A stretch of 64,000 nucleotides of DNA from Pristiophorus japonicus (lineage: Eukaryota), in assembly GCF_044704955.1 (NCBI RefSeq), contig NC_091985.1, forward strand, positions 203,732,001-203,796,000, written 5' to 3'. Under the pieces are notes generated by a model, which was not told the DNA's origin, ran no database searches, and saw only the letters and a program-made list of their open reading frames with translations. Positions 1-64,000 of the stretch are shown one piece after another; the stretch's first letter is position 1, and each line of letters opens with the position of its first letter. The position numbers were made by a program, and so were the translations under genes.

Positions 1-870
1 ACAGAGAAAGTTAATCACCACACTCTTTCAAATCATTGCTGGTTTCTGTCACCAAACCAGTAGTGAATGTTCCTGATTCAGTCCCAATCTCACCGTGTCT
101 GCCCTTCTTGGACATTGAACAGTGGAAACACAGCCTGACAGTGAGGATGTGAGGAGTGTCACAAAGTGTATCTATTGCAGGCACCAGGACAGAAAGTAGA
201 CATTTCAAATTTGGTAATTTTGTTTCGTTGCATTGAGTTCTCCAGATCCGTGTTGAAGGTGATCGAGAGATACATTGTCGCTCCCTCAGATACATCATGA
301 TCCGGGCTCTGTGACATTCTGTTGTCTGCACAGGCACTTAACTCGGTTCCAATAGACTGAGAACAATTGTTGTACATCCCAGGTACCTGTGGTTATAATC
401 CAGAAAGCGATTCAGAATTTTACAGGTAGTCCTATGGGAGTGGAGGATATAAACCTCGATTGTATTAATCGGGTGATCCCATTCATGGACCAGTGCTGGG
501 TTTGAGTTGTGTCTAGATGCTGATAACTTTCTATAGAACCGTCCTACACACCTGGTGTGGAAAATCTGAGTGCTGCTGTACTGCAGTGAGGTCAGACAAG
601 AACACTGTTTGTATCACGGTTTCCTCTCTCCAGATACTTTACTTTATTATAAACATATACATTCATTACAACTTTATTTTATATTTTCCCCATCAGTTGT
701 CCATATCATAACTAATATTTTTCTGGTATTATTATTCTCAAAGCAAAATACTTCATTGAGCCAGTATAAATATGATATTTCTTCCACCCAGCACACAAGA
801 AAAAATGCAGGCAGCTCCTTCTCGCATACAGTAAGTACATTATCACTCAGAGCGCAGAGACACAGAACTG
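1..870 (+). repeat. Uncharacterised low-copy module, copy A (runs off the window start)
   Basis: Alignable by eye to 30300-30860 and 25390-26050 (e.g. AAACCAGTAGTGAATGTTCCTGATTCAG, TATCTATTGCAGGCAC, CAGCTCCTTCTC). No recognisable protein. Confidence 0.8.
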
Positions 871-1004
871 ACCTCAATCCTGTTATCACAGGCAGCAGAA
901 GCTGTCAGTCCAACAGTGATCTGAAGTGGCTGAGTTTCATTGTGAATCTTACAGCCACACAGAGCGGTAGGATCAAATGCTGTTTCACTATTGAAACATA
1001 TCAC

Positions 1005-1940
1005 ATTCATATACCAGATACTGAAATATACAGAATAAAACCCACACTTGCACACCAGAAACTGATGGGTATAGATTAAACCCCACACATAGACCAGAAA
1101 CTGACAGATACAGATTAAACCACACACTTTTTACCAGAAACTGATGGTTACAGATTAAACCCCACACATGGACCAGAAACTGACAGCTATGGGATAAAAC
1201 CAACACTCAAAGACCAGAAACTGACAGGTACAGATTAATCCCCACTTTCACATATCAAAGACTGAAAGGTACATCTTAAAACCACTCTCTCATACCAGAA
1301 ACAGACAGGTACAGAATATCACCCACACTCACATACCAGAAACTAATGGGTACAGATTAAAGCCCACAATAATAGACCAGAAATTGATAGGTACAGATTA
1401 ACCCCACACTCATATACCAGAAACTGATACGTACAGATTAAACCCACACTCACATACCAGAAACTGACAGGTACAGGTTAAACCCCACATTCGCATACCA
1501 GAGATTGAAATGTATAGAATAAAATACACACTCACGTATAAACTGACAGTTACAGAAAAAATGCACAGTCACATACCAGAGACTGACAGGTACAGAATAT
1601 CACCCACACTCACATACCAGAGACTGACAGGTACAGATTAATCCCACAGTCATATACCAGAACCGAGAGGTACAGAATAAACCCACACTCACATAGCAGC
1701 TGACAGGTGCAGATTAACCCACACTAACATACCAGAGACAAATGGATACAGAATAAACACCACACTCAAATACTAGAGAGTGACAGGTACAGATTAAAAC
1801 CCACAATCACATAACCGAAACTGAGAGGTAGAGAGTAACCCCAACAATCATATACCAGTAACTGACAGGTACAGATTAAACGCCACACTCATATACCAAA
1901 GATAGACAGGTACAGAATAAAATACACACTCTCATAATAT
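1005..1940. repeat. ~41-bp minisatellite (ACCAGAAACTGACAGGTACAGATTAAACCCCACACTCACAT), ~23 degenerate copies
   Basis: Direct periodicity visible. The same unit recurs at 28400-28712. Confidence 0.9.
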
Positions 1941-1942
1941 AA

Positions 1943-2119
<177 letters not shown>

Positions 2120-2393
2120 ACCCACAACCTCTCTGAAAGACCTAAAGCGCATCACCCTTTAGACTCAATTTACTGTAATTATTTCCTGAACAAGTGTGTT
2201 TGGGAACCTTTGCAGTTCCAGCTGTGGAGTTAGTTTTGAATTCTCATAAGCAGCTTCACTGTCTGGTTCGACGTTGGGACTGCTGTTGAATTTCCCGCCA
2301 TTCATGCTACAAACACGATTCCTTGTCGCTCGTTCCCATTTACAGCGCCTGCCGAGGAATTAAGAGCTTGTTTAGGGAATGAGGCTCAGATTT

Positions 2394-5300
2394 CATAGAA
2401 ACATAGAAACATAGAAAATAGGTGCAGGAGTAGGCCATTTGGCCCTTCTAGCCTGCACCACCATTCAATGAGTTCATGGCTGAACATTCAACTTCAGTAC
2501 CCCATTCCTGCTTTCTCGCCATACCCCTTGATTCCCCCTAATAGTAAGGACCTCATCTAACTCCTTTTTGAATATATTTAGTGAATTGGCCTCAACAACT
2601 TTCTGTGGTAGAGAATTCCACAGGTTCACCGCTCTCTGGGTGAAGAAGTTCTTCCGCATCTCGGTCCTAAATGGCTTACCCCTTATCCTTAGACTGTGAC
2701 CTCTGGTTCTGGACTTCCCCAACATTGGGAACATTCTTCCTGCATCTAACCTGTCTAACCCCGTCAGAATTTTAAATGTTTCTGAGGTCCCCTCTCATTC
2801 TTCTGAACTCCAGTGAATACAAGCCCAGTTGATCCAGTCTTTCTTGATAGGTCAGTCCCGCCATCCCGGGAATCAGTCTGGTGAACCTTCGCTGCACTCC
2901 CTCAATAGCAAGAATGTCCTTCCTCAGGTTAGGAGACCAAAACTGTACACAATACTCCAGGTGTGGCCTCACCAAGGCCCTGTCCAACTGTAGCAACACC
3001 TCCCTGCCCCTGTACTCAAATCCCCTCGCTATGAAGGCCAACATGCCATTTGCTTTCTTAACCGCCTGCTGCACCCGCATGCCAACCTTCAATGACTGAT
3101 GTACCATGACACCCAGGTCTCTTTGCACCTCCCCTTTTCCTAATCTGTCACCATTCACATAATAGTCTGTCTCTGTTTTTACCACCAAAGTGGATAACCT
3201 CACATTTATCCACATTATACTTCATCTGCCATGCATTTGCCCACTCACCTAACCTATCCAAGTCGCTCTGCAGCCTCACAGCATCCTCCTCGCAGCTCAC
3301 ACTGCCACCCAACTTAGTGTCATCCGCAAATTTGGAGATACTACATTTAATCCCCTCATCTAAATCATTAATGTACAGTGTAAACAGCTGGGGCCCCAGC
3401 ACAGAACCTTGCGGTACCCCACTAGTCACTGCCTGACATTCTGAAAAGTACCCATTTACTCCTACTCTTTGCTTCCTGTCTGACAACCAGTTCTCAATCC
3501 ATGTCAGCACACTACCCCCAATCCCATGTGCTTTAACTTTGCACATCAATCTCTTGTGTGGGACCTTGACGAAAGCCTTCTGAAAGTCCAAATATACCAC
3601 ATCAACTGGTTCTCCTTTGTCCACTCTACTGGAAACATCCTCAAAAAATTCCAGAAGATTTGTCAAGCATGATTTCCCTTTCACAAATCCATGCTGACTT
3701 GGACCTATCATGTCACCTCTTTCCAAATGAACTGCTATGACATCCTTAATAATTGATTCCATCATTTTACCCACTACCGATGTCAGGCTGACCGGTCTAT
3801 AATTCCCTGTTTTCTGTCTCCCTCCTTTTTTAAAAAGTGGGGTTACATTGGCTACCCTCCACTCTATAGGAACTGATCCAGAGTCAATGGAATGTTGGAA
3901 AATGACTGTCAATGCATCCACTATTTCCAAGGCCACCTCCTTAAGTACTCTGGGATGCAGTCCATCAGGCCCTGGGGATTTATCGGCCTTCAATCCCATC
4001 AATTTCCCCAACACAATTTCCCGGCTAATAAGGATTTCCCTCAGTTCCTCCTCCTTACTCGACCCCCCGACCCCTTTTATAACCGGAAGGTTGTTTGTGT
4101 CCTCCTTCGTGAATACCGAACCAAAGTACTTGTTCAATTGGTCTGCCATTTCTTTGTTCCCCGTTATGACTTCCCCTGATTCTGACTGCAGGGGACCTAC
4201 GTTTGTCTTTACTAACCTTTTTCTCTTTACATATCTATAGAAGCTTTTGCAGTCTGTTTCAATGTTCCCTGCAAGCTTCCTCTCGTACTCTATTTTCCCT
4301 GCCCTCATCAAACCCTTTGTCCTCCTCTGCTGAGTTCTAAATTTCTCCCAGTCCCCAGGTTCGCTGCTATTTCTGGCCAATTTGTATGCCACTTCCTTGG
4401 CTTTAATACTATCTCTGATTTCCCTTGATAGCCACGGTTGAGCCACCTTCCCTTTTTTATTTTTATGCCAGACAGGAATGTACAATTGTTGTAGTTCATC
4501 CATGCGGTCTCTAAATGTCTGCCATTGCCCATCCACAGTCAACCCCTTAAGTATCATTCGCCAATCCATCCCAGCCAATTCACGCCTCATACCTTCAAAG
4601 TTAGCCTTCTTTAAGTTCTGGACCATGGTCTCTGAATTAACTGTTTCATTCTCCATCCTAATGCAGAATTCCACCATATTATGGTCACTCTTCCCCAAGG
4701 GGCCTCGCACAACGAGATTGCTAATTAATCCTCTCTCATTACATAACACCCAGTCTAAGATGGCCTCCCCCCTAGTTGGTTCCTCGACATATTGGTCTAA
4801 AAAACCATCCCTTATGCACTCCAGGAAATCCTCCTCCACCGTATTGCTTCCAGTTTGGTTAGCCCAATCTATGTGCATATTAAAGTCACCCATTATAACT
4901 GCTGCACCTTTATTGCATGCACCCCTAATTTCCTGTTTGATGCCCTCCCGAACATCACTACTACTGTTTGGAGGTCTGTACACAACTCCCACTAACGTTT
5001 TTTGCCCTTTGGTGTTCTGCAGCTCTACCCATATAGATTCCATATCATCCAAGCTAATGTCCTTCCTAACTATTGCCTTAATCTCCTCCTTAACCAGCAA
5101 TGCTACCCCACCTCCTTTTCCTTTTATTCTATCCTTCCTGAATGTTGAATACCCCTGAATGTTGAATACCCCTGGATGTTGAGTTCCCAGCCCTGATCAT
5201 CCTGGAGCCACGTCTCTGTAATCCCAATCACATCATATTTGTTAACATCTATTTGCACAGTTAATTCATCCACCTTATTACGGATACTCCTTGCATTAAG

Positions 5301-5880
5301 ACACAAAGCCTTTCGGCTTGTTTTTTTAACACCCTCTGTCCTTTTAGAATTTTGCTGTACAATGGTCCTTTTTGTTCTTTGCCTTGGGTTTCTCTGCCCT
5401 CCACTTTTCTTCATCTCCTTTCTGTCTTTTGCTTTTGCCTCCTTTATGTTTCCCTATATCTCCCTGCATTGGTTCCCATCCCCCTGCCATATTAGTTTAA
5501 CTCCTCCCCAACAGCACTAGCAAACACTCCCCCGAGGACATTGGTTCCGATTCTGCCCAGGTGCAAACCGTCCGGATTGTACTGGTCCCACCTCCCCCAG
5601 AACCGGTTCCAATGACCCAGGAATTTGAATCCCTCCCTGCTGCACCATTGCTCAAGCCACGTATTCATCTGAGCTATCCTGCGATTCCTACTCTGACTAG
5701 CACGTGGCACTGGTAGCAATCCCGAGATTACTACTTTTGAGGTCCTACTTTTTAATTTAGCTCCTAGCTCCTTAAATTCATTTCGTAGGACCTCATCCCT
5801 TTTTTTTAACCTATGTCGTTGGTACCAACGTGCACCACGACAACTGGCTGTTCTCCCTCCCTTTTTAGAATGTCCTGCAC
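2394..5880 (-). mobile_element. CR1-clade LINE, 5'-truncated within ORF1, frameshifted ORF2 (APE endonuclease + RT)
   Basis: ORF 3148-5100 with GVVYRPP, GDFN, SDHN, NYRPVSLTS, GVPQGSVLGP and FADDTKL motifs. ORF1 C-terminus PDGLHL at 5492-5719, (TTTCTATG)n tail, and a 17-bp duplication frameshift near 5140-5172. Confidence 0.95.
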
Positions 5881-6477
5881 CTCATTCTCTCGCAAGCCCT
5901 TTATAAGTTTATTTTTCAATTCCTGTTACGGTCAATCTGTTTATTAACCCGGGACTCCCTGCAGTGTAAAAACCCAGAATGGAAGTTTGTACAGAGACCA
6001 GAATGGGAGCAGTGTGAACACTCTATCCCTCTTCCCTTTTCACAGAAGGGCTCCCAGTTCTGGTCTCACTCCCGCCTGTGCGGAAGATCAATCCATGATT
6101 TGTGATTCCCAACATTTACACAGTTTGAGCTGGAATGTGCCCTGTTACAGAATCAGTGGGGATTGATTGCCGTCCGTTACAGACAGATTGACAGTGAACG
6201 CAAATATAATTTTGATTGTAACAGCCTGGAATTAGTAAGGGAAATATGGAATAAAATAAAAGGAAGTAAAACCTGTTTGTAAACCTTTGGCTAATGGTGC
6301 ATTTGTTAACATAATCCGCACTTTAAAAAATTATTGGCGGTATTTTTGAAATTAAAAATCTTTCGAGGTGTGACTGTTGAGGACAGGAATTTCCACCCTC
6401 GTTTCATTGGTGATCTCAACAGACAATGGGTAAGGCGAGAGATTAACATTCAGCGGCGATTTCAGTAAAGAATCATC

Positions 6478-6789
6478 ATGACTGGAGGAGGTAAAGGAGG
6501 CAAAGGACTGGGTAAAGGCAGAGCCAAACGGCACCATAAAGTGCTCCGTAATAACATCCAGGGCATCACCAAACCAGCCATCTGCCACCTGGCTCGCCGT
6601 GGCCGTGTCAAGCGGATCTCGGGCCTGATCTACGAGGAGACCCGCGGGGTGCTGAAGGTTTTCCTGGAGAATGTGATCAGGGATGCGGTCATCTACACTG
6701 AACACGCCAATCGCAAGACGGTCACTGCCATGGATGTGGTGTACGCTCTGAAACAGCAGAGCCGCACTCTCTATGGATTCGGCGGCTGA
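6478..6789 (+). pseudogene. H4: Histone H4, full-length ORF but 12 substitutions and no H4 promoter (probable pseudogene)
   Basis: S1T, R3G, G14R, R19H, D24N, R35C, R36H, G42R, T71I, K77N, R92Q, G94S versus canonical H4. Stem-loop at 6825-6840. Upstream DNA is H2A-type spacer with no TATA. Confidence 0.85.
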
Positions 6790-7064
6790 ATAACATGACC
6801 CTTTTCCCCCAAACACAACACAAAGGCTCTTCTCAGAGCCATCCACCTCCTCACAGAGAGAGCAGTGACCTGGGGAACGGGGGCGAGATAGTTGCTTTAC
6901 ACTTTGTTCTGTATAGATATGTTTTTTGCCAAGATCTATATTGTGGTGTTAGGTGTTTTAAATCAGCATATACACGGTGGACAGAATGTCCTTTTAGTCT
7001 TCAAATCATAGACATTTACGGGGCATTCCAGCTGAAGGTAATACTGAAAAAACGAATGTAGTTA

Positions 7065-8348
7065 GAACATAAAAACATAAAAACATAAGAAATAGGAGCA
7101 AATGTAGGCCATACGGCCCCTCGAGCCTGCTCCGCCATTTAATACGATCATGGAGTCTGGTCTACTTCCCTGCCCCATATTCCCTTATTCCCTTATCATG
7201 AAGAAACTGTCTGTTTCTGTCTTAAATTTATTCAATGTCCCAGCTCTCTGAGGCAGCGAATTCCACAGATTCACAATCTTCAGAAGAAATTTCTCCTCAT
7301 CTCAGTTTTAAATGGGCGGCCTCTTATTCTAAGATTAAGCCCTCTAGTTCTAGTTTCCCCTAGCAGTGGAAACATCCTCTCTGCATCCACCTTGTTAAGC
7401 CCCCTCATAATCTTAGTTTCGATAAGATCACCTCTCATTCTTCTGAATTCCAATGAGTAAAGGCCCAACCTACTCAACCTTTCCTCAAGTCAACCCCCTC
7501 ATTCCGGAATCAACCTTGTGAAACTTCTCTGAACTGCCTCCAAAGCAAGTATATCCTTTTGTAAATATGGAAACCAAAACTGCATGCAGTATTCCAGGTG
7601 TGGCCTCACCAATACCCTGTACAACTGTAGCAAGACTTCCCTGCTTTTATACTCCATCCCCTTTGCAATAAAGGCCAGATTCCATTGGCCTTCCTGATCA
7701 CTTGCTGTACCTGCATACTAACCTTTTGTGTTTCATGCACAAGTACCCCCAGGTCCCACTGCATTGCAGCACTTTGCAATCTTTCACCATTGAAATAATA
7801 ACTTGCTCTTTGATTTTTTTCTGCCAAAGTGCATGACCTCACACTTTCCAATATTATACTCCATCTGCCAAATCCTTGCTCACTCACTTAGCCTGTCTAT
7901 GTCCTTTTGCAGAATTTTAGTGTCCTCCTCACCCATTGCTTTTCCTCCCATCTTTGTATCGTCAGCAAACTTGGCTGCATTACACTCGGTCCCTTCTTCC
8001 AAGTCGTTAATATAGATCATAAATAGTTGGGGTCCTAGCACTGATCCCTGTGGCATCCCATTGGTTACTGATTGCCAACCCGGGAATGAACCATTTATCC
8101 CCACTCTCTGGTTTCTGTTTGTTAGCCAATCTGCTATCCATGCTACTATATTACCCCCAACCCCGTGAACTTTTATCTTGTGCAGTCAGTAACCTTTTAT
8201 GTGGCACTTTGTCAAATGCGTTCTGGAAGTCCAAATATACCACATCCACGGCTTCCCCATTATCCACCCTGTTCATGACATCCTCAAAGAATTCCAGCAA
8301 ATTTGTCAAACATGACTCCCCTTCATAAATCCATGCTGTTACATCCAT
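7065..8348 (-). mobile_element. CR1 LINE 3' fragment (degenerate RT)
   Basis: ORF pieces SCLTNLLEFFED, PQGSVLGPQLF, FADDTK, LYSLEFRRMRGDLIE. Possible GTTA duplication relative to the empty site at ~11790. Confidence 0.92.
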
Positions 8349-8933
8349 GTTACAGCAGTGACAGATAAGAAAGGTGTTGAATTAAACGATGGGATGAAGG
8401 CAGCATCAGGGCGGAAAGACAGTGAGGGTCCCTTGCCCTCATAGAAGGACTCCCAAGTCCTGATCAGAAGTGACCCTCAGGCAATCTCAGTTATAAACCG
8501 GTCAATGTCTCGAACATGTAGAAATCTAGATCGACATACACAGCAGCGAGTTTGCTGTTCAGATTATTGAATGTATATATAGGAAAAAACGTGAATTAAC
8601 TTTCCTTATAAGTTTGGCCGTCATTAACCATTTTTGCCTGAGAGCAGAACAGAAACATAAAGAATGGAGTATAAATCGGGAGGGGATGTCATTGATGACC
8701 GAATTCAAGAATTTGAGATTGTGGCGAGCAATAAATCTGATTGGATGTTTAAAGGGACCAATCAGAGAGATACAGAACAATGGAAATTGACAACGGAGCT
8801 AATGAACCAATCACAATCGTTACCTTTACCCATCCCTTATTAGCATAGGGATGTGGGCGGAGTGTGGGGCTGCCTACATAATACGAGCCCGGAGCAGACT
8901 TTGCTTCATATCTATAACTGACTGAACAAGACG

Positions 8934-9308
<375 letters not shown>

Positions 9309-10272
9309 AACTCCACGCTGTCCTGACAACAAACCCCAAACACAACGGCTCTTTTAAGAGCCACCCACAACATCATTGAAAGAGCTGCACAAACACATCA
9401 CCCTTTAGACTGAATTTACTGTAATTATTTCCCGAACAAATGTGTGTGAGAACCTTTGTAGTTCCAGCTGTAGATTTAGTTTTGAATTCTCATAAAAAGC
9501 TTCACTGACCGGCTTGACCTTGGCGTCTCTGGAATTTGCTGCAGTGAGTAAACTACAAACACGGGCCCTGGTCGCTTTCCCTTTGTTCTCAGACTCGTTC
9601 ATTCACAGCGCCTACCGACGAATTTATTTTGGGGGGCGGGGAAACTCCGATTTCAGTCGCATTCTCACTCAAGCCCTTTTTACATGTTTTTTTTATTCCG
9701 TTGCGCTCAGTCCGTTTATTAACCCGAGACTCCCCACAGTGTAACAACCCAGAATGGGAGTTTTTAGAGACTAGAACAGGGGCAGTTTGAACACCCTGTC
9801 CCTCTTCTCTTTTTACAAAAGGACTCTCGGTTCTGGTCTCACTCCCACAGCAGCTCCTGTGAAAAGAAGTTCACTTTTACAAAGATGGAGCTGGAATGTA
9901 TCCCGTTACAGAATCAGTGGGGACTGAGTCCCGCCCGTTACAGACAGTTTGAAACTGAAGCCGAATTTAATCCTGATTGTAACAGGCTGGAATTTGCAAG
10001 GGGAACATGGAATAAGACAAAAGGAAACAAAGTGTTTTAAAGTATTTGGCTAATGGTGAAGTTGCTAACATAATCCGCAATTTTAACAATTATTGGCGGG
10101 ATTTTTGAATTTAAAAAATCGTCAGGTTCTGGCTGTTGAGAACCAGTAATTTCCGCCCTCCTTTCATTGGTGGACTAGACAGACTGTGATTGGTCATCGG
10201 AAACAGCCAATGAAATCCACGATAGAGTGACCAATCACAAGTTCGCTCCCTGCATCCCTCCAGAAGGTATAA

Positions 10273-10716
<444 letters not shown>

Positions 10717-11151
10717 AGCGGACAAGATTTAAACTTATAACCCAAAGGCTCTTTTCAGAGCCACTCACAATATATGTGAAAGGGCTGCTTACTGTATTAA
10801 TGGAGACCTTGTTTTCAGGTACCAATAAAGTGGTCTATTTCAGACCTGTATGCGGGAGTTTTCAGTTCCTGGTATCTGCATTATGGTTTTCTGCTCACAC
10901 AAACTGTTCTAGTTAGCAACTAATAATTAATCTACAGTTGTCAGAGACTCAAAAATTGTATAAATACCGCAACCGGTTCCCTAAATATTATTTAATCTAT
11001 CAATGAAAGCTGTATGAAGAAAGTCGGCGGTTATTAAAAGGGCCTAGTTTAATTCTGGTCTGGTTTGAGAGTTTGAATGCTGGTTCTGTTTCCGGGATCT
11101 CCGGTCGTTCCGGATTGTGTATTTCTCTCCTAAGCCGGTCAGTTTAGGCCG

Positions 11152-11290
11152 ACACTAAGCAGCCAAGCACAAGACAGTCACTGTCATGGATGTGCTGTAT
11201 ACTCTGAAACGGCAGGGCCGCACTTTCTATGGATTCAACGCGACCCTCTTCCCCCAAGCAGAAAGCAAAGGCTCGTCTAAGTGCCACCCA
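11152..11290 (+). pseudogene. H4: Histone H4 3' fragment with degenerate stem-loop
   Basis: Reads [25 protein letters not shown], followed by GGCTCGTCTAAGTGCC-ACCCA at 11270-11290. Confidence 0.88.
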
Positions 11291-11448
11291 CCGCCTCACG
11301 GGGGGAGAGGAGGGGAGGGAGGGAGATACAGTTCATTTACATTTTGTTCGGTATAGATATATATTTTTCGCCAAGGTCTATATGTTTTAAATCAGCATAT
11401 GCACGATGGACGGAATATCCTTTTAGTTTCAGAATTATAGACATTTAT

Positions 11449-11752
11449 CATAGAAGCTTACAACACGGAATGAGGCCACTTCGGCCCATCGTGTCCGTGC
11501 CGGCCAACAAAAGGCTATCCAGCCGAATCCCACTTTCCAGCTCTCGGTCCGTAACCCTGCAGGTTACGGCACTTCAAGTGCACGTCCAAGTAGTTTTAAA
11601 TGTGGTGAGGGTTTCTGCCTCTACCACCCTTTCAGGCAGTGAGTTTCAGACCGCAGCCTGCGTGAAGATATTTCCCCTCTAAATCCTCTACCAATTACTT
11701 TACATTTATGCCTCCTGTGCTAAGGGAAATAGGCCCTTTACGGCACAGAAGG
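11449..11752 (-). mobile_element. CR1-like LINE 3' end fragment (same family as 38085 and 54170)
   Basis: Matches the 54178-54490 and 63650-63960 tails. Absent from the paralogous spacer near 7015. Confidence 0.8.
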
Positions 11753-12054
11753 TACGGCATATTCCAGGTGAAGGTAACACTGAAACAACTAATGTAGTTA
11801 CAGCAGTGACAGATCAGAAAGGTGTTGAATTAAACGGTGGGAGGAGAGCGGAAGGACAGTGAGGGCCTTTTGCCTCATAGAAGGACTCCCAAATCCTAAC
11901 CAGAAGTGACCCTCAGACAATCTCGGTTACAAACCGGTCAATGTCTGTCGAACATGTAGACATCTCGATCGATAAAGAACAGAATATGGCTCGGGAGGGG
12001 ATGTAACTGATGACCTAATTCAAGAATTTGAGATTGTGGCGAGCAATAAATCTG

Positions 12055-12196
12055 ATTGGATGTTTAAAGAGACCAATCAGAGAATTACAGAACAATAGAA
12101 ATTGACAACGCAGCGAGTGAACCAATCACAATCGTTGCCTTCACCCATCCCTCATTAGCATAGGGCTGTGGGCGGAGTGTGGGGCTGCCTATATAA
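12055..12196 (+). promoter_or_regulatory. H2B promoter: CCAAT boxes, octamer variant ATTAGCAT, GC box, TATATAA
   Basis: ATTGG ~12055, CCAAT ~12073 and 12122, ATTAGCAT 12154-12161, GGGCGG ~12170, TATATAA 12190-12196. Same layout upstream of 8934. Confidence 0.8.
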
Positions 12197-12248
12197 TGCG
12201 AGCTCCGAGCTAAGTTTAGGTCATGTCTGCGTCGGATTGAACAAAACG

Positions 12249-12626
12249 ATGCCTGAAGAGAAGAAATCAGTTACTGCCAAGAAAGGCGCCAAGAAAGTGA
12301 TCAAGAAAACACCACCGAAGGGCGGTAAGAAGCGCAGGAAGTCGAGGAAGGAGAGTTACTCCATCTACATCTACAAAGTGATGAAGCAGGTTCACCCCGA
12401 CACCGGCATCTCCTCCAAGGCCATGGGCATCATGAACTCTTTTGTGAACGATATTTTTGAGCGCATCGCGGGTGAGGCTTCCCGCCTGGCCCATTACAAC
12501 AAGCGATCCACCATCAGCTCCCGGGAGATCCAGACCGCCGTGCGCCTGCTGCTGCCCGGGGAGCTGGCCAAGCACGCCGTGTCGGAAGGGACAAAGGCGG
12601 TAACCAAGTACACCAGCTCCAAGTAA
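12249..12626 (+). CDS. H2B: Replication-dependent histone H2B
   Basis: Intact MPEEKK...[26 protein letters not shown]...KYTSSK. Stem-loop 12667-12682 and HDE GAAAGAGCTG. Confidence 0.97.
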
Positions 12627-13471
12627 AACTCCACTCTGTCCTAATACAACAAACCAGAAACACAACGGCTCTTTTAAGAGCCACCCACAACGTCTCTGAA
12701 AGAGCTGCACAAACACGTCACCCTTTAAATTCAATTTGCTGTAGTTATTTCCTGAGCAAGTGTTTGACAACATTTAAAGTTCCAGCTGTAGATTTAGATT
12801 TGAATTCTCAGATAAGCGGTTTTACTGTCCGGTTCAACCTTAGCTTCTCTGATGAATTTCCCTCCCAGTAAAGTGCACACACTGTCGCTGGCCGCCTGCC
12901 AATGAATTATGATCTTGTTTTAGGAGGTGAAATTCAGACTTTAGTCACCTCATTCTCTCTCAAGCCCTTTACAATATAAAAAAAATTCCAGTTCGGGTCA
13001 ACCCGCTTATTAATCCGAGATTCCAAGTGCAACGGCCCAGACTGGGAGTTCTTACAGAGTCCAGAACAGGGAGTTTGAATCCTGTGTCCCTCTTCTCTTT
13101 TCACAGAAGAACTCCCAGTTCTGGTCTCAATCCCGCCTGTGCGGAGGATCGATCCATGATCTGTGATTCCCAAATTGTACAAAGATTGAGCTGGAATGTG
13201 TCCCGTTACAGAACGTATGAAACTGAACCCGAATTTAAACCTGATTGTAACATCCTGGAATTTTGAAGGTAATATGGAATACGGCAAAAGGAAATAAAAA
13301 GTGTTTGGAAATCTTTGGCTAATGGTGAATTTATTAACATAATCCGCATTGTAAAAATTATTGGCGGGGTTTTTGAAATTGAAGATTCGTTGGAAGTCGA
13401 ACAGTAATTTTCGCCCTCTTTTCATTGGCAGGCGAAGCAGACGGTGATTGGTCAGCGGAAAAGACCAATGA

Positions 13472-13975
<504 letters not shown>

Positions 13976-14116
13976 AGCGGACAAGATTTAATCTAATAAC
14001 CCAAAGGCTCTTTTCAGAGCCACCCACAGGATCTGTGAAAGGGCTGCTTACTGTCTTAATGGAGTCAGAGACCTTTAATTCATGTACCGATAGATTGGCC
14101 TGTTTTAGACCTGTAA

Positions 14117-14380
14117 ACATAGAAAATAGGTGCAGGAGGCGGCCATTCGGCCCTTCAAGCCTGCACCACCATTCAATAAGATCATGGCTGATTATTCCCT
14201 CAGTACCCCTTTTCTGCTTTCTTTCAATATCCCTTTAGCCATAAGGGCCACATCTAACTCCCTCTTGAATATATCTAACGAACTGGCATCAACAACTCTC
14301 TGCGGTAGGGAATTCCACAGGTTAACAACTCTGAGTGAATAAGTTTCTCCTCTCAGTCCTAAATGGCTTACCCCTTATCC
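14117..14380 (-). mobile_element. CR1 3'-end fragment
   Basis: Same tail as 2394-2690. Apparent GTA duplication relative to the empty site at ~10845. Confidence 0.85.
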
Positions 14381-15077
14381 GTATGCGGGAGTTTTCAGTT
14401 CACGGTCTCTGCAGTACGGTTCTCTGCTCACACATACACTCTTGCCGTTAACAGCGAATAATTGAACTACAGTTGTCACTCAACAATTGTATAAATACCG
14501 CCACCGGTTCTTTAAATATTCTTTAATCTGTCTGAAAACGAGAGAGTCGGCGATGATGAATTAATGTAGTAATAAAAGGGCCTAGTTTAATTCTGGTCTG
14601 GTTTGAGATAGTTTGAATGCTGGTTTCGTTCTCGGGAGCTCCGGCCGTTCCCGGGCTCTTTATTTCTCTGCTAAGCCGGTCAGTTTAGACCGCACTGCAC
14701 AACACATACAGGATCCGGGTCAATTGCAGTGCTTCCCAGATCTGCCTGCCCCCATTCTCCGGCAACACCGAATAGGGAAATCTGTGTTCTGCCCCGGGGA
14801 ACTTGGGGTCAGAGCGACGCAAAGCCGATGTCAGTTTCCGAAAATATTAAAGGGCTCATCAGTTAATCGTCAATAACTCACATGTGAACTGAGCTGGTAT
14901 ATGAACACACGAGCAGTAATCAGTCCCACACCCTCTGCCCGTCCCTACAATAGGTTAATGAACAACACGAAACTCTGGTTACAGGAGATCGCAGCTCTTT
15001 CCTTTGCTGATTTGGTGGCTCTGAAAAGAGCCGTTGTTGCACTTGGTGCTGAAGCTTCGAGCCGAGGCAGGGGGAGT

Positions 15078-15614
<537 letters not shown>

Positions 15615-16099
15615 TCAAGTTTGAACCAAGCACCGAGAGTGAAAATGAAGGGTGGGGATTACTGGGCCCTGATTGGCTGAACTGAAACTGACAGTTGGTC
15701 AATTTCAAAAATCCCGCCAATTTCAGAATATCAACCAACAGAGATTAAATAAAATCTAATTTCCCGCCAGCAATTTAAGAATCCCGCTCTTTATAACGGC
15801 GATTGTGCCCCATTATAAGTCACCAATCCCATTCTGTCACATTCCGGTTTGAATTCTGTTCCATTCCATGATCCGTCTGTACCGGGCGGGAATAAATCCC
15901 CGGTCATTGCTTCCTGTAAACATAAAGTCCCGCATCAATCCCGCCAGTGCCGTCCCATTTAACCGATTCTCACACAGAAACCGCACATGACAGGAATTAT
16001 CTGTGAGGGGAGACTGTAATGTCTGGGACTGTGTATCCTGCTCGGTAGTTGTGACTGTCAGCCGGAATTTTTGATCTCTCATATTTACAATAGTTGTAA

Positions 16100-16392
16100 A
16101 ATATTTAATAATTCCCATATTCCTACAGCGACTACACTCCAAAAGTACTTCATTGGTCTTGTTCATTGGATGTGTTCGGGAGGGAGTTGGATGTGGTCCT
16201 TGCGGCTGAGGGGGGGCGGGGGTCGGGGAGTGGAGGTGCTGAAGTGGGTGATCAGCTGTGATCTTGTTGAATGGCGGTGCAGGCTCGAAGGGCCGAATGG
16301 CCTATTCTACTCCTGCACATATTTTCTGTTTCTATGTCTTGAGACGTTCGGTGGTCGTGAAAGGCGCTATATAAATCCAAACCTTTCTTTCC
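16100..16392 (+). mobile_element. SINE/L2-type tail with a nested CR1 3' tail
   Basis: GTGAAAGGCGCTATATAAAT-type L2 tail at ~16357-16392 and a GGCTCGAAGGGCCGAATGGCCT CR1 tail at ~16225-16337. Confidence 0.6.
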
Positions 16393-16529
16393 ATTAATTA
16401 AACAGCCGAAACCATTTCCCAACCCTACTGTCCGCGTTCCGATCCCCAGGTCGCTGCTCTCTCTGTGAACCGGTGGGTGGCTCTTAGAAGAGCCTTTGTG
16501 TTGTGATTGGGGGAAAAGGGTCGAGTTAT

Positions 16530-16853
<324 letters not shown>

Positions 16854-17647
16854 TCACTCAAACAGCTGCTGAATGAGAAGTGAACTGCTGCCGGCTCCTT
16901 TTTATAGAGCCGGAGCCGACCTGACTGAGAAAGCGCAGAGTGAGAGAGGCGGGAAGGGGAGGAGACAGTCAAGATTGACAGACAGAGCAGTGAGCGGCCT
17001 CTGATCTTCCAGCTCCGCCTCCAGCTTTCTGCAGCCGCCAATTTCAAACCGTTTTCCGACAATAGAACCGAAACAGACTCGGAATTTATATTCAAAGCTT
17101 CCAGGAACCAGAAGCTTTTAAATAAGGTCCCGTTACAATTAACAATCGCGAATATTCCCGCCTATATACAGCCCTTTCCCTGTCAATCTCAGATCTTGTT
17201 CCATCTCCCCACACTTTCTCTCACAGACGGGTTCAGCAATTTACAAACACCTTATTCCAGCTGATTTGGAGAATGTGGTGTTTGGGGTTTGAGTTGTGAG
17301 GCGGGGTATCTCCGCCAGTATCACCGTCTCACAGACTCTCTCCCTGAAAATGACAATGAGCAGGAACTGAGACTGGAGCTGAACACATCCCCAGTTACAG
17401 TGAGGTCCGGGCCGGACATCCCGTTCTCAATGTGTGTTTTATTGCAGACACTGGGGGAGGGGTGAGTGCAGCCAATGTCAGCGAGTCACCAGGGATCCTG
17501 GCTTCATGTTCAATGATTTCTGTCTGAAATCTGAGCCCGGCCCCGGGACAGGGATCATTTGATTCGGGGATCAACTTTTTTCTGAGAGATGTGGGTGGCT
17601 CTGAGAAGAGCCTTTGGGTTCAGATGTTTACAAGTTGCACTTTTTAT

Positions 17648-18346
17648 TTACTTTTTGAGCGCTGCTTTCTTGGGTTTTGCTGATTTGGCCTTGGCCCTCG
17701 GTTTTTCCACCTTTTTGGCCACCTTCACCTTTGCGCCCGAGGCCTTCTTGGGGCTCTTGGGCGTCGCCGCTGTCGCCTTCTTCCCAGCCGCAGCTTTCGC
17801 TGTCTTTTTTACTGTTGGCGCCTTCTTGGTGCTCGTTTTCTTGGCCGGAGAGTTCTTGGCTGCTGGTTTCTTGGCCGGAGATTTCTTGGCTGCTGGTTTC
17901 TTGGCCGGAGATTTCTTGGCTGCTGGTTTCTTGGTCGGAGATTTCTTGGCTACTGGTTTTTTGCCTGGAGATTTCTTGGCTGCTGGTTTCTTCACCTTCG
18001 TTCCCACTTTCCCCTGGTTTTCCTTCTTAGCGACTCTGAAGGAACCCGAGGCGCCCGTGCCCTTGGTCTGCACCAGGAAGCCATTTGTCACATTCCTCTT
18101 GATACTGAACCTGATCTGGGACCCGCGCTTCTCCACATTCACGCCTTTGGCCGCCAGAGCCTTCTTTATCGCGGACAGGGACATCCCCTTGCGATCGCCG
18201 CCATCGGCCACAACCTTGAGGATCTGTTCGCCCAACGTGGGACCGGCTGGCTTGGAGCGGGGAGCTGGCTTCTTCTTCTTGCTGAGAGCCTTGGTTTGAG
18301 CGGCGGCGGCAGGAGGAGCCGTTTCGGCGGCTGCACTGTCAGTCAT
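17648..18346 (-). CDS. H1: Replication-dependent linker histone H1 (232 aa)
   Basis: Winged-helix core ending [13 protein letters not shown] and a Lys/Ala/Pro tail with 5 x 30-bp [10 protein letters not shown]-type repeats (17841-17990). Stem-loop 17597-17612. Confidence 0.95.
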
Positions 18347-18424
18347 GTCCGCGACTCTGTGGAAAATCTCTCTGACAGTCAGAGCTCGGTCAGAAATGAA
18401 ACGGGAGGCGGCGGCACAGAGCAA

Positions 18425-18497
18425 CTTAAAGGCAGCGAGCGGACGGGGCGGAGACATCCTGCTGTCAGCTCCCCGCCCCTCCAGCCTCTCTGTGTTT
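18425..18497 (-). promoter_or_regulatory. H1 promoter: H1-box AAACACA, GC boxes, weak TATA-like TTTAAG
   Basis: TGTGTTT at 18491-18497 is AAACACA on the minus strand. GGGCGG ~18447, CCCCGCCCC ~18471. Confidence 0.7.
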
Positions 18498-19299
18498 CTC
18501 TCTCCTCATTAACTGTCCGATTCCAATTCAACCCGGGCCCTCCAGATTCCCAGACTGGCCTCTTTCTGTCCCGAAGACCGGGATGTTTGTTGTCGAGAAA
18601 GCTTCCTCCGAATTGAAGGCAGCAATTTAGATTTAAACCCGTTTCATTGCTGCACTGATCGCGCTCTCTCACCCGATTGCGGACATTTTCTTCGTTTTTC
18701 GATTGAAATTTGAAATCACATCAAACTTAACGTTTAATTCCCACTTTAGCCCTGAGCAGGGCAGCAGGGCGATCCTGTGACAGGAAAATCTTTGAATTTT
18801 ATACAAGAGGGACTCTGGAATCCGGCGATGAGACGGATACACAAACACAGTGACATTAGTCTCACCGGCCCGCCCCTTTAACACACTCTCGCTCACACAA
18901 TGTTCACATCTGCACATTCACAGCACAAACTATCCCAGATTTACAGCTCCCAGCACAGGGTTACCTCTCCGCTCGGCCTGTGCTGCCGATTCTCGGGGTT
19001 TTTTAAGTTTCCCAGCTCAGTAAGTGTTAAACACTCTGAGGTCGGCGCTCCTCAGTGTCTGTTCCCCAGATTCAGGGGCAGGAGCCAATCACAGCTGTGG
19101 CTGGCTTAACCTATATATGCTGTTAAGTTGTTACATTGTTCGTACGCAGAAATATGTTTGATTAACGTGAAAATAGAAATTATGAGTTCACCGCCCATCC
19201 ACCCTCTCTTTGTCTGTCTCTATCCTCCGAAAATGAGGGACATATCACAGTAACTGGTGAACTATCCATACCATGCTCACCACCCAGAGATGGCTATCA

Positions 19300-19520
19300 G
19301 AGGGAGCGACAGAGAGACAGACACAGAATCAGTCTTAAACTCCCTAACTGTGTCTCCATATTACGCTCAATAATAGTATCACACATTCATGTACAGCACC
19401 ACCGAAAGAGAGGGAAAGAGACACATTATTAGTCTTACACTTGGTATCAGTGTCTCCATATTACGCTCAGTAACAGTGCCACACCGTCATGTATAGCAAC
19501 AGAGAGAGAAACAGAAACAG
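19300..19520. repeat. ~100-bp tandem duplication, ~2 copies
   Basis: AGTCTTAAAC at 19331 and AGTCTTACAC at 19431. GTGTCTCCATATTACGCTCA occurs twice. Confidence 0.75.
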
Positions 19521-19652
19521 TATCATAGAAAATAGGTGCAGGAGTAGGCCATTCGGCCCTTCAAGCCTGCACCACCATTCAATATGATCATAGCTGATCA
19601 TGCAACTTCAGTACCCCATTCCTGCTTTCTCTCCATACCCCTTGATCCCTTT

Positions 19653-22600
19653 CATAGAAACATAGAAAATAGGTGCACGAGTAGGCCATTCGGCCCTTCT
19701 AGCCTGCACAGCCATTCAATGAGTTCATGGCTGAACATGCAACTTCAGTACCCCATTCCTGCTTTCTCGCCATACCCCTTGATCCCCCTAGTAGTAAGGA
19801 CTACATCTAACTCCTTTTTGAATATATTTAGTGAATTGGCCTCAACAACTTTCTGTGGTAGAGAATTCCACAGGTTCACCACTCTCTGGGTGAAGAAGTT
19901 TCTCCTCATCTCGGTCCTAAATGACTTACAACTTATCCTTAGACTGTGACCCCTAGTTCTGGACTTCCCCAACATTGGGAACATTCTTCCTGCATCTAAC
20001 CTGTCTAAACCCATCAGAATTTTAAACGTTTCTATGAGGTCCCCTCTCATTCTTCTGAACTCCAGTGAATACAAGCCCAGTTGATCCAGTCTTTCTTGAT
20101 AGGTCAGTCCCGCCATCCCGGGAATCAGTCTGGTGAACCTTCGCTGCACTCCCTCAATAGCAAGAATGTCCTTCCTCAGGTTAGGAGACCAAAACTGTAC
20201 ACAATACTCCAGGTGTGGCCTCACCAAGGCCCTGTACAACTGTAGCAACACCTCCCTGTCCCTGTACTCAAATCCCCTCGCTATGAAGGCCAACATGCCA
20301 TTTGCTTTCTTAACCGCCTGCTGTACCTGCATGCCAACCTTCAATGACTGGTGTACCATGACACCCAGGTCTCATTGCACCTCTCCTTTTCCTAATCTGT
20401 CACCATTCAGATAATAGTCTGTCTCTCTGTTTTTACCACACATTTATCCACATTATACTTCATCTGCCATGCATTTGCCCACTCACCTAACCTATCCAAG
20501 TCGCTCTGCAGCCTCATAGCATCCTCCTCACAGCTCACACTGCCACCCAACTTAGTGTCATCCGCAAATTTGGAGATACTACATTTAATCCCCTTGTCCA
20601 AATAATTAATGTACAATGTAAATAGCTGGGGCCCCAGCACAGAACCCCACTAGTCGCCGCCTGCCATTCTGAAAAGTACCCATTTACTCCTACTCTTTGC
20701 TTCCTGTCTATCAACCAGTTCTCAATCCATGTCAGCACACTACCCCCAATCCCATATGCTTTAACTTTGCACATTAATCTCTTGTGTGAGACCTTGTCGA
20801 AAGCCTTATGAAAGTCCAAATATACCACATCAACTGGTTATCCCTTGTCCACTCTACTGGAAACATCCTCAAAAAATTCCAGAAGATTTGTCAAGCATGA
20901 TTTCCCTTTCACAAATCCATGCTGACTTGGACCTATCATGTCACCTCTTTCCAGATGCACTGCTATGACATCCTTAATAATTGATTCCATCATTTTACCC
21001 ACTACCGATGTAAGGCTGACCGGTCTATAATTCCCTGTTTTCTCTCTCCCTCTTTTTTTAAAAAGTGGGGTTACATTGGCTACCCTCCACTCGATAGAAA
21101 CTGATCCAGAGTCAATGGAATGTTGGAAAATGACTGTCAATGCATCCGCTATTTCCAAGGCCACCTCCTTAAGTACTCTGGGATGCAGTCCATCAGGCCC
21201 TGGGGATTTATCGGCCTTCAATCCCATCAATTTCCCCAACACAATTTCCCGACTAATAAGGATTTCCCTCAGTTCCTCCTCCTTACTAGACCCTCTGACC
21301 ACTTTTATATCTGGAAGGTTGCTGGTGTCCTCCTTAGAGAATACTGAACCAAAGTACTTGTTCAATTGGTCTGCAACCCCTTAAGTATCATTCGCCAATC
21401 TATCCTAGCCAATTCACGCCTCATACCTTCAAAGTTACCCTTCTTTAAGTTCTGGACCATGGTCTCTGAATTAACTGTTTCATTCTCCACCCTAATGCAG
21501 AATTCCACCATATTATGGTCACTCTTCCCCAAGGGGCCTCGCACAACGAGATTGCTAATTAATCCTCTCTCATTACACAACACCCAGTCTAAGATGGCCT
21601 CCCCTCTAGTTGGTTCCTCGACATATTGGTCTAGAAAACCATCCCTTATGCACTCCAGGAAATCCTCCTCCACCGTATTGCTTCCAATTTGGTTAGCCCA
21701 ATCTATGTGCATATTAAAGTCACCCATTATAACTGCTGAACCCTTATTGCATGCACCCCTAGTTTCCTGTTTGATGCCCTCCCCAACATCACTACAACTG
21801 TTTGGAGGTCTGTACACAACTCCCACTAACGTTTTTTGCCCTTTGGTGTTCTGCAGCTCTACCCATATAGATTCCACATCATCCAAGCTAATGTCCTTCC
21901 TAACTATTGCATTAATCTCCTCTTTAACCAGCAATGCTACCCCACCTCCTTTTCCTTTTATTCTATCCTTCCTGAATGTTGAGTACCCCTGGATGTTGAG
22001 TTCCCAGCCTTGATCATCCTGGAGCCATGTCTCCGTAATCCCAATCACATCATATTTGTTAACATCTATTTGCACAGTTAATTCATCCACCTTATTGCGG
22101 ATACTCCTTGCATTAAGACACAAAGCCTTCAGGCTTGTTTTTTTAACACCCTTTGTCCTTTTAGAATTTTGCTGTGCAGTGGCCCTTTTTGTTCTTTGCC
22201 TTGGGTTTCTCTGCCCTCCACGTGTACTCATCTCCTTTCTGTCTTTTGCTTTTGTCTCCTTTTTGTTTCCCTCTGTCTCCCTGCATTGGTTCCCATCCCC
22301 CTGCCATATTAGTTGAACTCCTCCCCAACAGCACTAGCAAACACTCCCCCTAGGACATTGGTTCCGGTCCTGCCCAGGTGCAGACCGTCCGGTTTGTACT
22401 GGTCCCACCTCCCCCAGAACCGGTTCCAATGCCCCAGGAATTTGAATCCCTCCCTGCTGCACCACTGCTGAAGCCACGTATTCATCTGTGCTATCCTGCG
22501 ATTCCTACTCTGACTAGCACGTGGCACTGGTAGCAATCCCGAGATTACTACTTTTGAGGTCCTACTTTTTAATTTAGCTCCTAGCTCCTTAAATTCGTTT

Positions 22601-23791
22601 TGTAGGACCTCATCCCTTTTTTTTATCTATGTCGTTGGTACTAATGTGCACCACGACAACTGGCTGTTCTCCCTCCCTTTTTAGAATGTCCTGCATCCGT
22701 TCCGAGACATCCTTGACCCTTGCACCAGGGAGGCAACATACCATCCTGGAGTCTCGGTTGCGGCCGCAGAAACGTCTATCTATTCCCCTTACAATTGAAT
22801 CCCCTATCACTATCGCTCTCCCACTCTTTTTCCTGCCCTCCTGTGCAACAGAGCCAGCCACAGTGCCATGAACTTGGCTGCTGCTGCCCTCCCCTGATGA
22901 GTCATCCCTCTCAACAGTACTCAAAGCAGTGTATCTGTTTTGCAGGGGGATGACCACAGGGGCCCCCTGCACTACCTTCCTTGCACTGCTCTTCCTGCTG
23001 GTCTTCCATTCCCTATATGACTGTGGACCCTTCACCTGTGGTACGACCAACTCGTTACACGTGCTACTCACGTCATTCTCAGCATCGTGGATGCTCCAGA
23101 GTGAATCCACCCTCAGCTCCAACTCCACAACGTGGTCTGTCAGGAGCTTGAGCTGGACACACTTCCTGCAGATATAGTCGTCACGGACACTGGTGTCGTC
23201 CCTGAGTTCCCACATGGTACAGGAGGAGCATAACATGTGACCGAGCTGTCCTGCCATGACTTAACCCTTAGATAGGCAACAACAATGCTAAAGTTTACTC
23301 ACTGTTTTTGAAGAGAAAAAAGAAAAACGAAAAACTACTCACCAATCACCAGCCAATCACTTACCCCCTTGGCTGTGATGTCACCTTTCTGTTTCTTTCT
23401 ACTTCTTTTTTGCCTTCTCCCTGTAGCTGCACCGGCACGCCTCTCCCCGCACCTCTCGCGGACTCTGGGCCCCGGACTCCCTGCTGTGCCTTTTATCGGC
23501 CTCTCACCGAAGTCCCGACTGCCTCTCCATGCACCTCTCGCGGACTCTGGGCCCCGGACTCCCTGCTGTGCCTTTTATAGGCCTCTCACCGAAGTCCCGA
23601 CTGCCTCTCCATGCACCTCTCGCGGACTCTGGGCCCCGGACTCCCTGCTGTGCCTTTTATAGGCCTCTCACCGAAGTCCCGACTGCCTCTCCACATCCCT
23701 CTCGCCGACTCTGGGCCCTGGACTCCCTGCTGTGCCTTTTATAGGCCTCACACCGAAGTCCCGACTGTCTCTCCACGCACCTCTCGCCGAC
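19653..23791 (-). mobile_element. Essentially full-length CR1 LINE: ORF1 (Cys-rich finger, zipper, SGNH esterase) + ORF2 (APE + RT), inactivated by indels
   Basis: ORF1 23257-22309 (CSSCTMW..YICRKC, IVIGDSIVRG, PDGLHL). ORF2 22231-19745 with a ~0.4-kb internal deletion at ~21375 relative to the 2394 copy. (TTTCTATG)n tail. Confidence 0.95.
23449..23791 (-). promoter_or_regulatory. 82-bp tandem monomers (4.2 copies) at the CR1 5' end, each with a TATA box and initiator
   Basis: CCTTTTATAGG (minus: CCTATAAAAGG) at 23571, 23653 and 23735, with a variant at 23489. Period 82. Confidence 0.8.
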
Positions 23792-24914
23792 GCCATCAGG
23801 GCCATATCTAACTCCCTTTTGAATATATCTAACAAACTGGCCTCAACAACTTTCTGTGGTAGAAAATTCCACAGGTTAACAATTCTCTGAGTGAAGAAGT
23901 TTCTCCTCATCTCGGTCCTAAATGGCTTACCCCTTATCCTTAGACTGTGACCTCTGGTTCTGGACATCCCCAACATCGGGAACATTCTTCCTGCATCTAA
24001 CCTGTCCAATCCCGTCATAATTTTATATGTTTCTATGAGATTCCCTCTCATTCTTCTAAATTCCAGAGAATATAAGTCTATTCTATCCAGTCTTTCTTCA
24101 TATGTCAGTCCTGCCATCCCGGGAATCAGTCTGGTGAACCTTTTCTGCACTCTCTCAGTAGCAAGAATGTCCTTCCTCAGATTAGAAGACCAAAACTGAC
24201 ACAACATTCAAGGTGTGACCTCACCAAGGCCCTGTGCAACTGCAGTAAGACCTCCCTGCTCCTATTGTGTTGTACTCATAAGTGTTTCCACATCACGCGA
24301 AATAACAGAATCCCGCCTTCACAGACAGTACAAGAGAAAGGGGAAAGCGACAGAGAGAGAAAGAGTGGGCTGAGAGAGAGAGACAGGGGAGTGCGAGGCA
24401 GGACGGTGAGACACAGAAACGTGCACAGTATCAGTTCTAGACTGACCTGTGAGGTCCGGTTTTATCCTGAAAGATCCCATTGGAGGGACAGAAGATGCAG
24501 TCCCCTCTCTCACTGATATTGTACCACAGACAGACACATTATTCGTCCCACACTGCGGAACAGTGTCAGAGAGTGAGAGAAACAAGGTCCCACATTTAAC
24601 CCTCGCTTGCCTGTTGTACTCTCTGTAATCTTGCAGCTCAGGGCCGTTCGGTATTACTCTCAGTGACCGAATGTTTCACTCTGACTAAATTAAACTGGGA
24701 CAGTTTCTGTCAGATATTGACTCCTGCACAGTTCCAGCAAACACTCCTACTCTGCCGTCCCTCCGATGTTTCTGCAGGATTACTTTGTGAGGACAGCTCA
24801 CGAAGAGAAAAAAACCCTGCACGGAATGATCACAAATTGAGCATCTCAAAGGGGCAAGGCCCCCAGCTTTAAACATTCCCTGGCCTTGCCCCCCAGGCCC
24901 AGTTCCTTAGCTCA

Positions 24915-26050
24915 GATTCTGATAAAAGTAAATCGAGAAAAGTGCACTTTGCTTTTTGAAGGCTGAATTATTGCAGAGAGCTGCGCATGCGCGATTAAGC
25001 CCCGAACCTTGAGTCGATTTCCAGTGAGCAGAAGAGCGCATGCGCCTTCCCCTCCCCCAGCCCAGCCTGTGAGCGCCATTCAGTCAGTGAACGGAAGAAG
25101 ATGGTTTAAACAGCCGGGAATGGACACACCGCGGTCTCGGGGTAAGGCAGCGAGCAGCAGCCTCCTTACAGCAGCACATCGCTTTGGGAGCGTGTCCGCA
25201 GATGGGCTCAGAGATCGGCACTGAGTCCGGGGGAAGTTCAGGGGGAGTCGGGGTCTGTGTATAACAGGCGGAGTGGAGCAAGAACTGGTCTCAGTGCGTG
25301 GAGTGAGTGGGGGAAGGGAGAGACCATTCTCGGGCTGTGTGTGGACAGCGTGTGTCCCGGGTAAGGGAGACAGAATGGGAAGGATCTGCTGTTTACAATC
25401 ATTGCTGCTTTCTCCCTGCAAACCAGTAGTGAACGTTCCTGCTTTAGTTCCAGTCTCACTGTGTTTGTTGTCATTGGACAACGAGCGGTGGAAGCAGAGC
25501 CGGACACTGAGGATTTATACAAGGAGCATCTATTGCAGGCACCGGGTGAGAAATGTGAAGGACACGTTTTAAACAGCGGCTCTTTGTTTCTGGTTGAACG
25601 GTTAGTGCCCTGGGAGAGGGGGAGTAGCAATCTGAGCTGTGTAAAAGTTCGTGCTCCATCGGGTAGTCCCATTCCTGAAGCAGGGGTTGGGTTGTGTCTG
25701 GATGTCAGTAAATTGCTGTAAATCTGCCCAACACACTTGGTGTGCAGAAGCTCAGTACTGCAGTACTGCAGTGGAGTCAGACTCTGACACTGTTTGTATC
25801 GCTGGCTTCCCTTTGTGAATGTTCATAATGAATATTAATTGAACGATTACATTCATCACTTTAGTCTTTTCTACCTCTCCTGTTCTTGAATGATCAGAGG
25901 TACCTTATCCTCCTACAGGCAAGAAATTGAAGGAACCAGAACAAATGTGAAGTTTCCTCCACCTGAGACATAAGGAACAGTGCAACCAGCTCCTTCTCAC
26001 ACACAATAGGTACGGTACCTATCACACTGTGCGGGTATACAGACAGGTTA
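24915..26050 (+). repeat. Uncharacterised low-copy module, copy B, with NRF1-type promoter motifs
   Basis: GCGCATGCGC at 24983-24992 and 25036-25045, CpG-rich start, homology to copies A and C. Confidence 0.75.
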
Positions 26051-26069
26051 TCCGAATTAAACATGTTTG

Positions 26070-27880
26070 TGGTGCTGAATGGCCGCCTCCTATTCCTGTG
26101 TAACAGGCCCGAGGGGGCTGATAACCGTCTCCTGTTCCTAAATTAACAGACTGGAGATACTGAGTGGCCTTCTCGTGTTCCTAATGTTATAAACACGAGG
26201 GACTTATTGGCCTCCTCCTGTTCATAGGTACCACCTCTAGGGGCAGAATGACCTCCTCCTGTACCTATGTATCAGGCTAGAATGGGATGAATGGCCTCCT
26301 TTAGTTCTGATGTAACAGGTTCCAGGGGCTGAATAGCCTCCTCCAGTTCCTATGTAACAAGCTTGAGGGGCTGAATGGCCTCCTCCTGTTCCCATGAAAC
26401 AATCCCATGGGGATGATTGCCTTTGTCCTATTCCTAATGTAACAGACCCAAGGGGCAGAATTGCATCATCCTATTGCTTTTTAAATCCAGTTGCTGAATA
26501 GCCCTCTCCAGTTCCTAATATAATCGGCTCGAGGAGCTGAATGGCCCTCTCCAGTTCCTAATGTAATAGGCTCAAGGAGCTGAATGGCCCTCTCCAGTTC
26601 CTAATGTAATAGGCTCGAGGAGCTGAATGGCCCTCTCCAGTTCCTAATGTAATAGGCTGGAGCAACTGAATGACCCGCTCCAGTTCCTAATGTAATAGGC
26701 TCGAGGAGCTGAATGGCCCTCTCCAGTTCCTAACGTAATAGGTTCGAGGAGCTGAATGACCCCCTCCAGTTCCTAATGTAATAGGCTCGAGGAGCTGAAT
26801 GGCCCTCTCCAGTTCCTAACGTAATAGGCTCGAGGAGCTGAATGACCCCCTCCAGTTCCTAATGTAATAGGCTCGAGCAACTGAATGACCCGCTCCAGTT
26901 CCTAATGTAAAAAGCTCGAGGAGCTGAATGGCCCTCTCCAGTTCCTAACGTAATAGGCTCGAGGAGCTGAATGACCCCCTCCAGTTCCTAATGTAATAGG
27001 CTTGAGGAGCTGAATGGCTTTCTCCAGTTCCTAATATAATAAGCTCGAAGAGCTGAATGGCCTCCTCCTGCTCCTATATAACATGCAGGAGGGGCTGAAT
27101 GGCCTCCTCCAATTCCTCTAACAGGCTTGAGGGGATGAATGGTCACCTCCTGTTCCTGGTTAACAGTTCCGAGGGGTGGAATTGGCCTACTCCTATTCCT
27201 ATGTAACAGACCCGAGGGACTGAGTGGTCTTCTCCTGTTCCTAATGTAAGAAGCTCGAGGGGATGAAAAACGTCCTGCTGTTCCCATGTCACAGAATCAA
27301 AGGCTGAGTGGTTTGCTTGTGTTTCTAATGTTAGAGAGGCTGAATGGACTCTTCTTCTTCCCACATAACAGAATGGAAGGGCAGAATGGCATCCTCCTGA
27401 TCCAATGTAACAGGCTCAAGGGGAAGAATGGCCTCATCCTGTTCCTGTCTAACAACATTCGGTGCTGAACAGCCACCTCCTGTTCCTGTGTAATAAGTTA
27501 GATGGGATGAGTGGCCTCTTCCAGTTCCAATATAACATGTGTGACTGGCTTATTGGCCTCTTCCAGTTCCTATAACATTGTCGGTGGGCTGAATGGCCTC
27601 CTCCAGTTCCTACATAACACGCTTGAGGGTCTGAATGGCCTACCCCTGTTCCGATGTGAAAGGCTCCAGAGGATGGATGGCCGCCTCTATTCCTGTGTAA
27701 CAGTATCCAGTCGATGCATCGCCTCCACCAATTCCTTTATAGCAAGGCTGAGGTGCTGAATGCCCACCTCCTGTTACTTATGTAACAGGCTCGAGGGACT
27801 GAATGGCCTCCTCCTGTTCCTTATGTAACAGGCTCGAAGGGACTGAATGGCCTCCTCCTGTTCCTTATGTAACAGGCTCG
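26070..27880 (+). repeat. 42-43-bp satellite (~40 units) matching the CR1 3' terminus
   Basis: Core GGCTCGAGGAGCTGAATGGCCCTCTCCAGTTCCTAATGTAATA (period 43, 26526-27050) with diverged flanking units. Confidence 0.92.
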
Positions 27881-28399
27881 AAGGTATGATTTGCCTCCAG
27901 GTTCCATGTGCTGAAAGGCCTCCTCAAGTTCACAGATCCAGGGACTGTTCTTCCCCATTGTTTTGGAAATAGCATCGGGCAGTAAACAGGAGCTCACTGC
28001 TTCTTGCCCACCAGCTCTCTGATTGGGCTCCTTGTGCTGATTATGTTTTCTCATCTCGCTCAAATGTTGCTTTCTTTTCCATCACCTCTAGAGTTATTAG
28101 CCAAGTTTGTATCGAGCACATCGTGATCTCACCAGTAACAGCACTTTTCTGATGGTTATCCACGAGGCTGCTTCTGACATTTTCTTCTGCGTAAATGTTA
28201 GCCACCGTAAGTAACTGAAAAGCTTCATTTCTGCAGCAACAACAAACACTTGCATTTATGACAGATACAGAGTGAATCCCACACTCACTCACTGTACCAC
28301 AGACACATATGGTTTATATTATGTACTAATAGCTCGTCTCTACTCAAAATATTTCTGAATCGCATTCATCCAATATAATGAGAGAAAAAAAATCACAGA

Positions 28400-28712
28400 T
28401 ATAGGATAAAACACACTCTCACATACCAGAAGCTGACAGATACAGAATAAAACCAACGCACACATACCAGAAACTGACAGATACAGAATAAATCCCACTC
28501 AGATACTAGAAAATGACAGGTTCAGAATAAAACCCACACTCACATACCAGAAACTGACAGGTACAGAATAAAACCCACATTCACATCACAGAAACTGACC
28601 GGTACAGTATGAAACCCACATCCACGTATCTGAACAATAATATGCAAGTAAAACCCACATCCGCCTATTAGAAACTGACAGGGAAACACTCACACACCAG
28701 AGACTGACGGAA
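28400..28712. repeat. ~41-bp minisatellite, same family as 1005-1940
   Basis: ATACCAGAAACTGACAGGTACAGAATAAAACCCACACTCAC units. Confidence 0.88.
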
Positions 28713-28817
28713 CAAATAGAACAGGTTAGTCACTCTTACTCCAGTGTCAGGCTCACACAATTGTTTATTCAGTAATTCGGATGATAACTAACATGCTCTC
28801 AATGTGGTCCATTTAAT

Positions 28818-29858
28818 GGGCCCAAGTTTCCACACGATAAAAAACGGGGGCCCCTCCGAGCTGGGCGCCCGTTTTTCGCGCCTAAAACGGTGCCTAAAAA
28901 AAAAATCGCGATTCTGGAGCGTTCTGCAGCTCTTTGTCTGCCTGGCGCGGTGCCCAGGGGGGCGGAGCCTACACTCGCGCCGATTTTGTAAGTGGGAGGG
29001 GGCGGGTACTATTTCAATTAGTTTTTTCCCTGCCGGCAACGCTGTGTGTTGGAGCGTTCGCGCACGCGCAGTGTGAAAAAAACATTGGCACTCGGCCATT
29101 TTTGTAGTTCTTTGTCGCTGTTTAATTTTTGAACATTTTTTTAATAAACGCACATTGCCATCAGCACATCAGCACTTGCAGCCTTCTCACTGCCTCCCCC
29201 CCCACCCGCGGGAAGAACGGGCGCCGCCTCCTCCCCCCCCACGGGAAGAACGGGCGCCTCCTCGCCCCCTGCGGGAAGAACGGGCGCCTCCTCCCCCCGC
29301 CCCCCCGTGGGAAAGAACGGGCGCCTCCTCTCCCCCCCCCCCCCCCCCCTGCGGGAAGAACGGGCGCCTCAGGCTGACTGCAGCATTCTCCGTGCCTTCA
29401 CACAGGTAGGAAGATGGTTTATTTAATCTTTTCTTTGCTTATAAATGTTTATTCAGGTTGGATTTATTTGTATAATATTTGTAGAAGTATAAATAAGGAT
29501 TTATTGTAGAATTTAATGACTTCCCTTCCCCCCCCCACACCTCGTTCTGGATGCCTAATTTGTAACCTGCGCCTGTTTTTTTAATGTGTAGAACAGATTT
29601 TTTCAGTTCTACAAAAATCTTCACTTGCTCCATTCTAACTTAGTTTGGCGTACGTTTTCACTGTGGAAACTTTGAAATCAGGCGTCAGTGGCCGGACATG
29701 CCCCCTTTTGAAGAAAAAAATTCTGTTCCAAAGTAGAACTGTTCTACCTGACTAGAACTGCAGAAAAAAAAATGTGGAGAATTGCGATTTCTAAGATAGT
29801 CCGTTCTCCACCAGTTGCTCCTAAAAATCAGGTGCAAATCATGTGGAAATTTGGGCCC
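28818..29858. mobile_element. Non-autonomous DNA transposon (MITE), probably PIF/Harbinger-type
   Basis: TIRs GGGCCCAAGTTTCCACACGAT / ATCATGTGGAAATTTGGGCCC (19/21), flanks AAT and TAT, no transposase. Superfamily inferred from the GGG terminus only. Confidence 0.8.
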
Positions 29859-29861
29859 TAT

Positions 29862-30860
29862 GAGTGATAAAAGCAACTTGTGAAACAATCCCATTTTTCC
29901 TAATTTAATTTGTGACAAAAAGATGGTCTGAGCATGCGCTAAATACATGCTGCTCCTCCCCTCCCCACACAGTGTTTAAACCGACGGGAAGGGCCCAGGC
30001 GAGCTCCCCTCCTTCAGCTCTGTCAGCGGCTGCCGTTTCCTCTGTGCTCGGCTGATGATCGTTGAACACATCAGGGAGTGCAGATATCCCGGGCCCGAGT
30101 AAGGGAGCAAACAGAAGCCTCCTTCCAGCAGCTCATCGCATTGGGACTGTGTCCACAGATGGGCTTTGTGTCGGGGTAAGTTCAGCGGCAGTCGGGGGCT
30201 GTTTGTAAGGGGCAGAGTGGAGCAGGAACTAGTTGTGGAACATGGAGTGAGTGGTGGAAGGGGGAGGCCATTCTTGGGCTGAGTGTACAGTGTAAGGTAA
30301 CAGAGAAAGTAAATCACCTCGCTCTTTCAAATCAGTGCTGCTTTCTTCCCCCAAATTAGTAGTGAATGTTCCTGATTCAGTTCCAATCTCACAGTGTCTG
30401 TTCTTGGACAGTGAACAGTGGAAACACAGCCTGACTGAGGAGTATCGCAAAGTGTATCTATTGCAGGCAGCGGGGGAGGAGTGTGAAAGGAGACATTTCA
30501 AAAATGGGTTATTTTGTTTCGATGTGTTGAATTCTCCAGAATCCTGTGGCTGGTGATCGAGAGATACATTGTCGCTTGCTCAGATACATCAGCATCTGGT
30601 CACTGTGACATTCTGTTAATGACACAGGCCCTCAACTCGGTTTCAATGGACTGAGAACAATTGTTGTACAGCCCAGGTACCTGTGGTTATATTCCAGGAC
30701 GCGATTCAGAGTTTTACAGGTAGTCCCATGGGAGGACTGTGCCAATCGGGTGTTCCCATTCATGGACCAGTGCTGGGTTTGGGTTGTGTCTGGATGCTGA
30801 TAACTTACAATAGAATCGTCCTACACACCTGGTGTGGGGAATCTGAGTGCCGCTGTAGTT
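29862..30860 (+). repeat. Uncharacterised low-copy module, copy C (truncated by CR1)
   Basis: TGAGCATGCGCT at 29929-29940. Closely colinear with 1-580 and 24915-25780. Confidence 0.8.
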
Positions 30861-30889
30861 CTTGCATCTCTCTGCAAATTTGCTCCCCC

Positions 30890-31700
30890 ATAATGTTGGA
30901 AAGTGTGAGATCATGCACTTTGGCAGGAAAAATCAAAGAGCAAGTTATGATTTAAATGGAGAAAGATTGCAAAGTGCTGCAACAGCGGGACCTGGGGGCA
31001 CTTGTGCATGAAACACAAAAGGTTAATATGTAGGTACAGCAAGTGATCAGGAAAGCCAATGGAATCTTGGCCTTTATTGCAAAGGGGATGGAGTATAAAA
31101 GCAGGGAAGCCTTGCTACAGTTGTACAGAGTATTGGTGAGGCCACACCTAGAATACTGCGTGCAGTTTTGGCTTCCATATTTACAAAAGGATATACTTGC
31201 TTTGGAGGCAGTTCAGAGAAGGTTCACAAGGTTGATTCTGGAGAAGAGGGGGTTGACTTATGAGGAAAGGTTGAGTAGGTTGGGCCTCTACTCATTGGAG
31301 TTCAGAAGAATGAGAGGTGATCTTATCGAAACATATAAAATTATGAGGGAGCTTGACAAGGTGGATGCAGAGAGGATGTTTCCACTGATAGGGGAGACTA
31401 GAACTAGAGGGAATAATCTTAGAATAAGGGGCTGCCCATTTAAACCTGAGATGAGGAGAAATTTCTTCTCAGAGGGTTGTGGATCTGTGGAATTCTCTGC
31501 CTCAGAGAGCTGTGGAAGCTGGGGCATTGAATAAATTTAAGACAGAAATAGACAGTTTCTTAAATGTTAAGGGGTTATGGAGAACGGGCAGGGAAGTGGA
31601 CCCGAGTCCTTGATCAGATCAGCCATGTTTGTATTAAATGGCGGAGCAGGTTCGAGGGGCCCTATGGCCTATTCCTGCTCCTATTTCTTCTGTTTTTATA
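30890..31700 (+). mobile_element. CR1 LINE 3' fragment
   Basis: ORF 31043-31534: LVRPHLEYCVQFW, LYSLEFRRMRGDLIETYK. Confidence 0.92.
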
Positions 31701-31849
31701 AACCTTAGAATCATAGAAAAATGACGACACAGAATGGGGCTATCTGTCCCATCATGTCCGTGCTGGTGTACATCATGTCCCATATTTTTCCCTCTAGTTG
31801 GTGGCCTTTACAATACATCTATTGTGTAACCTCTATTATTTCTTAACCA

Positions 31850-33080
31850 TAGCCATATAGATTCTGTCCTTGACCCCTCCAGGACATCCTCTCTCTCCAG
31901 CATTGTAACATTCTCCTTAACCAATACTGCCACATCACCTCCTATCTGTCCTTCCCTATCTTTCCTGAACTCCTATATCCAGGAATATTTAATACCCAAT
32001 CCTGCCCTTTTTGAGCCAGGTCTCTGTTATTGCCATGACATCATATTCCCTGCAGCTCACCAGCCTTGTTTACTATGCTTCATGTGTTTACATACATACA
32101 CCATAAACCCATCTTCGACCATTCTGTGTTCTCTCTTAGTCTGACCCCACCTAATACCTTACTATTTCTTGCTTTGGTGCTATCCGTCTCTCCCAATCCT
32201 TTGTGCCCTTTGTTTTTCCTTTATAATTTTACATTCTGGTGTCCATCCTCCTGCCAACTTAGTTTAAACCCTCCCCAATAGCACTACCAAACCTCCCCGC
32301 AGGGATATTGGTGCCGGCTCTGTTGAGGTGCAACCCGTCCGGCCTGTACAGGTCCCACCTCCCACATAAACGGTCCTAATGCCCCAGGAATCTGAAGCAT
32401 CTCTCCAGCCATGCATTCATCTGCTCTATCCTACTATTTCTATACTCGCTCGCGCATGGCACCGGGAGTAATCTGGAGATTACTACTTTTGAGGTCCTGC
32501 TTTTTAATCTCTTTCCTAACTCCCTATAATGCCTGCAGGATCTCATCCAGTTTCTACCTCTGTCGTTGGTACCAACTTGGACCACGACCTCTGGCTATTC
32601 ACCCTCCCTCCTCACAATGTTCTGCAACCATTCAGTGACATACTTAACCCTAACACCAGGGAGGCAACATACCATCCTGGAGTCACATCTGTGGCCGCAG
32701 AAATACCTGTCTGCTCCCCTGACTATCGAAGTCCCTACCACTATTGCTTTTCCTATCTTCCTCCTTCCTCCTTCCCCCACTGTACAGCTGAGCCACTCGT
32801 GGTGACATGGATTTGGCCCTGGCTATATTCCTCGCCCTCACCAGTACTCAGAACGGAATACTGGTTGGAGAGCGAGATGCAGTAGTGTTTTATATAGATT
32901 TAGCATCAATTCCTGGCTTTGTTAACCTGTCCTGCCACCTCCCAAGAATTTTGCACAGGCATCCCCAGATCTCTCTCTTCTTCCATTCTGTTAACATTGT
33001 ACCATTTGGAATGTATTGTCTCTCATTCTTCCCACCAAAATGGACCACCTCAGACTTCTCTATATTGAATTTTATCTGCA
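31850..33080 (-). mobile_element. Degenerate CR1 ORF1/APE and RT fragments
   Basis: AIVVGTSIVRG..DSRMVCCLPG, VVISRLLPVP, QIKFNIEKSEVVHFG. Confidence 0.8.
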
Positions 33081-33090
33081 CTCCTTTTAC

Positions 33091-34990
33091 AGGGTTTTAG
33101 AAGAGGAGCATTTACCGACTGTAAACTCAAAACAAACATCACGTCAAGATCTGACAGAGTCACACGATTCATCAGGACCTAATTCAATCGGTCCTCGAAT
33201 CATCTGGCATATTAGCGAGTTCACACTCATGACAGACCTTTTAAATCTGAGTGTGGGAAGACCTTCAAAATCTACAAGTACCCAAAGAGACACCAGCGCC
33301 GAGACACTGGGGGAGCCTATTCACCTGCCTGTGTGAGGGACGGGATTCACTCGATCACCGCTGCGATTAACACCAGTGAATTTGCAGTAGGGAGGGACCG
33401 TTAACCCGCTCCATTAGTGGGAAGGGATTAATTGCACCATCCGTGCTGCTGAGACACCAGCATGTCCACTCTGATGAGGGTCGGTTGACCTGCTTCGTGT
33501 TTTTGAAGCGATTCACTTATTCTTCCACCCTCCTGAGACACCAGTTTATGCACAGTGATGAGAAACCAATTAAATGGTCTGACTTTGGAACGAGATTTAA
33601 AAGTTCCCAGGATCTGAAGGGACATCAGCTGGAGAGAATAGGAGAGATTCTGTTCACCTGCTCCGTGTGCGGGAAGGAGTTCATTCAGTCATCCCACCTG
33701 CTGAGGCACCAGTGAGTTCATGGGGGGGACATGCTGGTGAAACATTCTGACTGTGGGAAAAGCTTTAAAAGGTCTCAGGAGCTGAAGCAATTCCAGCTGG
33801 AGGGAGCTGGACAGAGACCGTTCACCTGCTCCATGTGTGGGAAGGGATTCAAACAGTCATCCAGCCTGCTGACACACCAGAATGTTCACACTGACGAGAG
33901 ACCATTTAAATGTTCTGACTGTGTGAAGAGCTTTAAAAGCTTCGGGAACCTGCTGACACACCAGCGTGCTCACACTGGGGAGAGGCCATTCACCTGCTCC
34001 GTGTGTGAGAAGAGATTCAGTCTCTCCTCCACCCTGCTGACACACCAGCGTGCTCACACTGGGGAGAGGCCATTCACCTGCTCTGTGTGTGAGAAGAGAT
34101 TCAGTCTCTCCTCCACCCTGCTGACACACCAGCGTGCTCACACTGGGGAGAGGCCGTTCACCTGCTCCGTGTGTGAGAAGAGATTCAGTCTCTCCTCCAC
34201 CCTGCTGACACACCAGCGTGCTCACACTGGGGAAAGGCCGTTCACCTGCTTCGTGTGTGAGAAGAGATTCACTCGGACATCCCACCTGATGACACACCGG
34301 CGAACTCATACTGATAAGAGACCATTTACATGTTCTGACTGTGGGAAGAGCTTTAAAAGCTCTGGGGATCTGAAGGGACACCAGCGAGTTCACACTGATG
34401 AGGGGCCGTTCACATGTTCTGTTTGTGGGGAGAGCTTTAAAAGCTCCGGGAATCTGAAAGGACACCAGCTTGTTCACACCGATGAGAGACCTTTTAAATG
34501 TTCTGACTGTGGGAAGAGCTTTAAAAGCTTCGGGAATCTGATGGCACACAAGCGTGATCACAGTGGGGACAGACTATTTCACTGCTCCGTGTGTGGGAAG
34601 GGATTTACTCGATCCTCGACTCTGCTGACACACCAGCGAGTTCACACTGAGGAGAGGCCGTTCACCTGCTCTGTGTGTGGGAAGAGCTTCACTCAGTCCT
34701 CGACTCTGCTGACAGACCAGCGAGTTCACACTGGGGAGAGGCCGTTCATCTGCTCTGTGTGTGGGAAGTGATTCACTCGGCTGACCCACCTGCGGACACA
34801 CCAGTGAGTTCACACTGGGAACAGGCCAGTGAAACGTTCGGGCATTGGGAAACAAGTTTAAACGGTCCCAGGAGCTGAAGAGACACCAGCTGGAGAGAGC
34901 GGGAAAGAGACTGTTCACCTGCTCTGTGTGTGAGAAAGAATTCCCTCGGTCCTTGACTCTGCTGACACACCAGCGAGTTCACACTGTTCT
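33091..34990 (+). pseudogene. C2H2 zinc-finger array gene, disrupted at both ends; residual 346-aa ORF 33731-34771 with 10 intact fingers
   Basis: TGERPF linkers and CxxC-x12-HxxxH repeats, splice acceptor TTTTACAG at ~33090, stops at ~33334, 33713 and 34769. No KRAB seen. Confidence 0.85.
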
Positions 34991-36389
34991 GTAACACAGG
35001 GCCCTGCAGAAAGCTGGGCCCACATGAACATGGAACGGATGAATGTTTTATAAATTCTTGTACTGCTGATAATCTTTCAAACTGTTGTGCTGATAATTCC
35101 CTTTATTTGACTTTTCATGCTATTACATAGAATATACAGCACAGAAACAGGCCATTCGGCCCAACCAGTCTATACTGGTGTTTATGCTCCATTCGAACCT
35201 CTTTTGACCCTACTTTAATTAACCCGATGAAAATAACTTTGTATAGCTTTGTCCCTTGTGTTTATCTGGCTTCCCCTTAAATGCATCTGTGCTATTCACC
35301 TCAACGACTCTTTGTGGTAGTGAGTTCCACATTCTAACCACTCTCTGAGTAAAGAAGTTTCTCCTGAGTTTCCTCCTGGATTTATTAGTGACTATCTTAT
35401 ATTTATGGCACCAGAAATATGTTGAGCTTCTGTTAAGCTGAGCAGTATGTCGTTGTGCTTTACTTGTTCTGATGATATTAAATAAATGAAGTTATCGGAG
35501 CTGCAAGATAATTGCAGCTTTGGATTAGCAACCAACAGTATAAACAACTTAGCACTGTGTTCCTTCATGGTAATACTTCACGTTAACAAGTTCTGAAACT
35601 ATTTATAGGGATGAGAAAACAAGAGACGTAAAACACTTCAAATATCTGACCCATGATTACAAACGCAGAGGTTAATTATCGCCACTAATTTTCACTTTAA
35701 AAAAAAAAAAGTATGAGCAGGTCCTCTCATTTTAAAACAAAGTTTAAAAAAAAACAGTTGGAGTGAGTTAAGTATCAAAGCTTTAACTACAGCTAACAAG
35801 CTCATTTTTTCTTGTTGAGAAATTAATGGTTTGAGATACACAGGAACAAAGGATGGTTAAAAACATTAGAAAGCAAAATAAATCAGGAAGTAATTGGTGC
35901 CACCGAGCTTGGGTTTTTTAAAGCCTGGTTGTAAGAGGAAGCTAATGGTTTGAAGTTGTGGAAAGTAATGAGAGTTAGGTCAGGACACTGTGATAGGAGC
36001 ATTGATTACAACACAATGATATAACCCAGCTGTGTACAGTCCTCAGTTCAACATAGTCATATCTCCCAGAAACCTTGCTTTTTCCTAGAATATAGGGGGC
36101 ACAGTTCTGATCCACATTAGTGCCAATATCAAGTAAATAAAAACATTGAGCTACAGATTAGCGTGTTTAAATGTTCAAAGGATTCGATAGGTTAGATATG
36201 GAGAAACTATTTTATCATGAAGGGAAATAATCTTAAAATTAGAGCTAGGCCATTTAGGAGGGAAATCAGGAAACACTTTTTCATATAAAAGGCTGTAAAA
36301 AAAACTGGAATTATCTCCCCAAAAGGCTGTGAATGCTGGGATAATTGGAGCTTTCAAGACTGAGATCGATAATATTGTTAGTTAATGGT

Positions 36390-36662
36390 ATCCAGGGATA
36401 TAGAGATAGAGATGGGTCCTGTGGAAGGATCCAGTGATATAGAGATAGAGAGGGGCCCTGTGGAAGGATCCAGGGATATAGAGATAGAGAGGGGTCCTGT
36501 GGAAAGATCCATGGATATAGAGATAGAGAGGGACCCTGTGGAAAGATTCAGGGATATAGAGATAGAGAGGGGCCCTGTGGAAGGATCCAGGGATATAGAG
36601 ATAGAGAGGGGCCCTGTGGAAGGATCCAGGGATATAGAGATAGAGAGGGGCCCTGTGGAAGG
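36390..36662. repeat. 39-bp minisatellite x7 (ATCCAGGGATATAGAGATAGAGAGGGGCCCTGTGGAAGG)
   Basis: Exact period of 39. Begins inside a decayed CR1 3' end (36170-36400). Confidence 0.92.
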
Positions 36663-37334
36663 AGGGAGGAAGGAGGACAGTAGGAGTATGTTTGAGATTG
36701 TGTGTATGTATTGGCACATGTGGCAGAGCCTGGTCTCCAGTTGTCTTGGATCCCCTTACCACTGGACCAAGACCTTGCTCCGTCCAGTCCGTGTGGTGGC
36801 TGGTGTGCAACGGCCAGCTCACATTAAAATAATTCAGGCACAGGCATTTTAAAATGTTTAAACCGTTTAAAATGAGTTCATTGGTCACCTGGGTGCTCAT
36901 CTTTGGTCTGGAAGCAAGTCATCATCGACCCCGAGGGACTGCTTATGATGATGATTTTCTGAGGAATGAAACATTACTGAGCCCCATGTTATGGGATGAA
37001 GTGCTAGACAAGTAAAGGCCCAGTGTCTGGGTGTGAATCTAATAATAACCTCAGGGACCGTATAGGTGCGATAACCAGACGGGCTTGTGGTTATAGTCTG
37101 GTCACAGATGGACAAAACTCCCGGAATTAACAGGAGTTCAGGAGACGGTCAATGGATAGGTCCAAACAATCCCATTCCCTGAATTTAAGTCATTGTCAGT
37201 TGGAACAGACTCCAGAAGATCGCCTGTGAAGCCACTGTACTTCTATTCTGCAGACTGAGGGAATTATCACAATCTATGTTCTTGTAAGCTTGATTACCTG
37301 ATGTCCAAAACCCTTGGACCCTGGATCATTCAAG

Positions 37335-37485
37335 TCAACCTCAGTGTGTGGAAAGGGATTCACTGGGGTATCTCACCTGCTGACACACCAGAATTTCCAC
37401 ATCATGACTGCAGTGGTTCAATTGCATTATTTCCAGTGCTTTTAAACACATCCAGGACTGAACACATTCAGGCAACTGGGGCTTG
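37335..37485 (+). pseudogene. Terminal zinc-finger plus 3' UTR fragment
   Basis: CAGTGTGTGGAAAGGGATTCACT...CACCTGCTGACACACCAG, followed by a 3' UTR like those at 43860 and 49450. Confidence 0.65.
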
Positions 37486-38084
37486 TTAATGTTAAGAGTC
37501 CCCAATAAGTGGGCTGGATTTAAAGATTCTTCCATGTTCTCTCCGTGCTAGTGTGCAGAGAGGAGCTGATGTTACAGAATCAGAGCACAGTAGGATGCCT
37601 TTCGGCCCATCATGCTAATGCCAGCTCTCTGAAAGAGCTACGCAATTAGTCCCGCTCCCCTGCTCTTTCCCCACAGCCCCGCAAATTTCTGCTTTCAACT
37701 ATATATCCAATTTCCTTTTGAAAGTTAATATTGAATCTGCTTCTGCCAACCATTCAGGCAGTGCATTCCAAAACATAAAAACTCACTGCGTAAAAACTGT
37801 CTCTTCATTCCCCCTCTGGATTCTTTTGCCAATTATCTAAAATCTGTGTCTTCTCATTACCAGCCATCCTTCCACTGACAATATTTTCTCCTTGTTTGCT
37901 CTTTAAAAAAAAAAGCACCTCTATCACATCTCCACTTAACCGTCTCTGCTCCAAGATACATTGCCATTGTTCTGTGAATTCCTACAGCCTGAGGAATGGG
38001 ACATGCTATCTTTGTGAGCAACGAGTGTCAGCATCCAGCAATCTCTGGTCAGGGACTGTTTTTTTTAAACTTCCTCATGATCAT

Positions 38085-39265
38085 TGTATAGAAATTTACG
38101 GCACGGAAGGAGGCCATTCAGCCCATCATGTCCGTGCCGGCCGACAAGCAGTTATCCAGCCTAATCCCACTTTCCAGCTCTTGGTCCATATTACTGCACT
38201 TCAAGTGCACATCCAAGTACTATTTAGAAGTGGAGAGGGTTTCTGCCTCTACCACCCTTTCAGGCAGTGAGTTCCAGACCCCCACCATCCTCTGGGTGAA
38301 AACACTTCCCCTCAAAACTCCTCTAAACCTCCTACCAATTACTTTAAATCTATGCCCCCTGGTTGTTGACCCCTCTGCTAAGGGAAATAGGTCCTTCCTA
38401 TCCACTCTATCTAGGCCCCTCATAATTTTATACACCTCAATAAGGTCTCCCCTCAGCCTCCTCTGGTCCAAAGAAAACAACCCCAGCCTATCCAATCTTT
38501 CCTCGTAGCTAAAATTCTGCAGTCCAGGCAACATCCTCAGAAATCTCCTCTGTACCCTATCTAGTGCAATCACATCGTTCCTGTAATGTGGTGACCAGAA
38601 CTGCACACAGTACTCTAGCTGTGGCCTAACTAGTATTTTATACAGTTCAAGTGTAACCTCCCTGGCTCTTGTATGCTACCTTGGCTAATAAAAGCAAGTA
38701 CCCTGTATGCCTTATCTATCTGTCCTGCTACCTTCAGGGATTTGTGGACATGCCCTCCAAAGTCCCTCTACGCTTCTCAGTGTCCTACCATTTATTATGT
38801 ATTTCCTTGCCTTGTTAGCCTTCCCCAAATGCATCACCTCACACTTCTCTGGATTGAATTCCATTTGCCACTATTCTGCCCACCTGACCAGTCCATTGAT
38901 ACCTTCCTGCAGTCTACAACGCTCTTTTTCATTATCAACCACACAGCCAATTTTTTGTATCATCTGCAAACTTCTTAATCATACCCCCTACATTCAATTC
39001 TAAATCATTGATATATACCACAAAAAGCAAGGTTCCAGTACTGAGCTTTGCGGAACCCCACTGGAAACAGCCTTCCAGTCACAAAAACACCCATCAATCA
39101 TTACCCTCTGCTTCCTGCCTCTGAGCCAATTTTGGATCCAACTTGACACTTTGCCCTGGATCTGACGAGCTTTTACTTCCATGACCAGTCAGCCATGTGG
39201 GACCTTATCAAAAGCCTTGCTGAAATCTACATAGACTACATCAAATGTACTGCACTCATTGACCC
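38085..39265 (-). mobile_element. CR1 LINE 3' fragment
   Basis: ORFs QFWSPHYR..LGLFSLDQRRLRGDLIEVYK and GVPQSSVL. Confidence 0.9.
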
Positions 39266-39339
39266 TGTCTCTGTCTCTGTCTTGTGTTTAATTCCAGGAA
39301 CACTATTCCAGAGTCATTCTGGAATGTAAAAATAAACTC

Positions 39340-42320
39340 CGGCTTCTATTGTCCATGGCTAACCATCTTCTTAAACCACTCTCCTCAGTCTCCACCCTCT
39401 CCTCCGACAATGTGAGAGGAGCTCATGGCCTTCTTTGTCTCAAAGATTGAGACCATCCGTTCAGCCGCCTCTGCCACTTCCCTTCCTCCCCCTAGCCCAC
39501 TGGGCCAAACTTCCTCTGAACTTCCCTCCTACCCTAGCCCTAAACTCATATCTTTTTCTAGTTTCTCTCCAATTTCCCCTCATGACTTCTCCACGCTCAT
39601 CTTGTCCATGAGACCCACTTCCTGCTGCCTCGACCCTATTCCCACCAATATGCTGACTACCCAACTTCCTTTTCTGGCTCCCATGTCCGCTGCCATTGTT
39701 AATGGTTCTCTCCCCTCACGTACAGTCCCCTTTTCCCTCACATCTGTCATCACCCCGCTCCACAAAAAAACAACCCTTGACTCCTCCATTCTTGCAAACT
39801 ACCACCCCATCTCCAACCTTCCATTCCTCTCCAAAGATCGTCAACATGTTGTCACCTCCCAAACCATTCCCATCTTTCCCGCAACTCCATGTTTGAATCC
39901 ATCAAATTAGGTTTCCAACCCTGTCATAGTACTGAAACAGCTCTCATCAAAGTCACAACTGACATTGTTTGTGACTGTGACTAAGGTAAACTATCCCTTC
40001 TCATCCTTCTTGACTTGTCTGCAGCCTTTGATACGGTTGACCACTGCATCCTCCTCCAATGCCTCTCCACCATCATCCTGCTGGGTGGGTGTGCACTCGC
40101 CTGGTTCCATTCTTATCTAATTGTAGCCAGAGAATCACCTGCAATGGCTTCTCTTCAGAGTCAGGTGACAAGTAGCAGAATGGATAGCTCGCTGGCTTCA
40201 AGACAGAAAGCAGAGAGTAGGGGTAAAGGGTAGCTATCCACAGTGGGAGAAGGTGGGCAGTGGTGTTACACAAGGATCAGTGCTGGGACCACATGTTCGC
40301 AATTTACATTAACAATTTAGACTTTGGAATCAAAAACACAATTTCTAAATTTGCGGATGACACCAAATTGGGAGCAATAGTCAATACTGGGGATGCCTGC
40401 AACAAATTAGAGGAGGACATTAATAAACTTGCAGAATGGGAATATAATTGGTAAATGTAGTTCAACACAGATAACTGTGAGGTATTACATTTTGGTGGGA
40501 AGAATAGGGAGGTCACTTATTACTGGAAGGGAGCGAGTCTGGGTGAGGTAGAGGAACAAAGAGATCTCAGAGTACAAATACACCAATCACTAAAAGTTAC
40601 GACACAGGTTAGCAAGGCCATAAAAAGGCAAACTGAGCACTCGGGTTTATTTCTAGAGGTATAGAGTTGAAATGTAGGGAAGTTATGCTGAACCTGTTTT
40701 GAACCTTGGTCAGACCACACTTAGCATACTGTATACAGTTCTGGTCACCATATAAAAAGGATATAGAGGCATTGGAGAGGGTGCAGAAAAGATTTACAAG
40801 GATGATACAAGAAATGTGAGGGTATACATATCAGGAAAGGATGAACAGGCTGGGTCTCTTTTCTATTGAAAAAGGCCAAGGAGTGACCTAATAGAGGTCT
40901 TTTAAATTATGAAAGGTTTTGATAGAGTGGATAGAGAGAGAATGTTTCTACTACTGGGGAAGAGCATAACTAGAGGCTATCAATATAAGATAGTCAACAA
41001 GAAATCCAATAGGGAATTCAGAAGAAACTTCTTTACCCAAAGAATGATGAGAATGTGGAACTCACTACCACAGGGAGTGGTTGAAGTGAATAGTATAGAT
41101 ACATTTAAGGAGAGACGAGACAAGCATATGAGGGAGAAGGGAATCGAGGGTTATGCAGATAGATTTAGATGAGGAAAGATGGGAGGATTCTCGAGTGGAG
41201 CATTAACGCTGCCGGGTCTAGTGGGGCCAAATGACCTGCTTCTGTGTCGTATATCCGATGTAATCCTATGTAATTCCTGCTCCCGCATCGTTACCTATGG
41301 TGTCCCCCAAGGATCTATCCTTGGCCCCCTAATTCTCATTTATATACTGCCCCTTGGTGATATTATCCAAAACCAAAGCAACAGTTTCCATATGTACACT
41401 GATGACATCCAGCTCTACCTCACTACCACTTCTCTCAATCCCTCCATGGCCTCTAAATTGGCAGATTGCTTGTCCTGGATGAGCACAAATTTTCTCCAAT
41501 TAAATATTGGGAAGACCAAAGCCATTGTTTTCGGTCCCCGTCACAAACTCCGTTCCCTAGCCACTGACTCCATCCCTCTCCCTGGCATCTGTCTGAGGCT
41601 GAACCACACTGTTCGCAACCTTGGTGCCATACTTATCCCCGAAATGAGCTTCCGACCACATATCCGCAGTCTAACTAGGACCGCCTATTTCCATCTCTGT
41701 AACATCGCCCGTCTCCGCCTTCTTCAGCTCATCCGCTGCTGAAACCTACATGCATGCTTTTGGTACCTCAGGACTTGACTATTCCAATTCACTCTTGGCT
41801 GGCCTCCCACTTTCTACCCAACGTAAACTTGTGGTCATCCAAAACTCGGCTGCCCATGTCCGAACTCGCACCAAGTCCCATTCACCTATCTCCCCTGTGC
41901 TCGCTGACCGACATTGGCTTCCGGTTAAACAACACCTTGATTTCAAAATTCTCCTCATTTTCAAATCTCTCCATGGCCTCGCCCCTCCCTATCTTTGTAA
42001 TCTCCTCCAGCCCCACAACCTCCTGAGATGTCTCTGCTCCTCTAATTCTGCCCTTTTGAGCATCCCTGATTATAATCACTCAACCATTGGTGGCCGTGCC
42101 TTCAGCTGCCTGGGCCCTAAGCTCTGGAACTCCCTCCCTAAACTTCTGCTTCTCTACCTCTCTTTCCTGCTTTAAGATGCTTCTTAAAACCTACATCAAA
42201 TATCCTAATTTCTCCTTGTGTGGCTCAGTGTCAAATTGTTTGTGTTGCAATACTCCTGTAAAATGCCTTGGGACAATTTATTACATTGAAGGCACTATAT
42301 AAATACAAGTTGTTGTTGTT
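39340..42320 (+). mobile_element. L2-clade LINE remnant with a nested CR1 fragment (~40158-41265)
   Basis: [50 protein letters not shown] and HWLPV motifs. L2-type tail AAGGCACTATATAAATACAAG(TTG)n. Confidence 0.88.
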
Positions 42321-42465
42321 AAAGGGACAGTGGGATTGTGATACATCTTGATTTCAGTGCAGAGAGGAGGGAGAGCAATTTTGGGCAAAACATAAAGAAA
42401 ATGTAAGATTGAAAATTGTGTATTCTGAAATTCTCTCCTGCACTTACAGTCATTAGTAATGTCAG

Positions 42466-43865
42466 GGCATTACATGGAGAGGACGTGCAGAAGGGAAGAT
42501 TGAAGCAAAGATCACGTCAAGATCTGACAGAGTCAGGGCCTGAATATTGTCGGCATATGGAAGTGGAAAGCAGCAATCTGAGAACGGACAAACCTTACGC
42601 GTGATCCCTTTGTGGACACTCCTTCAGCCGACCATCCAGCATGGGGAGACACAAGTGCAGCGGTACTGTGGAGAGACCCCATCAATGTGGGGACTGTGGG
42701 ACGAGAGTAAACTCTGTGTCTCAGCTAAAAACTCATCAACACAGTTACACCAGAAAATGGCCATTCATCTGCTCCGTGTGTGTGAAGGGATTTAACCACT
42801 CGTGGAAACTGCTGAGACACCAGGGAGAGACCGTTCGCCTGCTCTCACTGTGAGAAGAGGTTTACACAGTCTTACAATCTGTTGTCACACGAGTTGGTTC
42901 ACAGCGAGGAGAGACCTTTTCAATGCTCTGACTGTGAGCAGAGCTTTAAATGGTCCAGCAACCCGATACAGCACCAGCGCTGTCACACTGGCCATTCATC
43001 TGCTCAGTGTGTGGGAAACGATTCACTCATTCATCCGCCCTGCTGGTACACCCTGCGAGTTCACACTGCAGAGAGGCCGTTCATCTGCTCAGTGTGTGGG
43101 AAGCGATTCACGTGTTCATCCGCCCTGCTGGTACACCAGCGAGTTCACACTGGGGAGAGGCCGTTCACCTGCTCCGTGTGTGGGAAGCGATTCACGTGTT
43201 CATCCGCCCTGCTGGTACACCAGCGAGTTCACACTGGGGAGAGGCCGTTCACCTGCTCCGTGTGTGGGAAGCGATTCACTTGTTCATCCACCCTGCTGGT
43301 ACACCAGCGAATTCACACTGGGGAGAGGCCGTTCACCTGCTCAGTATGTGGGAAGCGATTACTCAGTCATTCAATCTGCTGACACACCAGCAGATTCACA
43401 CCGGGGAGAGACCGTTCTCCTGCTCCGTGTGTGGGAGGGCATTCACTCATTTATCCTACCTGCATGTGCACCAGCGAGTTCACACTGACGAGAGACCCTA
43501 TAAATGCCCCGAATGCAAGAGGAGCTTTAAAAGCACTGAGGAACTAAAGATGCATCAACCGGGGAGAGGCCGTTCAGCTGCTCTCACTGCGGGAAGAGGT
43601 TTGGGAGGTCAGCGACCCTGGTGAGTTCACAGCGAGGAGGCACCGTTTAAATGTTCCGACAGTGAGAAGAGCTTCAGGAGCTCCAAAGACCGTTGACGAG
43701 AGCCCGTTCAAATCCTCTCATTGAGGTAAGACGTGTACACAATCATCCGGCCTTCTGAAACATGAGTGGCTTCACACCGGGGAGAGGCCGTTCCCCTGCG
43801 CCCTGAGTGAAAAGTGATTCACCAGTCCATCTGACCTGCTGAGACACCAGCGAGTTCACACTTCA
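42466..43865 (+). pseudogene. C2H2 zinc-finger array pseudogene (frameshifts and stops)
   Basis: Fingers spread over several frames ([27 protein letters not shown]). Conserved ATCACGTCAAGATCTGACAGAGTC leader at 42511. Confidence 0.9.
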
Positions 43866-44399
43866 CTGCAGTGGTCTGATTCTGCAATTAATCACACTCA
43901 GGCCTGACCCATGTTAATTATGGTATTTTAGGGGGTTTGTTGATGCTGATAATAACCCAGAATAATTAGACTGGAGTTTAATATTCTGTATATACGTCTG
44001 TTGGAAGATAAATGCTCCTTTTATGCCGGAATTTCGTGCTAAACAATGAGAAAGTGGCTAACACTAGCATCATGGGTAAGCAAAGTTAGCCTGAGGTCGA
44101 ACATGCAGCCAGTCTCGTGGCCCCACAAGTGCTTTGCTGACACAAAAGCCTCAGGAAAACATGTTTCTGAGCAAAGCGGCCAGAAGAGGAAGATCAGGTG
44201 AAGACAGAGACAGAGAGGTGATAGAAGGCACTGGAGAAAGAAAGGAGTGAACAGTCTGCAGCTTTGAGACAGTGGAAATAAGAGAGGGGTCTCTGAAGCA
44301 GCTGTGGTTCTACTGCCGTGTTCTCATGTTCACTGACCCGAGTTATACACAGGAACAATTATATAAGTGGGGGAGGGGGAGGGGGGGGGGGTGGTTAAG

Positions 44400-45340
44400 G
44401 GGAATAAATTTGCGGATGCCACAAAATTGGGGGGGTGGGTGTAGGGAATAGTCAATACTGAGGATGACAGCAACACGCAACACATTACAAGAAGACTTTA
44501 ATAAACTTGCAGAATGGACATATAATTGGTAAATGATTTCAATACAGATAAGTGTAAGATTTTGTTAAGAAAAATAAGGAGGTCACATATTGCATGGAAA
44601 ATATGTATCTAAATGGGGTTGCAAAGCAAAGGGAACTTAAAAATACAAGTACACAAATCACTAAAAGTAGCGACGCAGGTTGATAAGGCCATAAAAAAGC
44701 AAACCAAGCACGAGGGTTTATTTATAGAGGGATAGAATTGAAAAGTAGAGAAGTAATGCTAAACTTGTATCGAACCTTCGTTGGAGCATGCTTGTGTATA
44801 ATTCTGGTCAGCATATTATAAAAAGGTTTATAGAGGTATAGAGAGGGTGCAACAAAGATTTACAAGGATGATACCAGAAATGTGAGGTTATATTTATCAG
44901 TAAAGGATGAACAGGCTGAGTTTCTTTTTTCTTGAAAGGTGATAGCTGAGGGGGGGGTGACCGAATAGAGGTATTTTTAAATTATGAAAGGTTTTGATAG
45001 AGTAGATACAGAGAGAATGTTCCCACTTGTGGCAAAGGGCATAACTAGAGGCCATCAATATAAGATAGCCACCAAGAAATCCAATAGAGAATTTAGAAGT
45101 AACTTCATTACCCAAAGAATGGTGAAAATGTGGAACTCGCTACCACAGGGAGTGGTTTAAGCAAATAATATAGATGCATTTCAGGGGAGGCTAGACAAGA
45201 CCATGAGGGAGAAGGGAATAGAGGATTATGCTGATAGTGTCAGATATCGAAGGATGGGAGGAGGTTCGAGTGGAGCATAAATGCCGGCATGGATTGGTTG
45301 GGCTGAAGGGCCTGTTTCTGTGCCGTATATTCTATGTAAT
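44400..45340 (+). mobile_element. Degenerate CR1 3' fragment (same subfamily as 40158-41265)
   Basis: Colinear with 40345-41260 (AAATTTGCGGATG..., GAGGCCATCAATATAAGATAG...). Confidence 0.85.
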
Positions 45341-46113
45341 TAGTTACCCATCATATTGGGAGAACGGAGCCCAGCTCCTTGACTCAGCCGAGGTTCTACC
45401 CGGGTCATGAGGGTGTAATCACTGACGGCTTGTGGTAGAGCAGGTGTCGTAGGATTGATGTCTAGCTAAGACTGTGATGCTTGGTTAAATTCGGATGGAC
45501 TTTGGACAAATAAAGTTTTACACCCAACTGAAGTGTCTTTGTGAGTTTGTTGAATCAACTGACATGACACCTGGTGAGTGCGATAATGTCAAATCAGTCA
45601 GTTTTAAGAATAAAATTGTGCAGTGTTAAATTTATCCATTATAATAAACATTAAATTTAAGAAGCCTTTTTTTAAAGTTTGTTCATCTTTATTTCAGGTT
45701 CGCTGTTTCCCCATATGGGAGCCCCAATCTTTGTTTTGTTGTAACATTTTTCTAAGAAGTAAACATTTATAGAGCTTATCCACTTCTTTGTTCGTGTTGA
45801 GAATTCTGTGTTTTGATTGGCTGTTTCGGCAGCTTGTTGACATCACAGCAACTCGCGCTCGGGGATTCCCACTGCACTCTGTTGATTTGAATAACACGTC
45901 GGAAAACACGAACATCTCGACACAGAGATTGCCACATCTTTGTGGGAAGCTTACTTTGGGGCCGGGGGTGAAAGTATTTGCTTCACTGCTGACCACAAAT
46001 TCCGGGCCATTATTAAACAGTTTTTGCAAAGTGACAGAGGCTGTCTCTGATACTGCAGGAAATGTGTATTTGAATAACTTATCAGGTGATGCTGATGTCC
46101 CTCTGAAAGGCCG

Positions 46114-46608
46114 CTCACTGTGGCTCCTCTCCCAGATTCCAGCCCCAGCTCTGTGTTCGCTGTGGCCCCTCTCCCAGATTCCAGCCCCAGCTCTGTGCTC
46201 ACTGTGGCCCCTCTCCCAGATACCAGCCCCAGCTCTGTGCTCACTGTGGCCCCTCTCCCAGATTCCAGCCCCAGCTCTGTGCTCACTGTGGCCCCTCTCC
46301 CAGATACCAGCTCCAGCTCTGTGCTCACTGTGGCCCCTCTCCCAAATTCCAGCCCCAGCTCTGTGCTGCCTGTGGCCCCTCTCCCAGATTCCAGCCCCAG
46401 CTCTGTGCTGCCTGTGGCCCCTCTCCCAGATTCCAGTCCCAGCTCTCCTCTCCCAGATTCGAGCCCCAGCTCTGTGCTCACTGTGGCCCCTCTCCCAGAT
46501 TCCAGCCCCAGCTCTGTGCTCACTGTGGCCCCTCTCCCAGATTCCAGCCCCAGCTCTGTGCTCACTGTGGCCCCTCACCCAGATTCCAGTCCCAGCTCTG
46601 GGCTCACT
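46114..46608. repeat. 42-bp minisatellite, ~11-12 copies
   Basis: CTCACTGTGGCCCCTCTCCCAGATTCCAGCCCCAGCTCTGTG units. Confidence 0.93.
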
Positions 46609-46629
46609 CAGCTGCTCTCACCTGGGGAC

Positions 46630-47470
46630 AGCGCGTCACAATCGGCCCCCGCACACCTGAGCTGGGCACCAGGCCCCGCCCCCTTGCTGCGCCGCCATTG
46701 GTTGGAGGACCCGCCGCCAGCTCGCTCCGCCCATCTCTGCCGGGGCTCTTCCTATTGGTCCGAGCTCCCGTCAGTCAGGCCGAGCACACGTGGTGCTGGG
46801 CGGGCAGTTTGAGGCGGTTTGTTCTGGAACTTTCCTTCAGCAGGATGGTGTGATTGACGGATGGGACAAGGATCCCGCAGCCTCTGCTGTTCAGGCCTGA
46901 ATCATTGGGCCGGTTAGCAACTTATTGAGGGCCTGCGGCCGGGGGTTGAGAAGCTGCTGCGATCCCGGGGGAACATCTTGTGGCGCCGCCCAGGTCCGTC
47001 AGTCTGGTCATTGGCAGCAACACCCGGGCTCGACCCCGCCCACAACCAGGCTCAGCCCCGCCTCTCGCACACTCCGATTGGTTGGAGGACCAACTGCCCG
47101 CTCGATCCTCCAGCCCCGCCCCCGCTCTTTCTATTGGTCCGGAGCTGCTGTCAATCACCCGGGCAATGTGAGCTGAGCATGCGCGGTGGGGCGGCTGTGT
47201 CTGAGGCAGCAGGTGAGAGATGGGCGGAGGGAGGGAACGGGTTAATAAACCCCGGGGGGCCGGCCGCGGACTTCACACACACTGAGTGCGTGCACAGGCC
47301 CCGCCCGTCCAAGAGACAACATTCCGCATTATCCGCTTCACACACACCCGCTGTGGGCCTCAGGCCCCGAACAACAACCTGCGGCTCCGGCTCAGGGAGG
47401 TTGGTTGCTAGGCACTGCAGTGATGTCATAAAGCAGGGCCATTCAGCCCAGCGGGTCCTCTCCTTGTCCC
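46630..47470. promoter_or_regulatory. CpG-island promoter: duplicated CCAAT/GC-box cassette, NRF1-like site, 5' splice site, X-box-like motif
   Basis: ATTGGTTGGAGGACC...CTATTGGTCC occurs at ~46696 and ~47077. TGAGCATGCGCG 47174, CAG|GTGAGA 47213, GTTGCTAGGCAC 47404. Confidence 0.75.
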
Positions 47471-47935
47471 TTTAAAGGTGGAGAGCTGGGACATCCTGTC
47501 TCAACACACATCCCCCCTGTTCATACTGAGAATCCCCGGGGAAGGGCCAGGGCCCAGAGTGTGCAACAAAACTAAGGGGGAAAGAGGAAGCGAGACGGTG
47601 CAGTGTGGGAAATGAGGGAGGAGTCTGCTCATTCCCAGGGGCAGATCGGACAAAGTGCTTTGAGTGGTGTGTCCAGCAATGAAAGTGAAACCAAACCAGA
47701 GGGAACAAATAAAAATGCAATCCAAGGGAAGCGGGAAGAAACCACAACCAGCCCAAAAGTGGGACTAATCGCCCCAAGGTCACTCAAGACAGTTAGCAAC
47801 TGCTCCTAGTGACTGTGTGGCTGCAGGACTCGGCTTCACTCCAGTGTTTAATGGCACAGAGTGCTGGCCTCACACCCAGGGGGTCAATGCATTAGAATTC
47901 CAGGGGCAGTGAGAACATGCTTGGAAATATCCCAG

Positions 47936-48275
47936 AGAACATAAGAAATAGGAGCAGGAGGCGGCCATTTGGCCCATTGAGCCTGCTCCGCCATTCAATA
48001 AGATCATGGCTGATGGGATCCTGGCCTCAACTCCACTTCCCTGCCCGCTCCCCAAAGCCCTTGACTCCGTTCTCCTTCAAAAATCTGTATCATCACTTAA
48101 ATATGTTCAAAGACCCATCCTACACAGCTCTCTGGGGTAGAGAATTCCAAAGATTCACCACCCTCAGAGAAGAAATTCCTCCTAATTTCTGTTTTAAATG
48201 GGCAACCCCTTATTCTGAAACTATGGCCCCTCGGTTCCCCCATGAGGGGAAACATCCTCTCTCATCTACCCTGTC
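47936..48275 (-). mobile_element. CR1 3'-end fragment
   Basis: Same tail as 7065-7400. Confidence 0.8.
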
Positions 48276-48782
48276 AGGAGCAGTGAAAGCTCAATGGGCC
48301 CCAGCATATGCTCATCGCAAAACCCCGGGAAAGGAAAAAGTCAGCTCTGAAGCCAGTTTGCTGCTCCTTCTGCCCAGCACTGCCTGCACCCCCAGCACAC
48401 GGAGGGGGAATTTTAGCCTCAGTATTACAGGTTTCATTTACAGGCTGGTGAGAGGAATAGTTCATACTGACACCGAGCTGTGTGTTTGGTTCAGTCTGTA
48501 TATGACTGATGGGCTCTTTTAAATTTGAGTGGTCATGTATTCGAATTCCCCGTAACTCTAATGGTGGATATAAAAGAGAGATGTGTTCAAATCAAAGAGT
48601 CTCCTTGGAGATTCTCAGAGAAGGAACAGGTCAGCTTGAAACGCTGAAAAAGAGAACATTTTTTATAAGTTTTCAATCAGCAGTTTTTGACCGATATTGA
48701 CTCCCACAGGGACAGAGAATTCTACAATAAGGAACTGGTCACGATTTGAAAGGTATTAAAGGATTCGAGGGGCTCTTACATT

Positions 48783-49086
48783 TGGGCTCTTTATTTTGTT
48801 CACTCGAGGAGTTAGACAACAGACTTCCTGCTGTCAATAAGGAGTTGGATTATTGGGCCGTGATGTATTTACTTGTTCATATTTTGTTAAATACATTTGC
48901 TGAGTGGATTTAAATTCAAGTAGAGGTTTGTAGGTGGGCTCTTTATTTTGTTCACTCGAGGAGTTAGACAACAGACTTCCTGCTGTCAATAAGGAGTTGG
49001 ATTATTGGGCCGTGATGTATTTACTTGTTCATATTTTGTTAAATACATTTGCTGAGTGGATTTAAATTCAAGACGAGGTTTGCAGG
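48783..49086. repeat. Near-perfect 152-bp tandem duplication
   Basis: TGGGCTCTTTATTTTGTTCACTCGAGG starts at 48783 and 48935. Confidence 0.92.
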
Positions 49087-49552
49087 CATGCTGCTCTATT
49101 CACACAGCGAAGGTGAGAGAGATGCTGTGAGGCACACGCTAAGTCCAGTAGCTGAACATGATTAACAAACTGTGTTTTGTGTTTAGTGATCCCGGGCATG
49201 TTACCGAGACCGTCCCTGGATACCAAGGCAAGGAGAGGCACTCTGGAAGGTAGGGGGAGCTGGGACTTGTCCCTGAGAGTAACGAACAGGTTTGAGAACT
49301 GAAATAATGTAGAGTTAGAATTGAAAAAAGGCCCAAAATAGAGCAGTCAGAAACAGGACATCAATTAGTCTCCTCTTATCTTGGAGACATTAAATATCGA
49401 CACACTGTTTTATTTGAAATATCAAAATATTAAACAACAGCCCAGTTACAGGGGTCATTAACATCAGCAGAAACAAACCCCAACTGTCAGAATGAACATG
49501 GTTCAGCCAGGATGTGCTCAACATCAGCAATAACAGTAGACTCCCACCCCTG

Positions 49553-50487
49553 CAGTCACTTGTGAACATGCTGGTGTGTCAGCAGGATGGATGAATGAGT
49601 GAATCCCTTCCCACACTCTGAGCAGGTGAACGGCCTCTCCCCAGTGTGAATTTGCTGGTGAGTAAGAAGTCTGGATGACTGAGTGAATCGCTTCCCACAC
49701 TCCAAACAGGTGAATAGGCTCTCCCTGGTGTGAACTTACTGGTGTGTTAGAAGGTTAAATGAACTAGTGGATCCCTTCCCACACTCAGCAGGTGAATGGC
49801 CTCTCCCCAGTGTGAACTCGCTGGTGTGTCAGCAGGGTTGATGATGAAGGGAATCCCTTTCCACACATGGAGCAAGTGAATGGGCTCGCCCCAGTGTGAA
49901 CTTGTTGGTGTGTCAGAAGGTTGGATGACTGAGTGAAATGCTTCCCACAGTCAGAGCAGATGAACGGCCTCTCCCCAGTGTGAACTCGCTGGTGCCTCAG
50001 CAGATGGGATGACCGAGTGAATCCCTTCCCACACATGGGGCAGGTGAATGGCCTCTCCCCGGTGTGACTGCATCGATGAGTTTCCAGCTCAGACGGGTAA
50101 CTGAATCCCTTTCCACAGTCCCCACATTTCCATGGTTTCTCCATGGTGCAGGTGTCCTTGTGACTCTCCATGTTTGGATGATCAGTTGAAGCCTCGTCCA
50201 CACACACAACACGTGTAATGGTTTCTCCGTGCTGTGAATGGTGCAATGTTTTTTCAGGTTGTGTAACTGGTTAAAGCTCCTTCCAGTCAGTGCACTGGAA
50301 CACTCACGCGGATGTGTGTGTCTCAGTGCTTTTCCAGTCATGCCGATTTGTGAAATATTTTCTCAAAGACAGAACAAGCAAATAATTCTCCTGCCACATT
50401 CAAAGGCCTGAGGAATCAAGTAACTGTCAGATCTTGACGTGATGTTTGGTTTCTGTTTCCAGTCTGAAAATCTCCCCTTCTAATATC
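49553..50487 (-). pseudogene. C2H2 zinc-finger array pseudogene
   Basis: [14 protein letters not shown]...HTGERPF fingers (ORF 49785-50246), a break at ~49787 and further disrupted fingers to ~49560. Acceptor TTTTACAG at ~50488. Confidence 0.9.
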
Positions 50488-50679
50488 CTGTAAAAGGAGA
50501 TTACAGAACTCATCACTAAGTATAGAACAGACAATTCTAGATTCTATGGAACATTCTTTCCTCTCTTGTTCCCCCAAAGCTGTAAATCCCCATCCGACTC
50601 TCTCCCTCCTCCCTGTGCTGAAAGCCAAACACATCGCACGTCTCAAGACAGTTTGTCCTCCGCTCCCAGTTTTCACCAC

Positions 50680-51012
50680 CAACTCTGGCTGGGTGCAATT
50701 CTACACTCACTGGTTCCCCTCCCTCTCCCTTCCCTGAAGGCGCTGACTCTGGCTGGGTTCAGTTCTACACTCACTGGTTCCCCTCCCCTGAAGGTGCTGA
50801 CTCTGGCTGGGTTCAGTTCTACACTCACTGGTTCTCCTCCCCTGAAGGTGCTGATTCTGGCTGGGTTCAGTTCTACACTCACTGGTTCCTCTCCCTCTCC
50901 TCCCCTGAAGGTGCTGATTCTGGCTGGGTTCAGTTCTACACTCACTGGTTCCCCTCCCTCTCCTCCCCTGAAGGTGCTGACTCTGGCAGGTTTCAGTTCT
51001 ACACTCACTGGT
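50680..51012. repeat. 54-63-bp ZNF-associated minisatellite (~6 copies)
   Basis: CTGACTCTGGCTGGGTTCAGTTCTACACTCACTGGTTCC units. Also at 56930-57035 and 61215-61305. Confidence 0.9.
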
Positions 51013-51024
51013 CACCTGAAATAT

Positions 51025-51815
51025 AAAAGAAAATAATGGAAATACTCAGGCAACATCTGTAGAGATAGAAATAGAGTTAGCGTATCAGGTCACTTTCCTT
51101 TCATCAGAACTGGAAAATAGGAGCAGGGGTCGGCCCTCCGGCCCCTCGAGCCTGCTCCGCCATTCAATAAGATCATGGCTGATCATCAACCTCAATTCCA
51201 CTTTCCCGCCCCATCTCCCTATCTCTTGATTCCCCGAGACTCCAAAAATCTATCTATCTCAGTCTTGAATATAAGTTTTAAATTAGTGCAGAGGCAGGGA
51301 AAGAGGGGAGGAAAGACAGGAGTGATTAAATGACAAAAGGGATGATGCAGCAAGGCAAAAGGAGATGGTGATGGGACAAGAAACAAAAGATGGGTCTGGA
51401 GGAGGTGTAAATGGAGATCATTACCAACAGCTGCTGTACTAAACAATGGGAGCGGTGGTTATGGTGAAATTGTGGAACTCAATGTTGAGTCCGGAAGGTG
51501 AAATTCTGTGCCTCGAGCGTTATTAGAACAGTGGAGGAGGCCGAGGAGAGAGAGGTCAGAGAGGGAGTGGTCGGGAGAATTTCAATAACAAGCGATCAGA
51601 AACTCAGAGTCACGCTTGCGACTGAACGAAGGTGTTCCGCGATGCGATCATCCAATCTGCATTTGGTCTCTCCAATGTAGAGGACACTGCATCGTGAGCA
51701 GCGAATATAGTATACTAAATTCAAAGTAGTACAATAAATCGTTGTTTCACCTGGAAGGAGTGTCTGTGGCCCTGGATGGTGGGAAGGGAGGAGGTGAAAG
51801 GGCAGGTGTTGTATT
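51025..51815 (-). mobile_element. Penelope-like element remnant (GIY-YIG endonuclease + decayed hammerhead motif), interrupted by a CR1 tail at ~51113-51270
   Basis: 51733-51620 reads CTTLNLVYYIRCSRCSVLYIGETKCRLDDRIAEHLRSV. CTGATGA...GATAC core at 51076-51113. Confidence 0.85.
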
Positions 51816-51821
51816 TCCTAT

Positions 51822-52123
51822 TTTAATGTAGGAAACGTGGCAGTTAATTTGTGCACAGAAAGCTCCCACAAACAGCAATGAACAGATAACGTATTTTCGT
51901 GATGTTGATTGAGGGATATATATTGGCCAGGACGCCGAGGTAACTCCCCTGCTCTTCTTCGATATAGTTCCATGGGATCTTTTAAATCCACTCGAGTTGC
52001 AGCCGGGTTCTCGGTTTAACGTCGCATCACAAGAGACGACATCTGACAGTGCAGTGCTCCCTCAGTGCTGCACTGGAGTGCCAGCCTGGACTTTTGTGCT
52101 CAAGTCTCTGGAGTGGGACTTGA
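51822..52123 (-). mobile_element. Deu-domain SINE (SacSINE1/AmnSINE1-like)
   Basis: Minus strand CACTCCAGTGCAGCACTGAGGGAGCACTGCACTGTC...GTTAAACCGAG...AAAAGATCCCATGG...GAAGAAGAGCAGGGGAG...GTCCTGGCCAATAT resembles the Deu core. Recognised from memory, not by alignment. Confidence 0.78.
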
Positions 52124-52473
52124 GCAGTTCAGAGAACAGGGTGATCTAAATCTGGGCCCACCTGTTACAATTCTATGGGCTGTAAACCGTCTCCCCGGCA
52201 ATTACCAGCACCTTCAGAAGAGATGCTGAGAAAGCCCGTGTGCAGAGTGAGAACAAAATCAATGAGTCAATGATTTTCTCTCCCGCCCACTCTTTGTTGC
52301 TTTACAAATATGGACAAAGAAGTTCCTTTGAACCATCCCAATTTATAACTATATTACATAAGATGTGAAATCAGTTATTTTCTGTAAAATTCTTTTTTGA
52401 TCAGTTTTCATAAAAATCCTCCACATATATTGCATATGACAGGGGACAAGAGAGAGAGGGAAACCAGTCTCTA

Positions 52474-52775
52474 TTTCTCCTTCATTTACAGACCCTCCCT
52501 GGTCTGTCACCAATTCTCCTTCATTTACGACGCTCCCTGACCAATCACCAATTCTCCTTCATTTACAGACCCTCTCTGACCATTCGCCATTTCTCCCTCA
52601 CTGACAGACACTCCCTGACCAATCACCAATTCTCCTTCATTTACAGACCCTCCCTGACCAATCACCAATTCTCCTTCATTTACAGACCCTCCCTGGCCTG
52701 TCACCATTTCTCCTTCATTTACAGGCACCCCCTGACCACTCCATGTTTCTGCTTCATTTGCAGACGCTCCCTGAC
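52474..52775. repeat. 39-bp minisatellite (~7-8 copies)
   Basis: CCAATCACCAATTCTCCTTCATTTACAGACCCTCCCTGA units. Confidence 0.85.
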
Positions 52776-52879
52776 GAGTCGCCGCTTTGTGGATCTTTCT
52801 GTTGTGGCTTTCAACAGAAGAAACCCTGTTGGGTGGGACAAACATTGCAATGTTTGGTAGTGAAATGGATTAGTTCAGG

Positions 52880-53400
52880 ACAGACAGCAGGGATTATTTG
52901 AGGAAATAACAGTGCAGTGAGAAAGGAAATGCAGTGGATGTTGTGTAGATGGATTGTCAAAAGGTGTTTGATAAGGTGCCGGACAGGAGGCTTGTTGATC
53001 AAATTAAGGCTCATGTTATTAAAGGGAGTGGGGCAGCGTGGAGAGGAAGTTGGGTATAGGACAGAAAACAGAGAATAGTGGTTAATGGATGCTCTTCAGA
53101 TCCAAGAAATGTAAACAGTGGTGTCCCCAGGGTCAGTGTTGGGACCATTGCTCTGCTCAATATAGAGAAATGATTTGGGCTTGGGTATATGGGGCACACG
53201 ATCAAAATCTCCAGAGGAGACCAAAAAAGGGCCCATGGCCAACTGAAAGGACTGTACATAGTTTCAGTGTGAATACACAGGTTAGTAAATGGGGCAGGTA
53301 GATGTCAGCTGAAATGTAACAGAGAGAAATGTGAGGTGATACATTTTGGGACAAGGAAATTTTAAGAAAAGTACATTAAATGGTAAAAATGTAAAAGCAG
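52880..53400 (+). mobile_element. Highly decayed CR1 RT fragment
   Basis: DNA remnants of VDVVY-D-QK-FDKVP, SGVPQGSVLGP and KCEVIHFG. Confidence 0.7.
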
Positions 53401-54067
53401 TAGAGAAGCAGAATAGGAAAGAGGTGTTAGATTCTAGCTAATGCCTTGTCCTGTTAATTAGCAAGTCCAGTGTCAGAAACTATTACCTTAGCAAATAAAT
53501 GTAAGATGAGCAGATTCTCTGTCCTCCACCGTAACTTATATTGACCCATCAATCAGAGTAAACATGCAAGTCCCGCGTGCCCACAGTAACTGACACAAGG
53601 TCAGCCCGCTGGATGGAACCTCGGGCGCCCTGAGCTTGATCTCCGGTGTCTCCAGTCCTGACTGTCCCCTTACATCAGTCTCCCCTCACTTTTATACACT
53701 GCAGTGATCCACCTCTGACACCTGACTCTTCTGTGTCTTCTCTGCTGGGTTTGGGCAGGAAGCTGGGAAAAGACAGCTGGAACTTCTCTAATCTGTGATT
53801 TACAAGGACACTTTCCCTGGTTCCCAGCAGTTACTTTTCTTCAGTAATTTTCTCATTATCTCTAAACTACCCTGCCTGCTGATAGTTGTTATTTCTTATA
53901 GTTTCACAATTATAGGGATAAACATCACACATTATAAATCTAATCTATTGTGACATTCACTCTGGTTTCAGCTTGCATTGTGGTTACTGACAGACAAACC
54001 CTGTTCATTCCCCTGATCTGATTACAGATTCCAACAGTGGATTCAGTGAATGGAATGTCTTATCAGT

Positions 54068-54081
54068 GTTGCCATGGCAAC
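54068..54081. promoter_or_regulatory. Perfect palindromic RFX X-box GTTGCCATGGCAAC
   Basis: Exact consensus match. Function not demonstrated. Confidence 0.5.
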
Positions 54082-54169
54082 CTGTCTGCACCGAATCGAT
54101 TGTCAAGTTTCTAACTCAGACTAAACTTCTCTTTCACGCTATACACATTATATCAGCCAGTTTATGTCA

Positions 54170-55545
54170 TAGAATCCATAGAAATTTACAGCACGGAGGG
54201 AGGCCATTTCGGTCCATCGTGTCCATACCGGCCGACTAAGAGCTATCCAGCCTAATCCCATCTTCCAGCTCCAGGTCCGTAGCCCTGCAGGTTACGGCAC
54301 TTCAAGTGCACATCCAAGTATTTTTAAATGTGGTGAGGGTTTGTGCCTCTACCACCTTTTCAGGCAGTGAGTTCCAGACTCCCACCACCCTTTGGGTAAA
54401 TACATTTCCCCTCATGTCTCCTCTATACCTCCATCCAATTACTTTAAATCTAGACCCTCTGGTTGTTGACCCCTCTGCCAAGGGAAACAGGTCTTTCCTA
54501 TCTACTCTATCCAGGCCCCTCATAATCTTATACACTTCAATCAGGTCTCCCCTCAGCCTCCTCTGTTCTAAAGAAAACAGACCTAGACTATCCAATCTTT
54601 CCTCATAGCCAAAGTTCTACAGACCAGGCAACATTCTTGTAAATCTCCTCTACACCCTTTCCAGTGCAATCACATCTTTCCTGTAATATGGTGACCAGAA
54701 CTGCACACAGTACTCCAGCTGCGGCCTAACCAGTGTTTTATGCAGTTCAAGCATAATGTCCTTGGCTCTTATATTCCATGTCTCGACTAATAAAGGCAAG
54801 TATTCCACATGCCTTCTTAATCACCTTATCTACCTGGCCTGCTACCTTCAGGGATCTGTGAACCTACACTCCAAGGTCCATTTGTGCCTCTACACCTTTC
54901 AATGCCATACCAGTTAATGTGTATTCCTTTGTCTTATTAGACCTCCCCAAATGCATTACCTCACACTTCTCCGGATTGAATTCCATTTGTCACTGTTCTT
55001 CAGCTTTCTTCATTATCAACTACACAGCCTATTTTAGTGTCATCTGCAAACTTCTTAATCATACCCCCAACATTTAGGTGCAAGTCATTGATACATACCA
55101 TAAAAAGCAAGGGACCCTGCACTGAGCCCTGCAGAACCCCACTGGATACAGACTTCCAGTCACAAAACACCCATCAACCATTACCCTTTGCTTCCTTCCT
55201 CAGCCAATTTTGGATCCAACTTGCCCCTTTACCTTGGATCCCATGGGCTTTTACTTTCATAACCAATCTGCCATGTGGGACCTTATCAAAAGATTTGCTA
55301 AGATTAATTTGCACTACAATATACGCACTGATCTTATCGACCCTCCTGGTTACCTCCTTGAAAAATTCAATCAAGTTAGTCAGGCATGACCTTCCCTTAA
55401 TAAATCCATGCTGACTGTCCTTGATTAATCCATGTCTTTCCAAATGAAGATTTATTCTTTCCGTCAGGATTTTTTGCAATACTTTTCCCACCACTGAGGT
55501 TAGCGTACTGGCCTGTAATAACTCGGTCTATCCCTTTCTCCCTTT
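54170..55545 (-). mobile_element. CR1 LINE 3' fragment
   Basis: ORFs SQHGFIKGRSCLTNLIEFF..FDKVPHGRL and LGLFSLEQRRLRGDLIEVYK. Confidence 0.92.
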
Positions 55546-55769
55546 TTAAGCAAAGGTCTTGGTCGGCAGGTGCAGACACGATGGGCCGAAATGGCCTCCT
55601 TCCATACTGTACATTTTTTTGATTCTATGAAAAAGTCCCGTTCATTCCTACTCTGTTTTCTGTCCATTAACCAATCCTCAATCCATGCTAATATATTACC
55701 CTTAATCCCATGAGATGTATTTTAGCCATTTTATGTTAATATCTCTAAAACCTAGAAGGGCTTCAGATA

Positions 55770-56180
55770 CACAAACCTTTAAAAGTGGGAGGACAAGTTG
55801 ATGAAGTGGTTAAAAAGCACATGTGATCCTAAGTTTTATAAATAGGGGTGTGGAGTACAAAAGGGCAGAGGTCATGTAAACCTGTACTAATCATTGGTTC
55901 GACTGCAGTTCGAATATTGTGTCAGGTTTTGGGGATCTTACACCAGGAAGGATGTCGAGGCCATGGAGAGGGTGCAGAGAGATTCACTGAGACGATACCA
56001 GGGACAAGAGCCTTTAGTTATCAGGGGAGATTGGAGAAACTGGGGCTCTTTTCATTAGAACAAAGGAGAATTGGAGATCTGAGGGAGGTGGTCAGAATGT
56101 GATCAGGTAAATGAGGAAAAACTATTTCCACCAGTCGGTGAGTCAGTAACTCGAGGACATCAAATTCAAATCATCACCAA
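55770..56180 (+). mobile_element. Decayed CR1 RT C-terminal fragment
   Basis: RFTETIPG..SYQGRLEKLGLFSLEQRR. Confidence 0.75.
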
Positions 56181-56382
56181 AAGGCTCAGACCCAGGGAGG
56201 AACTATCGAGCACACTGCACAACAATGTTCGGGACACTCACTGTCCCTCTGCATCTGTGTCCAGGTGATGGGTTTCTCTTATCTTTGGGTTAAATGATGT
56301 TCTCATCGAGGTGATGATGTCAGTGCTGGGGAATGGGATATTCTGAGATCATATTGTCTGCCTGAAGCACTCTGCAGTCAGC

Positions 56383-56573
56383 TACAGCATGGGTTAGATA
56401 CAGAGTAAAGCTCCCTCTACACTGTCCCATCAGCCACTCCCAGGGCAGGTACAGCACGGGTTAGATACAGAGTAAAGCTCCCTCTACACTGTCCCATCAA
56501 CCACTCCCAGGGCAGGTACAGCACGGGTTAGATACAGAGTAAAGCTCCTTCTACACTGTCCCATCAAACACTG
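56383..56573. repeat. 67-bp tandem repeat x~3
   Basis: TACAGCACGGGTTAGATACAGAGTAAAGCTCCCTCTACACTGTCCCATCAACCACTCCCAGGGCAGG starting at 56383, 56450 and 56517. Confidence 0.92.
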
Positions 56574-58219
56574 CCAGTCCACAATGAGCAGGGCTCAGTG
56601 AGGTTGGTTGCGAGGCACTGCAGTGATGTCATAAAGCAGGCCATTCAGCCCAGCTGGTCCTCTCCGTGTCCCTTTAAAGGTGGAGAGCTGGGACATCCTG
56701 TCTCAACACACATTCCCCCTCTTCATACTGAGAATCCCTGGGGAAGGCCCAAGGTCCAGAGTGTGGAACACATCCAGGGGGAAAGAGAGAGAAGGTGTGG
56801 TAAATCAAGGAGTAGGGACTGAGGGACACCAAGCTGAAGTTTTAGAGGAAGAGTGAGTTCAGTAGTTTAAGATCCAGGGAGAGAACAAGGCATATTGCAC
56901 AAATTGCTACTATTTTACCCTTCTCTTCCTCTCCACCCCTGATGGTGCTGACTCTGGCTGGGTTCAGTACTACACTCACTGGTTCCTCTCCCTCTCCACC
57001 CCTAAAAGGTGCTGACTCTGGCTGGGTTCCATTCTGCATTCACCAATACATGACCCATGTGCCCAATTTCCCTGTATGAACCTCGACAGCGAGTGTCAAC
57101 AGGCTATTCCACTGTCCTCACCTGAGGCCTCACACGTGTATTTTCCAGCAGGGTCACTGGACCCTCCTCCCAATGGCTCAGTGGGTAAAGGTAACGCCCA
57201 GTGTGACTGAATCATAGGAACAGGAGGGACCCAGGTTTAATCCTGTCTGCATATCCTCTCCTTCTAATCCCCTGTAAAAGCTGTTTACAAATATCATCAG
57301 GAACATAGGAACAGGAAAAGACCATTCGGCCCCTTGAGCCTGTTCCGCCATTCAATTAAATCATGGCTGATCAGTATTTTAACTCCGTCTACCTGCCTTG
57401 GTTCCATCGCCCTTAATACCTTTGCCGAAGAAGAATCTATCAACCTCAGTTTTGTAATTTTCAATTATCCCCCATCCTCAGTTTTATTGGGAACAGAGTT
57501 CTTGATTTCCACTACCCTTGAAGAACATATGAGGATAAGAAATCGGAGGAGTGGGCCATGCGGTCCCTCGAGCCTGCTCCGCCATTCAATAAGATCATGG
57601 CTGATCTTCTCCCTCAACTCCACTTTCCCTCACTGTCCCCGTATCCCTTGATTCCTTTCGTGCCCAAAAATCTATCGATCTCAGCCCTGAATATACTCAA
57701 TGACTGAGCATCCACAGTCCTCTGGATTAGAGAATTCCAAAGATTCACATCCCTGAGTGAAGACATTTCTCATCTCAGTCCTAAATAGCCGACCCCTTAT
57801 CCCAAGACTGTGACCCCTATTTCTAGACTCTCGAGCCAAGAGAAACAGCCTCTCAGCATTTGTGTGAGGAAGTGCTTCCTGACATCACCCCTGAATGGCC
57901 TAGCTCTGACTTGAAGGTTATTTCCCCTTGTTGTGGACTCCCTCACCACTCCTTGAGTGGTCTGCACAGTGCGGTCTTAAACGGAGTGTACTTAAACAGA
58001 ATGGTTTATTTGGGAACTTGGAAAGAGTGGGAATTGGGAGAAGAGGGGGAAGGAGTTGCAGCTTTTTGCCACACTGTTTGTAATGCTTTGTGTTACAGGT
58101 AGATATTTAATGTCATTATCCATTACTCAATGCAGATCAAGTAAGAAATCAAAGAACTAAACTGTAAAATAAGTTACTTAAATACAAATGTAATAACATT
58201 TAATTAAATAGAACATGGT

Positions 58220-58860
58220 GATATAGGGCTGGCAGTGCAGGTGGTGTGTCACAAATGCAGCATGTGGGAGTTTGTGGGGAGCATTGTGATCCCGGACAAA
58301 CACCTTTGCAGTAAGTGCATGCATCCTGAGGAGCTTCAGCTCAGAGTTGTTGAGCTGGAGTCTGAGGTGCAGACATTGTGGGGCATCAGGGAGGGGGGAG
58401 TTATCTGGACACTTTGAAAGGGAATGTAGTTGTGTTGGGGGACAGTATAGTCAGAGAGATAGATACTGTTCTCTGCAGACGCGACCGGAAGTTTCGAAGG
58501 TTGTGTTGCCTGCCCGGTGCCAGGGCTAAAGAATCTCCTCACAGCTGGAGAAGAACTTGGAGTGAGAAGGGGGGGATCCAGTTGTCGTGGTCCATGTAGG
58601 AACCAACAACATAGGTAGAACTAGAAATGAGGTTCTGCTGAAGGAGTCGGGGTCCAAATTAAAAAGCAGAACCTCAAAGGTAATAATCTCTGGATTGTTA
58701 AGTGAGCCACGCGGCAATTGGTACAGGGATAAGCAGATTGGAAAGTTAAAAGTGTGACTCAAAGAGTGGTGTGGGAGGCAAGGGTTTTGCTTCATGGACA
58801 CTGGCACCAGTACTAGGGAAAGACGGAGCTGTTCCATTGGGACAGGCCCTACTTAAAACG
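58220..58860 (+). mobile_element. CR1 ORF1 (esterase-type) remnant
   Basis: CHKCSMWE..HLCSKC..LQLRVVELE and VVVLGDSIVRE..LCCLPGAR. Confidence 0.85.
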
Positions 58861-59119
58861 GGCTAGAGGCTAGAACCAGGGTCAAAGTCCGAGGTCCCAT
58901 GGAGGGACAAAGCCGGTGTCAGCAGGATGGGGCCGACACGGAGCATCGACGAACCGCTGTCCAAATTCAGAGACAGGTGGAGCAGGCGAGTGAAGTCCAG
59001 AGGCTATTTGAGGGGCAGAGAGTTCGAGGAGGGAGGTTGTTGCCATAGGAATCAGAGTCGGTGGCGGGAAAGGAAGCTGATGGCGAAACAGATGCAAGTT
59101 GGAGGTCACCGTAGGTCAA

Positions 59120-60612
59120 TAAGAATATAAGAATTAGGAACAGGAGTAGGCCATCTAGACCCTTGAGCCTGCTCCGCCATTCAATAAGATAATGGCTGAT
59201 CTGGCTGTGGACTCAGCTCCACTTACCCGCCCTCTCCCCATAACCCTCAATTCCCTTATTGGTTAAAAATCTATCTATCTGTGACTTGAAAACATTCAAT
59301 GAGCTAGCCTCGACTGCTTCCTTGGGCAGAGAATTCCAGATTCACAACCCTCTGGGAAATTCCTTCTCAACTCGGTTTTAAATTGGCTCCCCCGTATTTT
59401 AAGGCTGTGCCCCCTAGTTCTCGTCTCCCCTACCAGTGGAAACAACCTCTCTGCCTCTATCTTGTCTATCCCTTTCATTATTTTAAACGTTTCTGTAAGA
59501 TCACCCCTCATCCTTCTGAACTCCAAGGAGTAAAGACCCAGTCTACTCAATCTATCATCATAAGGTAACCCCCTCATCTCCGGAATCAGCCTAGTGAATC
59601 GTCTCTATACCCCCTCCAAAGCTAGTATATCCTTCCTTAAGTAAGGTGACCAAAACTGCACGCAGTACTCCAGGTGCGGCCTCACCAATACCCTGTATAG
59701 TTGCAGCAGGACCTCCCTGCTTTTGTACTCCATTCCTCTCACAATGAAGGCTAACATTCTATTCACCTTCCTGATTACCTGCTGCACCTGCAAACTAACT
59801 TTTTGGGATTCATGCACAAGGACCCCCAGGTCCCTCTGCACCTCAGCATATTGTAATTTCTCCCCATTCAAATAATATTCCCTTTTACTGTTTTTTTCCC
59901 CCCAAGGTGGATGACTTCACACTTTCCGACATTGTATTCCATCTGCCAAACCTTCGCCCATTCGCTTAACCTATCCAAATCTCTTTGCAGCCTCTCTGTG
60001 TCCTCTACACAACTCGCTTTCCCACTAATCTTAGTGTCATCTACAAATTTTGTTACACTACACTCTGTCCCCTCTTCCAGGTCATCTATGTATATTGCAA
60101 ACAGTTGTGGTCCCAGCACTGATCCCTGTGGCACACCACTAACCACCGATTTCCAACCCGAAAAGGACCCATTTATCCCGACTCTCTGCTTTCTGTTCGC
60201 CAGCCAATTCTCTATCCATGCTAATACATTTCCTCTGACTCCGCGTACCTCTATCTTCTGCAGTAACCTTTTGTGTGGCACCTTATCGAATGTCTTTTGG
60301 AAATCTAAATACACCACATCCATCGGTACACCTCTATCCACCATGCGCGTTATATCCTCAAAGAATTCTAGTAAATTAGTTAAACATGATTTCCCCTTCA
60401 TGAATCCATGCTGCGTCTGCTTGATTGCACTATTCCTATCTAGATGTCCTGCTATTTCTTCCTTAATGATAGTTTCAAGCATTTTCCCCACTACAGATGT
60501 TAAACTAACCGGCCTATAGTTACCTGCCTTTTGTCTGCCCCCTTTTTTTAAACAAACAGAGGCGTTACATTAGCTGCTTTCCAATCCGCTGGTACCTCCC
60601 CAGAGTCCAGAG
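59120..60612 (-). mobile_element. CR1 LINE 3' fragment (RT)
   Basis: ORF 59868-60491 with QHGFMKGKSCLTNLLEFF, GVPQGSVLGP and FVDDTK. Confidence 0.93.
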
Positions 60613-60669
60613 AAGCGGCAGAGAAAATTAAAACCACAAGCCAGCGAGCAGCAAAGCTGGAAACCGGTA

Positions 60670-61003
60670 GAATGATCAGTTGAAGCCTCGTCCACACACA
60701 GAACACATGTATGGTTTCTCCCTGCTGTGAATGGTGCGATGTTTTTTTCAGGCTGTGTAACTGGTTAAAGCTCTTTCCACAGGCAGTGCACTGGAACACT
60801 CTCACACGGGTGTGTGTGTCTCGGTGCTTTTCCAGTCACACTGATGTTTGAAATCTGTTCCCACAGACAGAACAGAGAAACATTTCTCCTTCCACATTCA
60901 AAGGCTGATGATATTCAAGTCCTGAGAAATCGAATAACTACATCAGATCTTGACGTGATGTTTCATTTGAGTTTCCTGTCTGCAAATCTCACCTTCTAAT
61001 ACA
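60670..61003 (-). pseudogene. 5' part of a C2H2 zinc-finger exon, truncated; paralog of 50170-50487
   Basis: FQCTACGKSFNQLHSLKK, colinear with 50175-50490. Confidence 0.8.
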
Positions 61004-61364
61004 CTGTGAAAGGAGATTTCAAAACTCATCATTGAAAGTACAGGACAGAAATTCAGAATAGGCATATGTACTTTCCATGGAAGATTCTTTCCTTTCTTGT
61101 TCCCATAAAGCTGTAAATCCCTGTCCCACACATTGTCCCTCCTGCTGTGCTGAAATCCAAGCACATCGCACATCTCCTAGACTGTTTCTCCTCCACTCCC
61201 AGTTTTCACTACCAATTCTGGCTGGGTTCAGTTCTACAGTCACTGGTTCCCCTCCCTTTACTCCCCTGAAGGTGCTGACTCTGGCTGGGTTCAGTTCTAC
61301 ACTCACCAGTTTCTTTCCACTATGTGACCCATGTGCCCAATCTCCATGTGTGAACCTCGACAGT

Positions 61365-62700
61365 GATTAGTGTGCAAAATTAAAGCACATGGTATTGGGG
61401 GTAATGTGCTGACGTGGATAGAGAACTTGTTGGCAGACAGGAAGCAGAGAGTCGGGATGAATGGGTCCTTTTCAGAATGGCAGGCAGTGACTAGAGGAAT
61501 GCCGCAGAGCTCGGTGCTGGGACCCCAGCTACTTACAATATACATTAATGATTTATATGAAGGAATTGAGTGTAATATCTCCAAGTTTGCAGATGACACT
61601 AAGCTGGGTGGCAGTATGAGCTGTGAGGAGGATACTAAGAGGCTGCAGGTTGACTTGGACAGGTTAGGTGAGTGGGGAAATGCATGGCAGATGCAGTATA
61701 ATGTGGATAAATGTGAGGTTATCCACTTTGGGGGCAAAATCACGAAGGCAGAATATTATCTGAATGGCGGCAGATTAGGAAAAGGGGAGGTGCAACGAGA
61801 CCTGGGTGTCATGGTACATACATCAGTCATTGAAAGTAGGCATGCAGGTACAGCAGGGCAGTGAAGGCGGCAAATGGTATTTTGACCTTCACAGCTAGGA
61901 GATTTGAGTACAGGAGCAGGGAGGTCTTACTGCCGTTGTACAGGTGAGGCCTCACCTGGAATATTGTGTTCAGTTTTGGTCTCCTAATCTGAGGAAGGAC
62001 ATTTTTGCTATTGAGTGCTGCGAAGGTTCTATTGTTGAGGCCAATTCACTAAATATATTCAAAAAGGAGTTAGATGAAGTCCTTACTACTAGGGGAATCA
62101 AGGGGTATGGTGAGAAAGCAGGAATGGGGTACTGAAGTTGCATGTTCAGCCATGAACTCATTGAATGGCGGTGCAGGCTAGAAGGGCCGAATGGCCTACT
62201 CCTGCACCTATTTTCTATGTTTCTATGTTCACCTGGCTGATTCCGAGGATGGCAGGACTGACATATGAGGAGAGACTGGATTGACTGGGCCTGTATTCAC
62301 TGGAGTTTAGAAGGATGAGAGGGGATCTCATAGAAACATCTAAAATTCTGACGGGACTGGACAGGTTAGATGCAGGAAGAATGTTCCCGATGTTGGGAAA
62401 GTCCAGAACCAGGAGACACAGTCTAAGGATGAGGGTAAGCCATTTAGGACTGAGATGAAGAGAAACTTCTTCACTCAGAGAGTTGTTAATCTGTGGAATT
62501 CCCTACCGCAGAGAATTGTTAATGCCAGTTCATTGGATATATTCAAGAGGGAGTTAGATATGGCCCTTACGGCTAAAGGGATCAAGGGGTATGGAGAGAA
62601 AGCAGGAAAGGGGTACTGAGGTGAATGATCAGCTATTATCTTATTGAATGTTCGAAAGACCGAATGGCCTACTCCTGCACCTAGTTTCTATGTTTCTATG
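61365..62700 (+). mobile_element. CR1 3' fragment with a second CR1 tail nested at ~62028-62227
   Basis: ORF 61370-61864 (FADDTKLGG). AAGGTTC at 62027 resumes as GTTCACC after a (TTTCTATG)n tail. Confidence 0.9.
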
Positions 62701-63644
62701 TCCTCACCTGAGGCCTCACACGTGCATTTTCCAGCAGGGTCACTGGAGCCTCCTCCCAATGGGTAAAGGTAACACCCAGTGTGACTGAATCATAGGAACA
62801 GGAGGGGCCCAGGTTTAATCCTGTCTGCATATCCTCCCTTTCTAATCCCCTGTAACAGCTGTTTACAAAAGTCATCACTGTGTAGGAACAGAGGAACAGA
62901 AAAAGGCCATTCAGCCCCTTGAGCCTGTTGTGCCATTCAGTTAGATCGTGGCTGATCAGTATTTTAACTCCATCTACCTGCCTTGGTTCCATCGCCCTTA
63001 ATACCCTTGCCGAAGAATAATTTATCAATCTCAGTTTTGGAATTTTCAATTAGCCCCAGCCTCAATTTTATGGGGAACAGAGTTCCGGATTTCCACTACG
63101 CTGTAAGAGCATAAGAAATAGGAGCAAGAGTAGATCGTACGGCCCCTCTCGCCTGCCGCGCCATTCAATAAGATCAAGGTTGATCTTGTACTTCAACTCC
63201 ACTTTCCCCGTATCCCTGGATTCCTTCAGTGTCCAAACATCTATCGATCTCGGCCCTGAATACACTCAATGACTGAGCATCCACAGCTCTTTGGGGCAGA
63301 GAATTCCAAAGATTCACAACCCTTTGAGTGAAGACATTTCTCCACATCTCAGTCCTAAATGGCCGTCCGTTATCCTGAGACTATGACCCCTAGTTCTAGA
63401 CTCTCCAGACAAGAGAAACAGCCAATCAGCATTTGTGTGAGGAAGTGCTTCCTGACATTAGTCCTGAATGGCCGAGCTCTGATTTTAAGGTTGTGTCCCC
63501 TTGTTGTGGACTCCCTCACCAGAGGAAATAGTTTCTCTCCATCCACCCCATCAACTCCTTTAATCATCTTAAACATCTCAATTACATCACCCCTTAATCT
63601 TCTATATTTCTCATAATTTACAAACTTCATCACTAAGTACAGGA

Positions 63645-64000
63645 TCATAGAATCACAGAAGTTTACAGCACTGAGAGGCCATTCAGCCCATCGTGTCTGT
63701 GCTGGCCGACAGAGCTATCCAGCCAAATCCCACTTTTCAGCTCTTGGTCCGTGGCCTTGTAGATCACGGCACTTCAAGTGCACATCCAAGTTCGTTTTAA
63801 ATGCTACAAGGGTTTCTGCCTCTACCACCCTTTCAGGCAGTGGTCTCCAGACACCTACCACCTCTGGGTGAAGAGATCTCCCCTCTAAACCTCCTACCAC
63901 TTTATAATCTACGCCCCCCTGGTTGTTGACCCTCTGCTGAGGGAAATAGGTCCTTCCTATCCACTCTATCTAGGCCCCTCATAATTTTATACACCTCAAT
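63645..64000 (-). mobile_element. CR1 3'-end fragment (runs off the window)
   Basis: Colinear with 54170-54540. Confidence 0.85.

Follow-up and report, generated by a model that had tools for sequence, protein, structure and literature searches.

Tandem TATA monomers as probable consumable upstream promoters of a CR1 LINE in the shark Pristiophorus japonicus

Introduction

LINE promoters are generally described as internal and TATA-less, since copying would leave behind a promoter upstream of the transcription start. Internal promoters are reported for most of the LINE 5′ UTRs that have been characterised (PMC2881922), and PMC6454616 states both that retrotransposon promoters must be internal and that it is unclear how arrays of promoter monomers regrow. 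The stretch of 64,000 nucleotides analysed here, referred to as the window, contains a CR1 LINE from Pristiophorus japonicus that opens with a tandem array of 82-bp units carrying TATA boxes. A first-pass annotation of this locus suggested that the family employs disposable external promoters, one TATA monomer being sacrificed in each round of transcription while the downstream ones are carried along. The locus thus raises the question of where transcription of such an element starts, and how a promoter that is not copied into the RNA could be kept over generations.

Results

The window copy, its array and its junctions

The window element spans 23791 to 19653 and is inserted into the 3′ fragment of an older CR1. 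The features of the locus are given below in the order in which the element is read.

23792..24258, minus strand, older CR1 3′ fragment (host), portion 5′ of the insertion
23791..23794, minus strand, 5′ junction; 23791 is at offset 34 from the lost TATA, 23794 is the predicted start of the lost monomer
23439..23791, minus strand, 5′ tandem array, 4.3 copies of an 82-bp monomer of family type 'A' (TRF)
23736..23743, minus strand, TATA box 1, outermost retained, TATAAAAG, from the sequence
23710..23715, minus strand, CCCAGA of monomer 1, from the sequence; predicted start A at 23712, with equal phase at 23630, 23548 and 23466
23654..23661, minus strand, TATA box 2, from the sequence
23572..23579, minus strand, TATA box 3, from the sequence
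23490..23497, minus strand, TATA box 4, mutated to GATAAAAG in the window copy, intact in five paralogs compared
23258..23438, minus strand, unique 5′ UTR, 'tether'-like, with a CRE-like site, two ATTGG boxes and donor-like and acceptor-like splice sites
22309..23257, minus strand, ORF1, an N-terminal Cys-rich region and a GDSL/SGNH esterase in intact relatives, frameshifted near 22612
19745..22333, minus strand, ORF2, APE endonuclease and RT, about 394 nt deleted at 21374, further breaks
19653..19744, minus strand, 3′ UTR ending in an 8-bp microsatellite tail of TTTCTATG units, without poly(A)
19524..19652, minus strand, older CR1 3′ fragment (host), portion 3′ of the insertion

The array lies on the minus strand, which is the LINE-sense strand, and was returned by TRF with a period of 82 and 94% matches. 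The 82-bp unit of the first-pass annotation is therefore real, although its 4.2 copies from 23449 become 4.3 copies with an inner edge at 23439. The GC content of the array is 64% and its observed/expected CpG ratio 0.75, against 0.33 for the element body. On the minus strand CCTATAAAAGG starts at 23745, 23663 and 23581 and CCGATAAAAGG at 23499, and CCCAGA starts at 23715, 23633, 23551 and 23469. The first T of the TATA and the A of CCCAGA are 31 nt apart, and a hypothetical fifth 82-bp unit would place this A at 23794, both as first annotated. The variant reported for the innermost copy is present in the window copy (L001), but it is a late mutation absent from the five other paralogs compared. 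An ancestral, selected inactivation by this GATA variant was for that reason rejected for the window copy.

The element had been described as stopping exactly 3 nt short of the predicted start. Positions 23793-23792, at offset 32 from the lost TATA, form a 2-nt GC microhomology with the host sequence, and a monomer variant of the paralogs matches both bases, so that the copy is 1 to 3 nt short. Independent type-'A' copies begin at or just past the A of CCCAGA. The nesting inside an older CR1 holds: the sequence at 23798-24258 is 88% identical to the window element's own 3′ part, and directly beyond the 3′ tail, at 19652, the host CR1 continues, having lost one base and gained no duplication.

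The insertion lies in a region of histone and zinc-finger genes on contig C9 and has been segmentally duplicated into 13 copies, one of them the window copy; the best 13 BLAST matches are duplicates of this one insertion. Within the window the region comprises 6300-18600 and 33480-50300, with a histone gene cluster (H2A, H2B, H3 and H1-like frames) and C2H2 zinc-finger arrays, and it is duplicated about 12-13 times along contig C9 at 203-225 Mb. A separate tandem array of 43 copies of a 43-bp unit occupies 26060-27900; its unit is similar to the CR1 3′ end region, and it is possibly a minisatellite derived from a LINE tail.

Identity and coding capacity of the element

The window copy is full-length, as first annotated, in the sense that both ends are present, but not in coding capacity: with about 394 nt deleted from ORF2 and a broken ORF1, it is dead. 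In intact relatives ORF1 is a frame of 316 codons that contains a GDSL esterase domain, and ORF2 one of 1002 codons that encodes APE and RT. The Pfam families Exo_endo_phos and RVT_1 were found in the window pieces as well as in the intact 1002-codon frame of the relative L301, and Lipase_GDSL_2 was found in ORF1 of L301 with E=4e-14; the broken window ORF1 piece alone gave no Pfam family match. The 8-bp microsatellite tail was present in 18 of 20 whole copies. Candidate target duplications of 4-7 nt were seen at the phased junction in 9 of 17 both-ended copies and were absent in the other 8.

The RT protein matches listed were from bird (about 43-55%), turtle (50-51%), ray (64%) and bamboo shark (75%), and by similarity, not by a tree, the RT appears to group with bird, turtle and cartilaginous-fish CR1 and not with L2. 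Vertebrate canonical CR1s are described as having an esterase ORF1 or clustering with those that have it, L2 as absent from birds, and chondrichthyan L2 as lacking ORF1 (PMC13343379). The RT relatives, the esterase ORF1, the tail and the duplications, read by these rules, identify the element as a canonical CR1 of a cartilaginous fish. HER1 is an entry in a table of PMC3747384.

The subfamilies with 83- and 81-bp monomers (L241-L300 and L301-L308) are very young, with a monomer divergence of 0.3-0.5%, and both ORFs are intact in 8 of 8 B83/B81 copies retrieved whole. Given this low divergence and these intact copies, the family is probably still active. A second, more distant CR1 family is represented at 59900-60560; 10 of its 28 dispersed matches were retrieved with 4 kb upstream and none reached the ORF1 start, which says nothing on its 5′ end. 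Two diverged ORF1 fragments in the window (32262-32801 and near 58216-58796), both decayed, had no TATA array in the 600-700 nt upstream.

The array is a trait of the family

Two 22-mers of the array/body junction had 1,940 and 3,645 exact matches in the 5.9-Gb genome, and an ORF1 26-mer had 8,143. Loci were sampled as the first-listed 90 of the 1,940, 90 of the 3,645 and 30 of the 8,143 places, mostly on contig C1; further loci were 30 of 187 and 30 of 83 copies picked by their innermost monomer, and the best 30 BLAST matches. Orientation was possible for 296 of 300 loci, two arrays ran off their locus, and 257 loci were independent by flank. At least one TATA monomer was found in 178 of the 190 independent copies of the three position-sampled sets (median 3, mean 3.3). 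That other copies might lack the monomers, considered in the first-pass annotation, is thereby contradicted.

Arrays contained up to 19 TATAs and units of 57-148 bp, and 689 monomers from 197 loci fell into 50 clusters. The sole block invariant among the 14 commonest monomer types is GAGGCC-TATAAA with the next few bases. Among 934 TATA boxes, 513 were TATAAAGG, 301 TATAAAAG, 46 TACAAAAG and 17 GATAAAAG. Because the boxes were searched for by motif, with up to 2 mismatches allowed, part of this conservation follows from the search itself. In assembled contigs of four sequence sets, at 80% likeness, the array was covered in organisms E and F and uncovered in A and C, the latter saying nothing on presence; such contigs cannot show starts.

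The 5′ UTR 'tether' between array and ORF1 is conserved across monomer types. Its CRE TGACGTCA is kept in 166 and its two ATTGG boxes in 180 of 194 copies, and a 63-nt intron-like stretch is framed by a donor-like GGTAAG (186/194) and by a pyrimidine tract with YAG (188/194). No precisely spliced copy was found among the 194 examined. The 5′ UTR may act as an enhancer or second promoter, or have a spliced form serving translation only. In several subfamilies (L045, L053, L077, L106, L124, L151 and others) the last array TATA is about 20 nt before the body, which would place its start within the unique UTR; the array-less copies L121 and L122 begin about 35-40 nt past the expected place of that last TATA box.

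The 5′ ends are phased relative to a missing TATA

The phase of the 5′ ends was determined by aligning the partial outer monomer to its neighbour and counting the offset from the T of the absent TATA, the type of the lost monomer being inferred from the neighbouring monomers. Of 136 arrays with at least two TATAs, 12 were dropped for a low score or an offset of 0, leaving 124. Using a gapped caller, 74 of the 124 began at offset 28-36 from the missing upstream TATA where 14 were expected, and the remaining 50 included 21 at offsets 1-27 and 19 at 37-45. The peak is broad, covering 29-36 with a tail to 42. With a second caller 61 of 109 arrays (135 examined) were phased, against 16.6% under simulated uniform truncation with the same code (p=1e-20). 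The 5′ ends are accordingly not randomly phased, the outcome that had been named as fatal to the original proposal. No monomer-like sequence was present in the 40 nt upstream of any of the 61 phased arrays. For the monomer type of the window, 19 of 39 arrays began at 30-35, in a set that includes BLAST-chosen loci.

When 166 arrays were compared over unit lengths of 57-148 bp, the offset from the lost TATA was flat (Theil-Sen slope 0.08, CI 0-0.2), and the distance to the next retained TATA tracked unit length (slope 0.92, CI 0.8-1.0). Taking insertion 5′ ends as a proxy for start sites, the modal offsets of four monomer types were 31, 33, 30 and 32. A pyrimidine-purine (YR) step was present at 49 of 94 peak starts, with 21.9 expected. 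The BBCABW initiator proposed from the window does fit CCCAGA there, but as a conserved initiator it was rejected, the YR step alone being kept across monomer types. Mouse CAGE data place functional TATA boxes at -29 to -34 of a YR start, with -29 to -32 as the rule and longer distances only where no better-placed YR step exists (PMC1779604); with a peak centre of 33, the 90-bp type falls toward the upper limit of this mouse optimum. There was no excess of untemplated G at the 5′ junctions (20 of 72, 22.8 expected), and this lack of a cap-G excess was not taken as refutation since end joining can remove the G.

A small group of copies (L248, L277, L283, L288, L040, L047, L072 and L225) begins inside the TATA A-run at offsets 2-4, within a GGCC-stem hairpin, possibly by microhomology joining or an RT stop. 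The 94 peak copies also show enrichment of A before the junction (39 against 27 expected at -1; 43 of 94 at -3), which perhaps represents a target preference or added bases.

Spacer variants shift the 5′ end

The young subfamily provides a natural experiment: its 90-, 83- and 81-bp monomers are identical over the 61 nt that precede the next TATA, and only the spacer following the TATA varies among them. A downstream, internal element would predict one 5′ end common to the three types. The groups comprised 42, 29 and 25 arrays, respectively, after 11 mixed, 1 other and 2 run-off arrays had been set aside. Median 5′ ends were 57, 52 and 49 nt before the next TATA (n=36, 24 and 17 within 40-66; p=4e-7) and modal 5′ ends 57, 53 and 49 nt. 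A start at 56-58 was seen in 18 of 42 arrays of the 90-type and in 0 of 54 arrays of the 83- and 81-types (p=2.6e-8), although the sequence there is common to all three, and the 83- and 81-type 5′ ends also differed from each other (p=0.004). Measured from the lost TATA the modes were 33, 30 and 32 nt, falling on C|A, C|A and C|G. Since the 5′ ends shift with the spacer while the downstream 61 nt are identical, the start appears to be set by an upstream, untranscribed element, as it is in TATA-driven Pol II promoters. The claim that the start is tied to the lost upstream TATA and not to retained downstream sequence is thus borne out, as far as insertion ends can tell.

Alternative explanations of the phase

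Poly(A)-signal cleavage is the rival reading that accords best with a lost upstream A/T hexamer; in it UAUAAA acts as a variant signal on read-through RNA, cleavage follows 25-28 nt later and the downstream piece serves as template. It too predicts a constant distance from the lost A/T-rich hexamer and a preference for CA, and the missing cap-G excess agrees with it. A poly(A) hexamer usually lies about 21 nt before the cut, however, and a U/GU-rich downstream element is needed, against a distance of 30-33 nt and a G/C-rich downstream sequence here; the 81-bp type begins at C|G and not at CA. The downstream piece would moreover be uncapped, and cutting at the inner monomers as well would yield mostly TATA-less daughters, the opposite of what is seen. 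This reading is therefore very improbable. A slightly smaller chance is left to an RT stop or ribozyme cleavage at an RNA structure repeated in each monomer. The monomer RNA is predicted to fold strongly, with a GGCC stem enclosing the TATA loop, and the small group of copies beginning inside the TATA A-run would suit such a stop. Yet the predicted hairpin is alike in the 90-, 83- and 81-bp types, in which the modal 5′ end is at three different places within it, and the TATA stem stops about 20 nt short of the peak; no Rfam family matched at E<=1.

An internal promoter of the mouse L1 type, in which the start or the 5′ joining point depends on a factor site (cf. YY1) downstream of the start and the TATA is incidental, has precedent in mouse L1 5′ ends that cluster near YY1/AP-1 sites and match CAGE peaks (PMC6454616; PMC9022269). 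The CpG-richness of the monomers is in line with it, and the rarity of TATA-less daughters suggests activity added by downstream monomers. It is equally hard to credit, given that the 5′ end moves 4-8 nt with the upstream spacer despite the identical downstream 61 nt, that the next retained TATA is farther away the longer the unit, and that the sequence at and after the start varies among types at a constant TATA offset. That the array is a minisatellite of this locus, or that arrays grew after insertion and took their 5′ phase by chance, might be suspected because arrays do change after insertion and because the 13 best BLAST matches all stem from one insertion. This has next to no probability: the array/body junction is common to thousands of copies, 257 loci remain independent after removal of shared flanks, the phase departs from simulation at p=1e-20, and the candidate target duplications of 4-7 nt stand at the phased junction in 9 of 17 both-ended copies. 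The minisatellite reading was considered refuted by the junction-match numbers, the independent loci and the phase simulation.

Loss and regrowth of monomers

Mosaic arrays form a 5′-nested series (read from the 3′ end: ca, caa twice, caaa three times), which fits the prediction of attrition; inner block sizes also differ. Paralogs with one and the same 5′ junction had 10, 9 and 9 TATAs of different make-up (L124, L126, L128), or 3 and 4 (L137, L138). In the lineage of the window copy, a variant that four paralogs carry in the innermost monomer alone came to occupy three monomers while the number of monomers stayed at four. Of 89 locus-private non-CpG variants, 17 were common to at least two monomers of one array, with about 1.2 expected by permutation. 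Arrays are thus remodelled in DNA after insertion, a possible route of regrowth. Two adjacent 90-bp monomers with the same rare base change (G000:C5:143547164 and 143547254) are another sign of duplication after mutation.

Copies without any TATA were fewer than copies with three TATAs (3 and 14 of 60, p=0.013), and equal firing of all TATA boxes from short masters is disfavoured by this difference. Genome-wide, among occurrences of one exact start context 2 led into the body and 31 into a TATA, six of these 31 apparently being duplicates on C9. From the scarcity of TATA-less copies it follows that inner boxes rarely found copies, and as such copies are rarer than equal firing predicts, an extra rule is needed. 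This may be occlusion by upstream transcription, a need for downstream monomers, or the addition of units during reverse transcription. The sacrifice of one TATA monomer per round, as originally proposed, is supported as regards the loss, but the number lost is at least one and not necessarily exactly one.

Discussion

The family-wide array, the phased 5′ ends and a phase that follows the lost TATA support the idea of disposable external promoters, and it is very likely that the TATA monomers are upstream Pol II promoters that are consumed in each round and regrown by duplication. Each monomer would be a complete conventional RNA polymerase II core promoter, consisting of a TATA and the nearest YR step 30-33 nt downstream. 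RNA fired from one TATA would lack that TATA and everything upstream of it and keep all downstream monomers. After target-primed reverse transcription the 5′ end of the daughter would lie about 30-33 nt past the lost TATA, often a few bases shorter, and the daughter would keep working promoters, each with the tail of the previous monomer as its upstream region of about 50 nt. At least one TATA would be lost per round, offset by tandem duplication of monomers, which is seen at the DNA level. The 5′ ends would correspond to capped Pol II start sites and TBP would bind the boxes, with outer TATAs favoured and regrowth balancing loss.

In losing the TATA from its RNA the element resembles both TATA-driven core promoters and the U3 promoters of LTR elements. 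In LTR elements strand transfer restores U3 from the 3′ end, whereas the shark CR1 has no terminal repeat and carries spare copies. In R2/RTE-type LINEs a self-cleaving ribozyme fold at the 5′ end fixes that end relative to downstream sequence; for the shark element no Rfam family matched at E<=1, and its 5′ end is not fixed to downstream sequence. The spacing of TATA and insertion 5′ end is that of TATA-driven vertebrate Pol II core promoters, with a TATA 29-34 nt before a YR start (PMC1779604).

The closest parallel is with mouse L1Md. The A, Tf and Gf families have tandem monomers, 2.7-3.1 on average (PMC7778262), near the mean of 3.3 in this CR1, and their phased 5′ ends match CAGE peaks (PMC6454616; PMC9022269); tandem 5′ motifs are described in other mammalian L1s as well (PMC5381506). 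Both systems have CpG-rich 5′ monomers in variable number and a unique tether to ORF1, and in both the 5′ ends, taken as start sites, keep a phase within the outermost monomer. Regrowth is attributed to duplication in both, stepwise addition, duplication or unequal crossing-over having been proposed for the mouse (PMC6454616). The mouse elements belong to the L1 clade, have units of about 200 bp and are described as TATA-less (PMC2894050; PMC7778262), with starts near YY1/AP-1 sites, whereas the shark element is a CR1 with an esterase ORF1, a CR1-like RT, units of 57-148 bp and a TATA in nearly every monomer, its start apparently being dictated by an upstream TATA absent from the RNA. The shark CR1 therefore works like a mouse L1 monomer promoter but is no member of that group. 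Drosophila HeT-A, 'promoting in tandem', is described as starting in the upstream element (PMC1636488), and there too the promoter is upstream of the start, outside the transcribed unit, with function preserved by the tandem arrangement. In HeT-A the promoter comes from the 3′ end of a complete element lying upstream in a telomeric array, while the shark CR1 has short monomers inside dispersed copies.

With vertebrate canonical CR1s, as described, the element shares the esterase ORF1, the APE and RT of ORF2 and the microsatellite tail. A figure legend in PMC13343379 and its preprint mentions a 5′ repeated subunit, 1-5 copies of 100-500 bp, in some ORF1(-) elements of the CR1 group, and the main text of PMC13343379 does not contain 'promoter', 'TATA', 'tandem' or 'monomer'. 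The shark CR1 differs from these elements in being ORF1(+), in its shorter units, in having up to 19 TATAs and in its phased 5′ end. The first-pass annotation knew of no description of such disposable promoters for CR1. No account of TATA-containing 5′ monomers in CR1 or any LINE was found in the literature searched, which was mostly non-subscription papers; shark CR1 consensus sequences that include the array may be present in the supplements of PMC13343379. The monomer array, phased ends and regrowth as such are known from mouse L1.

A farther-reaching and rather doubtful extension is that the array acts as a consumable promoter 'fuse' limiting how many successive generations a copy founds. 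The fuse would be reloaded by DNA recombination and also during reverse transcription, with the element's own RT pairing the cDNA end anew with an inner monomer and so adding units, and the same TATA-cartridge design would lie behind the unexplained 5′ subunits of other CR1-group LINEs across vertebrates. Bearing on this are the scarcity of TATA-less daughters, the inner unit numbers that already vary in very young arrays, and the 5′ subunits reported in other CR1-group elements (PMC13343379). If true, it would represent a widespread third answer to retrotransposon promoter loss, beside internal promoters and LTRs.

For the family itself, array regrowth becomes testable, since young intact copies with distinguishable 90-, 83- and 81-bp units exist, and because spacer-only variants shift fossil 5′ ends, insertion ends can read out Pol II start-site rules. 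Over thousands of insertions the shark CR1 appears to have used ordinary upstream TATA promoters and to have paid for them with spare copies, converging on the monomer design of mouse L1, even in mean number, from a different clade and with a different promoter logic. The thousands of dispersed TATA and CpG cassettes left in the genome may also affect neighbouring genes.
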